A stretch of 64,000 nucleotides of DNA from Macrostomum lignano. Lineage: Eukaryota. Shown piece after piece: positions 1 to 64,000 of the stretch. A program made the position numbers and the translations under genes. Each line of letters starts with the position of its first letter. Within the stretch, counting starts at the first letter, position 1. The notes under the pieces are model-generated. The model did not search any database and was not told the DNA's origin. It saw nothing but the letters and a program-made list of their open reading frames with translations. Where the stretch lies: assembly GCA_002269645.1 (NCBI GenBank), contig NIVC01002754.1:13673-77672 (forward strand), given 5' to 3'.

Positions 1-1190
1 CTTCACTCCATCCCCACACACTCTTCACTCTATCCCCACACACTCTTCACTCTATCCCCACACACTCTTCACTCTATCCCCCCACACTCTTCACTCCATC
101 CCCACACACTCTTCACTCTATCCCCACACACTCTTCACTCTATCCCCACAAATTCTTCATTCTATCTCCACACCCCCTTCACTCTATCCCCCCACACTCT
201 TCACTCTATCCCCACACACTCTTCACTCCATCCCCACACACTCTTCACTCTATCCCCCCACACTCTTCACTCAATCCCCACACACTTTTCACTCTATCCC
301 CCCACACTCTTCACTCTATCCCCACACACTCTTCACTCTATCCCCCCACACTCTTCACTCCATCCCCACACACTCTTCACTCTATCCCCACACACTCTTC
401 ACTCTATCCCCACAAATTCTTCATTCTATCTCCACACCCCCTTCACTCTATCCCCCCACACTCTTCACTCTATCCCCACACACTCTTCACTCCATCCCCA
501 CACACTCTTCACTCTATCCCCCCACACTCTTCACTCAATCCCCACACACTTTTCACTCTATCCCCCCACACATTCTTCATTCTATCCCTAAACATTCTTC
601 ACTCTATCCCCACACATTCTTCACTCTATCCCCACACACTCTTCACTCTATCCCCCCACACTCTTCACTCAATCCCCACACACTTTTCACTCTATCCCCC
701 CACACATTCTTCATTCTATCTCCACACATTCTTGCCTCTTTCCCCACACATTCTTCACTCTATCCCCACATATTCTTCATTCTATCTCCACATCCCCTTC
801 ACTCTATCCCCCCACACTCTTCACTCTATCCCCCCACACATTCTTCATTCTATCCCTACACATTCTTCACTCTATCCCCACACATTCTTCACTCTATCCC
901 CACACACTCTTCACTCTATCCCCACACATTCTTCACTCTATCCCCACACATTCTTCACTCTATCCCTACATATTCTTCACTCTATCCCCCCACACTCTTC
1001 ATTCTATCTCCACACATTCTTCCCTCTCTCCCCACACATTCTTCACTCTATCCCCACACATTCTTCACTCTATCCCCACACATTCTTCACTCTATCCCCA
1101 CACATTCTTCACTATATCCCCACACATTCTTCACTCTACCCACACACTCTTCACTCCATCCCCACACACTCTTCACTCCATCCCCACACC
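1..1190. repeat. Minisatellite, 21-23-bp unit (CTTCACTCTATCCCC(C)ACACA(C/T)T)n, truncated by window start
   Basis: Unit read directly, ~50 copies; ORF 732..1265 is its translation. Confidence 0.95.
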
Positions 1191-1278
1191 CTACATTCCA
1201 TCGCCACGCCCTCCATCCAACTTAATTATTTTATCCCTTGGTTTGTGTCTAATCTAAAGACTTAAAAGGGATAAATAC

Positions 1279-4200
1279 TCACTGATCCTCAAAGAACCAT
1301 GGACTTTTGGGCCTCTGCGGTGAGGCCGGGTTGGTGCCGTTCCCGTTTGCCGCGTTGCCATTGGTTACGCCGTTGTCTGGCGATGGCAACTCCGAAAAGT
1401 CCTTCTGCGACGGCGCAGTGGCCTGACTTTTCGGTCCGTAGCCGCCCAGCTGCTGCTCGTAAAATTTCACCGGCAGTTTAAGGGCGTCAAGAGCGCGCTG
1501 AAGGGTTGAAGTTTGGGACAGGTCGCATCATTGGGGGCGCTGCTTCATTTCATTTTCCACTCTTTTTCTTAAATCCTGGACGCCAGCACCAGAGGCGCCA
1601 CCACCAGGGGCGCCAGCACCAGGGGCGCCAGCACCAGGGGGCGCCAGCACCAGGGGCGCCAGCACCAGGGGCGCCAGCACCAGGGGCGCCAGCACTAAGG
1701 GCTTTAGAAAAAGGGGCTTTAGCACCAGGGGCTTTAGCACCAGGGGCTTTAGCACCAGGGGCTTTAGCACCAGGGGCTTTAGCACCAGGGGCTTTAGCAC
1801 CAGGGGCTTTAGCACCAGGGGCTTTAGCACCAGGGGCTTTAGCACCAAGGGGTTTTAGTATGCTGTTGGTCTGAAACAATAACTTCGTCCTACTGAAGCA
1901 GATAAAAAGTATTTCTTAAACAGATACGATACACCAAACTCACCAAGTGCTGCACGTATTTAATCAGAACAATAAGCGCTACTAACAATACTACTGGCAG
2001 TACGCATAGCAGTACAATAGCATAGACTGGAAAAGCCGAACTAGCTGGTGGAGCAGTAGTGGCTGACAACTGAGCTGTGGTGGCATCCAACCCTGAGCCA
2101 ACGAACAGCAGGTCCAAGTCGGTCCCGTATCCGGGCATGAGCGCACGCAGCAGTTGCTGCATTCTGGCGTCGCTGGCCCCGTCTGCAACCAGCAGCTCGC
2201 CGCGCAGACTTGTCAACCCGTCCGACGTTCGATTTTCAAATCGAATCGATCGGAAATCGCCTATTAGTGAGGCTAGTTCGGGCGAAGCTCTCACGGTGCC
2301 AGTGAGCAGGTAGTAAGCCTGACTAGCCAACGATTGAGCTGCTGACCCGTTAGGCGCCTTGCTCAACTGGGCATCGAAGGGCAGTTTAGGCAGACGCCAG
2401 CTGATCGCCACTGCTCGGGCCGCGGGCAGCACCGGGTCCTGACCGATGGGACAGACGCAGGTTGCGGCCTCAGCCTGGCGGCGTCTTCTTCTTCTGGTGT
2501 TTGGACAATTGTAAGCCGGAAACGATCCGGACATTGTGACGCTGAGCTTATAATTGCTGGCTGAGTCCGTTTTTGAACTCGGATTAATCACCACGTATCG
2601 AATGTCGATGCCGTATCTGTTCACAACCTCGTTTGTTGCGCAATATTTTGTGCCGACAGAAGTTCCCGGATAGATAATCTTGTTAAAAGGATTGTTTTCC
2701 ATTTTTTTACGCACATCCGCTGTAACCGTGGCCACGTTGCATCCTGTGCACGCGTTCGAAACGCACACCTATAGTTGTTAAAGAACCGCCTGGTTTAACC
2801 GATTCTATATGTACCTGTGGATGCTTAAGTACATTTGTAATACAAAATGAATCAATTGACTAAGAACAAGAGGCCCTTAAGTAGGGGTTAATTTAGTAGG
2901 TGAAAATGTTTGTAAACGTTATAGAAATCATTATTAAAACCTTAAAGCGTTATATAGCCCAGCGGTCTAGCGAATCTTGGCTTGGCTCTGCTTGTGCAAT
3001 TATAACGGGTTTGAGGGCCAACCCCCAAGGCACAGCTAGTGAAGTGTACATGCCTAACGATAGATAAAGTCAAGGCCGCTGTACACTCGTGTAAGTGTGT
3101 GTCTGTGTGTGTGTGACTGTGTACGACTGCGTGCGAATGTGCCTGCTCAGGGGAGTCGGCGGAATGGGCAGTAATGCCCCACGCCGGTTGTGTGACAATG
3201 TCGCTTAAAGTGCGCCAGGGTGCACACAGCCCCTGCCTTTAATTAAAAATTTTACAAAAACTTTCATCTCTTATATAGGGCTTTTGTAAACTGGATGCAT
3301 CACTATCAACAAAATAGTATTCAATAATTCTACGAGCGTAATACTTCAAAGTAGACAAATCTCACCATAGTGATTTGCGGATATCCTCTGCAGATAGCAT
3401 TGGTTGGACCAATTCTAGTGTCGAGGACAACTTGACTGTCTGATTGATCTGGCACGGTAAACGCGGACGTACTAGCCTCAAATGTGTAGCCAGTTGTTGA
3501 CAATTGAAATGCGTTCACAACGAAAACTTTTGATAAAGAATCGTCCGTGATATTTGTGAAGGCTGGAATCGAAACGTTTTTTTGGAATTAGTTGGAATGC
3601 CTAATTATCATGAAAAAATGTGCGCTTAGTTTTATATCTAGACTAACCAGCTGGAGTTGTTGGTGGGATTGTAGTAACAGTCGATGGTGCAGCAGTCGAT
3701 GGTGCAGCAGTCGATGGTGCAACAGTCGATGGTGCAACAGTCGATGGTGCAACAGTCGATGGTACAACAGTCGTTGGTGCAGCAGTCGATGGTACAACAG
3801 TCGTTGGTGCAGCAGTCGTTGGTGCAGCAGTCGATGGTGCAACAGTCGTTGGTGCAGCAGTCGATGGTGCAGCAGTCGTTGGTGCAGCAGTCGTTGGTGC
3901 AGCAGTCGTTGGTGCAGCAGTCGTTGGTGCAGCAGTCGTTGGTGCAACAGTCGTTGGTGCAACAGTCGTTGGTGCAACAGTCGTTGGTGCAACAGTCGTT
4001 GGTGCAGCAGTCGTTGGTGCAACAGTCGTTGGTGCAACAGTCGTTGGTGCAGCAGTCGTTGGTGCAGCAGTCGTTGGTGCAACAGTCGTTGGTGCAGCAG
4101 TCGTTGGTGCAGCAGTCGTTGGTGCAACAGTCGTTGGTGCAACAGTCGTTGGTGCAACAGTAGTTGGTGCAACAGTCGTTGGTGCAGCAGTCGTTGGTGC

Positions 4201-7200
4201 AGCAGTCGATGGTGTAGCAGTCGTTGGTGCAACAGTCGTTTGCTCAAAAGTCGATGGTGCGACAGTCGTTGGTGCAACAGTTGATGCAGAACCTACAATA
4301 TTTTTTAAGTGCTCCTTTGGAGTCAGGTTCACAATCGAGGACTTTACTGCAATCCACTACTTTTACTGTGATAGGCGTGCAATTAAGACAACATGTAATC
4401 ATGAACTGTTAGTGAAGTGACAAAATTAATTAACTTTATATGAAGCTAATCCTTTCCTGACTCATTATACAACTGGTTTCACTTAGAAAACCCTGGATTA
4501 CCTAAATCTGTTGCTCCACCTGTAACAACTCCAATTGATGCAGTCGTGGCGCTGCCTCCGGCTCCACCGGTGCCTCCTCCAGGCACTGTCGTAGGGGTGC
4601 CTCCAGCTCCACCGGTGCCTCCTCCAGGCACTGTCGTAGGGGTGCCTCCGGCTCCACCGGTGCCTCCTCCAGGCACTGTCGTAGCGGTGCCTCCAGCTCC
4701 ACCGGTGCCTCCTCCAGGCACTGTCGTAGGGGTGCCTCCGGCTCCACCGATGCCTCCTCCAGGTATTGTCGTAGCGGTGCCTCCAGCTCCTCCGGTGCCT
4801 CCAGGTACTGTCGTAGGGGTGCCTCCGGCTCCACCGGTGCCTCCTCCAGGCACTGTCGTAGCAGTGCCTCCAGCTCCACCGGTGCCTCCTCCAGGCACTG
4901 TCGTAGGGGTGCCTCCGGCTCCACCGGTGCCTCCTCCAGGTATTGTCGTAGCGGTGCCTCCAGCTCCTCCGGTGCCTCCAGGTACTGTCGTAGCGGTGCC
5001 TCCGGCTCCACCGGTGCCTCCAGGTACTGTCGTAGCGGTGCCTCCAGCTCCTCCGGTGCCTCCTCCAGGTATTGTGGTAGCGGTGCCTCCAGGTACTGTC
5101 GTAGAGGTGCCTCCAGCTCCACCGGTGCCTCCAGGTACTGTCGTAGCGGTACCTCCAGCTCCACCGGTGCCTCCTCCAGGCACTGTCGTAGGGGTGCCTC
5201 CGGCTCCACCGGTGCCTCCTCCAGGCACTGTCGTAGCAGTGCCTCCAGCTCCACCGGTGCCTCCTCCAGGCACTGTCGTAGGGGTGCCTCCGGCTCCACC
5301 GGTGCCTCCAGGTATTGTCGTAGCGGTGCCTCCAGCTCCTCCGGTGCCTCCAGGTACTGTCGTAGCGGTGCCTCCGGCTCCACCGGTGCCTCCAGGTACT
5401 GTCGTAGCGGTGCCTCCAGCTCCTCCGGTGCCTCCTCCAGGTATTGTGGTAGCGGTGCCTCCAGGTACTGTCGTAGAGGTGCCTCCAGCTCCACCGGTGC
5501 CTCCAGGTACTGTCGTAGCGGTGCCTCCAGCTCCACCGGTTCCTCCTCCAGGTATTGTCGTAGCGGTGCCTCCAGCTCCACCGGTGCCTCCTCCAGGTAT
5601 TGTCGTAGCGGTGCCTCCTGCCCCTCCGGTGCCTTCAGGTACTGTCGTGGCGGTACCTCCGGCTCCACCGGTGCCTCCAGTTTCCCCGGTGCCTCCACGT
5701 ACTGTCGTAGCGGTGCCTCCGGCTCCATTGGTGCTTCCAGGTACTGTCGTAGAGGTTCCGCCGGCTCCACCGGTGCCTCCAGTTTCACCGGTGCCTCCTC
5801 CAGGTATTGTGGGATTGGTGCTTCCGGTTCCACCGGTGCCTCCAGTTTCACCGGTGCCTCCTCCAGGTGGTGTTGTCACTGACCCAGCGCTCATATCACT
5901 GGTGCTACGTGAACTAAGTGTGTTGGTTTCTGTGCCTGTTACAAGGTGTGCATGATGTTTTGCTAAGTGATAATATTTCGCTAATGTTGCAAAATTTGTG
6001 ACTATTTCGCTAGTGGGTTTGAGTCATTTTCGTCAAAAGTTAGTATTGCGTCGAAACAATTTAGACAATTGCTTCTTGTAAAGTGATGATCTTAGACTTA
6101 AAGCTTACCGGTGACAAGTTAATGTTTGATATATTCAGTGATGCTATACACAAGAGCTATATTTGGCTACAATTTTACATGTAAATTGCCTAGAGCAAAT
6201 CTGTCATTTTACGCAATGAATGCAGCCTCACCAAACACTGCAGATTTCGTTTCGCTTGAGCCTGCTCCGAAAGCTGTCGTGTCAGTGCCTCCAGCTCCAC
6301 CGGTGCCTCCTCCAGGTACTGTCGTGTCAGTGCCTCCAGCTCTACCGGTGCCTCCTCCAGGTGCAGTCGTGTCAGTGCCTCCAGCTCCACCGGTGCCTCC
6401 TCCAGGTACTGTCGTGTCAGTGCCTCCAGCTCCACCGGTGCCTCCTCCAGGTACTGTCGTGTCAGTGCCTCCAGCTCCACCGGTGCCTCCTCCAGGTACT
6501 GTCGTGTCAGTGCCTCCAGCTCCACCGGTGCCTCCTCCAGGTACTGTCGTGTCAGTGCCTCCAGCTCCACCGGTGCCTCCTCCAGGTACTGTCGTGTCAG
6601 TGTCTCCAGCTCCACCGGTGCCCCCTCCAGGTGCAGTCGTGACGGTGCCTCCGGATCCACCGGTATCTGTCCCACTTCCTCCTCCAGGTGCAGTCGTGTC
6701 AGTGCTTCCAGCTCCACCGGTGCCTCCTCCAGGTGCAGTCGTGGCGGTGCCTCCAGCTCCACCGGTGCCTCCTCCAGGTGCAGTCGTGGCGGTGCCTCCA
6801 GATTCATCGGTGCCTCCAGCTCCACCGGTGCCCCCTCCAGGTGCAGTCGTGACGGTGCCTCCGGATCCACCGGTATCTGTCCCACTTCCTCCTCCAGGTG
6901 CAGTCGTGTCAGTGCTTCCAGCTCCACCGGTGCCTCCTCCAGGTGCAGTCGTGGCGGTGCCTCCAGCTCCACCGGTGCCTCCTCCAGGTACTGTCGTGTC
7001 AGTGCCTCCAGCTCCACCGGTGCCTCCTCCAGGTACTGTCGTGTCAGTGCCTCCAGCTCCACCGGTGCCTCCTCCAGGTGCAGTCGTGACGGTGCCTCCG
7101 GATCCACCGGTTTCTGTCCCACTTCCTCCTCCAGGTGCAGTCGTGTCAGTGCTTCCAGCTCCACCGGTGCCTCCTCCAGGTGCAGTCGTGGCGGTGCCTC

Positions 7201-7806
7201 CAGCTCCACCGGTGCCTCCTCCAGGCGCAGTCGTGGCAGTGCCTCCAGATTCACCGGTGCCTCCTCCAGGTGCAGTCGTGGCGGTGCCTCCAGATTCACC
7301 GGTGCCTCCTCCAGGTGCAGTCGTAGCAGTGCCTCCAGTTCCACCGGTGCCTCCTCCAGGTACTGTCGTGTCAGTGCCTTTTGCGTAAAAACCGGGGCCT
7401 CCTCCAGGTACTGTCGTGTCAGTGCCTCCAGCTCCACCGGTGCCTCCTCCAGGTGCAGTCGTAGCAGTGCCTACAGCTCCACCGGTGCCTCCTCCAGGTG
7501 CAGTCGTAGCGGTACCTCCAGTTCCACCGGTGCCTCCACCCTGCAGAGTAGTCGCCGATGGCAAAGTGCTAAAGACGGTGGGCCCAGCTGTTGTCAAATA
7601 GATGGATGTCGAGGGATTGCAGACGCAGGTCCCAGTTGCAGTTGTCTGACCAGTGACACCTGTAAATGTTTCAAAATGAAAATTAACTCTTTTATTTTGC
7701 AAAGGACTTTGCAGTAATTTAAGCTGAGGCAAGCTAATACGTTACCTGTATTTTCCATAACCGTACTGGTAAGTATCAACAGGGCACATGTAATCAACCT
7801 GGTCAT
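1279..7806 (-). CDS. Type I transmembrane mucin-like glycoprotein, ~1,602 aa (signal peptide, Gly/Thr-rich repeats, PTTAA repeats, Cys-rich module, polybasic site, TM, cytoplasmic tail)
   Basis: Seven GT-AG exons with matching phases: 7806-7746 (MTRLITCALLILTSTVMENT, signal-peptide-like), 7659-6232, 5935-4502, 4292-3648, 3562-3366, 2768-1944, 1497-1279. Total 4,809 nt = 1,603 codons including stop. TM segment FPVYAIVLLCVLPVVLLVALIVLIKY; RRRRRR furin-type site. Confidence 0.88.
1583..1848. repeat. Intronic 15-bp minisatellite (GCCAGCACCAGGGGC then TTTAGCACCAGGGGC units)
   Basis: Direct reading; lies in the last intron (1498-1943) of the mucin gene; related unit inverted at 11534-11608. Confidence 0.9.
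2975..3235 (-). mobile_element. Interspersed SINE-like repeat copy (unclassified)
   Basis: Reverse complement aligns with 11330-11510: GTGTACAGCGGCC(T/C)TGACTTT, GGCATGTAC..TTCACT, CTG(T/C)GCCTTGGG..TTGGCCCT shared in the same order. Confidence 0.55.
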
Positions 7807-9699
7807 CAACCATATCCTCTACATGATTAAAAAAATGTACGCCTAAATTAACAAAGTTAAAGTATAATAGTAGATTTTTTTATTAACGAAACATGCAGAG
7901 CTCTATAATTATGCACCTTAAAAGTTATTGAGAGTTTCTGTTCTCGGTAGCTAGCAGTCTGTTTTACCGTAAGGTCTGTGTAATATACTATTCGACACAA
8001 GATGGCACGCCCTAGTGGATAGTGGCTATAGGCCAATACCCACCCACACGCACAGACACTACATGCCACAGAGAGAGAAATTGCTGCAATCTACAATAGA
8101 ACTATTAAATAACACTGCAGATGCCCAATCCGATGAAGTGCAGCAATTTCTCACATAACCCATGACAGTGGTGGAATATGACGGCTTTTTCGTGCAAATG
8201 CATGCATTTTTCTATTAACCTTCAATCCTGTTTGCTTTTAGGCGTGCCCAGACGACACTGGAGGGCGAACTGTGTGGGTTGAAGAGAAGAAATAGAAAAA
8301 CTACAAAAAAAGAGAAAAAAATCTTTAAACAAATTTGAGCTGAGTAATCATCTTGAGAAAAAATTTGAAGCCTGCTATACTTTGTACTGAATCCATGGAC
8401 AATAAAGGCAGTCGCTAAAACGTTGGTGGAAAAACTATGCTGCAGTTCTGACTATAAGATAGGAAAGAACAGAACCTACTGTTGTGCTTTCAAGGCGAGA
8501 TCAACACTGTCTAAAAATTATCTTTTAATTTCAATATTTGCATGAGTATAACCTACTGTCTGTAACTAAGCCATACTATTTCTATTGTGCTTGAAGGGTC
8601 GCCTTCTTAACTTCCATCTTCTCACCGCGTGCTTACTCACTGCGTGCTACTCTGTGTCCGCACTCTCTCCTCTCCGAGTCCGATCTCTACAATTTTTCTA
8701 TCCTTTCATCTGTGCAGCATCACAACAGAAAAAAAGTAATTTTCTGCAGCTTGAGAGAGCAGATTTGCAAACTGATAGCCAGCGGGGTGCTCGCTTCAAT
8801 GAATGAACCTGAGTATCTTTTCAGTTTTAAGAATGAAATGCAATTGTGTGGGTACTTGTGCCATCTGCTTGAAATGAATACCCTTCCTTCTTATAGTGAG
8901 CAAGTGGCTGAGTTATTTGCTTAATTTTGTTATTTCAAAAGCAAACCGCAAACTGATTCTTAAAATTATTTAATATTAAAAAAATTGTTGATTTGTTCAC
9001 CATTTTATATTCAAAATTAAAGTTTTCTACGATGGAGTGCGTGACGATTAAGGCGGGAGACTTTTTGTGTAGCGGATAATTTAATTTAGTTTGATTGAGT
9101 CAACGATCCAGATCAGCAGCCGCGATTTCACACTAGCGTAATGTACATTAGTACTTAATGAACTTTAATGCAATGGTCTCTGGTTGCGCTTTGCGAAAAC
9201 CGGTCGGGACCCTGTTGTTGATTGGTGGGCCGAGGTAGGCTCGAGGAAACATGATATCAATTGATAAACAAGCCTAGCTAATCCATCAGACAACCCCTTG
9301 AGACGCAATGTACAAATTAATCGATAAAATATCGTGCTAGAATACTGCGAAGTAAATTCATATGCATAGATAGGAACTACTTTGCGAGAAGTGACACAAT
9401 ATGCATGAAATACAAATAATATAATAAATACATGCGAGGCGACAAATAACTACAAATACAAAAGCAACATAAGCGTAACCTTAATACGTATTTGATATTG
9501 TTAAAATGAATGAATGATTACAAGTAGTATGGTATGCGTGCGAAATGCGATCTTACAGTAAAATTTGAAGCGCATAATTGACTTAGTCAGTTTTTTATGG
9601 ATCTTGTTTGCAGCATGCAAGTACGACCGAAATTTTGCTGAGTAAAGTGCTTTGATTTTTTTATTATTGACAATCATGAGTGTGCAATCGAAAGAAGAC

Positions 9700-9800
9700 C
9701 AAAGGCACAGAATGCTCAAGCGATGGGAAAAGTATGTTGTTACAGGTGGAGACTATGTTGAGAAGGCTGCCTTGAAGGTTGCTAATGATGATGAATGACT
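9700..9800 (+). mobile_element. Possible mariner transposase C-terminal relic
   Basis: Translates to MLKRWEKYVVTGGDYVEK, matching the mariner C-terminal RW(E/Q)K..x..GDY.EK pattern; no upstream ORF or TIR pair found. Confidence 0.45.
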
Positions 9801-10578
9801 ACAATTCATTTCTTAAAAGGAAAAAACATCGCCTTTTGTATTTTTTAAACTCTTACTGTAAGACTATTCATGCATAACTTTTGAATGAAATGACCAAAAT
9901 ACACGCGACTGAATTCATTGGAAAGAAGAGATTTGCCGCTTTGAAATGACACCAAAGTTGTGCTTGTAGAGCTGCTACTGTCTTGCTCTGGGATTAAAAG
10001 TGTCAGAACCAGTGTCAGAACCACTGTTTAGTACTTTTAGTAGCAATTAGTACATGTAGGTGCTGCCACTATACTATGACAATTCACGGCGAAAATCTAA
10101 ATTGTGACTCCGTTTGCTCAAACTAAGCCTGAGGATTCTTCTTTGATACCAGAACAAAAAACGAATTCGAAAAAGTTTCGCCTCAAGTGCATGTCATCGT
10201 ATGAAATAAAAAAGGCAAAAACTGAAACAAGTATATTTTAATTAAAGTCAGTAACCTAATGCTTTAAAAAAATTATTTACATGCTTTATATAGTAAACGG
10301 AATAGTAAATATGATAGTTGTTAATATAGTTTCGCGAAAACTAGTCAATTATTTTCGCACAGCGATATTATAAAAATGAACTACAGGTAAAAAAGACTTG
10401 CTCTATATCTAAGCAATTGAAGGTGAAAAAGTTTGGAAGTAGAATATTTATAGCTACTGTTAAAACGAGCCGTTTTTAAATTGAAACAAGTGTTTTTTGA
10501 TACTGCAAGCTTATTTCTGAGTTGAGCTCTACTATAATCTACAATAACTAGTTGATTAAAAAGTAACACGAACAAACG

Positions 10579-13500
10579 TCACGATCTAGTAACAATATAT
10601 CGTCCGCCCGAACCAGAATGTACTTTTGCCTCTTTTCGACTCGGCGATTGCTCGCGTCGACGACTGCTGTGACTTTTGCGCGATTTTACCTGCGACATTT
10701 TTAAAGATGACAAAAGTGCATATAAGCATGGTATGATGATAGTCCCTAGTAGAGTCTCTCCTGGAATTATGATTAATTTCAAGTTCTAATTAACTGATGA
10801 AGCCACCTAACTACAAACGCATGCTAACTTCATGCAGAAGAAAATAAATCGTCCGTAAAAGTATCAAAAAGTGTACTTTGAAGCAAAATTTGGCCTTGAA
10901 TGAATCCAACACTATCTGTTGCAGCATAGCCCCCAAGGAAGGCCTGAACTGGCTAGTCTAATATACTAAAAATTTTCTAATAACCTTTTCATCCGATTTC
11001 GTTCTAGCCGATCGCAAACCCCGCCGAGTCGGCGACATGTCGATCAGGTTGCGTCGTTCCAGCTCGGCAAGCGACTGTCTCAGGGCGGCTACAGTTGATG
11101 CAGCAGTTTCTGGAATTCTTTTATCGACTGCAGACGCAATTGCTGCGGAAGACCTTGATTGCTTCTTAACGTTTGCCTGCTTTGACTTGATGTCTTCAAA
11201 TCGATTGGGAGATCTGCGACGACGCGGCGAACTTTCGTTGCTAGGCGGATGTGGAATGGACTTTTACATATGTAGTTATACGAGGTAGTTACTTATTAAA
11301 CTTATTCCCATTGAGGCTCCACATTCCTGGGGGCAATGTGGATGCAGGAAGTCACGCCCGGCCACCGTTCCACCGACCCCTAAGCCGGAACACGCTCATA
11401 CAGGGTGTACAGCGGCCCTGACTTTCTGAACGTCACTACTGGCATGTACGAGTTCACTGCGCCTTGGGTATTGGCCCTTATGGGCCCGCACGAAAGCCAA
11501 TTTAATGTGCATGAGCCCCAAACGATTGTGGCTGGTGCTAAAGCCCCTTGGTGCTAAAGCCCCTTGGTGCTAAAGCCCCTTGGTGCTAAAGCCCCTTGGT
11601 GCTAAAGCCAAAAAGACGCTCCCTTTAACCACCGATAAAAAACGAGACTGCATACAGCTTTAATTTTATCTCCGTAAAATGCCGTCAGCTGACAAACAAC
11701 AAAGATGTAAACACGCATACTCCGCCAGACACTCACCTTCCAGCAACTCTCAGCCAATCACAATCAGCTGCCATCTCGCTCTGCTGCTTCGCCTTGAGCC
11801 GGAAATTCTCAGTCAGCAATTCGTCAACTCGACTGTTCGCCTCGGCAAGTCGAGCCCTAAGCCAGTCGGCCTCGCGTCGGCTCTCCGCCAACAGTGCGGC
11901 CAGCTCAGCCAGCTGACCATGCAGGTGAACTGATCGCCATTCGTCGCCAGAATCGACAACAGAACTGGTTAGCTGGCGAGGTGGTTCGATTTGTTCTGCC
12001 TCGGGAGCTTGATAGTGCAACAACTGTTGCTGATGTTTTTTAAGACGATTCAAATCTTCTTGCTGCGATTCTAAATAGCAGCTGTGTCTAGATAAGTGTA
12101 CAGGACTGGCAGCAGGTCCAATATCGCTTGAATCTCTAAGCTGAAAACAGTGCACAGTGCAAATTTACGTTTTAAATTTTAGCACTTTCTACTCACAGTC
12201 AAAGGTGATCATATTCGATACTTGTTGATAGAGTTTACCCAATGAAAACGATACTTAGACCAAGAAGTGTCCCGGAGTCTGAGTGTAAGTCGACGTCACG
12301 ATGTAAGTCGCCAAACCTATTGTAGATGGCCTAGAGTCACTAGATGGCCTAGAGTCCCTAGATGGCCTAGAGTCACTATAGTGAGTTGTTTGCACTGACT
12401 TTAGTCACGGTCTTTTCACGGTAAAACACGAAGTTTGACACATACGGATGAACATTAGTAACAAAGGAAAACTACTTCATAGATTAATTAAAGTCTTCCG
12501 CTAATAACTGCTTTTAACTTACAGAAAGTGCATTTCTCGCCTCTTTCGCAGTCTCATCCTTTTCCCAAGGAACAACAACTTCTATGGTAATTTATCGGTT
12601 GTAGGAGGACTGAGAACCATTTCTCAGTCCCCAAACGAGGCCTGAGAAATAGTTATCAGTCCTGCTATAAACAGTTGTATTTAACAAATGTAAACCAACA
12701 ACAGGAAGTTCAAATAGTAAGATTTAGAAGCGTCTTGTAAGCACTCACTCGAAAATGATTTCAACGGTGTTGGTGTTACCATTGATTTTAAGCCTCATTT
12801 TCTTTGCAGGATTAGCACTCACTACGTTACTTTGTTCCATAGCTTCAACAGAGCGTTCAGGCTCGGTGTCAATAGACAGACTTGATGACTGACCACCAGA
12901 TTGAAGAGCATGCGATACTTTAACATGGTCTTGTACGTCAAACTGAATATAGCGCTCAATAGCTGTCGAAGAGTGTCCTGTAACACGAGCGATGTCCTCT
13001 CTAGCAAAGCCAGCACGGTGTAGAGTACTTGCACAAGTCTTGCGTAGAGACTGATTAGTGTACCTTTCAGTCACTCCAGTTAGGGGAGCCGTTAATTCAC
13101 GAACAATACCGTCCAAGCTGTGCTGGCCGACAGGTGCATTTTGGTACCACCTGCCTTGCTGGATGCTGGCATCGCTACGCATCCAAGCCAGGAACAAATT
13201 CTGAACCGTACAGTTTTCCGGTCTTTTGTCCACATACAGCTTGTAGATGCAGGGTAGACATCTATCATGATCAGCAGTATGAGATGCTTTAACGGTTTTC
13301 AATGGAACAAAACGTCGCTTTATGCCAGCATTGTTGGTCTTCGTGGCTCTGTTCTCACAGTAAACTAGAAGTTCTTGACCGTCTTCATGCTGCAACTGGA
13401 TCTCACAGCTATATCTCAGACCATGCAGCTCCGTGCCTCCATGCAAAGCGAACTGCTTGCCAAGGTAGAACACAAGCGCAAACAGCAGTAATTTCGGCGA

Positions 13501-16500
13501 CGTTGTTGCAAGACGTCCTTTCTGCCACAACTCCTCCTCCAGAGTTGCGGGAATTGGGCTAGACGCATTTGTCCCCGGAACTAGGCCCTCTCTAGTAGCT
13601 TCTTTCATGGCAGCATCCAATGCCATTCTTGCATCCCTGCACGCAGCGTCCTTCCAGAGATTCAGTTCTTTCTTGAGCGTGTACTGCAGATAGTGTTGCA
13701 TCATGGAAAATATGTCCCTAAGGGTCGTAGCATTGTATTTAGTGCCATCGACTTTTCGCACCTCGAGAATGAACATCTTTAATAGATAGTTCCAATCGCA
13801 AGCGTTCCATTCATGACGCTCCTTCAACACGAGAAGGCCAGTTGTATCACCATGTAGAATTTGATTGTGTCGCTGCTCAAACCACTGGTCAAAAATTCTT
13901 ACAGCCCATAGTTCCTTCCTTCGCGTATTTGGTGGGATAGCAGCGTCCAGCTTCCCTTGTATTTCGTCAGTCGAGAGCGTAGCGAATCGATCATTACCAG
14001 CAGCAGGATTCGTTGCAGCGGATTCTTTACTTTCAAAATATCGTAGCACTAGATCTAAGTCGTCTTCCATGGTTCTATTATATATGCAAATGGATGGACT
14101 GCTCAGTGCTCCATCTAGGTAGACGATTTATAACACTTTAGCCAGTCAGTCACATAGCTTGTGCCATAGACTAACTGTACTGGATATTGATGCGTATTTT
14201 GCTTTCAGTAGGTTAAATATTTTCTCCTCCTTTTTCCAAATATGTCTATGGAAAAGAAAGTCCTCGGATGATATTCTCAAGGCCTCGGCTTCGCCTCGGC
14301 CTGAGAAATGCATCCTCGGACTTACTTTTCCATAGCCACACTTGGAAAAGGAGGAGAATGTATACTTAACCCATAATCTTTGAAAATATTGCACTGTTAA
14401 GTCTATTGCTGATTGAAACTTGTTCATAGCCACAAAAATGTAAAAGAAAAGTTCAATATTTTGTAGACGGATAGGGATACAGAGAGAGGTGGGGAAGACA
14501 GAGAGAGGCGGGGGAACAGGAAGAGGCGGGGGAGACAGAGAGAGGCGGGGGAGACAGAGAGAGGCGGGGAGACAGAGAGAGGCGGGGGAGACAGAGAGAG
14601 GTGGGGAAGACAGAGAGAGGTGGGGGAGACAGAGAGAGGCGGGGGAGACAGAGAGAGGCGGGGAGACAGAGGGAGGCGGGGGAGACAGAGAGAGGCGGGG
14701 GAAACAGGAAGAGGCGGGGGAGACAGAGAGAGGCGGGGGAGACAGGAAAGGCGGGGGAGACAGAGAGAGGCGGGGGAGACAGAGAGAGGCGGGGGAGACA
14801 GAGAGAGGCGGGGGAGACAGAGAGAGGCGGAGGAGACAGAGAGAGGTGGGGGAGACAGAGAGAGGTGGGGGAGACAGAGAGAGGCGGGAGAAACAGGAAG
14901 AGGCGGGGGAGACAGAGAGAGGTAGGGGAGACAGAGAGAGGTGGGGAGACAGAGAGAGGCGGGGGAGACAGAGAGAGGTGGGGAGACAGAGAGAGGCAGG
15001 GGAGACAGAGGGAGGCGGGGAGACAGAGAGAGGCGGGGGAAACAGGAAGAGGCGGGGGAGACAGAGAGAGGCGGGGGAGACAGGAGAGGCGGGGCAGGAG
15101 AGACAAAAAACCACATTATAGTTTTGATCAAAACTTCAACCTCCACTTTTACCTTGACAGGCGAAAAATGGCGCGGCCGATTTTCAATAGTTTGATCTGT
15201 CGGCCTCGACTCGTGGGGTACTGCGCGAAAAAAATGATGAAAAAAAAATAAACGACGATGCAGTCGTATGCTACTGAGCATTTAAGTAGTAGCAGTGGTA
15301 AATACTAAAATAAAGTTTTCACAAAAAATATCCTAAATCTAAAGGTATACCTCGCCTCGAGTTTGCGGTTGCCCAGCTTCCTGCGGCTTCATCTGTCAAT
15401 CGATTGTGATTGGCCAGCCGCCTGTCCAATAGCAGTCTCTCCTCGGATAGTTCGCGTCGAACTCGCGACCTCATCTGTTCCAGCTCGTCGCTGTGCTGAG
15501 CGGACTGCCATGCGGTCACGGCCGCTTGCTGGGATTCCAGCAGCTGGCACAGCCGAGACCATTGCTCCTGGGGTGCAATTGGATAAGCAAGGAGGGCACT
15601 ACTTCTACTCATTTTTATCCCTCAAAAATGCTTACATTGGCATTTCTGGGATTCAGTTACTTCGAGGAACTCATTTTGGAGCTCTGAACAGTTTCAGCAC
15701 TACGGAACTGAGTCATTGCGGACACTTATTTTGGCAACTCCGGACACTCATTTTGGCAACTCCGGACACTTATTTTGGCAACTCCGGACACTTGACCCTC
15801 TGGACAACAAGTTAGTCATTCTGGACACTTATTGGACAATCTGGACAGTGATTTCTGCACTCTGGACACTTAGTAAACAATCTGGACACTCAGGTAGTCA
15901 TTCAGGACACTCAGTTGTCATTCCGGACACTCATTTTTACACTCCGGACACTCATTTTTACACTCCGGCACTTCTTTGGCAACTCCGGACACTTATTTTG
16001 ACATTCCGGACACTTAGAAGAAAATTCGGACACTCATTTTGACACTCCGGACACTTACTAAACAATCTGGACACTCAGGTAGTTATTCCGAACACTCAGT
16101 TAGTCATTCCGGACACTCAGGTAGTTATTCCGAACACTCAGTTAGTCATTCCGGACACTCATTTTTACACTCCAGACACTCATTTTGGCACTTTGGACAC
16201 TCATTTTGGCACCCCGGACACTCATTTTGGCACTCCGGACACTCATTTTGGCACTCCGGACAACAAGTTAGTCATTCTGGATACTTATTGGACAATCCGG
16301 ACAGTGATTTTTGCACTCTGGACACTTAGTAAACAATCTGGACACTCAGGTAGTCATTCCGGACACTCATTTTTACACTTCGGACACTTCTTTGGCAACT
16401 CCAGACACTTATTTTGGCACTCCGGACACAGTAGAAAATTCGGACACTCATTTTTACACTTCGGACACTTAGTAGACAATCCAGACACTCATTTTTACAC

Positions 16501-17159
16501 TCCGGACACTTCGTAGGCAATCCAAACACTCACTTTGACACTCTTGGCTGGACACTAAGTCTTGACGAAGTTATTGCGAGCTAGTTATAATTATCCTTGA
16601 CTCTAATTTTGGCAAATTTGCAGATCTCCAACCTAATTACCTGTTGCTTATTTGGCGGCAGCAGTTTAAAGCTAGCTTGCATTGACGGATATTTGGCAAA
16701 CAACTCATCCAGAGAAGCTTGATGCAACCGATTCGATTGAGGTTTTTTTTGTTGCTCCTGCGGTTGCTGCGGCTGCTGTTTTGTCTCTTTCGGTTCTCGA
16801 GAAGGATCCAATTGTCCAGCTAGGGCAGACGCCGGTCTCATTGGAAGCTGTTTAATCTCTTCGGCCTTTTTCTCTGAAGTCAATAATAACTCATCGTCCG
16901 ATTGATAGCCTTGTCTGTTATTGCTGGCACTAGTCGTATCTGTTCCAATGGCGACTGCAGCTTCTGAGCAGAACTTTCTACCCTGCTCCACAGCCATGCG
17001 AGCTCGTTGCAGAGCGGGAGAAACTCTACCACTGCTGCTGCAGTTGTTGTTGCTGACTTGCTGCACTTCCCGGTAAGCAGACGGTGGCAAGCGTCTAGAT
17101 TTTGACAGCTTTTTTTTCTTAGAATTGACAGGCTGCTCGGCTGTCTCAGAGTCTGCCAT
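10579..17159 (-). CDS. Coiled-coil protein of unknown function, ~478 aa
   Basis: Phase-consistent GT-AG exons 17159-16641, 15567-15351, 12070-11737, 11240-10985, 10689-10579 (1,437 nt). Heptad-rich segments (LAELAALLAESRREADWLRARLAEANSRVDELLTENFRL); basic Ser/Arg-rich C-terminus. Confidence 0.7.
11330..11510 (+). mobile_element. Second diverged copy of the SINE-like repeat
   Basis: Homologous, inverted, to 2975-3235; followed by a GGTGCTAAAGCCCCTT array. Confidence 0.55.
11534..11608. repeat. 16-bp minisatellite (GGTGCTAAAGCCCCTT)n
   Basis: ~4.5 copies; same family as 1700-1848 in opposite orientation. Confidence 0.9.
12323..14335 (-). mobile_element. Crypton-like tyrosine-recombinase DNA element in intron 2 of the coiled-coil gene (outer boundaries approximate)
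   Basis: Contains the YR ORF; flanked by imperfect hairpins at 12602-12667 and 14246-14335 sharing GGCCTGAGAAAT (12639-12650, 14298-14309); 3x18-bp repeat TAGATGGCCTAGAGTCAC and palindrome TCACTATAGTGA at 12323-12384. Confidence 0.65.
12745..14070 (-). CDS. Tyrosine recombinase, Crypton/DUF3504 (ZMYM/QRICH1-related) type, 441 aa, intronless
   Basis: Family motifs IPPNTRRKELWAVRIF..W, FILEVRKVDGTKY...TL, FALHGGTE, TKTNNAG, C...YKLYVDKRP, WY...PVG.HSL, YTNQSLRKT, TGHSS, IERY. Confidence 0.9.
   Translation of the reverse strand: MEDDLDLVLRYFESKESAATNPAAGNDRFATLSTDEIQGKLDAAIPPNTRRKELWAVRIFDQWFEQRHNQILHGDTTGLLVLKERHEWNACDWNYLLKMFILEVRKVDGTKYNATTLRDIFSMMQHYLQYTLKKELNLWKDAACRDARMALDAAMKEATREGLVPGTNASSPIPATLEEELWQKGRLATTSPKLLLFALVFYLGKQFALHGGTELHGLRYSCEIQLQHEDGQELLVYCENRATKTNNAGIKRRFVPLKTVKASHTADHDRCLPCIYKLYVDKRPENCTVQNLFLAWMRSDASIQQGRWYQNAPVGQHSLDGIVRELTAPLTGVTERYTNQSLRKTCASTLHRAGFAREDIARVTGHSSTAIERYIQFDVQDHVKVSHALQSGGQSSSLSIDTEPERSVEAMEQSNVVSANPAKKMRLKINGNTNTVEIIFE
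14478..15105. repeat. 19-20-bp purine-rich minisatellite (GAGACAGAGAGAGGCGGGG)n
   Basis: Direct reading, ~32 copies; source of ORFs 14146-15281. Confidence 0.95.
15716..16560. repeat. Degenerate minisatellite with core ACTCCGGACACTCATTTT
   Basis: TCCGGACACT core recurs every ~19-21 bp; fills intron 1 of the coiled-coil gene. Confidence 0.9.
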
Positions 17160-17865
17160 AGGTAATAATGATCAGGTGTCTATTATACTCTTTTATATCT
17201 ATATCTATCTTTTTTCAACTCGAATTATATGACTGACAGGTGTGAAGAAGAGAGCTGAGTAGGCAAGCTAAATAGTTTTAAAAGAAATAGTGGCTATAGT
17301 GTTCAACACAAGTGGGTAACTACCTGCTGGGAAGTTCTGATGATGAATAAATTCACCCAGCATACACCCAGTACAGAGCCCATAAAAGAAGTCTAGAAGA
17401 AAACCTATAATGTAAAAACACCATTACAACTATGTCCACAAAGGTTCCATCTGAGTTATGACTTTAGCGTGTATAGGAGCCATGCGCGTTTGTGTGCGCT
17501 GAGAAAACAATTACTAACACGATGATTATATATGTAAAATATTAAAACTCTATACGACGCTATTAAACTAAACACAGCTGTTTGAGTAAGCTACTGCACA
17601 ATTTTACTATTATAAACGTTGACATAAGTTGCGCCTGAGTAAACAAAGTGGGTTGATGCATTAAGCATTAGCCCTGCATTAACCCCGATCCTGCATTCAT
17701 GCAAGAGATGCCAGTAAACTATTTTGCGAGCAGCTTCTTTGGTTCAGAATTGTGCAGTAAAAACTGATGCCGATGCTTATGAGACAATTGCTTCAACATA
17801 TTTTTGTATTACCCATTGTTTCAGCTGATGCTGACTTGATTCGAGGCATCAATAAACCTAAGGAT

Positions 17866-18285
17866 CTGAAAGACTGGCCCAGCAACTAAGGATCTGGAAG
17901 GCTGGCCCAGCAACTGAGGATCTGGAAGGCTGGCCCAGCAACTGAGGATCTGGAAGGCTGGCCCAGCAACTGAGGATCTGAAAGGCTGGCCCAGCAACTG
18001 AGGATCTGGAAGGCTGTGGCCAGCAACTGAGGATCTGGGAGGCTGGCCCAGCAACTGAGAATTTGTGAGGCTGGCCCAGCAACTGAGAATCTGTGAGGCT
18101 GGCCCAGCAACTGAGGATCTGGGAGGCTGGCCCAGCAACTGAGGATCTGGGAGGCTGGCCCAGCAACTGAGAATCTGTGAGGCTGGCCCAGCAACTGAGG
18201 ATCTGGGAGGCTGGTCCAGCAACTGAGAATTTGTGAGGCTGGCCAGCAACTGAGAATCTGTGAGGCTGGCCCAGCAACTGAGGAT
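17866..18285. repeat. 28-bp minisatellite family A (GGCTGGCCCAGCAACTGAGGATCTGGGA)n, copy 1
   Basis: Direct reading; same unit at 25121-25535, 32783-33150 and 35582-35930. Confidence 0.95.
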
Positions 18286-18676
18286 AATCTCCAGCGTTGG
18301 GTATGTCGGATTTGTCGGCGGACGTCTCAATGCTGCACAGGAAAGCGCTTCATTCTCACAAGAGTGATTCGATAATTTACATAAAAAATGAGACACCAAT
18401 CAACTAGGATATTTAAAGTAGCGGTTTTATCGGAACGTGACTTCTAGTAGTCCTTGGTTATCAGTTTTTTTAAAGCAGTAACAAAAAAAATATTTTTAAT
18501 TTATTAGTTTAAATTTGGTCAACCAAAAACGATTTTGATGTGTCTTTTCTGTGTCGTGTCTGGAAGTTGAATCGAATCGTAGGAAATTGAGCACGTATGT
18601 TTATTTTATTTACCCACCACCACCAACATTGTTGTTCAACAGTCAAGATACGAATACTACTCAGTTTTAGAAGCTG

Positions 18677-21098
18677 TCAGCAATGGTTTTTATCGACTTT
18701 AAACACGGCATTGACCATCCGACCGCCGCACATTTGGTCAGAGTCGCCGGCGCAGGGCAATCGACAGTCGGAACGCTCGGCCTCGCCATTGCTGCCGTAG
18801 TTGTCGCCACAGCGGCACTGGTTGCCTTCCCGAAGGGCGAACACCGACGTGCCGCGTTTCAGACAGAGGCAGTTGCACTTCTCACGGGTCATGTCATCGC
18901 TGGACGACGCAAGTGAATCGAAATCGGGCCAATGATTGCTCTCGAAAAAGCAGCCGACAAAATCTGGAAATGGCAGCCAATTGTAAAATGCAGATTTACG
19001 CACATATGAAAAGCATTGAATCTATTTGCGCAAAAAGATGCAACCCATGTGATGCGCTATTTTTTATGATATCTTTCTTGTTTTCGAATTTATTAGATCA
19101 TTCTGACCCTTCTGTGATGGGTTTAGGCCTTTTCGGCTCCTTTGTGGAAGCCTTCGGGCCTCAGGTCTCAGAAATAAATCAATTAGAGTCCTGGCCCCCC
19201 ACTCCTGTCAGATGGTCAGCCCCATGGTAGCTTGATCGTGTGGCGAGCAGTCTAGGTCCTATAGCTTAGAGAGGGACAGCGAGAGACAAGCACGGAGAAT
19301 TTTGAAGGTAGAAATTAGATAATCCGCAGATTAACTAACCCGCTGCCACCAGCCCGTGCGTTCTGGCTCACCACACCGGAACTTTCGAAATCGGGCTTCC
19401 GACTAGAGGGGGTTTAGCACTTACCTGCCAACTAGTGTCTTTTTGCTGTCAATCTCGAAGTCATAGCCGATGATAAGGGACAGATGGTTTGATTAGTTGA
19501 TTGCATGTGCGCGAGTTTACTAGCCCGTATGTACAATTGCTCGCTGTACAATCATAACAATATATTAGTAAGTGCCTTGGCGCCCTGGGCAGCCAAGATT
19601 GGTCTACGCCTGAAGCCTATTTCTTGTCTTGGCTTGTTCCCACACATTGAAGTTAAAACATAAAAAACCACTTACGTCCGGCCTTGATGGCACTTTTCTT
19701 CTTTTCTCCAAAAACTTGAACTTCGCAAAGAGTCAAGGGTGAGCGTTTCCGATTGTTGATGCGTAGCTTCTGGCCGACCTTATTGCACTGGAACGTCTTC
19801 ACAGAAAAGAAGCCGCTCGACTTGAACGAGGCGCACTCCTGACCGTCCACTGTGATGGAAAAGTCGTTGAGTCTCTCTGAGCAGCAGTCGAGTCGGTTGT
19901 AGATTCGAACCTGCTTGACGAGCGATCGCTCTTTGAGAGTCGCTTGCCACCAGCCAAACTCAGATTTTGTGTGAGTGCAGCTTTGTAAGTGCCAATTAGG
20001 ACTCGTGTTACCATCGAATGCTCTTTGGCAAACACCATTGGTTGCTGTAGAACTTTGAGAGCATGACACGAGAGCAAGGCGGTCTAAAAAAGGAAAGAGT
20101 TGTTTAAATGCAAGCTAGGTTACACAAGTACTCTATTAAGCATCAGTATGGATAAAAACGGATTGACACCCTGTATTACTCTTTGGAGTTGGCAGTTTGA
20201 CTTCCTCTCCGTACACCTGCACTTCGCAGAGAGTCAGCGGTGACGTTTTACGGTTCCTCACAGTCACAACTTGACCGATCCTGTCGCATTTGAATGCGCG
20301 AATTGAAAGAAACTGTTGGACTTGTACGACGCGCACTCGTGCCCATCGACCATGATTACAAAGTTGTTTAGCCGGTCTGAGCAACAGTCAATCCGGTTGG
20401 TGATTCGAACCGTCCGAATGTGAGACAGCGACTTGGTTCTCGCCTGCCACCAGCCCTTCTCATTTTTGGTGTGAGAGCAGGAATTGTGGCTATAGAATTG
20501 GTGATCGTTGTTGTCGATGGCTCGACTGCAGACGCCTTCAGAAGAGGTTGAAGACTGCAGACATTCCATCATTGGGAGCCTCGCTGAAATCAGATGCACA
20601 AGTTCAAATATTTAGTTCTATGCTACTTCCGAAAATGTTTCTATTGGCTAAAGCCTGCTAGTATAGTATGTCTTTCTTATGCGCTTACCGCCATAAGGAT
20701 TTCTTGGAATGTAGTTTCCGAAGATCTGCACTTCGCAAAGAGTCAGCGGCGTTTTGATTCGATTCTTGATTACCAGCATCTGACCGACTTTGTTACACCT
20801 GAAGATCTTCACTGAAAATGACTTTCTCGAACTGTATGACTCGCACTCTTGACCATCGAGAAAGATGGAGAAGCTGTTGAGTCTGTCTGAGCAGCAGTCG
20901 AGTCTGTTGTAGATTAGAACAAATCGCACTCGAGCGAATCCGGATCCCCTTATGTAGGCTTGCCAAAAGCCTTTCTCGGCCTTTGTGTGCGTGCACGAGC
21001 CTGCGGCATAGTGCTGGTTAATTCTTCATCGAAGGCTCGTTCGCACGCGCCTCCAGATGACGTAGAGCTTTGGTAACACTCACCAAATTGCAGTTTGT
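18677..21098 (-). CDS. F-type lectin (fucolectin) x3 + C-terminal WSC domain protein; two 1-bp frameshifts (pseudogene or assembly indels); 5' end not found
   Basis: Phase-1 exons 21098-20689 (410 nt), 20583-20180 (404 nt), 20083-19676 (408 nt), 18963-18677. Each lectin exon has the HX26RXDX4R-type motif (SCTHTK...RLDCCSER) and LTLCEVQVFG. WSC pattern FVGCF...MTREKC...C...FAL..GNQCRCG...C..PC.GD..QMCGG. Confidence 0.85.
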
Positions 21099-23040
21099 CT
21101 AAATTTCAAATTTGACAGCAAATAAAGTTAATAGTATCGGGTTTTTTAAAGTTACGGGTAAGGTGACCTGCGGTGTTTAAAAACCATGTACTCTTAATAT
21201 GTACTTTGCACGACGGCGTCTGATTTGACATTCACTGTAACATTGCACCGACATTTTTGCCGACTTTTGCTATTGTCATCCATCGGTGTAGTGTAAAAAA
21301 AATCATTGTCAGCAACGTCCAGCGAATTCGAATACGTTGGAATTTTGCATGGCTGTTGATCTTCTCATTTTTTATGAAATTCTAAAAGCGCAACCATGTA
21401 CCAGGCTGAATTAAAATCGATATTTTTAGCTGTACAATTTGAATAGTCTTGGTACGGGCGTCTTGGGAAGGTGGAACTTTCACAACAGCGAAACTTAATA
21501 TGAAAAGAACCATGTGCATTAGTTTTCGGCGTTGTAAAATTTTGACTTTATGAAGTCTCTTGCTAGATTTCTCGATGATGTTTTTGAGATTTTGAACGTT
21601 TGAATTTTCGACCTTGTGAATGAAGGTGCCTTTGGCGCAGTGAAATATCGAGTTTAGGAAACTAGCTTCTTGGCGAAGTTTGAAACCTTAAACTCCATAT
21701 AAGCATAAAAGCTTACTCCAGCGCTGCGATATGATACCGTTGTTTTAGCTAATCGTCAACCTTCTTTAAAACCATTTTCGTTATAGTGGATTTAGTATAT
21801 TTAGATTGTAATTTTCTGTAGGAGTAAAAGAAAAAAATGAATCAAATCAGTATCAAGAAATTGGCTTACTGTAGGCAGTTACAGCTTGAAGTAGCATTAA
21901 AAACAGAAGCCATCGATGCCAAGTCGCTTGAAAAGTGGGCCTGCTGGTCATGCTGAACCGTTAGAATCCTTTTGATAGCCGAATAACTTTTTTTAGCAGT
22001 TCAGCTTAATCGTTTGAGATCGTTTGCTCTCGAGGGCGGAGGTCTTGTCAATTTTATAGTCTTTAGATTTTCATCTCCTGTCGCTGATGGACTGGATTCG
22101 GCAGGGTTAGCAGCTGGCAGTGGTCTACATGAACAGTTTTCATGCCCTATGTATCCGGGTTTTATCCATTACACCTGTATCCTACGGAGGCGAGGGTATA
22201 GATTAGCTAGGGCTTTTGCTTTCGGTGAGTGAGGAGAGTTAAGCGAGGGCAGTCGTTGAGAGTCTTTTTGCTGCTCTTTCGAGCGGTCAGCTTGCAGATC
22301 CACCCCTGGGTTGCTACGCTCCTCGGGGTTGGCAGTGGGTCTGTCGGTCCGCAGCTTCTCACCTCCGGGTTGTGCACACGCTGCGCTCATTAATCTTTTA
22401 TCGTCTCGTTGGTCAGCTGCTTTGTTTCAGATCGCCGCCCTTGCTCACCTTCTCTGTCTGGAATGGTGGTGGCTGCTATTGTCTTTCCTGCGCTTTTGCC
22501 TTCCACTCACTGTAGGCTTATATTGTGTTGCCTATTGCTGTTTGTATCTTTTTCGTATCTGCTTTATACTCTACTCTGGCCTCGCCTCGCTTACCGCCTC
22601 CTTGGCTTTGTTCTTTATGCGGCCCATTCTTACGGATTTCTAAGCCCTCTCTATCTCCTTCATGTATACAGGCTTTAAACAACAATTGCCTTTGGATACT
22701 AACATAAGAGGTAAAAATCGACATGTCTTTTATTCAATTTTTTATTCCGTTTTTTGTTGCCGGGATTTCCGTCGAGCTCTGGAAACAGCTGCCCAGTTTC
22801 AAAGGGATCTGAACTAGCTGGAAAACGCGATCATGATTTCGCCGAATACGAATGCACTGTCAATCTTAGCATTGATTTTATGACATTAGCCTTGTGCAGT
22901 TTTACTTCAATTCCCAAACCAGGCATTGCAGCTGGTGTTGGGACTCCTGGACATTTGATTTCACATGACTGTCACAGTAAAAATTAACATCAAAGTTACT
23001 GGAGATGTAACATTTAGACTAGTTTTTGTACAGTTGCTGA

Positions 23041-23742
23041 TATGACGCCAAAATCAGACATCTCAGATATGGCGCAAAAAAAGACATCTCAGATATGGCG
23101 CCAAAAACAGACATCTCAGATATGGCGCCAAAATCAGGCATCTCAGATATGGCGCCAAAAACAGACATCTCAGATATGACGCCAAAATCAGACATCTCAG
23201 ATATGGCGCCAAAAACAGACATCTCAGATATGACGCCAAAAACAGACATTTCAGATATGGCGCCAAAAACAGACATCTCAGATATGGCGACAAAATCAGG
23301 CTTCTCAGATATGGCGCCAAAAACAGACATCTCAGATATGATGCCAAAATCAATCATGTCAGATATGGCGCCAAAATCAGGCATCTCAGATATGGCGCCA
23401 AAATCAGGCATCTCAGATATGGCGCCAAAATCAGGCATCTCAGATATGGCGCCAAAATCAGGCATCTCAGATATGGCGACAAAATCAGGCATCTCAGATA
23501 TGGCGCCAAAATCAGGCATCTCAGATATGGCGCCAAAATCAGGCATCTCAGATATGGCGCCAAAATCAGGCATCGCAGATATGGCGCCAAAAACAGACAT
23601 CTCAGATATGGCGCCAAAATCAGGCATCTCAGATATGGCGCCAAAATCAGGCATCTCAGATATGGCGCCAAAATCAGGCATCGCAGATATGGCGCCAAAA
23701 ACATACATCTCAGATATGGCGCCAAAATCAGGCATCTCAGAT
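23041..23742. repeat. 27-bp minisatellite (AGATATGGCGCCAAAATCAGGCATCTC)n
   Basis: ~26 copies; inverted relative at 45630-45825. Confidence 0.95.
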
Positions 23743-23749
23743 ACTCAGC

Positions 23750-23865
23750 TGCATGGACGTCCCCGGCGCTGTCCAGGAGGCGCGCCTCGTCTGGGGGATT
23801 TACAGAGTCTCAGGAGGCCGGCTGCGGCGGGTGGAGGCGGTTTCTCGGAATTGAACTTTTAATCT
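23750..23865 (-). pseudogene. Truncated remnant of the GC-rich exon at 44762-45548
   Basis: GGACGTCCCCGGCGCTGTCCAGGAGG..GGCTGCGG matches the reverse complement of 44735-44830. Confidence 0.75.
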
Positions 23866-23889
23866 TTGTGCGTCTGTCTTTATCTGACC

Positions 23890-24495
23890 TTTCTTCGCTG
23901 TCTCACCCTGTGTTCCCCTCTCACCCTCTGTGTTCCCCTCTAACCCTCTGTGTTCCCCTCTCACCCTGTGTTCCCCTCTAACCCTCTGTGTTCCCCTCTA
24001 ACCCTCTGTGTTCCCCTCTCACCCTGTGTTCCCCTCTAACCCTCTGTGTTCCCCTCTCACCCTGTGTTCCCCTCTAACCCTCTGTGTTCCCCTCTCACCC
24101 TCTGTGTTCCCCTCTAACCCTCTGTGTTCCCCTCTCACCCTGTGTTCCCCTCTAACCCTCTGTGTTCCCCTCTCACCCTCTGTGTTCCCCTCTAACCCTC
24201 TGTGTTCCCCTCTCACCCTGTGTTCCCCTCTAACCCTCTGTGTTCCCCTCTCACCCTCTATGTTCCCCTCTCACCCTCTGTGTTCCCCTCTCACCCTCTA
24301 TGTTCCCCTCTCACCCTCTGTGTTCCCCTCTCACCCTCTATGTTCCCCTCTCACCCTCTATGTTCCCCTCTCACCCTCTATGTTCCCCTCTCACCGTCTA
24401 TGTTCCCCTCTCACCCTCTGTGTTCCCCTCTCACCCTCATGTTCCCCTCTCACCCTCTGTGTTCCCCTCTCACCCTCTATGTTCCCCTCTCCCCG
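23890..24495. repeat. 19-21-bp minisatellite (TGTGTTCCCCTCTCACCCTC)n
   Basis: Direct reading; inverted relative at 44268-44670. Confidence 0.95.
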
Positions 24496-25120
24496 CTGTC
24501 ACAGATGAATGGATCTGGATGAGGATCGATCCCAGAGTTGAAATTACCAGAAGTCAATAAATCAGCAGTGAGGAGAGTCAGATTTCAAGTTAAACAACTC
24601 CGTGTGTCGTATGCTGACCCCTGTGATTCGTATTAATTGGCCCAACTGATTTCGTTTCACTGAAGCTTGCCCTGGGCTTGAGTTTTTGTACGGCTGCCAC
24701 AACACCCGACCGCAGCCCTGTGTGGGCGGGGGGGGAGCTCCGCAATCCAATCGGAGGTTTCTCGCGGGAATTTCAACTGCTGGCTAATAGGGCGCACTTT
24801 GATACCGCTTTCAAGGTGTTTCTTTTTGTTTCACTTCTCAATGTTCTCGTGACCCAGCGAGTCAAGTGACAATTGCGGCAATTATCCAGTTGCTACGGGG
24901 AACTATGCAATGTGATTTTCAATTCCCAGTGACCCAGATTGACATGATTCATGTTTGTTACGTATTGTTTCAGAAGTCGCCATAATCAGCGGTGTGTCGT
25001 GTGTTGAGGCGCCACTGAGGGGATGAAGGTGAAAAAGAGGATGAAAAAGAGGGGTGAATGTCACCGCCCTCCTGAGGGTGAATGAGATCGGGTGAATGTC
25101 AATGAGAGGGTGAAGAAGAG

Positions 25121-25535
25121 GCCCAGCAACTGAGAATCTGTGAGGCTGACCCAGCAACTGACACTCTGGGAGGCTGACCCAGCAACTGAGGATCTGGGAG
25201 GCTGACCCAGCAACTGACACTCTGTGAGGCTGACCCAGCAACTGACACTCTGGGAGGCTGACCCAGCAACTGACACTCTGGGAGGCTGACCCAGCAACTG
25301 ACACTCTGGGAGGCTGACCCAGCAACTGAGGATCTGGGAGGCTGGCCCAGCAACTGACACTCTGGGAGGCTGACCCAGCAACTGAGGATCTGGGAGGCTG
25401 AAGCAGCAACTGACACTCTGGGAGGCTGACCCAGCAACTGACACTCTGGGAGGCTGACCCAGCAACTGACACTCTGGGAGCTGGTCCAGCAACTGAGGAT
25501 CTGGGAGGCTGACCCAGCAACTGAGGATCTGGGAG
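25121..25535. repeat. 28-bp minisatellite family A, copy 2
   Basis: CCCAGCAACTGA(GGAT/CACT)CTGGGAGGCTG(A/G) units. Confidence 0.95.
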
Positions 25536-26558
25536 GGTGAAAAGAAAGTGATATTAGAGACAAAAATGAATAAAATCGTAGCAAAGAATTGGTAATGATA
25601 TTCTATTCACAAAAAACACATTATAGCATTATTTATCAAATATATAACTCCGCTTTAACAACCAGTTTTATTTTCGTTCACCTAAAACGCCAGCACTAGC
25701 AACAACAAACGAATTTTATTAGCGACTTTATCGAAAGCACAAGTCAAAACAGTCCAGCTTTATTAGAAAAGAAAACCGGTTGCGCAAAAAATGCATTCGT
25801 AATCGTAAGATTTCAAGCTTAATAACTTACACTATTATACTACTAAAAAGTAGGACGCAGAATCAGTAGAACATAAAAAATATATCAACCATAGTTTGTG
25901 AAATACGACACATGATTGGAAGAGCATGTAGTTTTAGCTTAATAGGAAAATTAATTATGATTAGAAATTTATAAGTTTGGCTTTATAAATTAGGAACTTA
26001 AAAAATATGGGTTAGAGGATAAATGGGTTAAGTTTCTAAAAATATTTTAATTCTCTAAAATATGACACCAATTAATCAATATAGGTTGTTTAACTATTGA
26101 AATGAAAATAATGTCTGACTTTCGTATGTCTCTTACACTTTACGGTATGTCACTGTTTTCATGTCTTCTACATGTTTATGTCATTATGTGTTTTAATGTC
26201 TCAGATGCTTTAATGCCTCTACATGTATGTATATTACTCGTAATTTTCTCTAAAAATTTTATGTCACTGTCGTTTAATATCTTTTGTTTTTGACGTCACT
26301 ATCTTTTAATGTTTCTTACGTTTTTTAATGCTAATTTAAAAGATAGCGAACGAATATCTTTTAACGTACGTTATGTTCTTTTAAAGTTTCGATTGCATTT
26401 CATTGTCCCTACTATAGTCTTTTAATGTGTATTACGGATTTTTAAATGTCTCTTAAATAATTCTCTGAAATATGTCTCTCAGTTAAAACAAAATTTTCTA
26501 TGCTCCCAAGCAAACTGTTATAATGCCTAAGATTTCAAATCAAATCAATCAATCAAAT

Positions 26559-29500
26559 TTAGAGTTTATCCAGAGCCAGACGGGCAGACGATCGGCAATG
26601 CTGCCTCAGGTGATTCTCGTTGTTAATAGCCTGATTGCAGCCCCGCCATCGGCATTTTACTCCGCCACCAATATCACCGCAATGCACCCGTTTCAAGTGA
26701 CTGCTCAAATCTTCGGCGCTAAGAAATGCTAGAGTACAATTCGACCAATAGCACCGGAAAATATTCGATTTCAGCGTTGGCAACTGGGTGATCGTGACGC
26801 AGCCGCGACTGTCCCCAGCAACCAGACACCTGGCCGACTCGAAGTACTGAACTGAGGTGACGGCATTGCGGCCGGGACTGGCCCACACCACCACATGGGT
26901 GCAGCCGTCGGTTGGAACCGACTTGCCCGAAGCTAGCGAGGCCGGCAGCCGGTGACAACGCACTGAACCATCGGAGCAGCCAAGGAACAGCCAGGTGGAT
27001 CGAACGCTAACGTGCAAACTTATTAGACGAATGTCCGAACTCGGACAGCCGGTTGTGTCCGAACTGAATTGGCTGATTGGCGACTCCCAACGGCCGGATC
27101 GAAAAGTTTGCAGGCACCAGGAGGACAGGCAGAAGGCTATGGAGCCGGGCAGGGGGCAGCGGACCGCAACTGGGGGCGTTGGCTGCTTGATGTTAAACAG
27201 CAGTATGCCGCTGCGCTCGTCTCTGGGTTGGCAGGGGCGGATTTGAGAGTGAGGAAGGGCGGATTTGAGAGTGAGGAAGGGCGGATTTTAGAGTGAGGAA
27301 GGGCGGATTTGAGAGTGAGGAAGGGCGGATTTTAGAGTGAGGAAGGGCGGATTTTAGAGTGAGGAAGGGCGGATTTGAGAGTGAGGAAGGGCGGATTTGA
27401 GAGTGAGGAAGGGCGGATTTGAGAGTGAGGAAGGGCGGATTTGAGAGTGAGGAAGGGCGGATTTTAGAGTGAGGAAGGGCGGATTTTAGAGTGAGGAAGG
27501 GCGGATTTGAGAGTGAGGAAGGGCGGATTTTAGAGTGAGGAAGGGCGGATTTGAGAGTGAGGAAGGGCGGATTTGAGAGTGAGGAAGGGCGGATTTGAGA
27601 GTGAGGAAGGGCGGATTTGAGAGTGAGGAAGGGCGGATTTTAGAGTGAGGAAGGGCGGATTTGAGAGTGAGGAAGGGCGGATTTTAGAGTGAGGAAGGGC
27701 GGATTTGAGAGTGAGGAAGGGCGGATTTGAGAGTGAGGAAGGGCGGATTTTAGAGTGAGGAAGGGCGGATTTGAGAGTGAGGAAGGGCGGATTTGAGAGT
27801 GAGGAAGGGCGGATTTGAGAGTGAGGAAGGGCGGATTTGAGAGTGAGGAAGGGTGGATTTTAGAGTGAGGAAGGGCGGATTTTAGAGTGAGGAAGGGCGG
27901 ATTTGAGAGTGAGGAAGGGCGGATTTTAGAGTGAGGAAGGGCGGATTTGAGAGTGAGGAAGGGCGGATTTGAGAGTGAGGAAGGGCGGATTTGAGAGTGA
28001 GGAAGGGCGGATTTGAGAGTGAGGAAGGGTGGATTTTAGAGTGAGGAAGGGCGGATTTGAGAGTGAAGAGGGCGGTTTTTAGATTAAAGAGGGCGGGTTT
28101 TAGATTGAAGAGGGCAGTTTTTAGATTGAAGAGGGCAGTTTTTAGATTGAAGAGGGCGGTTTTTAGATTAAAGAGGGCGGTTTTTAGATTAAAGAGGGCG
28201 GGTTTTAGATTGAAGAGGGCGGTTTTTAGATTGAAGAGGGCGGTTTTTAGATTGAAGAGGGCGGTTTTTAGATTGAAGAGGGCGGGTTTTAGATTGAAGG
28301 CGGCGGATTGTAGATTCAGGGGCGCATTGTAGATTCAGGGGCGGAATGTGGATTCAGGGGCGGACTGTAGATTGAAGGGAGCGGATTGTAGATTGAAGGG
28401 AGCGGATTGTAGATTGAAGGGAGCGGATTGTAGATTAAAGGGAGCGGATTTTAGATTGAAGGGAGCAGATTGTGGATCAGGGGCGGATTGTAGATTCAGG
28501 GGCGGATTGTAGATTCAGGGGCGGATTGTAGATTCAGGGGCGGATTGTAGATTCAGGGGCGGATTGTAGATTCAGGGGCGGATTGTAGATTCAGGGGCGG
28601 ATTGTAGATTCAGGAGCGGATTGTAGATTCACGGGCGGATTGTAGATTCAGGAGCGGATTGTAGATTCAGGGGCGGATTGTAGATTCAGGAGCGGATTGT
28701 AGATTCAGGGGCGGATTGTAGATTCAGGGGCGGATTGTAGATTCAGGAGCGGATTGTAGATTCATGGGCGGATTGTAGATTCAGGGGCGGATTGTAGATT
28801 CACGGGCGGATTGTAGATTCAGGAGCGGATTGTAGATTCATGGGCGGATTGTAGATTCAGGAGCGGATTGTAGATTCAGGGGCGGATTGTAGATTCAGGG
28901 GTGGATTGTAGATTCACGGGCGGATTGTAGATTCAGGGGCGGATTGTAGATTCAGGAGCGGATTGTAGATTCACGGGCGGATTGTAGATTCAGGAGCGGA
29001 TTGTAGATTCAGGGGCGGATTGTAGATTCAGGGGCGGATTGTAGATTCAGGGGCGGATTGTAGATTCAGGGGCGGATTGTAGATTCAGGGGCGGATTGTA
29101 GATTCACGGGCGGATTGTAGATTCAGGGGCGGATTGTAGATTCATGGGCGGATTGTAGATTCAGGAGCGGATTGTAGATTCAGGGGCGGATTGTAGATTC
29201 AGGGGTGGATTGTAGATTCACGGGCGGATTGTAGATTCAGGGGCGGATCGTGGATTCAGGGGCGGACTGTAGATTGAAGGGAGCGGATTGTAGATTGAAG
29301 GGAGCGGATTGTAGATTAAAGGGAGCGGATTTTAGATTGAAGGGAGCAGATTGTGGATCAGGAGCGGATTGTAGATTCAGGAGCGGATTTTAGATTGAAG
29401 GGAGCAGATTGTGGATCAGGAGCGGATTGTAGATTCATGGGCGGATTGTAGATTCATGGGCGGATTGTGGATTCAGGAGCGGATTGTAGATTCAGGGGCG

Positions 29501-32500
29501 GATTGTAGATTGAAGGGAGCAGATTGTAGATTCAGGGGCGGATTGTAGATTCAGGGGCGGATTGTAGATTCAGCGGCGGATTGTAGATTCAGGGGCGGAT
29601 TGTAGATTCAGGAGCGGATTGTAGATTCAGGGGCGGATTGTAGATTCAGGGGCGGATTGTAGATTCAGGAGCGGATTGTAGATTCAGGGGCGGAATGCAG
29701 ATTCAGGGGCGGATTGTAGATTCAGGGGCGGATTGTAGATTCAGGAGCGGATTGTAGATTCAGGGGCGGATTGTAGATTCAGGGGCGGAATGCAGATTCA
29801 GGGGCGGATTGTAGATTCAGGGGCGGATTGTAGATTCAGGAGCGGATTGTAGATTCAGGAGCGGATTGTAGATTCAGGGGCGGAATGCAGATTCAGGGGC
29901 GGATTGTAGATTCAGGGGCGGATTGTAGATTCAGGAGCGGATTGTAGATTCAGGGGCGGATTGTAGATTCAGGAGCGGATTGTAGATTCAGGGGCGGAAT
30001 GCAGATTCAGGGGCGGATTGTAGATTCAGGGGCGGATTGTAGATTCAGGAGCGGATTGTAGATTCAGGGGCGGATTGGTTAACAATGAAAATGAGCTACA
30101 CAAAATTAAGTGAAACTCACCGAACAATAATAAGCTTGTCAGTCTGACAGCCAACTAAAGCAACGCGCCTGCCCTCGCAGACGGTCAGCTCCAGGCAGGA
30201 CACCGGTCCGTCGCAGCCAATCCAGCCAGACATAAGTGTGGCGCTATTCAAATCGTACTTGCACACCCGGCCGCTGCCCAGGCCCAGATAGATACAATCC
30301 CATCGATGACAGGCAGCCCATAGTTGAGCTTCTAGGCTGCTTCGCTTCAACAAATCGCCAGTTCTAGTATTGTGCACAGACAGCACCGCGTCGGAGCCGC
30401 CGCTATAGATTCTAAACACATCGATAGAGCAGCCAAGGTTAGTAACTACCATACAGTTCACCCGGCACTGGCTGCTGGAACTGCCGCCTCGCCGATATGT
30501 AGTTAAGCATTCGTGAGTCTGCAATGAGAACCGTTTAGCGGTGCCATCGGCCGAGCCGGTGTACAGGAAACCGTTGCTAATTAGGGTGCAAATTATCTGA
30601 TCTGAATTGTGCGCCTGAAATTTGCCAGGCAATGCCATTGTACTGGTTGGGGCCGATTCTTCCATTCTGGTGCGCTTTCGTTGCTCGCTTAGACTCAGGG
30701 TGGGTCTGCGCTGGGCGGCTGGGGTTTGAGCTCTGCGGTTACTGTCGCTGCTGCTGCTGCTGCTGCTGCTGTCGCTGCTGCTGCTCTCGAATCGGCGTCT
30801 TGGTGCGAATTGGAAACCCATGGCTCTTTTTTACCGCTTGTCTCTGCTGTCTACTGCTTATTTCTGTTGTCTACCGCTTATCTCTGCTGTCTACCGCTTA
30901 TCTCTGTCTACCGCTTATCTCTCTGTCTACCGTTTATCACTGCTGTCTACCGCTTGTCTCTGTTGTCTACTGCTTATTTCTGTTGTCTTACCGCTTATTG
31001 CTGCTGGCTGCCGCTTATTTCTGCTGTCTACCGCTTATCTCTCTGCTGTCTACCGCTTGCCTCTGCTGTCTACCGCTTATCTGTCTCTGTTTACCGCCTA
31101 CCTCTGCTGTCTACCGCTTATCTCTCTGTCTACCGCTTATCTCGGCTGTCTACCGCTTATCTCTGCTGTCTACCGCTTATCTCTGTTGTCTACCGCTTAT
31201 CTCTCTGTTGTCTACCGCTTATCTCTGCTGTCTACGGCTTATCTCTGCTGTCTACCGCTTATCTCTCTCTGTCTACCGCTTATCTGTCTCTGTCTACCGC
31301 TTATCTCACTCAATTTACCGCTTATCTCTGCTGTCTACGGCTTATCTCTCGCTGTCTACGGCTTATCTCTGCTGTCTACCGCTTATCTCTCTGTCTACCG
31401 CTTATCTCGGCTGTCTACCGCTTATCTCTGCTGTCTACCGCTTATCTCTGTTGTCTACCGCTTATCTCTCTGTTGTCTACCGCTTATCTCTCTCTGTCTA
31501 CCGCTTATCTGTCTCTGTCTACCGCTTATCTCACTCAATTTACCGCTTATCTCTGCTGTCTACGGCTTATCTCTGCTGTCTACCGCTTATCTCTCTCTGT
31601 CTACCGCTTATCTGTCTCTGTCTACCGCTTATCTCACTCAATTTACCGCTTATCTCTGCTGTCTACGGCTTATCTCTCGCTGTCTACGGCTTATCTCTGC
31701 TGTCTACCGCTTATCTCTCGCTGTCTACCGCTTATCTCTGCTGTCTACGGCTTATCTCTGCTGTCTACTGTTTATCTCTCTCTGTCTACCGCTTATCTGT
31801 CTGTCTACCGCTTATCTCACTCAATTTACCGCTTATCTCTGCTGTCTACCGCTTATCTCACTCAGTTTACCGCTTATTTGTCTGTCTTACCACTTTCTCT
31901 AAAAATTACAACTGCTATCCTGGATCACCGATATTTTAAGCACAAAACCGCCGACAAGATTCAGCACTCACCGACTGGAAGATTTGGATGTACCCGCAAC
32001 ACTGGCAACTGCAGCACCAATAGTCGCTGCGGAATCAGAACTTTTATTATTATTATTGTTACTTTTGAGCTTATTTCTAATATCCAAATCCACCACAATG
32101 ACGTCATCGGAATCTGCCTCCACTTTAACATTCTTGTCTTTCTGCTTTTTATTTTCTTTTTCGCCATTCCTACTAACAGTAGTAGGAATATTAGTTGTAC
32201 TGCTACTAGTAATATCGGTGGACTTCTCAGATTTAACAACTCCAGCTTGCTGTAAAGAACGAGCAATACAGGCAAAAGTTGAGGAGACATTGTTGGTGTC
32301 ATTCGGTTCAGCAGCTGACGTTCTTGGCCTCTTAGCCGCTGGCGGAGCTGCAGTACTCTCTTCATCGTCTGAGTCATCTCCATCATTATCATTATTATCG
32401 GCAGGAGCATCTCCAGTTGCAGTGGATGAATTAGCCGCTTGAGCAGACAGTCTCTCAGCCACTAGGCGATCCATTTCGGCAAACGTCAGATCTCTGGACT

Positions 32501-35500
32501 GCTCGGATCGAATTATACTGCGAATCACTTGTAAAGTGGCTTCGTCTACAGGGGATGAGGCGCTAGCGGAGACTGGGCCAGTGGCGTCGAAAGAACACGG
32601 CTCAGCTGGTGGTGGCGGAAGCAGCGAGGGCGGCTGCGCAGGCGGCGGCGTTGGTGGAGCAACTCGAGGTTCAGCTGCAGTTTGCTGTGGCGAACCACTG
32701 GACGGCCCTGAGACACTTTCTGGAAATGCAAGAAGAAATTGTTTAGTTCTGGTACCACTGGGCTGGCCTAGAAACTGAGGCTTTGAGAGGCTGGCACAGC
32801 AACTGAGGCCTTGAGAGGCTGGCAAAGCAACTGAGGATTTAGGAGGCTAGCACAGCAACTGAGGATCTGGGAGGCTAGCACAGCAACTGAGGATCTGGGA
32901 GGCTGGTCCAGCAACTGAGGATCTGGGAGGCTGGCCCAGCAACTGAGGATCTGGAAGGCTGGCTCAGCAACTGAGGATCTGGAAGGCTGGCCCAGCAACT
33001 GAAGATCTGGGAGGCTGGTCCAGCAACTGAGGATCTGGGAGGCTGGCTCAGCAACTGAGGATCTGTGAGGCTGGCCCAGCAACTGAGAATGTGGGAGGCT
33101 GGCCCAGCAACTAAAGATTTGGGAGGCTGGCCCAGCAAATGAGGATCTGAGCTGTTAGCAGTGGATGCATACCAGCCTACTGAATCTAATAAATAAAATG
33201 TACTATGCAACGACGCATCATCGGTTATAAATAAACATGTTTAGTTTGTTTCGAAGCGATTGATTCTTATCCCTATATTTATCTCAGTCTTTCCTTCTCA
33301 ATTTCACTAGTCTGATGAGTGAGAGAACTCAGAGCTGTAGTTCCAATTAGGCATTAGTCACGAACTGCTTCTTTGCACCTAGGTTTTATCCCTGGATTCC
33401 AATTGCATTTGGTTCCTAATTGGGCTATATTTAACCGACTTAGACACGAGGCTTCGCGGAGAAAATATTAGAGAAACTTTGAAGTAAGACAATATGAAAC
33501 GCTGATTGGATTGCAACTAGCTCGTACTCGCAGATAAAATGCATACCAATCCGACGGAATTACACATAGTAACTCGTCTTATACTGAGCCTTTTCTACAG
33601 CGGTTGAGCAAAAGTTGGGTGCGAGCCTGTGTAAAGGAAACTTAAACGTAAGTTTATTCTTCGACCTACTAGTACTAGCTACTATCTGATCTTAGCATCT
33701 CTCTCTACTTGTCTCTGTATCTTGCCGGCCTCTAATCCTGCCGCTTATCTGCGTATCTCGCCGGCCTCTCTTATCTTGCCGCCTCTTTGAACTTGCCACT
33801 TGTCTGTGTATTTCGCCGGCCTTTCTTATCTTGTCGCCTCTTTGATCTTGCCGCTTATCTGTGTATCTCGCCGGCCTCTTTGTTCTTGCCGCTTATCTGT
33901 GTATCTCACTGGCCTCTTTGTTCTTGCCGCTTATCTGTGTATCTCGCCGGCCTCTCTTATCTTGCCGCCTCTTTGAGCTTGCCACTTGTCTGTGTATTTC
34001 GCCGGCCTTTCTTATCTTGTCGCCTCTTTGATCTTGCCGCTTATCTGTGTATCTCGCCGGCCTCTTTGTTCTTGCCGCTTATCTGTGTATCTCACTGGCC
34101 TCTTTGTTCTTGCCGCTTATCTGTGTATCTCGCCGGCCTCTCTTATCTTGCCGCCTCTTTGAGCTTGCCACTTGTCTGTGTATTTCGCCGGCCTTTCTTA
34201 ATATCTTGTCGCCTCTTTGATCTTGCCGCTTATCTGTGTATCTCGCCGGCCTCTTTGTTCTTGCCGCTTATCTGTGTATCTCGCCGGCCTCTTTGTTCTT
34301 GCCGCTTATCTGTGTATCTCGCCGGCCTCTTTGTTCTTGCCGCTTATCTGTGTATCTCGCCGGCCTCTTTGTTCTTGCCGCTTATCTGTGTATCTCGCCG
34401 GCCTCTTTGTTCTTGCCGCTTATCTGTGTATCTCACCGACCTCTCTTATCTTGCCGCCTCTTTGATCCTGTCGGCCTCTCATCTTGCCGCATCTTTGCTC
34501 TTGCCGCCTGTATCTGATCTGAGCCTCTGATCGTGCTAAATCTGACTTCGAAGATTCTTAGTCTGATTTTGCTACCCCAGTCAAATAAGCGCTGTTTACG
34601 CCATTGCCGTAATCGCCCTCAACGGCACAAGTCTGCAACAAATCATTAATCTGGAACTTGCAAGTTAAATTAATATATCATAAATTTTATCTCAACAGAC
34701 AAAACGATGACAAACGACAACAACGGAGATTCTTTCATCAGCACAGTCGCTTACCGGCAAGAAAATCAAATAAGTTTAACAACAGCATCCACACAGACTG
34801 AACAGCAACTATTTGGCACAGATTTCATATCGGTCGGCGGCCTGGCTTTAATATTTGTGGCACTATTCCTGCTACTATCTTCAGCAGTAGGCATTTTAGT
34901 GTATCAATTAGCTAGCCGGGGCCTAATCTGGCGCAGTACTGAAGCCGAGCTCAATCAGGTCAACCAGCTCTGGTCTCGGCCATCTAGCAGGGCTGGCACA
35001 ACAATGGGCACTAGGACCACAGCAATGGGCGGTAGTCCTAGCGAAGCTGGCGCAATGCCAACGTCCCCTAGAAGCAGCCTGAGTGGCGGCAGCGGCAGGC
35101 AAAGCGGCGAAGCTTCTGCCACTAATAGCGGCATCGTTGTCCGACGAAACAGCAGCCGAGTGTCCATTATATCGCCTAGTAGCGTCACTAGCAACAGCAA
35201 TAGCAACAACAATATTAACAGTACTACTCATAGTAATAGTCCGCAGACATCTATATCCCCGTCAATTGCGTTGACAAGAGTGGAAAGTTGAGTTACTAAG
35301 TGCATCTAATTGCTCAAGTCTTATTATTTTGCAAGTTTCATTTTTTCTCATTAACCTCAAATTCACAAGCATTGACACAATTGAATCTCATTAAATATAA
35401 AGCAAAACATCCCGAAGTCTCGGGTATAACAAAAAATTACCTTTTAAAATTGCCAGTCGTTTAGACGTCAAATTAGCCTTCTTTTCAGTCAGCTGTAAAA

Positions 35501-37859
35501 TGAATTTTATACTAATGCTTGTAAGCTAAAACAAGAACGAGGAGCACTTGGCAATCTTAAAAATTAACAATATAATATAGTACAGCAACTGAGGATCTGT
35601 GAGGCTGGCCCAGCAACTGAGGATCTGTGAGGCTGGCCCAGCAACTGTGGATCTGGGAGGCTGGCCCAGCAACTGAGGATCTGGGAGGCTGGTCCAGCAA
35701 CTGAGGATCTAGGAGGCTGGTCCAGCAACTGAGGATCTGGGAGGCTGGTCCAGCAACTGAGGATCTGGGAGGCTGGCCCAGCAACTGAGGATCTAGGAGG
35801 CTGGTCCAGCAACTGAGGATCTAGGAGGCTGGTCCAGCAACTGAGGAACTGTGAGGCTGGCCCAGCAACTGAGGATTTGGGAGGCTGGACCAGCAACTGA
35901 GGATCTGGGAGGCTGGCCCAGCAACTGAAGACGTGGGATGCTTGCCCATCAAGCTCTGGGTAGCAACACCCTATGACTGAATGCCATACATATAAACTCA
36001 CCTGTTTCATAGCAGCCTCCTTATTTTCAAGAGTCTGCTGCATCTCTTGCACCCTGAGCCGCAGCTCCGCAAGCTCTTGACGCTGACTCTCTAGCTCAGT
36101 CTCCAGCTGCTCCTCTTGCAGCGACAATTCCAGGGCTTGCTGCAATCGCTGAACGGCAAGACTTGGCTGAGGTTTTGACTCCGTTGATCTAGTCTCATCC
36201 ACTGCTTGATCAGGTGCTTCAGGTGCTAATTCGCCCCCCTGAGGCCCCGCACCAGACGTTGAAGCTTGCGATTGCTGCGACGTTGAAGCTGACAGAAGGC
36301 TGTTTATTGGCTGAGACATCGGCGCCTGCGACACTGTGTCAGATTCGTCTTCGCCTCTGGGATCGGGTCGTTTGGATCGCGATGTTCGCGACTGTTGCAA
36401 TAAAGGGTTCAGCGAGAAATTAGGCGGTGGTCAGAAATAATGGCTTGGGCGCTAAACATGCTACTTATCTGCGCTTTTGCTAAATAGTAATATAAGTTTG
36501 TTATTATGTACTCTTACTAAAGACTAGCATCTCTCTCTATGGAGAGGTTAGCATCTCTCTCTATGGGGAGGGTAGCATCTCTCTCTATGGAGAGGGTAGC
36601 ATCTCTCACTATGGGGAGGGTAGCATCTCTCTCTATAGGGAGGGTAGCATCTCTCACTATGGGAGGGTAGCATCTCTCACTATGGAGAGGGTAGCATCTC
36701 TCACTATGGGGAGGGTAGCATCTCTCACTATGGAGAGGGCAGCATCTCTCACCATGGAGAGGGTAGCATCTCTCTCTATGGGGAGGGTAGCATCTCTCAC
36801 TATGGGGAGGGTAGCATCTCTCACTATGGGGAGGGTAGCATCTCTCTCTATGGAGAGGGTAGCATCTCTCTCTATGGGGAGGGTAGCATCTCTCACTATG
36901 GAGAGGGCAGCATCTCTCACTATGGAGAGGGTAGCATCTCTCTCTATGGAGAGGGTAGCATCTCTCACTATGGGGAGGGTAGCATCTCTCACTATGAGGG
37001 TAGCATCTCTCACTATGGAGAGGGTAGCATCTCTCTCTATTGGAGGGTAGCATCTCTCACTATGGGGAGGGTAGCATCTCTCACTATGAGGAGGGTAGCA
37101 TCTCTCTATGGAGAGGGTAGCAAAATTCTACTAACACACCTTGCCACCAGCCGCGGCGCCACTATTAACAACATCCTCCCAGATGCGTCGATCTTTGCGA
37201 GTTTTCGCACCGCTATTGGCCAAATCCAACACTCGGACGGCTCGATTCGGCGAATTCGACATGCCAGAAGTTGTCGGGCCAGCAGTTTCAGTCTGATCAG
37301 ATGACAAGTGAACTGATGGTCGAATTCGACCGCTGCTAGCACTACTACTAGTAGTTGGATTAGCTGCAGGTAACGATTGCGCTTCATTTTGCCATGGCTC
37401 TACCTGCTGCTGCATTAACTGTGGCGGAGTTGGCAGCAAAGCCCCTGTCTGCTGCTTCTGTTGTTGCTGATGGTTTTGACGCTGATAAGGACCAGGATAT
37501 GCTGATGAATGATAAGCAGAACTGTCAATACCATGCTGATGGCCCCAATGTCCATATTGCTGTTGTTTTTGTTGTTGTTGATGCTGCTGCTTGTGGCGAG
37601 GGGGTCTATATCTGTGATGATGGTTGTTGCCACTACCACGGCCACTGCTGCCACAACCAATGTTGCCACCACCACGGCCAATGTTGCCACCACCACGGCC
37701 AATGTTGCCACCACCATGGCCAATGTTGCCACCACCATGGCCAATGTTGCCACCACCACGGCCAATGTTGCCACCACCATGGCCAATGTTGCCACCACCA
37801 CGACCACCATTGCCACCATTATGACCACTGCTGCCACCTCTTTGACTATGGGCAGACAT
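26559..37859 (-). CDS. ZNF106: Zinc finger protein 106-like (low-complexity N-terminal part, coiled coil, WD40 repeats, C-terminal C2H2-type fingers); partial model
   Basis: Exons ~37859-37140, 36391-36002, [one exon not located], 32719-31972, 30798-30121, 27222-26559. WD40 segment YTGSADGTAKRFSL..RVNCMVVT..HRWDCIYLGLGSG..PVSCLE..IVR|DERSGILL, then FRCYWSNCTLAF..DLSSHLKRVH..KCRWRGC and LELSLQEEQL, all parallel the recalled vertebrate ZNF106 C-terminus. Confidence 0.8.
27236..30075. repeat. Compound minisatellite filling a ZNF106 intron: 22-bp GGGCGGATTTGAGAGTGAGGAA, 21-bp GAAGAGGGCGGTTTTTAGATT, 19-bp GGGGCGGATTGTAGATTCA
   Basis: Three sequential blocks (27236-28070, 28057-28300, 28300-30075) sharing a GGGCGGATT(T/G)TAGA core. 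Confidence 0.95.
30832..31890. repeat. ~20-bp minisatellite (GCTTATCTCTGCTGTCTACC)n in ZNF106 intron
   Basis: Direct reading; source of ORFs 30632-32255. Confidence 0.95.
32783..33150. repeat. 28-bp minisatellite family A, copy 3
   Basis: Direct reading. Confidence 0.95.
33708..34530. repeat. ~38-bp minisatellite (TTGCCGCTTATCTGTGTATCTCGCCGGCCTCTTTGTTC)n with higher-order repetition
   Basis: Direct reading; 33780-33960 is repeated at 33960-34140. Confidence 0.92.
34707..35291 (+). CDS. Putative single-pass membrane protein (194 aa) nested antisense in a ZNF106 intron
   Basis: Non-repetitive ATG-initiated ORF; hydrophobic helix ISVGGLALIFVALFLLLSSAVGILVYQL; Ser/Thr/Asn-rich tail; candidate acceptor CTCAACAG just upstream. 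Confidence 0.6.
   Translation: MTNDNNGDSFISTVAYRQENQISLTTASTQTEQQLFGTDFISVGGLALIFVALFLLLSSAVGILVYQLASRGLIWRSTEAELNQVNQLWSRPSSRAGTTMGTRTTAMGGSPSEAGAMPTSPRSSLSGGSGRQSGEASATNSGIVVRRNSSRVSIISPSSVTSNSNSNNNINSTTHSNSPQTSISPSIALTRVES
35582..35930. repeat. 28-bp minisatellite family A, copy 4
   Basis: Direct reading; in-frame read-through of it extends ORF 35564..36400 artefactually. Confidence 0.95.
36524..37120. repeat. 23-24-bp minisatellite (GAGGGTAGCATCTCTCACTATGG)n in ZNF106 intron
   Basis: Direct reading, ~25 copies. Confidence 0.95.
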
Positions 37860-37860
37860 T

Positions 37861-40800
37861 TAACTGCACTGTATTATCATAGTACAAAAACTTTATAAAT
37901 ATTTTAATTTCTTCTTTTGAGGCTTTATGTCCAACTGCAATTGGATTTTAGACAGATAATAGTCAGAGATAAAGTGAGAATACAATATCAACTTAGTGTT
38001 CTTATTTAATAAAGGTGTAGAATAGCTTAATACTTAACATATCCAACTCTTATAGTATAATATATCCAATTTCATGTTTTGAAGGTATCCAACCAATGTT
38101 TAAATTCAAACCTAGCAATGTTAACTAGGGGCTTATATGATAAAATTTGGCCTATAGCTTATGCCACTTCAGATAAAAATAGTTTTGGTTAACTATAAGT
38201 TAGCATTAGTGAATTTAAACACCAAAGGGATATTGTTTTTTTAGATTAGGCTTAGAGCAAGTTTTATTCTGGTTTATATAATGTCTTTAGTGACTCTTCT
38301 CTAGATTTTCTATTAATGTATTTATCTTTTTTGGGTTATTTTGATAAAATACTTGATTACTTTATCCTTTGTAGAAAGATATTGGCAATCTAGTGCCCCC
38401 CTCTGGGATGCCCAGTAAGCAAGGAGCAAAGAATATTCATGGAAATTCATTAAAAAGCACATGGCACTTTAGACAGGTCCTATTTTAAGAAAGGATCATT
38501 GGTATTATCCTCATATTTTGTAGGCTAATTTATGGTTTGCTAATCTAAACTGCAAATGCTATGTCTAATTGTCTCATTAGTTGAATTAGACTATTTCTTT
38601 TTTAAATGCTATATTCTAAGTTCCTAATAAATTCTTAGATCTTAAAACTTTCTAAGCTTTTAGCAGCCACTTTATTGACAGTTTCCTTTAGCCAATCATC
38701 ATCAAGTTGCTAAGTTTCATTAGACATCACTTTTTATGCTATTATATATAGGATTGCCTTTCTGGCATAAAAGGAGACCTTCTTGTTAACCATGGATGTT
38801 GCTAGCCTATATACCAATATTCCAATGGAGGCTAGCTTCAAATGTATATAGGTATTCAAGGAATATCACATTTACTAATGCCTACAATGTACATATCCAT
38901 CTGATTATATGTCTATACAAGTTAAACCTAAAGAGCAAAAACTTTATTCAAGTTCAATGACAAGTAATTTTTGTAAGTAAATGAAATTGCCATAGAGAAA
39001 TTGTTTTTACATAGCTATAAAGGCTTATAGCAAAAATAATAAAGGCTATTAGGAGCTAGAAAAGCCTGTAGACTAGTCTATTTTGCTAGAGTCAATATAT
39101 TTTACTTTGCTAGAATCTAAGAATATATCTAACCTTTTTTCTAGCTTAATCTTTTTAGAAATCTAGCTTTTCCCTAGCCTCAGACTTCTTTTAAAAGTTA
39201 TACTATTAGCCTTTGGTCCTTTTTTAAATATAGTCTCTGCTTTAGTTGCAATCTTTTAGAATCCTTTTATCCTTCTTAGACTCTAGCCTTTAATTAGACT
39301 CAATTAATCTAAGAATCTATCTTTTCCCTAGCTCTAATCCTTCTAGCAATTCAGCCATTCCTCTATCTGAACCCAATACTTTAAGGAATCTAGCTTCTCC
39401 CTTATTCCAATTTTTAGAAATCTAGCCATTCCTTTATCCTAATAATCCTCTAAGAATGCAGCCATTCCCCTATCCCAATCTTCTAGAGAATCTGACTTCT
39501 CTTTTATCCTAATTCTCTAAGGAATCTATCTTATCCCTCATCCTAATCCTCCAGGGAATCTGGCCTATCCTCCATTTTCCTTTAAAGAATCTGGCCTACT
39601 CTTCATTTTAGTCCTCTAGGGAATCTGGCCTATCCTTCATCACAATCCTCTAGATAATCTGGTCTTTCCTCCATTATAATCCTCTAGGGAATCTGGCCTA
39701 TCTCCTATCCTAATCCTCTAGGGAATCTGGCCTATCTCCTATCCTAATCCTCTAAGGAATCTGGCCTATCTCTTATCCTAATCCTCTAGGGAATCTGGCC
39801 TATCTCCTATCCTAATCCTTTAGGGAATCTGGCCTATCTCTTATCCTAATCCTCTAGGGAATCTGGCCTAGCTCCTATCCTAATCCTCTAGGGAATCTGG
39901 CCTAGCTCCTATTCTAATCCTCTAAGGAATCTGGCCTATCTCCCATCTTAATCCTTTAGGGAATCTAGCCTACCCTTTATCCCAATCCTCTAGGGAATCT
40001 AGCCTACCCCTCATCCTAATCCTCCAGGGAATCTTGACTACCCCCTATCCTAATCCTTCAAGGAGTCCAGCCTATTTCTTATCCCAATCCTCCAGGGAAT
40101 CCGGCCTACCCCCTATCCCAATCTTCTAAGAATCTAGCCTCTAATATGCTCACATCAACTATCCTTGGATCTAGCCTTTCAAGAATTTTTGCTTTGCTTT
40201 CAACAAATATTATTTAACTAGTTATTGTTTCTAGCTAATTCTATAGAGTAAAAATCTATTTACAGAAAAGCAGAAAACAGTTATTTATATATTATATTTT
40301 GCTTTGCAAGGCTACTTAAAGAAGTGTCTAAAGATACAAATCAATAGAGGCATACAGTGTAGCTCTTTAGTGTAAGGAAAACAAATGGCTTAAAAACAAA
40401 CTCTTATAACTCTCATAATCACTCAGGTAGTACTAGAAAATAGTAGGTCCTAGTACTGAGAAATTCCATAAGAATATCATCATAGGTTTTAAAAAGTTTT
40501 TATTACTTATCTATTTTATTATTAGCTAAAATCATTCATTAAGATATAATTTTTATTATACATTAATCATTATAGCCAGAGTGGCCAAAATTCTTGTTTT
40601 TTAATGCTTTTGTTAAAGTGTACCCAACAAAAAAGTTGATGTTGGGGTGTATCACAATATATACAATATTTTAAAAGATCTATCTATATATAACACTAAA
40701 CTGACAAAACATGCCATGAGTTTGTTTTTTTCAATAGATATTTAGGCCTAGCCTATGTGTGCTTGAGTTATATTGAATGTTTCTTTTTTATTTTTATTCT

Positions 40801-41494
40801 CTTTAGATGAACTAAAATAAAGTTTAGTGAGCATGGTAAATTGGTAATAAAGTGATTATTTTAAAAATGTCAACAATTAAATTTTACAAAAACTTTTTTA
40901 TAACCTAACAGTGGCTTGCAAAGTTATTTTTTAACTAAAAATTCAACCCTCATATTGGCTGAATTGCATAGAAAAAATTCTTATCTTGAAAGAGAAGACT
41001 TAAAAGCGCAAGCAAAGTTGTTAAATGTCCATAATGAAAAAAATGTCTTCTAAGATGGCCCACATGCCCCTCTGCAATCCATCCAACATTCTGAGATCAG
41101 CAGTATCTTTACTCAGTAATCTTTACTCATTTTAATGTAGGCCTACCTTGAGATATGCAGCGAGGTAAGGAGACAACATTGACAAGAGAAGACTAAAGAG
41201 CAGTGGCTTAGAGAAAGCCCAAGCAAAGGTGTGCTATGCAAATTTCATGGCTTGAAAAAGAGCTAGCTACTGCTGTTGCTACTGCTGCTGAGGCAGAAAC
41301 TTGTCACAACAGTCCTTATGCAAGCAGGAAGTTTGCTTCAATGGCTATAACAAGGAGTTTTTTATTTAACCCTATATGACAAAAGAAATCTAACATGTGT
41401 GCACTAAATCATTTTTATGCCAAGTTTAATATATCCCTATTCTCTTGGTCATGAGAATGAGAGTCACATCATGGAAAAGGAGGGGCTCATAAAG
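37861..41494. other. CpG-depleted, TpA-rich block lacking ORFs
   Basis: Manual scan finds only 3 CpG (~40102, ~41007, 41161) in ~3.6 kb; no ORF of 60 aa or more in 37.9-41.46 kb; CpG-rich sequence resumes abruptly at 41495. Confidence 0.85.
39100..40140. repeat. Degenerate 34-bp minisatellite (GAATCTGGCCTATCTCCTATCCTAATCCTCTAGG)n
   Basis: 34-bp period (e.g. GAATCT at 39723 and 39757); copies differ almost only by C/T and G/A. Confidence 0.9.
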
Positions 41495-42009
41495 CGGGCG
41501 CATGGGCCCGGAGATAGGCCACGCGAGAGCCCACGCACGCGCGGTTTTAATATGCACACGCACAAAAAATTAACAAAATGACAAGGGCCAGCAGAAAGAG
41601 AGGAGAGAGATAACGAATGAATTATAATTCTAAAGATGAGAGGCAAAGGTGGCAATCGAATCTCACTTTATCTCACCTAATCTCACTTTATCTCACCTAA
41701 TCTCACCCTATCCCACCGACGCGAATCTCACCCTATCTTATTTTAATGATCATATTATTGCGTTCAGCAATTTTCATGCTCTGTTTAAGGATTTATCAAA
41801 ACTTCGAGCCAATATTGAGGCAAGTTCCCCTCTAGTATAACAGCTAGTTAGTGCAGTACACGGTTCTTGTACTGGAGGCTGGTCCCCAGTAGTTGCAGTT
41901 GCAGTTTTGATCACCAAGACAAGAGAGCTGTTAGTTGGTATGGTATTGGTATTGGAACGTTAGGATTCCAATGTGAGTCACGCCAATTGCACCGCCTGTA
42001 GGCCAGCAG

Positions 42010-42500
42010 GCAGGTACTCCTGCATTTTGGCGCCACAGGCAGGTACTCATTTTGGCGCCACAGGCAGGCACTCATTTTGGCGCCGCATGCAGGCAGGCAC
42101 TCATTTTGGCGCCAAAGGCAGCTGCACTGATTCTGGCGCCGAAGGCAGCTGCACTCATTCTGGCGCCGAAGACAGCTGCACTCATTTTGGCGCCGCAGGC
42201 AGGGTACTCATTTTGGCGCCGAAGGCAGCTGCACTCATTTTGGCGCCGCAGGCAGCGGTACTCATTTTGGCGCCGAAGGCAGCTGCACTCATTTTGGCGC
42301 TGCAGGCAGGGTACTCATTTTGGCGCCGAAGGCAGCGGTACTCATTTTGGCGCGGCAGGCAGCGGTACTCATTTTGGCGCCGCAGGCAGCTGCACTCATT
42401 TTGGCGCCGAAGGCAGCTGCACTCATTCTGGCGCCGAAGGCAGCTGCACTCATTCTGGCGCCGAAGGCAGCTGCACTCATTTCGGCGCCGAAGGCACCAT
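42010..42500. repeat. ~27-bp minisatellite (GGCAGCTGCACTCATTTTGGCGCCGAA)n
   Basis: Direct reading. Confidence 0.93.
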
Positions 42501-43104
42501 ATTTAGGTAACCCCCTGAAGCAAAATTATTGATTTCCATAACTGGTTACAAGTTGAGGCCGGGGGGGGGACAAAGCATTAGCTTGTCCCCCCCAAAGCTT
42601 TTACTGCGGGGGGCATGTCACCTATTCGATTTCATCCAACGTGGGAAGCAGCCGCTTATCAGAAATGGCTGCAATTTGCGACCTCGTCGGATGAGAGGCC
42701 ATCGACAGTCGCATAACGCGTGCCCATACGTGTGTTTTAATTCGTGTTTAACTAATAACTTTCAAGGAATTGATTGGGCTGAATTCGTTAAACAATGAAA
42801 TTTACCAGCGAAGAGAATTAGCAACGGACTTAGCGATGCCCTGAGTAGGGCTAGAGAAGGTTGTTGTGCAAGCTCAGGTTAGTCTGCAGTCACAGGCATT
42901 CCAAACCACGAGCCCCGATGCTAAAAGGCGTGCGAAATGAAAAAACGGGCCCCAGGATGTTGGACCCCCACTGAGCGAATTCTGACACTGAGCGAGTGTT
43001 TAAAATTGACGTTATAATCGTGTTAATTCGTTCCATATTCATTTTCTATATTGACGTATGAAAGAAGTTATGTACAGTTAAATCTGGCTGAGCCCATTAA
43101 GCCC

Positions 43105-43720
43105 ATCACCCTCTCCTTCACCCTCTTCTTCACCCTCTACTCCACCCTCTCCTTCACCTTCTTCTTTGCACCCTTTTGTTCACCCTCTCCTTCACCCTCT
43201 CCTTCACCCTCTTCTTCACCCTCTAACCCACCCTCTCCTTCACCTTCTTCTTCACCCTTTTGTTCACCCTCGCCTTCACCCTCCCCTTCACCCTCTCCTT
43301 CACCCTCTTCTTCACTCTCTCATTCACTCTCTCCTTCACCCTCTCCTCCACCCTCCCCTTCACCCTCTTCTTCACCCTCTCATTCACCCTCTCCTCCACC
43401 CTCTCCTTCACCCTCTCCTTCACCCTCTCCTTCACCCTCTCCTTCACCCTCTTCTTCACTCTCTCATTCACTCTCTCCTTCACCCTCTACTCCACCCTCT
43501 CCTTCACCTTCTTCTTCACCCTTTTTTTTCACCCTCCCCTTCACCCTCCCCTTCACCCTCTCCTTCACCCTCTTCTTCACTCTCTCATTCACTCTCTCCT
43601 TCACCCTCTACTCCACCCTCTCCTTCACCTTCTTATTCACCCTTTCGTTCACCCTCTCCTTCACCCTCTCATTCACCTTCTCTTTCATTCTCTTGTTCAC
43701 CCTCTTATTCATCCTCTTCG
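43105..43720. repeat. CT-rich ~12-bp repeat (TCACCCTCTCCT)n
   Basis: Direct reading; short inverted counterpart at 25020-25120. Confidence 0.9.
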
Positions 43721-44267
43721 TCCCCTCAGTGGCGCCTCAACACACGCCACACTGGGACACCTTTGAAGCTGATAATGGCGACTTCTGAAAGAACAAGTAA
43801 CAGGCATGTCAATCTGGGTCACTTTGAATTGAAAATTACATTGCATGGTTCCCCCTACCAACAGGATAATTGCTTATTGTCACCCCGGAGGCTGACGATT
43901 GCGCCCTATTAGTCACCAGCAGTTGAGATTCCTGCGAAATGGCGACCTCCGATTGGATGGCGGAGCCCCCCCCCCCCCCTACAGGGCCGGGGCGGGTGTT
44001 GTGACAGCCGTACAAAAACTCAAGCCCATGCAGGCAAGCTCTCGGCAAGCTCACAGCGTTTTCTAAAACAAATTCAATTGGGTCAGTTAATAATACAAGG
44101 CACAGGGGTCAGCACGCGACACACAAGGTAAATCGAAGCCCTACTGCTGCAGATAAGACGCACCGAGCGATCGGTTGTTAAACTTGCAAGTTGACAGCTG
44201 ATTTATGGACTTCTGGTAAGTTAAGCTGGGCTGGATCTTTATCCGTTCATCTGTGATAGCGGGGATG

Positions 44268-44670
44268 CAGAGAGTGAGAGGGTAACATAGAGAGTGAGAG
44301 GGTAACACAGAGAGTGAGAGGGTAACACAGAGAGTGAGAGGGTAACACAGAGAGTGTGAGAGGGTAACACAGAGAATGAGAGGGTAATACAGGTGAGAGG
44401 GTGACACAGAGGGTGAGAGGGTAACACAGAGGGTGAGAGCCTGAGATGGTAACACAGAGGTGAGAGAAGGACAACACAAAGGGTGAGAGAAGGACAACAC
44501 AGAGGGTGAGAGAAGGACAACACAGAGGGTGAGAGAAGGACAACACAGAGGGTGAGAGGGTAACACAGAGGGTGAGAGGACAACACAGAGGGTGAGAGGG
44601 TGACACAGAGGGTGAGAGGGTAACACAGAGGGTGAGAGGGTGACACAGAGGGTGAGAGGGTGACACAAAT
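44268..44670. repeat. ~20-bp minisatellite (GAGGGTGAGAGGGTAACACA)n
   Basis: Inverted relative of 23890-24495. Confidence 0.93.
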
Positions 44671-44761
44671 GGTGAAAGATGGAGAAGAAAGGTCAGATAA
44701 GGACAGCCGCACAAATATTCAACAAGATTCGATTTTAAGAAACTGTCTCTGCCCCCCGCAG

Positions 44762-45548
44762 CCGTCCTCTTGAGACGCCGAGCCCCCCGGACGACGTGCG
44801 CCTCCTCCTGGACAGCGCCGGGGACGTCCAGTTGAGCCCGGCCGTCTGCCACGTCGCCCGCATCGACGGCGTCGACCTGCCGCTGATCTTCGCCGAGGCG
44901 GACCCGGGCACGCCGCGGGTGCCGCACTGGATGGCGGAGCTCAAACTGCTGTGGCGCTTCGCCCCCAGCAGCATCGCCGAGCAAGCTGGCGGCCCCTTCG
45001 CCATGCCGGCCGGCCTCGAGCCTTCGCCTGCCGACATCCGCGCCATCGACCTGGCCAACTGGCGACAGCTGTGCGAGTTCGGCCTGCCGCAGGTCGGCGG
45101 CAGCCTCGCCGACACCCGAGATTGCAGCCTGCTGCCGCTGCACCAGCTGGTGCGCTGCTACGAGTCCGCCCGCCTGCGGCACCTGGCTGGCCTCCTCCTC
45201 GCCTCCGAGCCGCCGGACTCCCTGCCGGGCGCTTCCGTAGAGCTGCTGCCGCTGACGCTGCCGAACTCTACTGAGGTCCTGTGCTCGATTCCCTGCGTGC
45301 ACCGGGCCGGATTGGGGCTGCTGCCGGTGAGTCACCTGACGGAGCTGCTGCCCTGGGGACCGTGGGGGCAGCTGGAGGCGCAGGGACTCGGCGTGGAGGC
45401 TACCATGGCCGAGGCTCGGGCGATCGAGCGGCACTCGAAGTGGCCGGGAGGGCCGCAGCGGCTGCTGTCGGTAGCTGCAGTTGTCAACCTGCTGGCGTGC
45501 TGCCGGCCCGTCGCTGCCATCAAGGAGCCCTGCAGACAGTTGGAAGAT
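44762..45548 (+). CDS. GC-rich coding exon of an uncharacterised protein with two apparently related domains
   Basis: Acceptor CCCCGCAG at 44761, donor GAT|GTGAGC at 45548/9; 262 open codons; strongly C/G-ending codons; motifs IDGVDLPLIF..ELKLLWRF..SPADIRAIDLAN and SIPCVHR..TMAEARAIE. Flanking exons not identified. Confidence 0.55.
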
Positions 45549-45629
45549 GTGAGCTGCTCTTTTGTACACCTGTGCCTGCTCATGCTGACGATGGTGCTTG
45601 GCATGGCGCCACTTCTGAAGTTTCAAGGC

Positions 45630-45825
45630 CTGATTTTGGCGCCGTATCTGAAATTTATGATTTTGGCGCCATATCTGAGATGTCTATATTTTGGTACCTG
45701 ATCTGAGATTTCTGTCTATGGCGCCATATCTGAGATGTCTATATTTTGGTACCTGATCTGAGATTTCTGTCTATGGCGCCATATCTGAGATGTCTATATT
45801 TTGGTACCTGATCTGAGATTTCTGA
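45630..45825. repeat. ~55-bp tandem repeat containing TTTTGGCGCCATATCTGAGATGTC
   Basis: ~3 copies; core is the reverse complement of the 23041-23742 unit. Confidence 0.85.
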
Positions 45826-46364
45826 AATCACTCAAGGCGTCACTTTGCATTCCGCTGGCTAATCCATTTTATCATCACTATCCCCATCATCCCATACTTG
45901 GTGGGCTTCTTAAGAGTCTCAATTCCCAAGAATTGCCTTGGAACCCTTGTAGATCAACTTTTCAACAGTGCTTGGGGCTGTCGAGCTCCCAAGCCTGTGA
46001 GATACGCATTGAAAATTGCTTTCTGCAATTCCATTATTTGGAATGAAGTCTGCTTACTGCCTGCCTGTGCTATGTGTCCAATCAAGATCTTTAGCATAAA
46101 TTTTTTAACGGAGCATCGAGTTCGCGTGCCCATGGACTTTCAGACTTTCAGACAGAATAAATTCAGTCAGTAATTCAGTAAAAATAATTGCGTTTAGATT
46201 ATTTTTAACTGAGCTGGGGAGATCTGCGCAGATCAGTACTTTGAATGAGGGAAATGTCCGTCCTTTGTGTCCAAACACTTTCTTGCCTCAAGAACAGATA
46301 AAGCAACCAACTCACGCTGTGGACCAGGTGAGAGTTGAGAGTAGAAAAGAGGAAAGAGGAGAGA

Positions 46365-46545
46365 AGAGGGCAGAGAGGAGAGAAGAGGGGAGAGAGGAGA
46401 GAAGAGGGTAGAGAGGAGGGAAGAGGGGAGAGAGGAGAGAAGAGGGTAGAGAGGAGGGTAGAGGGGAGAGAGGAGGGTAGAGAGGAGAGAAGAGGGTAGA
46501 GAGGATAGAAGAGGGGAGAGAGGAGAAAAGAGGGGAGAGAGGAGA
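46365..46545. repeat. GA-rich simple repeat (GGAGAGAAGAGGG-like)
   Basis: Direct reading. Confidence 0.9.
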
Positions 46546-47700
46546 GATCCAACAACAACAGAAACAAGAAAAACTCACTTGAATAGGTAAAAGTCAGTTA
46601 ACAAAAATTTCTTATTATAGATCTGATAAAATGTGACGTTGTGGTTTGTGCAGAGCCGGGATTGAGAGCTCAGGTGCGTCAGCACTCAGGCTCCGGCACG
46701 CCTTGGCTGGTGGGGCTGGGCAAATGACTGCGCCCCCCTATGCTTTGCTTCCCCGTTACTGCCTCAAGTTATGCCGAGATAAGAAATTCATGCATGGCAA
46801 ATAAACTTGACTCTCTGTCGCTCCTTCCTCTTACGAGCCTCTACTAGTCTTAAAACGCAGGAAATCGGCCACCCCGACAAAAAGTTTTTAACGAATCTAA
46901 AAAAATGGAGCAGTTTTCGTTGCCAGATCATTGACACTTGAGGCTTCCTCACACACTCCATTGACATCCGCTTGTGGTTACATTCGTTCTGTTTTATGAT
47001 CTATCACGGATGGCCACCCCCCCCCCCTAAGGCAGAGAAGGTCGTACATGTAAGTTTGGCGCAGAATGGACAAAATCGCCTCAGGGCTGATTTGTGTTGA
47101 ACGAAGTGTTGCGGTCGGGGAGCCCACAGGCCTCACCTCCCGAAATGATGGTCATTTTTGTAGCTTATGCCGTACAAGGGTCGAAATGGGGGGGTTGGGG
47201 TAATGTCTGTTTATTTCTGTGGTCTGCGGGTCTTGCACAGGCTGGGAGCGCGGAACTCGGAAAAACTGACTCACAAACCTGCAAGCTTTGAGCATGACTC
47301 ACCGCAGGGACGGCCCGTGTCTCGAAGATTTTCACGAATTTTGATCAGCCGTTGCCAGGGCATTTGAGTTCGAAGTTGAAATTTATGGGTTCAGTCTCAA
47401 CTTATTCGGGGCCTTTGTTTGCCTGCCCATGTCAGATTTCCGTGTGTGCACACAAGCGTAAGCGGGGTTCGGTCGCACACCTCTACCTAAACTCCTACAG
47501 TATTCAAATATCTGCCAAAGTGTGCAAACCTAATCTCTATTTAACTAAATTTTAACTAAAGGAAAGGGTTTCTCTGTGCTTTCCAAGCAGACTTAGAAGC
47601 TGAATGTTTGCGCTCGTCGTCATGTAATTAACAGATCCTGCCGCTCCAGGACTCCTTAGTCCTGATTTGCTAATGGTCCACTTCGGTCAACTAATATAAC

Positions 47701-47707
47701 TGTTGAC

Positions 47708-47750
<43 letters not shown>

Positions 47751-47805
47751 GTCTGTCTGTCTGTCTGTCTGTCTGGCTGTCTGTCTGTCTGTCTGTCTGT
47801 CTGCC
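47701..47805. repeat. (CTGT)n microsatellite
   Basis: Direct reading. Confidence 0.97.
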
Positions 47806-48382
47806 TGAAATAATATCAAAAACCTCTTACGCCACCCGCAGGTTGCCTCAGAAAAGCAGTCGCAGCCGCAGCTCTTGGGGAGCAGCAGGGCGCGCAAGGC
47901 CGCCGCCTATCCCAGGAAGCTTCGGGCGAAGCGCCGCAGGCAGTTGCTGCCCGCGGTGATAAGTGCGGTGCCAACCAGCTGTCAAACTGCAGTGCAGAGC
48001 CATGACTCGGCCGCGTGATGAAGCGGCATATGAAAGCTGACCTCTCATTTGCTATACCCTCCCTCTGCCTTGCTTTTACACTGTAGCTGCCGCTTGGCTG
48101 TTGATTTCCTGCCTGCCCTGACCTTTGTGTCAGTCTTTGCCCGCCTTGCAGCTTGGAAGTTTTTTAATATTGACTTTTCTATTTTTTCTTATGCTCGATT
48201 CTGCCAGAATCTGTTTACTTCAAAATAATATTTTTACTGTGTGACCACCACCGTATCTGCATTTGCATCTGTAATCTGCATCTGTAAATAAACTCTACAT
48301 CTGGAACTGTGGATTTGAGTGGGTTTGGACTGCCGAGAATCAATACCTAACTGAGCAGCTGTTGAACTCTTGAACTCTTGGA

Positions 48383-48438
48383 GATAGATAGATAGATAGA
48401 TAAATAGATGGATAGATAGATGGATAGATAGATAGATG

Positions 48439-48491
<53 letters not shown>

Positions 48492-48705
48492 ATAGATGGA
48501 TAGATAGATGGATAGATAGATAGATGATAGATAGATAGATGATAGATAGATAGATGATAGATAGATAGATGATAGATAGATAGATGATAGATAGATAGAT
48601 AGATGGATAGATAGATAGATAAATAGATGGATAGATAGATGGATAGATAGATAGATAGATAGATGATAGATAGATAGATGATAGATAGATAGATGATAGA
48701 TAGAT

Positions 48706-48773
<68 letters not shown>

Positions 48774-48778
48774 GATAT
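48383..48778. repeat. (GATA)n microsatellite
   Basis: Direct reading. Confidence 0.97.
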
Positions 48779-48956
48779 GCCGAATGCCAACGCAAAGCCA
48801 CGCTCGCAGAGTTGGTTTCTTTAAATGATAAGTCAAATCGAACTTATTTAAATTGACCGATATTTCGGCCAGAACTGGCCTTCTTCGGGGTTTATAATTG
48901 GGGGTATAAAAACAACGATTATTTTGGCAGTGAACTTATTTATCATAAATTTAATA

Positions 48957-49877
48957 TAGGATTTTTCGTTTGATTTCATAAAATTGTCATTTGATTTCGT
49001 CCATAGAAGTTGGCAGTGCGGCCGTAGAGTCTATGGCAATAAAGTGCGCTGTTTTCCAATCGAATTCATAACTTTGCCACTTCATTTCGACATACCCAGT
49101 AGAAAGGCAACAGAAAAGTCGATGCGCTTGTCCAGTACAGAAAGAACTGTTAAAAACAGAAAGCGGTGTATTTAAGTCACATGAGGAAGTAGGCAGTTGC
49201 AACAGTGAAATCAGTTATGTCCGCCAAAGTTAATGCTCGTTCGTTGCAACAAGCTACAAATTTCACATTATCTGCTGCTCATTGATGCACAGGGGCAGAA
49301 ACTGCATCACATGTCGTTCCCAGGCAAGGCACTTCGCGGCGGAAATTTCCTCTAGTGCAACGTAGCCGCAGCGGAAAAGCACCATGAGTCTCCACTGCGT
49401 TGGGTTGATGCCATCAGGCGGATAGCTGAGTTCCTGTTGAAGCTCAGGTGTTGCTAGCTGGCGTTTAAGCGAAGCCTTGAGACAACTGTGTGCCTGCTCC
49501 GCGGCGTTAAGAAATGGAGAGTACGGTGGCAGAGTTCGCAGTTGAATACGATTGGCCGCGTTTATACGTTTCCAATGGACGCGTATGCAGCCATTTTTAG
49601 GCACACAAGGAAGGTGACTGTTGCCCAAGAAGAGGACACGTTCATATAAGCTTTTCATTTATATGAGAGGTTTGGCCATATATATTCACCCACTGATATC
49701 CCAGCCCCCTCTGGCAGTGTTTGAGTCACTCCGCGCGTCAAGTCGAAATGAAGTGGCAAAGTTATGAATTCAATCGGAAAACAGCGCACTTTATTGCCAT
49801 AGACTCTATGGCCGCGCTGCCAACTTCTATGGACGAAATCAAATGACAATTTTTATGAAATCAAGCGAAAAATCCTA
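48957..49877 (-). mobile_element. Internally deleted IS630/Tc1/mariner-superfamily DNA transposon
   Basis: ~135-bp TIRs (48957-49091 vs 49742-49877; TAGGATTTTTCG...CGAAAAATCCTA) with TA on both flanks. Residual transposase C-terminus 49263-49658 with LPPYSPFLNAAEQ, the DDE_3-type LPPYSPxLNPIE motif. Confidence 0.88.
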
Positions 49878-50314
49878 TATTTATATACCAGCTTTGGAGG
49901 GGTGCGCTGAGCAGCGTTGTGTAAAGATGTGTACGGATAATTAGTTTAAAAAGTGAACTGAAGCACGCTGATTGGTTAAAGTTTTGTGGTTAAAGCCTTG
50001 CACAAAAAGTATGGATGTTGTTGCAGATTTAAAGAATAGAAGTGTATGACTAATTATCTTGAACAGTTCAACAAATAAGTTATTTACGCCCGTAGAAAAA
50101 ACAAATATTACTGTAAATTAATACAGAGCACTGAGAACTTTGCATAAAAAAAGTGTAAATAATTAGATGTAAATATTCAATACATATAAAGTAATTAAAG
50201 AAATTGAGTAGCCAGTCAGGCCACGAGTCGCAGTTGGCGGCGTCTGGTCACAAACCACCGTCGCCCAGGCCCTGGAAACAGGCGGCTGGGCACTGCCGAT
50301 CGGTTGTAGATTAA

Positions 50315-51282
<968 letters not shown>

Positions 51283-52269
51283 AGCAGCCAGACAGGCCAC
51301 GCAAGTCGCAGTTGGCAGCGTCTGGTCACAATATTAAGCAGTAAAAGCAAAAAAATAAAAGCTATTCGGCTATTAAAAGGATTCTAACGGTTAGCATGAC
51401 CAGCAGGTCGACTTTTCAAGTGGTTTGGCATCGATGGCAATTCTGTTTTTTATGCTACTCCAGACTGTAACTGCCTACAGTAAGTCAATTTTCTTGATAC
51501 TCATTGGTTCATTTTTTCTTTCATACCTACAGAAAATGACAATCCTCTATACTAAAAATGTTTTTTTATAGGTATATGTACGCTCGTATACAACAATATA
51601 ATACAGTTCAGAAAAAAAACGATTTTCATGAAACTTGCTAGATGCAAGCATTCGGAAGTTCGATCAGAAGTTTTCCGCGGTGACGGTACCTGCGCCGTAG
51701 CTAAGAAATTAAGACACAGTGCTAAGATCCTGGGCGGGTAAAGCAAGTGGGCTTTACCCGATTTTAATGGCGGAGCGACCCGCCTCGCTGCCGCCTTTTT
51801 TTATCGCCTTGTACTCATACTGGTTTTACGCGCTGTACATACGTGCTGACTAGCACCCCTAACCCCCGGTGTGCATGTGCTTTACGAGCGTATTTATATG
51901 TTGCTCAGCTCAGCGCGAAAGGGGCGCTGCTGCCGCTCAATATTTTTTTTTATTTCTCTAATCATTGTAATCAATCAATTCTAATCAATACATTCGAACA
52001 ATGCGTCCCCAAATCGCTTTGGGGCCTGCCTCGCCTCGATCGCCACTTGCCCCGTCTCCGCCTCGTCACTCCGGACATTAATGGGTTGAAAGACACAAGT
52101 ACTCGCAGTTTCTGCCACATTGCGCAGAGTACATCAAACCCACGACACTAAGACAAAACCCAGCGTTCTGGTACTTTGCTAAAATCGTAAACTTTAAGCT
52201 GGTTTGCACCGCCACAAAGAAAGGTATCGAATTAAACAAACAAAGTCCGTGTCACCGTGTGACAGGGGT

Positions 52270-52470
52270 TGCTTTCACAAGCTCGAAGTTTCACAACCTC
52301 GAAACCAGTTACTTTCATAAGCTCGAAATTTCACAAGCTCGAAATTTCACAAGCTCGAAATTTCACAACCTCGAAAACCATTCTAGCAGCCACTTTCACA
52401 AACTCGAAACTTCATAAGCTCGAAATTTTCATATCCTCGAAAATTTTAGCAGGCGACTTCACAAGCTGCT
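52270..52470. repeat. Degenerate repeat with TTCACAAGCTCGAAA core
   Basis: Core recurs ~8 times. Confidence 0.8.
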
Positions 52471-52572
52471 AAAATGGCGGAAAGACATAACACTAGCAGG
52501 CTTTAGCCAATAGAAACATTTTCAGAAGTAGCATAGAACTATAAATATTTGAACTCGTGCATCTGATTTCAG

Positions 52573-55048
52573 CGAGGCTCCCAATGATGGAATGTCTGCA
52601 GTCTTCAACCGCTTCTGAAGGCGTCTGCAGTCGAGCCATCGACAACAACGATCACCAATTATTTAGCCACAATTCCTGCTCTCACACCAAAAACGAGAAG
52701 GGCTGGTGGTAGGCGAGAACCAAGTCGCATTCGGGCGAATCGAATCACCAACCGGATTGACTGTTGCTCAGAATTTGCAGAGTCATTATATTTGCAGAGC
52801 CATTTTATTTGCAGAGCCATTTTATTAGCAGAGCCATTTTATTCGCAGAGCCATTTTATTTGCAAACCTGTGCAAATAGTGCTGACACCTCCTGGCATCG
52901 CGGCCAGATCACCAGGCGTCATAAACCGCGTGCTCGCCGGCGCTCCTGAACCCTCCGAGTGGACCATCGCGCACATCGTGCCGATCCCGAAGAAGGCAGG
53001 AACAACGTGGAAAGAAGACCACCGCGGGATCTAGCTGATGTCCTGCACCGCGAAGCTTTTTAACCGGCTGCTGCTCAATCGTCTGCAGTCTGTGCTAGAC
53101 CCGTACCTGCGGTACGAGCAAAACGGATTCCGGCCGCAACGCGGTACAGTGACACAGATCCCCACACTCCGCCGTGTCATCGAGGAGGCGCGCATCCGCC
53201 AGTCTACGCTGATCATTGTCTTCGTTGACTTTCGAAAGGCGTTTGACTCGGTGTTGAGAGCCGCGCTCCCCTTCGTCCTTCGAGCCTACCGGGTACCCCA
53301 GCAGCTAATCGACGCTGTCATAGCGCTGTATCGTGACACTCGAGCTGCTGTGGTGACGGCGGACGGCCTGTCTGACCTGTTCGATACTTCATCAGGAGTT
53401 CTGCAGGGCGACACGCTAGCGCCGTTCCTCTTCGTGCTGCTGCTGGACTGGGTGCTTCGGACCGCACTCCCCTCGGCTAACGACGGCTTCCTGCTGCGCA
53501 GACGCATCGGTCGCCGCCACGGCGAAAAGCGCCTAAGCGTGCTTGGCTCCGCCGACGACCTCGCCCTCCTGTCCTAGCCCGTTAAAGGCGCCAAGCGCCA
53601 GATAGACAAGTTGGTCGAAGTGGCATCGAGCGTCGGTCTGGTTGTCAACACGCTGAAGACCGAGGTGCGGACTGTGCCGGCCGACATCCCAGCGGACCTG
53701 ATATGCCGCGGTGCAGACTGGCAGACGACCAAGCTCGCACGCTGCCAGCGGTTCACCTACCTCGGCAGTCTGGTGCCTCACGTGGACGAAGACCTCCTGC
53801 GGCGGCGAGGACTTGCCTGGGCGGCTTTCCGTTCAATCCAGGCCGTCGTCGAGGTTGAAGCGCTAGAGGGTTCGGCTGTCGCAGGCGGTGGTCGAAACCG
53901 TCCTGCACTACAACGCCGAGACGTGGACGCTGACGGCTACGCTGGAGCGGCAGCTGGACTCGGCGCACTCAGGGCTGCTCCGTGCGGCCTTTCGAGCTGA
54001 CGAGTGCGTCGGGACCGAGGCCCTGTACGATCGGGCCAAGCTGCAGCTCCCGTCCACCATCCTGCGCCGGCGGCGACTTCAACTAGCGGGCCACGTGATC
54101 CGGGCAGAGTGCTACTGCCCCCAACCTGTTCAGGACGTCCTGCTGCTCACCCTGCAGGCCCGCTCAGGCGGGGTCAGGCCCAAACCCGTCGATACGTAGA
54201 CTGCCTGCTGTGCGACGCTGGGGCGCCCGACACTGCCAACGGGGCGGACTTCGTCCGTTCTCAGGCTCTGCGGCGCGCCATCTGACGCTCCCTGCTCTGT
54301 GACTTTATTTGCGGGGCTGCGTATTTTGTTGCTTCTGTTGTTGTTGTCAGAATGGCTTAACAACTTCGTAATCATGGTCGATGGGCACGATTACGCGTCG
54401 TACAAGTCCAACAGTTTCTTATCAATTCGCGATTTCAGATGTGACAGGATCGGTCAAGTTGTGACTGTGAAGAACCGTAAAACCGCTGACTCTCTGTGAA
54501 GTGTAGGTGTATGGATAGGAAGTCAAACTGCCTACCCCAAAGAGTAATACAGGGTGTCAATCCGTTTTTATCCATACTGATGCTTAATAGAGTACTTGTG
54601 TAACCTAGCTTGCATTTAAACAACTCTTTCCTTTTTTTAGACCGCCTTGCTCTCGTGTCATGCTCTCAAAGTTCTACAGCAATCAATGGTGTTTGCCAAA
54701 GAGCATTCGATGGTAACACGAGTCCTAATTGGCACTTACAAAGCTGCACTCACACAAAATCTGAGTTGGGCTGGTGGCAGGCCACTCTCAAAGAGCGATC
54801 GCTCGTTAAGCAGATTCGAATCTACAACCGACTCGACTGCTGCTCAGAGAGACTCAACGACTTTTCCATCACATTGGACGGTCAGGAGTGCGCCTCGTTC
54901 AAGTCGAGCGGCTTCTTCTCTGTGAAGACGTTTCAGTGCAATAAGGTCGGCCTGCAGATTCGCATCAACAATCGGAAGCGCTCACCCTTGACTCTTTGCG
55001 AAGTTCAAGTCTTTGGAGAAAAGAAGAGAAGTGCCATCAAGGCCGGAC
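52573..55048 (+). pseudogene. Inverted paralog of F-type lectin domains 2 and 3, disrupted
   Basis: 52499-55065 aligns to the reverse complement of 19660-20655. Domain-2 exon (52573-52774 + 54347-54543) has TGG TGG TAG at 52710, two small deletions and a LINE insertion. Domain-3 exon 54641-55048 (408 nt) is intact. Confidence 0.88.
52775..54346 (+). mobile_element. 5'-truncated RTE/RTEX-type non-LTR retrotransposon (degraded reverse transcriptase)
   Basis: RT motifs PIPKK, EQNGFRP, VDFRKAFDSV, GVLQGDTLAP, SADDL (from YADDL); stops and frameshifts; (TTG)n 3' tail; 7-bp TSD TCAGAAT at 52768-52774 and 54347-54353. Confidence 0.92.
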
Positions 55049-55089
55049 GTAAGTGGTTTTTAATATTTTATCTATCTATCTATCTATCC

Positions 55090-55126
<37 letters not shown>

Positions 55127-56255
55127 CCTACTTGCATGTATGCTATGATAATTTGAATAAGCTACATGTAGTTGCAACGTGGATTAAGTAAATTAGCAAT
55201 AGGATTTTGCGTAGGTACGCAGAGCACTTAACTATATGGACAAGGCATTTATCGCCAGCCAATTATGCATCGAGAGCGTGCAAGACCAAGTTGAAGATGT
55301 AGGGCTAAAAGTCAGCGGCAAGAATTTCTATAGATAGATGCGTTGCTATTTTGCGTCGTAGCTGTTTGGTTTTTAATACTTGTAAATTGTCAACTTGTCA
55401 CTTGTACTTGCTTCATGAAATCGGCCCCAGATATGACCGAATTTTAAAAAATGAGCAATTAAATACGCTCGCAATAGTTGGTAGCAATAAAAATCAATAA
55501 ATCGTCATTTAAAGAAAAAACACAGTTCTTCGAAGCTGGTTTTTGTTTATTTTCTGAAAATTAGCGATCTCCAGTGATCTCAATACACGATTAATAAGTT
55601 TACAAGACGTAATTAGTTAATTAGTTAGCTAATTATGCCTTGGTAATTAACAGTTTGTAGTTAGAAGCAGTGTGTCAACTGTAAAAAGTCAATAAAAATC
55701 TCCCCACTAGTTATTCTATGTATATATATATATTATTATTAAGGGCATAATGAAAAATAACCAACAGCTTTTAAATGAGCGCTTCATTTTAACGAAAAGT
55801 AAACAATTTTTGTGTTGCACTTTGAACTATTTAGTCCTTATTCTAGTGCATCAGTATTTTCAGTATTTTTTATAGTTTCAAACTAAGAGCCTTTTAGTGC
55901 GCTTTTTAACAAAGCAGTTGATAACTTTCTTCGTTTTCACCATGAATAAAAATTTACTAAAAGTTATAGAATAAATACGAGCTAGAGTTTGAGCAGCAGT
56001 CGAAACAAAAAGGATTTATTGTGCTTTTAAAAATCATTGTGTCAGCTGTGTTCTGCTCCTGCGTCATCAGGCCTTCGATTCGTCTGCTGTCCTTTCTGAA
56101 AAGCGAAAATGGACGAGCTTTATTAAATTTAATCTCTTTTTCAGTTAATCAATGCGACAAATATTTCTTGAGCAGCTAGTAACACAGAATGCGAATTGAA
56201 AAGCGGAAAGGTGGAAGAAAATGGTAGGTTACCCTGACAGTACAAAAATGTTAAT

Positions 56256-57805
<1,550 letters not shown>

Positions 57806-58091
57806 CTTGTATGTGTGGTATGATAAGTTAAATAAGCATAAAATTAAATGTTTAGAAAGTGTGGCGAAAGTACACGATCTACATACGCACGTTAAGTTGA
57901 GACATGCAGAAATGCGTGCGGAAAGACTGTAATAGATCTAGCAAATCTAGGAAAAAAGTTTAAGTGTTTAAAATAGGGCACCTTAAATTGATTTTTTCGA
58001 CAAGTTAATCCTTTGAAGTGTTAATCATTTGTTCGTCACTCAATCCGGGCGACAACTTTGTCAAGCTCTTCCTCTCTATTTCTCGGAGTCG

Positions 58092-61000
58092 TTAAGCAGA
58101 ATCGTTGGAAACCTTTTGAGTGTCTCTGCTGGACTCTGCTTTTTCTGGCTTCCCTTGGTCTTCATTTAAAATCTCATCGGCTTTCGTTGTGTCCTCAGAT
58201 GTTTCTTGAGACGTGTTCTGAGCTGGTTTCTCTGTTGCGTCCTCAGCTTCTTTCTCAGTTGTGTCCTCCGCGGGATTCTGTGGTGTGTCCTCAGCTGGTT
58301 TCTCAATAGTGTCCTCAGCTGGTTTCTCAATAGTGTCCTCAGCTGGTTTCTCAGTTGTGTCCTCAGCTGGTTTCTCAATAGTGTCCTCAGCTGGTTTCTC
58401 AATAGTGTCCTCAGCTGGTTTCTCAATAGTGTCCTCAGCTGGTTTCTCAATAGTGTCCTCAGCTGGTTTCTCAGTTGTGTCCTCAGCTGGTTTCTCAATA
58501 GTGTCCTCAGCTGGTTTCTCAATAGTGTCCTCAGCTGGTTTCTTAGTTGTGTCCTCCGCGGGATTCTGTGGTGTGTCCTCAGCTGGTTTCTCAATAGTGT
58601 CCTCAGCTTCTTTCTCAGTTGTGTCCTCCGCGGGATTCTGTGGTGTGTCCTCAGCTGGTTTCTCAATAGTGTCCTCAGCTGGTTTCTCAATAGTGTCCTC
58701 AGCTGGTTTCTCAGTTGTGTCCTCAGCTGGTTTCTCAATAGTGTCCTCAGCTGGTTTCTCAATAGTGTCCTCAGCTGGTTTCTTAGTTGTGTCCTCAGCT
58801 GGTTCCTCAGGTGTGTCCTCAGCTGGTTTCTCAATAGTATCCTCAGCTGGTTTCTGAGTAATGTCCTCAGCTGGTTTCTGAGTAATGTCCTCAGCTGGTT
58901 TTTCAGTGATGTCCTCAGCTGGTTTCTCAGTTGTGTCCTCAGCTGGTTTCTCAATAGTGTCCTCAGCTGGTTTCTCAATAGTATCCTCAGCTGGTTTCTC
59001 AAAAGTATCCTCAGCTGGTTTCTCAAAAGTATCCTCAGCTGGCTCCTCTGGTGTGTCCTCAGCTGGTTTCTCAAAAGTATCCTCAGCTGGTTTCTCAGTA
59101 ATGTCCTCATCTGGTTTCTCAGTAGTGTCCTCAGCTGGTTTCTCAGTAGTGTCCTCAGCTGGTTTCTCAGTAGTGTCCTCAGATGGTTTCTCAGTAGTGT
59201 CCTCAGCTGGTTTCTCAGTAGTGTCCTCAGCTGGTTTCTCAGTAATGTCCTCAGCTGGTTTCTCAGCTGCTGCATATTCAGAGTTTTTCGTTGTTGTTTC
59301 TCTAGGAGAGTTCTCAACAGGTTTTAGCGTTGAACTTACAGATGTTTCCTTGTTGTTGTGTGCAAAACTAACTGCAACCTTCTCAACACTTTCCGAGTCA
59401 TCAGCTGTTTCTGTCTCTGAGTGACTCTCCATTGATTTAGAATTGTCACTTGTATCGTCTACTGTCTCGGAATCATCAGCAGCTTCTGAATCACCAGCTG
59501 TCTTCTCAGCAGCTTCTGAATCACCAGCTGTCTTCTCAGCAGGTTCTGAATCATCAGCTGTCTTCTCAGCAGCTTTTGAATCATCAGCTGTCTTTTCAGC
59601 AGCTTTTGAATCATCAGTTGTCTTCTCAGCAGCTTCTGAATCACCAGCTGTCTTCTCAGCAGCTTTTGAATCATCAGCTGTCTTCTCAGCAGGTTCTGAA
59701 TCATCAGCTGTCTTCTCAGCAGGTTCTGAATCATCAGCTGTCTTCTCACCAGCTTCTGAATCATCAGCTGTTTTCTCAGCAGGTTCTGAATCATCAGCTG
59801 TCTTCTCAGCAGGTTCTGAATCATCAGCTGTCTTCTCAGCAGGTTCTGACTCGTCATCTGTATTCTCAGAGGACTCTGACTCGTCATCTGTATTCTCAGA
59901 GGAGTCTGAATCATCGGCTGTCTTCTCAGAGGATTCTGAATCATCAGTTGTCTTCTCAGCAGCTTCTGAATCATCAGCTGTCTTCTCAGCAGCTTCTGAA
60001 TCATCAGCTGTCTTCTCAGCAGGTTCTGAATCACCAGCTGTCTTCTCAGCAGCTTTTGAATCATCAGCTGTCTTTTCAGCAGCTTTTGAATCATCAGTTG
60101 TCTTCTCAGCAGCTTCTGAATCACCAGCTGTCTTCTCAGCAGCTTCTGAATCACCAGCTGTCTTCTCAGCAGGTTCTGAATCATCAGCTGTCTTCTCAGC
60201 AGCTTTTGAATCATCAGCTGTCTTTTCAGCAGCTTTTGAATCATCAGTTGTCTTCTCAGCAGCTTCTGAATCACCAGCTGTCTTCTCAGCAGCTTTTGAA
60301 TCATCAGCTGTCTTCTCAGCAGGTTCTGAATCATCAGCTGTCTTCTCAGCAGGTTCTGAATCATCAGCTGTCTTCTCACCAGCTTCTGAATCATCAGCTG
60401 TTTTCTCAGCAGGTTCTGAATCATCAGCTGTCTTCTCAGCAGGTTCTGAATCATCAGCTGTCTTCTCAGCAGGTTCTGACTCGTCATCTGTATTCTCAGA
60501 GGACTCTGACTCGTCATCTGTATTCTCAGAGGAGTCTGAATCATCGGCTGTCTTCTCAGAGGATTCTGAATCATCAGTTGTCTTCTCAGCAGCTTCTGAA
60601 TCATCAGCTGTCTTCTCAGCAGCTTCTGAATCATCAGCTGTCTTCTCAGCAGGTTCTGAATCACCAGCTGTCTTCTCAGCAGGTTCTGAATCACCAGCTG
60701 TCTTCTCAGCAGGTTCTGAATCACCAGCTGTCTTCTCAGCAGGTTCTGACTCGTCATCTGTATTCTCAGAGGAGTCTGAATCATCGGCTGTCTTCTCAGG
60801 GGATTCTGAATCATCAGTTGTCTTCTCAGCAGGTTCTGAATCAACAGCTGTCTTCTCAGCAGGTTCTGAATCATCAGCTGTCTTCTCAGCAGCTTTTGAA
60901 TCATCAATTGTCTTCTCAGCAGGTTCTGACTCGTCATCTGTATTCTCAGAGGATTCTGAATCATCTGTTGTCTCCCCAGAGGATTCTAAAAAAATTTCTG

Positions 61001-64000
61001 CCTTATCAGAGGGTTGTGAAACGGTAACTATCTGCTCTGCTGATTGCGAATCATCAGTCTTCCCCCGTGTCTTTGTCTCGGCTGCAGTATTGGCAGTCCT
61101 TTTTGTTTGTTGGTCGCTAGATTTAAAACGATTGCTAATTTGAATATCTGAAGCTAAGTGTGGTTTCCGTTGTCGAGCGTTAGTTTTACTCGGAGGACTC
61201 TGTTCTGCTGCTTTGTTGTTGTCAAATTTTTTCTGTCTCAACTGGCTACTCTTGGTTTGGACTGGTTGGCCCAGGGATCGATGCCGATTTTGCTGCTGTA
61301 TTTGTTGGTGTCTTTCGTCGCTTTTGATGGCAACTTGACTTGCGGTTGACTTGTTGGAGTCAGGCTGACTGCTACCTTGAGCATTGGTGTCTTCGGTAAG
61401 AAGGAAGGAAAGTGAGGTGGTTAGTACGAGCTAGTGGTTTAGTTTTGGTTAGTATGGCTAATCTGTATTAGGATGATACCTGGCGCTTGTTATGAATTGA
61501 TTTGAAAATTTCAAGCATAGTTTTTTAGTATGAAATCTACGGTTAGTGTCGTTGATTTGTCTCTATGCTGCTACGAGCGTATTATAAAGCGTCCTATTAA
61601 CGAGCTAAGTAATGAATATAATAAAAACTTGGAACACACCTGCTTCCTTATCCTTCTCCACGCTTTCTTCCTCTGATTTTTTATCTTCATGAATATCGTC
61701 TTTCGGTCCTTCGTCGTCTTGATCTCGCTGCTGCTGTGCGTCGTCATTCTTCTGCACCTCCTGCTCGTCCGCATCCTTGCCATCCTCCACTTTTTCGGTA
61801 ATGTCGGATACCTCCGGCTTGTACGCTGATCGGTTTTTATCCCCGTCTGGCTGTTCTTCCTGTTCAGTTTGACTGTCTTTGACTGGCGTGCCAGTCTCGT
61901 CTTCCGTCGCGGCCTCGTCCTCGGCAGCTTCATCCCCGATCGGCTTGGTTCGCTCGAGCTGCAGCGACTCCGGCCGAGTCGAAGCTTGCGGCGAGAACGG
62001 TCGGTAGGACGCCTGGTCAGATTCGCGCTTCGAGCTTGGCGCCGAGGCGCCGTTCTGTTCGGCACCCGTCGAGCCACTGCCCTCCTCGTCGATGCCTTCC
62101 AGTCTTTGTTTCTGGCTAGTTTCACTTTGTTGGTTCCGATCAGCTGACGCATATTCATCCAGTGGATCGAGCTCGTCAACCAGCGGCGTGCGCACGATGG
62201 GCACCCTCGGTCTGGTCGGATAGGCCCCGTCTAAGAAGCCTGGATCGAGGATGAAAAAGCCGCGCTCGGTAGGGTCCGGCGGCTTCACGCTGCTCGGTAG
62301 CAGAACGGTGGCTACGTGGTGCTGCTTGGACTGTAAATTGTGGGTGAGACGACAGTATTTTAAACGGCTAATCAGAGAGATTACGGAGATATTTCTAAAG
62401 GTCATTTTTCTGCTCTAAATATTCGTGTTTGGAGAAGGGGAGAGACGAGTGCATGAGAGCCATTACTGTCCCTGAGCCTTCGCCTAAGATTGATGATTTG
62501 GTCAATCTCCAATTTTTGTCGGAAAAAATTTCTTTTCCTCGACTTTTTGACTATCTTGCTGTATGATGCTATTTCCGTAGTGATTTTCCTATCAACTTGA
62601 TTCACTCACCCAGGTGGTGTAGATCTCGCATTCGTAGAGCTCGTCGCTGCCCTGATCGTCTTCTACTTGGGCACTCTCGAATAGTACTATGAGTTCGTAG
62701 CCTTGCAACGATGAAATTGTGCATCTGAAAAGAATTTGTTTATAAAAGAATAAATAATACCACTATGTAAGGATCCCTTTCTTACTGAGCCAAAAGAAAA
62801 TTGTAAAGAAGCAACAAAAATTCCCGAAAGTCACCTGTCGCTATACACCAGCTTTGGTCTGTTTGCAGCTTCATTCCCAGACTCCATCTCCTTGTCGCCT
62901 CCGTCGCTGGCAAGCTCCATTCCGCACATGTGCACACCCTCGAGCCGCAGCGACGAAGAGTTGCCAAATCTGCTGCTGGAACGCACCATGCGACTGTCGC
63001 CGCCTCCAGCAGCACCGGTGACAGGTAGAAGCTCGCAGCGTAGGCGGACATCTTCCAGCCGGCAGCGATGCACTGCTTCGGACAGTGCCAGGCGTTTGTC
63101 GAGACGCATGGCGGCCAGCAGGCGTCGGGGCTCGTACAGACCACCCGGCCACAGACTGCCAATCAGTCCGGTCGGTCGCAGGCGTCTTAGTTGGGCGTGT
63201 CGACGTCTGAGTCGCTCTAGCCAAGCTTTCAGTGGCAACGAGTTCGGTTGCTCGTTGCGGTGCAGCCAGTCTTCAGGCACCAACTCGATGGCCAGTCGGC
63301 TAGCGGACGCGGCAAGAGCCGGGGGCAAGTTCGCCAAGCCGGCTGGCAGATGACGGCGAAGCTGTTGAACATCGCGACCTACAGCTAGGATTTGGCGATT
63401 GTACACGGCGCACTCTCGCTGTACAGCTTCTTCCACGGCTGGCGATCTGGTTTGCTGATGATCGGTAAACGAACCAGCTGACGACAATGATGTCGAGCTG
63501 GCAGCTGAGCTCGGCGGATGATAGGCAAAGTTGAACTGTCGAGAGTCGGCTTCGCTGGTGAAGCGAACCAGAGGTGGCAGCTGCTCAGCTACCAAATCCA
63601 GCACTGTGAACAGCTTTGCCAGACGACTTGCCGGACGAATCTCGAATTCGAATACCGACGGTAAAGATGACGAAGAAGAATTTAGTGTTAGCGACGTGGA
63701 CGGCGGAGGACTATCGCTGAGCCATGTTGCGTAGAGGCGCTGCATGCAGGCTGCAAAGGCCTGGCCAGCCGGTTCGCCAGTCCGAGCGGAAGTCTCCCAG
63801 GGCAGGAGTTTCAGCAGTGATTTTTGGGCGGCCCAGTCGCGTAGAAAGTCGAGCGTCTCTACACCGTTAGGCGACGGCGGAGGACAAAGGCCGCTAGCTG
63901 ACGCTTCCGTAAGCCAGAACCGCATCAGCTTCCTGGTGTCCTGACCGCTGTGCAGGTGCTCATACAGTCGGCTCATAAGATTGCTCTCCGAGGATTCGCT
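58092..64000 (-). CDS. 3' part of a divergent dynein heavy chain (DNHD1-like) with a long acidic tandem-repeat C-terminal extension; continues beyond the window
   Basis: Phase-consistent exons >64000-62835, 62724-62610, 62330-61640, 61390-58092. Dynein C-terminal-domain motifs QRECAVYN, LVPEDW, PLKAWLERL, LWPGGLYEPRRLL, LRLEGVHMCG, LYECEIYTT, VATVLLP..RGFFIL. Then 10-aa EKTADDSEPA and 7-aa EKPAEDT repeats to TAA at 58092. Confidence 0.78.

What the first reader, a model, noticed from the sequence alone, without database searches (positions are those of the whole stretch)
37390..41494. Sharply bounded ~4-kb block of directional C-to-T/G-to-A hypermutation (RIP-like) in an animal genome
Seen: only 3 CpG in 37861-41494, where roughly 100 would be expected at ~33% GC (hand estimate). 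Similarly AT-rich intergenic DNA elsewhere (8-10.5 kb, 25.6-26.5 kb) keeps many CpG. TAG/CTA/TAA are abundant, and CpG-rich DNA resumes abruptly at 41495. The embedded 34-bp repeat records the process: CCGGCC to CTGGCC to CTAGCC, CTCCAG to CTCTAG, CCCAAT to CCTAAT, CCCATC to CCTATC. So CpG and CpA are both converted, and nearly all copy differences are C/T or G/A. Established: CpG-to-TpG follows 5mC deamination; CpA-to-TpA is the signature of fungal RIP or non-CpG methylation/deaminase activity. Inference: a localised cytosine-targeting mutational process acted on this segment.
Basis: partly seen in the sequence, partly recalled or inferred. Interest (0 to 1): 0.82.

Follow-up and report, generated by a model that had tools for sequence, protein, structure and literature searches.

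The report
CpG-free island in a flatworm genome
A 3.7-kb stretch of repeat-derived, non-coding DNA in the flatworm Macrostomum lignano has lost almost every CpG while its neighbours keep theirs, which most likely marks a rare patch of dense germline DNA methylation rather than a fungal-style RIP process.

Summary
Window 37802-41494 holds 3 CpG where about 99 are expected (o/e 0.03). In 380 non-tandem 300-bp windows of the same species outside the block the mean is 0.90 +/- 0.26, and no run of more than two low windows occurs in about 114 kb. The window is Macrostomum lignano. Reviews say this species keeps DNMT1 and DNMT3 and has low-level 5mC in an unknown pattern.

The RIP reading is only partly supported:
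- Both classical RIP indices miss RIP values (TpA/ApT 1.05; (CpA+TpG)/(ApC+GpT) 1.47).
- A context test calibrated on 73 control windows shows T-for-C excess in all NCG contexts (z +3 to +9). Among non-CpG contexts only CAG stands out (z +3.5 and +1.8), with CTG weaker. CAA, CAC and CAT show nothing.
- There is no strand bias and no APOBEC/AID context.
- The 34-bp array is transition-rich (Ts/Tv 5.5 against 1.25 pooled elsewhere).

The direction of change could not be polarised, because no homeolog or paralog could be fetched.

Best reading (0.55): a native, repeat-derived intergenic block, densely CpG-methylated in the germline with weaker CAG methylation, eroded by 5mC deamination. This is a known kind of footprint in a species whose methylation targets are undescribed. 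It is moderately interesting. A RIP-like animal defence remains a minority possibility.

The parts
37802..41494 (.). Core CpG-void block (3693 bp, GC 0.336, 3 CpG, o/e 0.029)
37390..37801 (.). Left transition zone with sparse CpG. The slightly longer span 37390-37860 has 8 CpG and o/e 0.25. It lies inside the ORF below. Its 21-bp coding repeats alternate CACGG and CATGG (Arg/His on the minus strand).
   Evidence: (family D4)
37131..37859 (-). 242-aa Gly/His/Gln-rich ORF whose ATG abuts the block. It has no Pfam family and no database relative, so whether it is a gene is unproven.
37861..39100 (.). Left unique AT-rich part (GC 0.30, 0 CpG). It carries the strongest CAG-to-TAG excess, above all 73 control windows.
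38420..39050 (+). Possible decayed reverse-transcriptase remnant (..LLTMDVASLYTNIP.., FKFNDKxFLxVNEIAIE) across three frames with many stops. The resemblance to Penelope-like elements comes from memory only and no search supported it.
   Evidence: reading; negative searches
39101..39468 (+). Degenerate outlying copies of the 34-bp unit
   Evidence: families D3, D5, D6
39469..40140 (+). 34-bp minisatellite, 19.9 copies, 80% matches, pyrimidine-rich on the + strand. One copy keeps CCGG (the CpG at 40102). Ts/Tv is 5.5.
40141..41494 (.). Right unique AT-rich part (GC 0.31, 2 CpG, o/e 0.06)
41495..41560 (.). Abrupt CpG-dense right boundary (10 CpG in 66 bp, o/e 1.37)

Best explanation
The block is native Macrostomum lignano DNA: a non-coding, repeat-derived intergenic segment made of a 34-bp minisatellite, its decayed outliers and flanking unique AT-rich DNA that may hold an old retroelement fragment. 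In the germline this patch has been densely cytosine-methylated by the DNMT1/DNMT3 system that the species retains, while nearly all surrounding DNA is unmethylated. 5-methylcytosine deaminates to thymine much faster than cytosine is lost, so every CpG was converted to TpG or CpA and then drifted on. The weaker side activity of de novo methyltransferases at CAG produced a smaller CAG-to-TAG loss.

Shown: the CpG void, its bounds, the CG >> CAG context signature, strand symmetry, and rarity in about 114 kb of non-tandem control DNA from the species. From the literature: DNMT1 and DNMT3 are present with low-level 5mC. Inferred: that this patch is or was methylated, that the decay happened in place, and the direction of change.
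For: - CpG-specific loss. CpG o/e is 0.03 with GpC o/e 1.37. All four NCG and all four CGN contexts show T-for-C excess at z +3 to +9 against 73 control windows.
- Among non-CpG contexts only CAG is shifted. z is +3.5 and +1.8 in the two independent unique halves, or +4.2 and +2.1 against AT-rich controls. The left half exceeds all 73 controls; only one control exceeds the right half. CAA, CAC and CAT are at the control mean. CAG is the non-CpG site preferred by DNMT3 enzymes in mammalian ES cells and oocytes (PMC5485512).
- Base composition is strand-symmetric (C 183/G 187 and C 208/G 214), as expected for a process acting on duplex DNA on both strands.
- The species keeps DNMT1 and DNMT3 and has low-level 5mC (PMC11292947; PMC9246332; PMC10658182). 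One 3.7-kb block in a roughly 170-kb sample fits rare, discrete targets.
- The high GpC (1.67-1.70) and GCA/TGC usage typical of this genome is shared by the block.
- CT/AG is raised (o/e 1.27-1.40) without a TpG/CpA excess. A 2026 preprint reports this as the long-term compositional correlate of methylation-driven CpG loss (10.64898/2026.09.02.747768).
- Both edges have a zone of roughly 400-500 bp with sparse CpG, more like a domain edge than an insertion junction.
Against: - No methylation data for this locus were available, and the methylation pattern of the species is undescribed.
- CpG o/e of 0.03 is lower than in bulk vertebrate DNA or in methylated invertebrate genes, so plain equilibrium decay needs a very high CpG mutation rate or great age.
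- TpG/CpA is not raised (o/e 1.02-1.15, like controls).
- Other transposon-derived pieces in the window are CpG-rich: the non-LTR RT has o/e 1.14 and the Crypton-like gene about 0.8. Methylation is therefore not aimed at mobile elements in general.
- The block's non-CpG trinucleotide usage correlates only r = 0.46 with pooled host DNA. Controls have median 0.81 and minimum 0.46.
- The array shows C/T variation in CpC and CpT contexts too.
- Direction of change is unpolarised.
Confidence: 0.55

Rival explanations
1. Inherited composition. The block is one or more insertions of a repeat or transposon family that was already CpG-poor when it arrived. Either the family is methylated wherever it sits, or it came from another genome. 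The sharp bounds would then be insertion junctions, not edges of a methylation domain.
For: - The right edge is abrupt.
- Non-CpG trinucleotide usage is atypical for the host: r = 0.46 against a control median of 0.81.
- There is a possible decayed retroelement motif and a private 34-bp array.
- A 17-nt inverted match, 37966-37982 against 41678-41694, roughly brackets the block.
- L003 7500-8450 is a second, milder CpG-poor patch with a transposon-like coding remnant.
Against: - No target-site duplication, LTR or clear terminal repeat lies at the CpG boundaries. I estimated that the inverted match could arise by chance, and its right arm sits in a tandem array outside the block.
- No other copy of any part of the block exists in 167 kb of the species.
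- No protein family hit supports a transposon.
- If the DNA has sat unmethylated for as long as its degree of decay suggests, CpGs should have re-formed, and they have not.
- The left edge is graded and runs into a flanking ORF.
Confidence: 0.2
2. An active, RIP-like mutagenic defence in an animal. A DNMT-like enzyme or deaminase is directed to repeated DNA and converts C to T in bursts at CG and CAG, rather than slow decay of a methylated patch.
For: - CpG loss is near total at o/e 0.03, beyond ordinary methylation decay.
- There is a CAG-to-TAG excess and a threefold CTAG excess in unique DNA.
- The tandem array has Ts/Tv 5.5 against 1.25 pooled in 17 other arrays, and 3.2-4.2 against about 1.0-1.5 in shifted self-alignments and paralog pairs.
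- The C/T states in array columns 14-19 are scrambled among copies, suggesting repeated independent hits.
- The block is sharply bounded and AT-rich, like RIP isochores.
Against: - Both classical RIP indices fail.
- CAA, CAC and CAT contexts are untouched.
- The unique flanks are not known to be repeated.
- Pyrimidine-rich arrays elsewhere in the window also show Ts/Tv of 2.1-2.7, and one array reaches 8.7.
- By my hand tally of the table, distinct variant states in the array are about 25 transitions to 23 transversions.
- A fitted CpA decay rate of 0.2-0.4 is also recovered from AT-rich control DNA given CpG-only decay in silico.
- RIP is described as fungus-specific (PMC2621366, PMC7882544).
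Confidence: 0.12
3. Assembly chimera or contaminant: the block belongs to another organism, or was mis-joined into this contig.
For: Composition changes abruptly, trinucleotide usage is atypical, and read support could not be examined.
Against: - Both flanks are typical M. lignano minisatellite-rich DNA, so two false joins would be needed.
- The block shares the host's unusual high GpC and GCA/TGC usage.
- CpG thinning extends about 470 bp into the flanking host ORF.
- It is not a mitochondrial insert: no long open frames under the standard flatworm code 9. Code 14 has a single stop and gives stretches up to 247 aa in overlapping frames that do not resemble mitochondrial membrane proteins by eye; no family search was run.
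- No Rfam or tRNA feature is present.
Confidence: 0.05
4. APOBEC/AID-type editing of a retroelement cDNA or of exposed single-stranded DNA.
For: A possible retroelement remnant has many G-to-A-like codon changes and stops. My recollection, not checked here, is that AID/APOBEC-like deaminases exist in some invertebrates.
Against: - There is no strand asymmetry (C is about equal to G and A to T in both unique halves).
- There is no excess in TC, CC or WRC contexts. TCC, CCC and GCN are if anything protected.
- The main target is CpG, which is not an APOBEC/AID signature.
Confidence: 0.03

Closest known systems
Mosaic (fractional) germline CpG methylation of invertebrates, read from CpG depletion. 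The Ciona, honeybee and cnidarian examples are from my own knowledge. Transposon-targeted methylation in cnidarians and other invertebrates is reported in PMC8857917.
   Same: There are discrete domains in which CpG is lost to 5mC deamination beside domains with CpG o/e near 1. GpC is untouched, both strands are affected, and the organism carries DNMT1 and DNMT3.
   Different: The depletion is far deeper: 0.03 here, against roughly 0.3-0.6 in methylated invertebrate genes by my recollection. The target is a small non-coding repeat island rather than gene bodies. Other transposon fragments nearby are spared. A CAG component is present. Methylation at the locus itself is unmeasured.
Fungal repeat-induced point mutation (RIP)
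   Same: The block is a sharply bounded AT-rich block, apparent C-to-T/G-to-A change occurs on both strands, stop codons are abundant, and a repeated sequence is involved.
   Different: Both RIP indices fail. CpG, not CpA, is the main target, and only CAG among the CpA contexts is affected. The unique flanks are not known to be duplicated. The organism is an animal, and no RID-type enzyme was examined.
DNMT3-dependent non-CpG (CAG) methylation in mammalian ES cells and oocytes (PMC5485512, PMC3630097)
   Same: The context hierarchy is CG >> CAG > other CH.
   Different: It is known as an epigenetic mark, and I know of no report of it as a mutational footprint. It has not been demonstrated in flatworms. 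Here it is inferred only from a TAG-over-CAG excess.
APOBEC3 hypermutation of retroelements in vertebrates
   Same: Both involve clustered transitions in a possibly retroelement-derived sequence.
   Different: There is no strand bias and no TC, CC or GG/GA context, and the signal is CpG-centred.

Membership tests
Fungal RIP | (CpA+TpG)/(ApC+GpT) <= 1.03, i.e. depletion of the RIP targets | tested here: not met
   1.47 for the core and 1.35-2.91 for sub-blocks. The rest of the window gives 1.29. Threshold from PMC2621366.
Fungal RIP | TpA/ApT >= 0.89 and well above non-repeat controls | tested here: inconclusive
   1.05 against 0.85 for the rest of the window. This passes the nominal threshold but is far below the 1.65-2.2 of RIP-affected repeats, and AT-rich controls reach similar TpA levels.
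Fungal RIP | CpA-to-TpA dominance among C-to-T changes in aligned repeat copies | tested here: inconclusive
   In the 34-bp array, T is the majority state at CpA/CpG columns (0.70-0.87) and C at most CpY columns. Direction is unpolarised and variants spread by duplication. In unique DNA, CAA, CAC and CAT show no shift.
Fungal RIP | Acts on duplicated DNA in a fungus carrying RID/Dim-2-type enzymes during the sexual cycle | not testable with these tools
   The organism is the flatworm M. lignano. Genome-wide copy number of the block and the enzyme repertoire could not be queried.
Methylation-driven CpG decay (mosaic methylome domain) | CpG o/e far below the genomic background while GpC and base composition do not explain it | tested here: met
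   0.03 against 0.90 +/- 0.26, with GpC o/e 1.37.
Methylation-driven CpG decay (mosaic methylome domain) | The organism has maintenance and de novo CpG methyltransferases and detectable 5mC | not tested
   Taken from reviews citing Wasik et al. 2015: DNMT1 and DNMT3 are conserved and 5mC is low-level. The primary paper was not held.
Methylation-driven CpG decay (mosaic methylome domain) | The domain is methylated in the germline | not testable with these tools
   No bisulfite or nanopore data were available.
Methylation-driven CpG decay (mosaic methylome domain) | Excess of the decay products TpG/CpA, or of the long-term correlate AG/CT | tested here: inconclusive
   TpG/CpA o/e is 1.02-1.15, the same as controls. 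CT/AG is 1.27-1.40 against 0.93-1.25 in controls. A preprint reports AG/CT, not TpG/CpA, as the strongest correlate.
APOBEC/AID editing | Strand-asymmetric G-to-A or C-to-T in TC, CC or WRC contexts | tested here: not met
   C is about equal to G and A to T in both halves. TCN, CCN and GCN contexts have zero or negative z.
Penelope-like or other retroelement insertion | Recognisable reverse-transcriptase domain and element termini or target-site duplication | tested here: not met
   Pfam gave no hit even at E <= 10. The protein database gave none at E <= 1e-3. The one PDB hit was irrelevant. No terminal structure lies at the CpG boundaries. Only a short motif resemblance from memory remains.
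Nuclear mitochondrial insert | Open frames under the flatworm mitochondrial code, or mitochondrial rRNA/tRNA | tested here: not met
   The longest stop-free stretch under code 9 is 94 aa. Code 14 has a single stop and gives overlapping stretches up to 247 aa that do not look like membrane proteins. No tRNA or Rfam hit was found.

The most novel reading that the evidence does not exclude
Macrostomum lignano, and perhaps other free-living flatworms that kept DNMT1/DNMT3, run a targeted genome-defence process that is mutagenic. It would erase cytosines at CG and CAG in selected repeat islands: a functional analogue of fungal RIP in an animal, driven by DNMT-type enzymes. This would go beyond ordinary slow decay of a methylated patch.
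Probability: 0.12. Interest if true: 0.85.

Novelty: new member of a known kind. Interest (0 to 1): 0.45.

Why it matters
[quoted passage not shown] A CpG-void island in an otherwise CpG-replete genome is a sequence-only pointer to where that machinery acts in the germline. It suggests the targets are rare, discrete repeat islands rather than gene bodies or transposons in general. A genome-wide scan for such islands would give a cheap map of candidate methylation targets to test by bisulfite or nanopore sequencing and DNMT knock-down. If the erosion proved to be an active burst-like process, it would be the first RIP-like defence described in an animal.

Tried and rejected
- Paralogs inside the window. 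BLAST of the block against the rest of the window found nothing, also with C>T and G>A collapsed alphabets. The five extra M. lignano loci also gave nothing.
- Homeolog or allele. The stop-ridden RT-like translation gave no hit. The Crypton-like ORF identified the species. The flanking Gly-rich ORF gave no hit, and its 8000 word-sharing candidates look like a cap filled by low-complexity matches. Exact look-ups of six window ORFs and ten more candidate sequences all failed. L001 shares only about 1.8 kb, a mobile element, with the window, so it is not syntenic.
- RT identity. Pfam, PDB sequences and the protein database gave nothing.
- Forward simulation of context-specific C-to-T decay from control DNA. 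It preferred CpA decay of 0.2-0.4 over CpG-only decay (delta lnL +95). The leave-one-out calibration showed that AT-rich controls with CpG-only decay give similar fits, so I do not rely on it.
- Mitochondrial insert, rejected.
- APOBEC/AID contexts and strand bias, rejected.
- The primary genome paper (PMC4603488) is not held. Other M. lignano papers say nothing on methylation patterns.
Full report
[quoted passage not shown] The 441-aa ORF at 12745-14070(-) is 98% identical to NCBI protein BOX15_Mlig005367g15, and at least eight further near-identical copies lie on other contigs of GCA_002269645.1. About 36% of the window is tandem repeat, in line with the published description of this genome (PMC5730564).

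37861-41494 contains exactly three CpG (40102, 41007, 41161) where 98.8 are expected from C and G content. CpG o/e is 0.03 and GpC o/e is 1.37. Counted from the last left-hand CpG, the core is 37802-41494: 3693 bp, GC 0.336, o/e 0.029. The gap 37801-40102 is the longest CpG-free gap in the window. All other long gaps are tandem arrays whose unit has no CpG. Without the 34-bp array, the block still has 2 CpG in 2962 bp against 70 expected.

**Background.** I fetched five unrelated M. lignano loci of 21 kb each. Tandem repeats were masked with TRF. Across the window and these loci, 380 non-tandem 300-bp windows outside the block average CpG o/e 0.90 +/- 0.26. Six are below 0.3 and never more than two adjoin. 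All nine block windows are 0-0.15. P(<=3 CpG) is 2e-37 at the local background and 4e-6 even at o/e 0.2.

**Edges.** The right edge is abrupt, with 10 CpG in 41495-41560. The left edge is graded. 37390-37860 has o/e 0.25 and lies inside a 242-aa Gly/His/Gln-rich ORF (37131-37859, minus strand) whose ATG abuts the block. 37131-37389 has o/e 1.18.

**Anatomy.**
- The block has no ORF longer than 54 aa starting inside it, no Rfam family and no tRNA.
- Its middle is a 34-bp minisatellite (39469-40140, 19.9 copies, 80% matches), with degenerate outliers at 39101-39468.
- At about 38420-39050 (+), three frames read like pieces of a reverse transcriptase (..LLTMDVASLYTNIP.., FKFNDKxFLxVNEIAIE) broken by many stops. 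That resemblance to Penelope-like elements is from memory. Pfam, the protein database and PDB sequences gave nothing, so I treat it as a lead only.
- No terminal repeats or target-site duplication sit at the CpG boundaries. A 17-nt inverted match (37966-37982 / 41678-41694) may be chance.

**Is it RIP-like?** The two classical indices say no. TpA/ApT is 1.05 against 0.85 for the rest of the window; RIP-affected fungal repeats show 1.65-2.2. (CpA+TpG)/(ApC+GpT) is 1.47, and 1.35-2.9 in every sub-block, against a criterion of <=1.03 (PMC2621366). These indices are blunt, so I built a calibrated context test.

**The context test.** For each 3' context XY, I computed the log of (TXY/CXY) over (T/C), both strands pooled. 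I did this for the two unique halves of the block and for 73 tandem-masked 1.25-kb control windows of the species.

| Context | z, left half | z, right half |
|---|---|---|
| CGN (four contexts) | +6.8 to +8.8 | +3.7 to +9.0 |
| CAG | +3.5 (+4.2 vs 19 AT-rich controls) | +1.8 (+2.1) |
| CTG | +2.2 | +1.1 |
| CAA, CAC, CAT | 0.0 to +0.9 | -1.2 to +0.3 |
| CCN and other CTN | -0.7 to -3.4 | -0.7 to -3.4 |

For CAG, the left half exceeds every control, and only one control exceeds the right half.

**5' neighbour and strand.**
- All NCG contexts are shifted (z +3.4 to +9.2).
- C after G is relatively protected.
- TC, CC and WRC contexts show no excess, and base composition is strand-symmetric.
- In raw terms, TAG/CTA o/e is 1.37 against 0.74-0.89 in controls. 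CAG/CTG is 0.98 against 1.29-1.39, and CTAG is 2.2 against 0.72.

The footprint is therefore CG >> CAG, on both strands. It is not generic CpA and not an APOBEC/AID pattern.

**The tandem array.** Relative to its consensus, the array has 61 transitions and 11 transversions (Ts/Tv 5.5). Seventeen other arrays in the window pool to 1.25, with a range of 0.4-2.7 and one array at 8.7. Shifted self-alignments give 3.2-4.2, against about 1.0-1.5 for other arrays and dispersed paralog pairs.

It is weaker evidence than it looks, for four reasons:
- Variants spread by duplication.
- By my hand tally of the table, distinct variant states are about 25 transitions and 23 transversions.
- Other pyrimidine-rich arrays also reach 2.1-2.7.
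- Direction is unknown.

The single copy that keeps CCGG, and the scrambled C/T states in columns 14-19, fit repeated C-to-T hits but do not prove them.

**Native or foreign?** The block shares the host's unusual high GpC (1.67-1.70) and GCA/TGC usage. Its non-CpG trinucleotide usage correlates only r = 0.46 with pooled host DNA. Controls have median 0.81 and minimum 0.46, and shuffled sequence gives about 0.

That fits native DNA reshaped by a mutational process, or an element with its own composition. A double mis-join with a contaminant is unlikely, because both flanks are typical host DNA and the CpG thinning runs into the flanking ORF. It is not a mitochondrial insert.

**Mechanism.** Reviews citing the 2015 genome paper state that M. 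lignano retains DNMT1 and DNMT3 and has low-level 5mC. [quoted passage not shown] I could not read the primary paper.

Loss of CpG through deamination of 5mC in the germline is the established reading of CpG depletion in mosaic invertebrate methylomes. This is general knowledge; transposon-directed methylation in invertebrates is shown in PMC8857917. De novo methyltransferases methylate CAG as their main non-CpG site in ES cells and oocytes (PMC5485512). A patch that is a strong DNMT target in the germline would therefore lose CG completely and CAG partly, on both strands, with sharp domain edges. That is what is seen.

The missing TpG/CpA excess (o/e 1.02-1.15) and the raised CT/AG (1.27-1.40) match what a 2026 preprint reports as the long-term compositional outcome of methylation-driven CpG loss.

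I put this at 0.55. What it does not explain well:
- the depth of the depletion (0.03);
- the sparing of other transposon fragments in the window (non-LTR RT o/e 1.14);
- the atypical trinucleotide usage.

**Rivals.**
- Inherited composition of an inserted repeat family, methylated wherever it sits or foreign: 0.20.
- An active RIP-like burst process at CG and CAG: 0.12.
- Mis-assembly or contaminant: 0.05.
- APOBEC/AID editing: 0.03.

A forward simulation that seemed to favour extra CpA decay did not survive its own calibration on AT-rich controls.

**What could not be done.** No homeolog, allele or outgroup of the block could be fetched. Directionality and the substitution spectrum therefore remain inferred.

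**Verdict.** This is a real and statistically extreme CpG-void island. It is most likely the mutational shadow of a rare, dense germline methylation target in a flatworm whose methylome is undescribed. That is a known kind of footprint in a new place, of moderate interest, with a minority chance of something more unusual.

Noticed in passing
window 17861-18285, 25122-25540, 32761-33149, 35583-35952: One 28-bp minisatellite family (unit about CAGCAACTGAGGATCTGGGAGGCTGGCC) sits at four separate places, with 82-91% identity between arrays. About 36% of the window is tandem repeat.
   Followed up: partly
window 12745-14070 (-): An intact 441-aa DUF3504/QRICH1 (Crypton-derived, tyrosine-recombinase-like) ORF belongs to a multi-copy family. 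Eight full-length copies on other contigs differ from it by only 9-13 residues, and only about 1.8 kb is shared with L001, so it behaves like a recently mobile element.
   Followed up: partly
window 53038-54000 (+): A non-LTR reverse-transcriptase fragment (RVT_1, E 4e-18) lies in GC-rich DNA (0.62) with CpG o/e 1.14. It is a transposon piece that is not CpG-depleted, unlike the block.
   Followed up: partly
L003 7500-8450: A patch of about 900 bp in another M. lignano contig has CpG o/e 0.12-0.23 and a transposon-like coding remnant. It may be a smaller second example of the same phenomenon.
   Followed up: partly
window 17101-17400: This is the only other non-tandem 300-bp window in the 64 kb with CpG o/e below 0.2 (2 CpG, GC 0.38).
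   Followed up: no
window 19651-20386 and 54342-55073: Duplicated F5/8-type-C (fucolectin-like) exons, 94% identical, lie in opposite orientation 34 kb apart.
   Followed up: no
window 37966-37982 and 41678-41694: A 17-nt inverted match (94%) roughly brackets the block. The right arm lies in a 10/20-bp tandem array just outside the CpG boundary. It could be a relic terminal repeat or chance.
   Followed up: partly
window 58092-61241 (-): A 1049-aa open frame is built of 24-bp and 30-bp acidic repeats (EKPAEDTT / AEKTADDSE). Its low CpG o/e (0.12-0.29) simply reflects repeat units without CpG.
   Followed up: no
window 50316-51281 and 56257-57805: Very long microsatellites: (AGT)n of 966 bp and (ATCTATCT)n of 1.5 kb.
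   Followed up: no
window 62831-63976 (-): This ORF matches the dynein heavy chain C-terminal domain (Pfam Dynein_C, E 1e-9), probably an exon of a dynein gene at the window's end.
   Followed up: no
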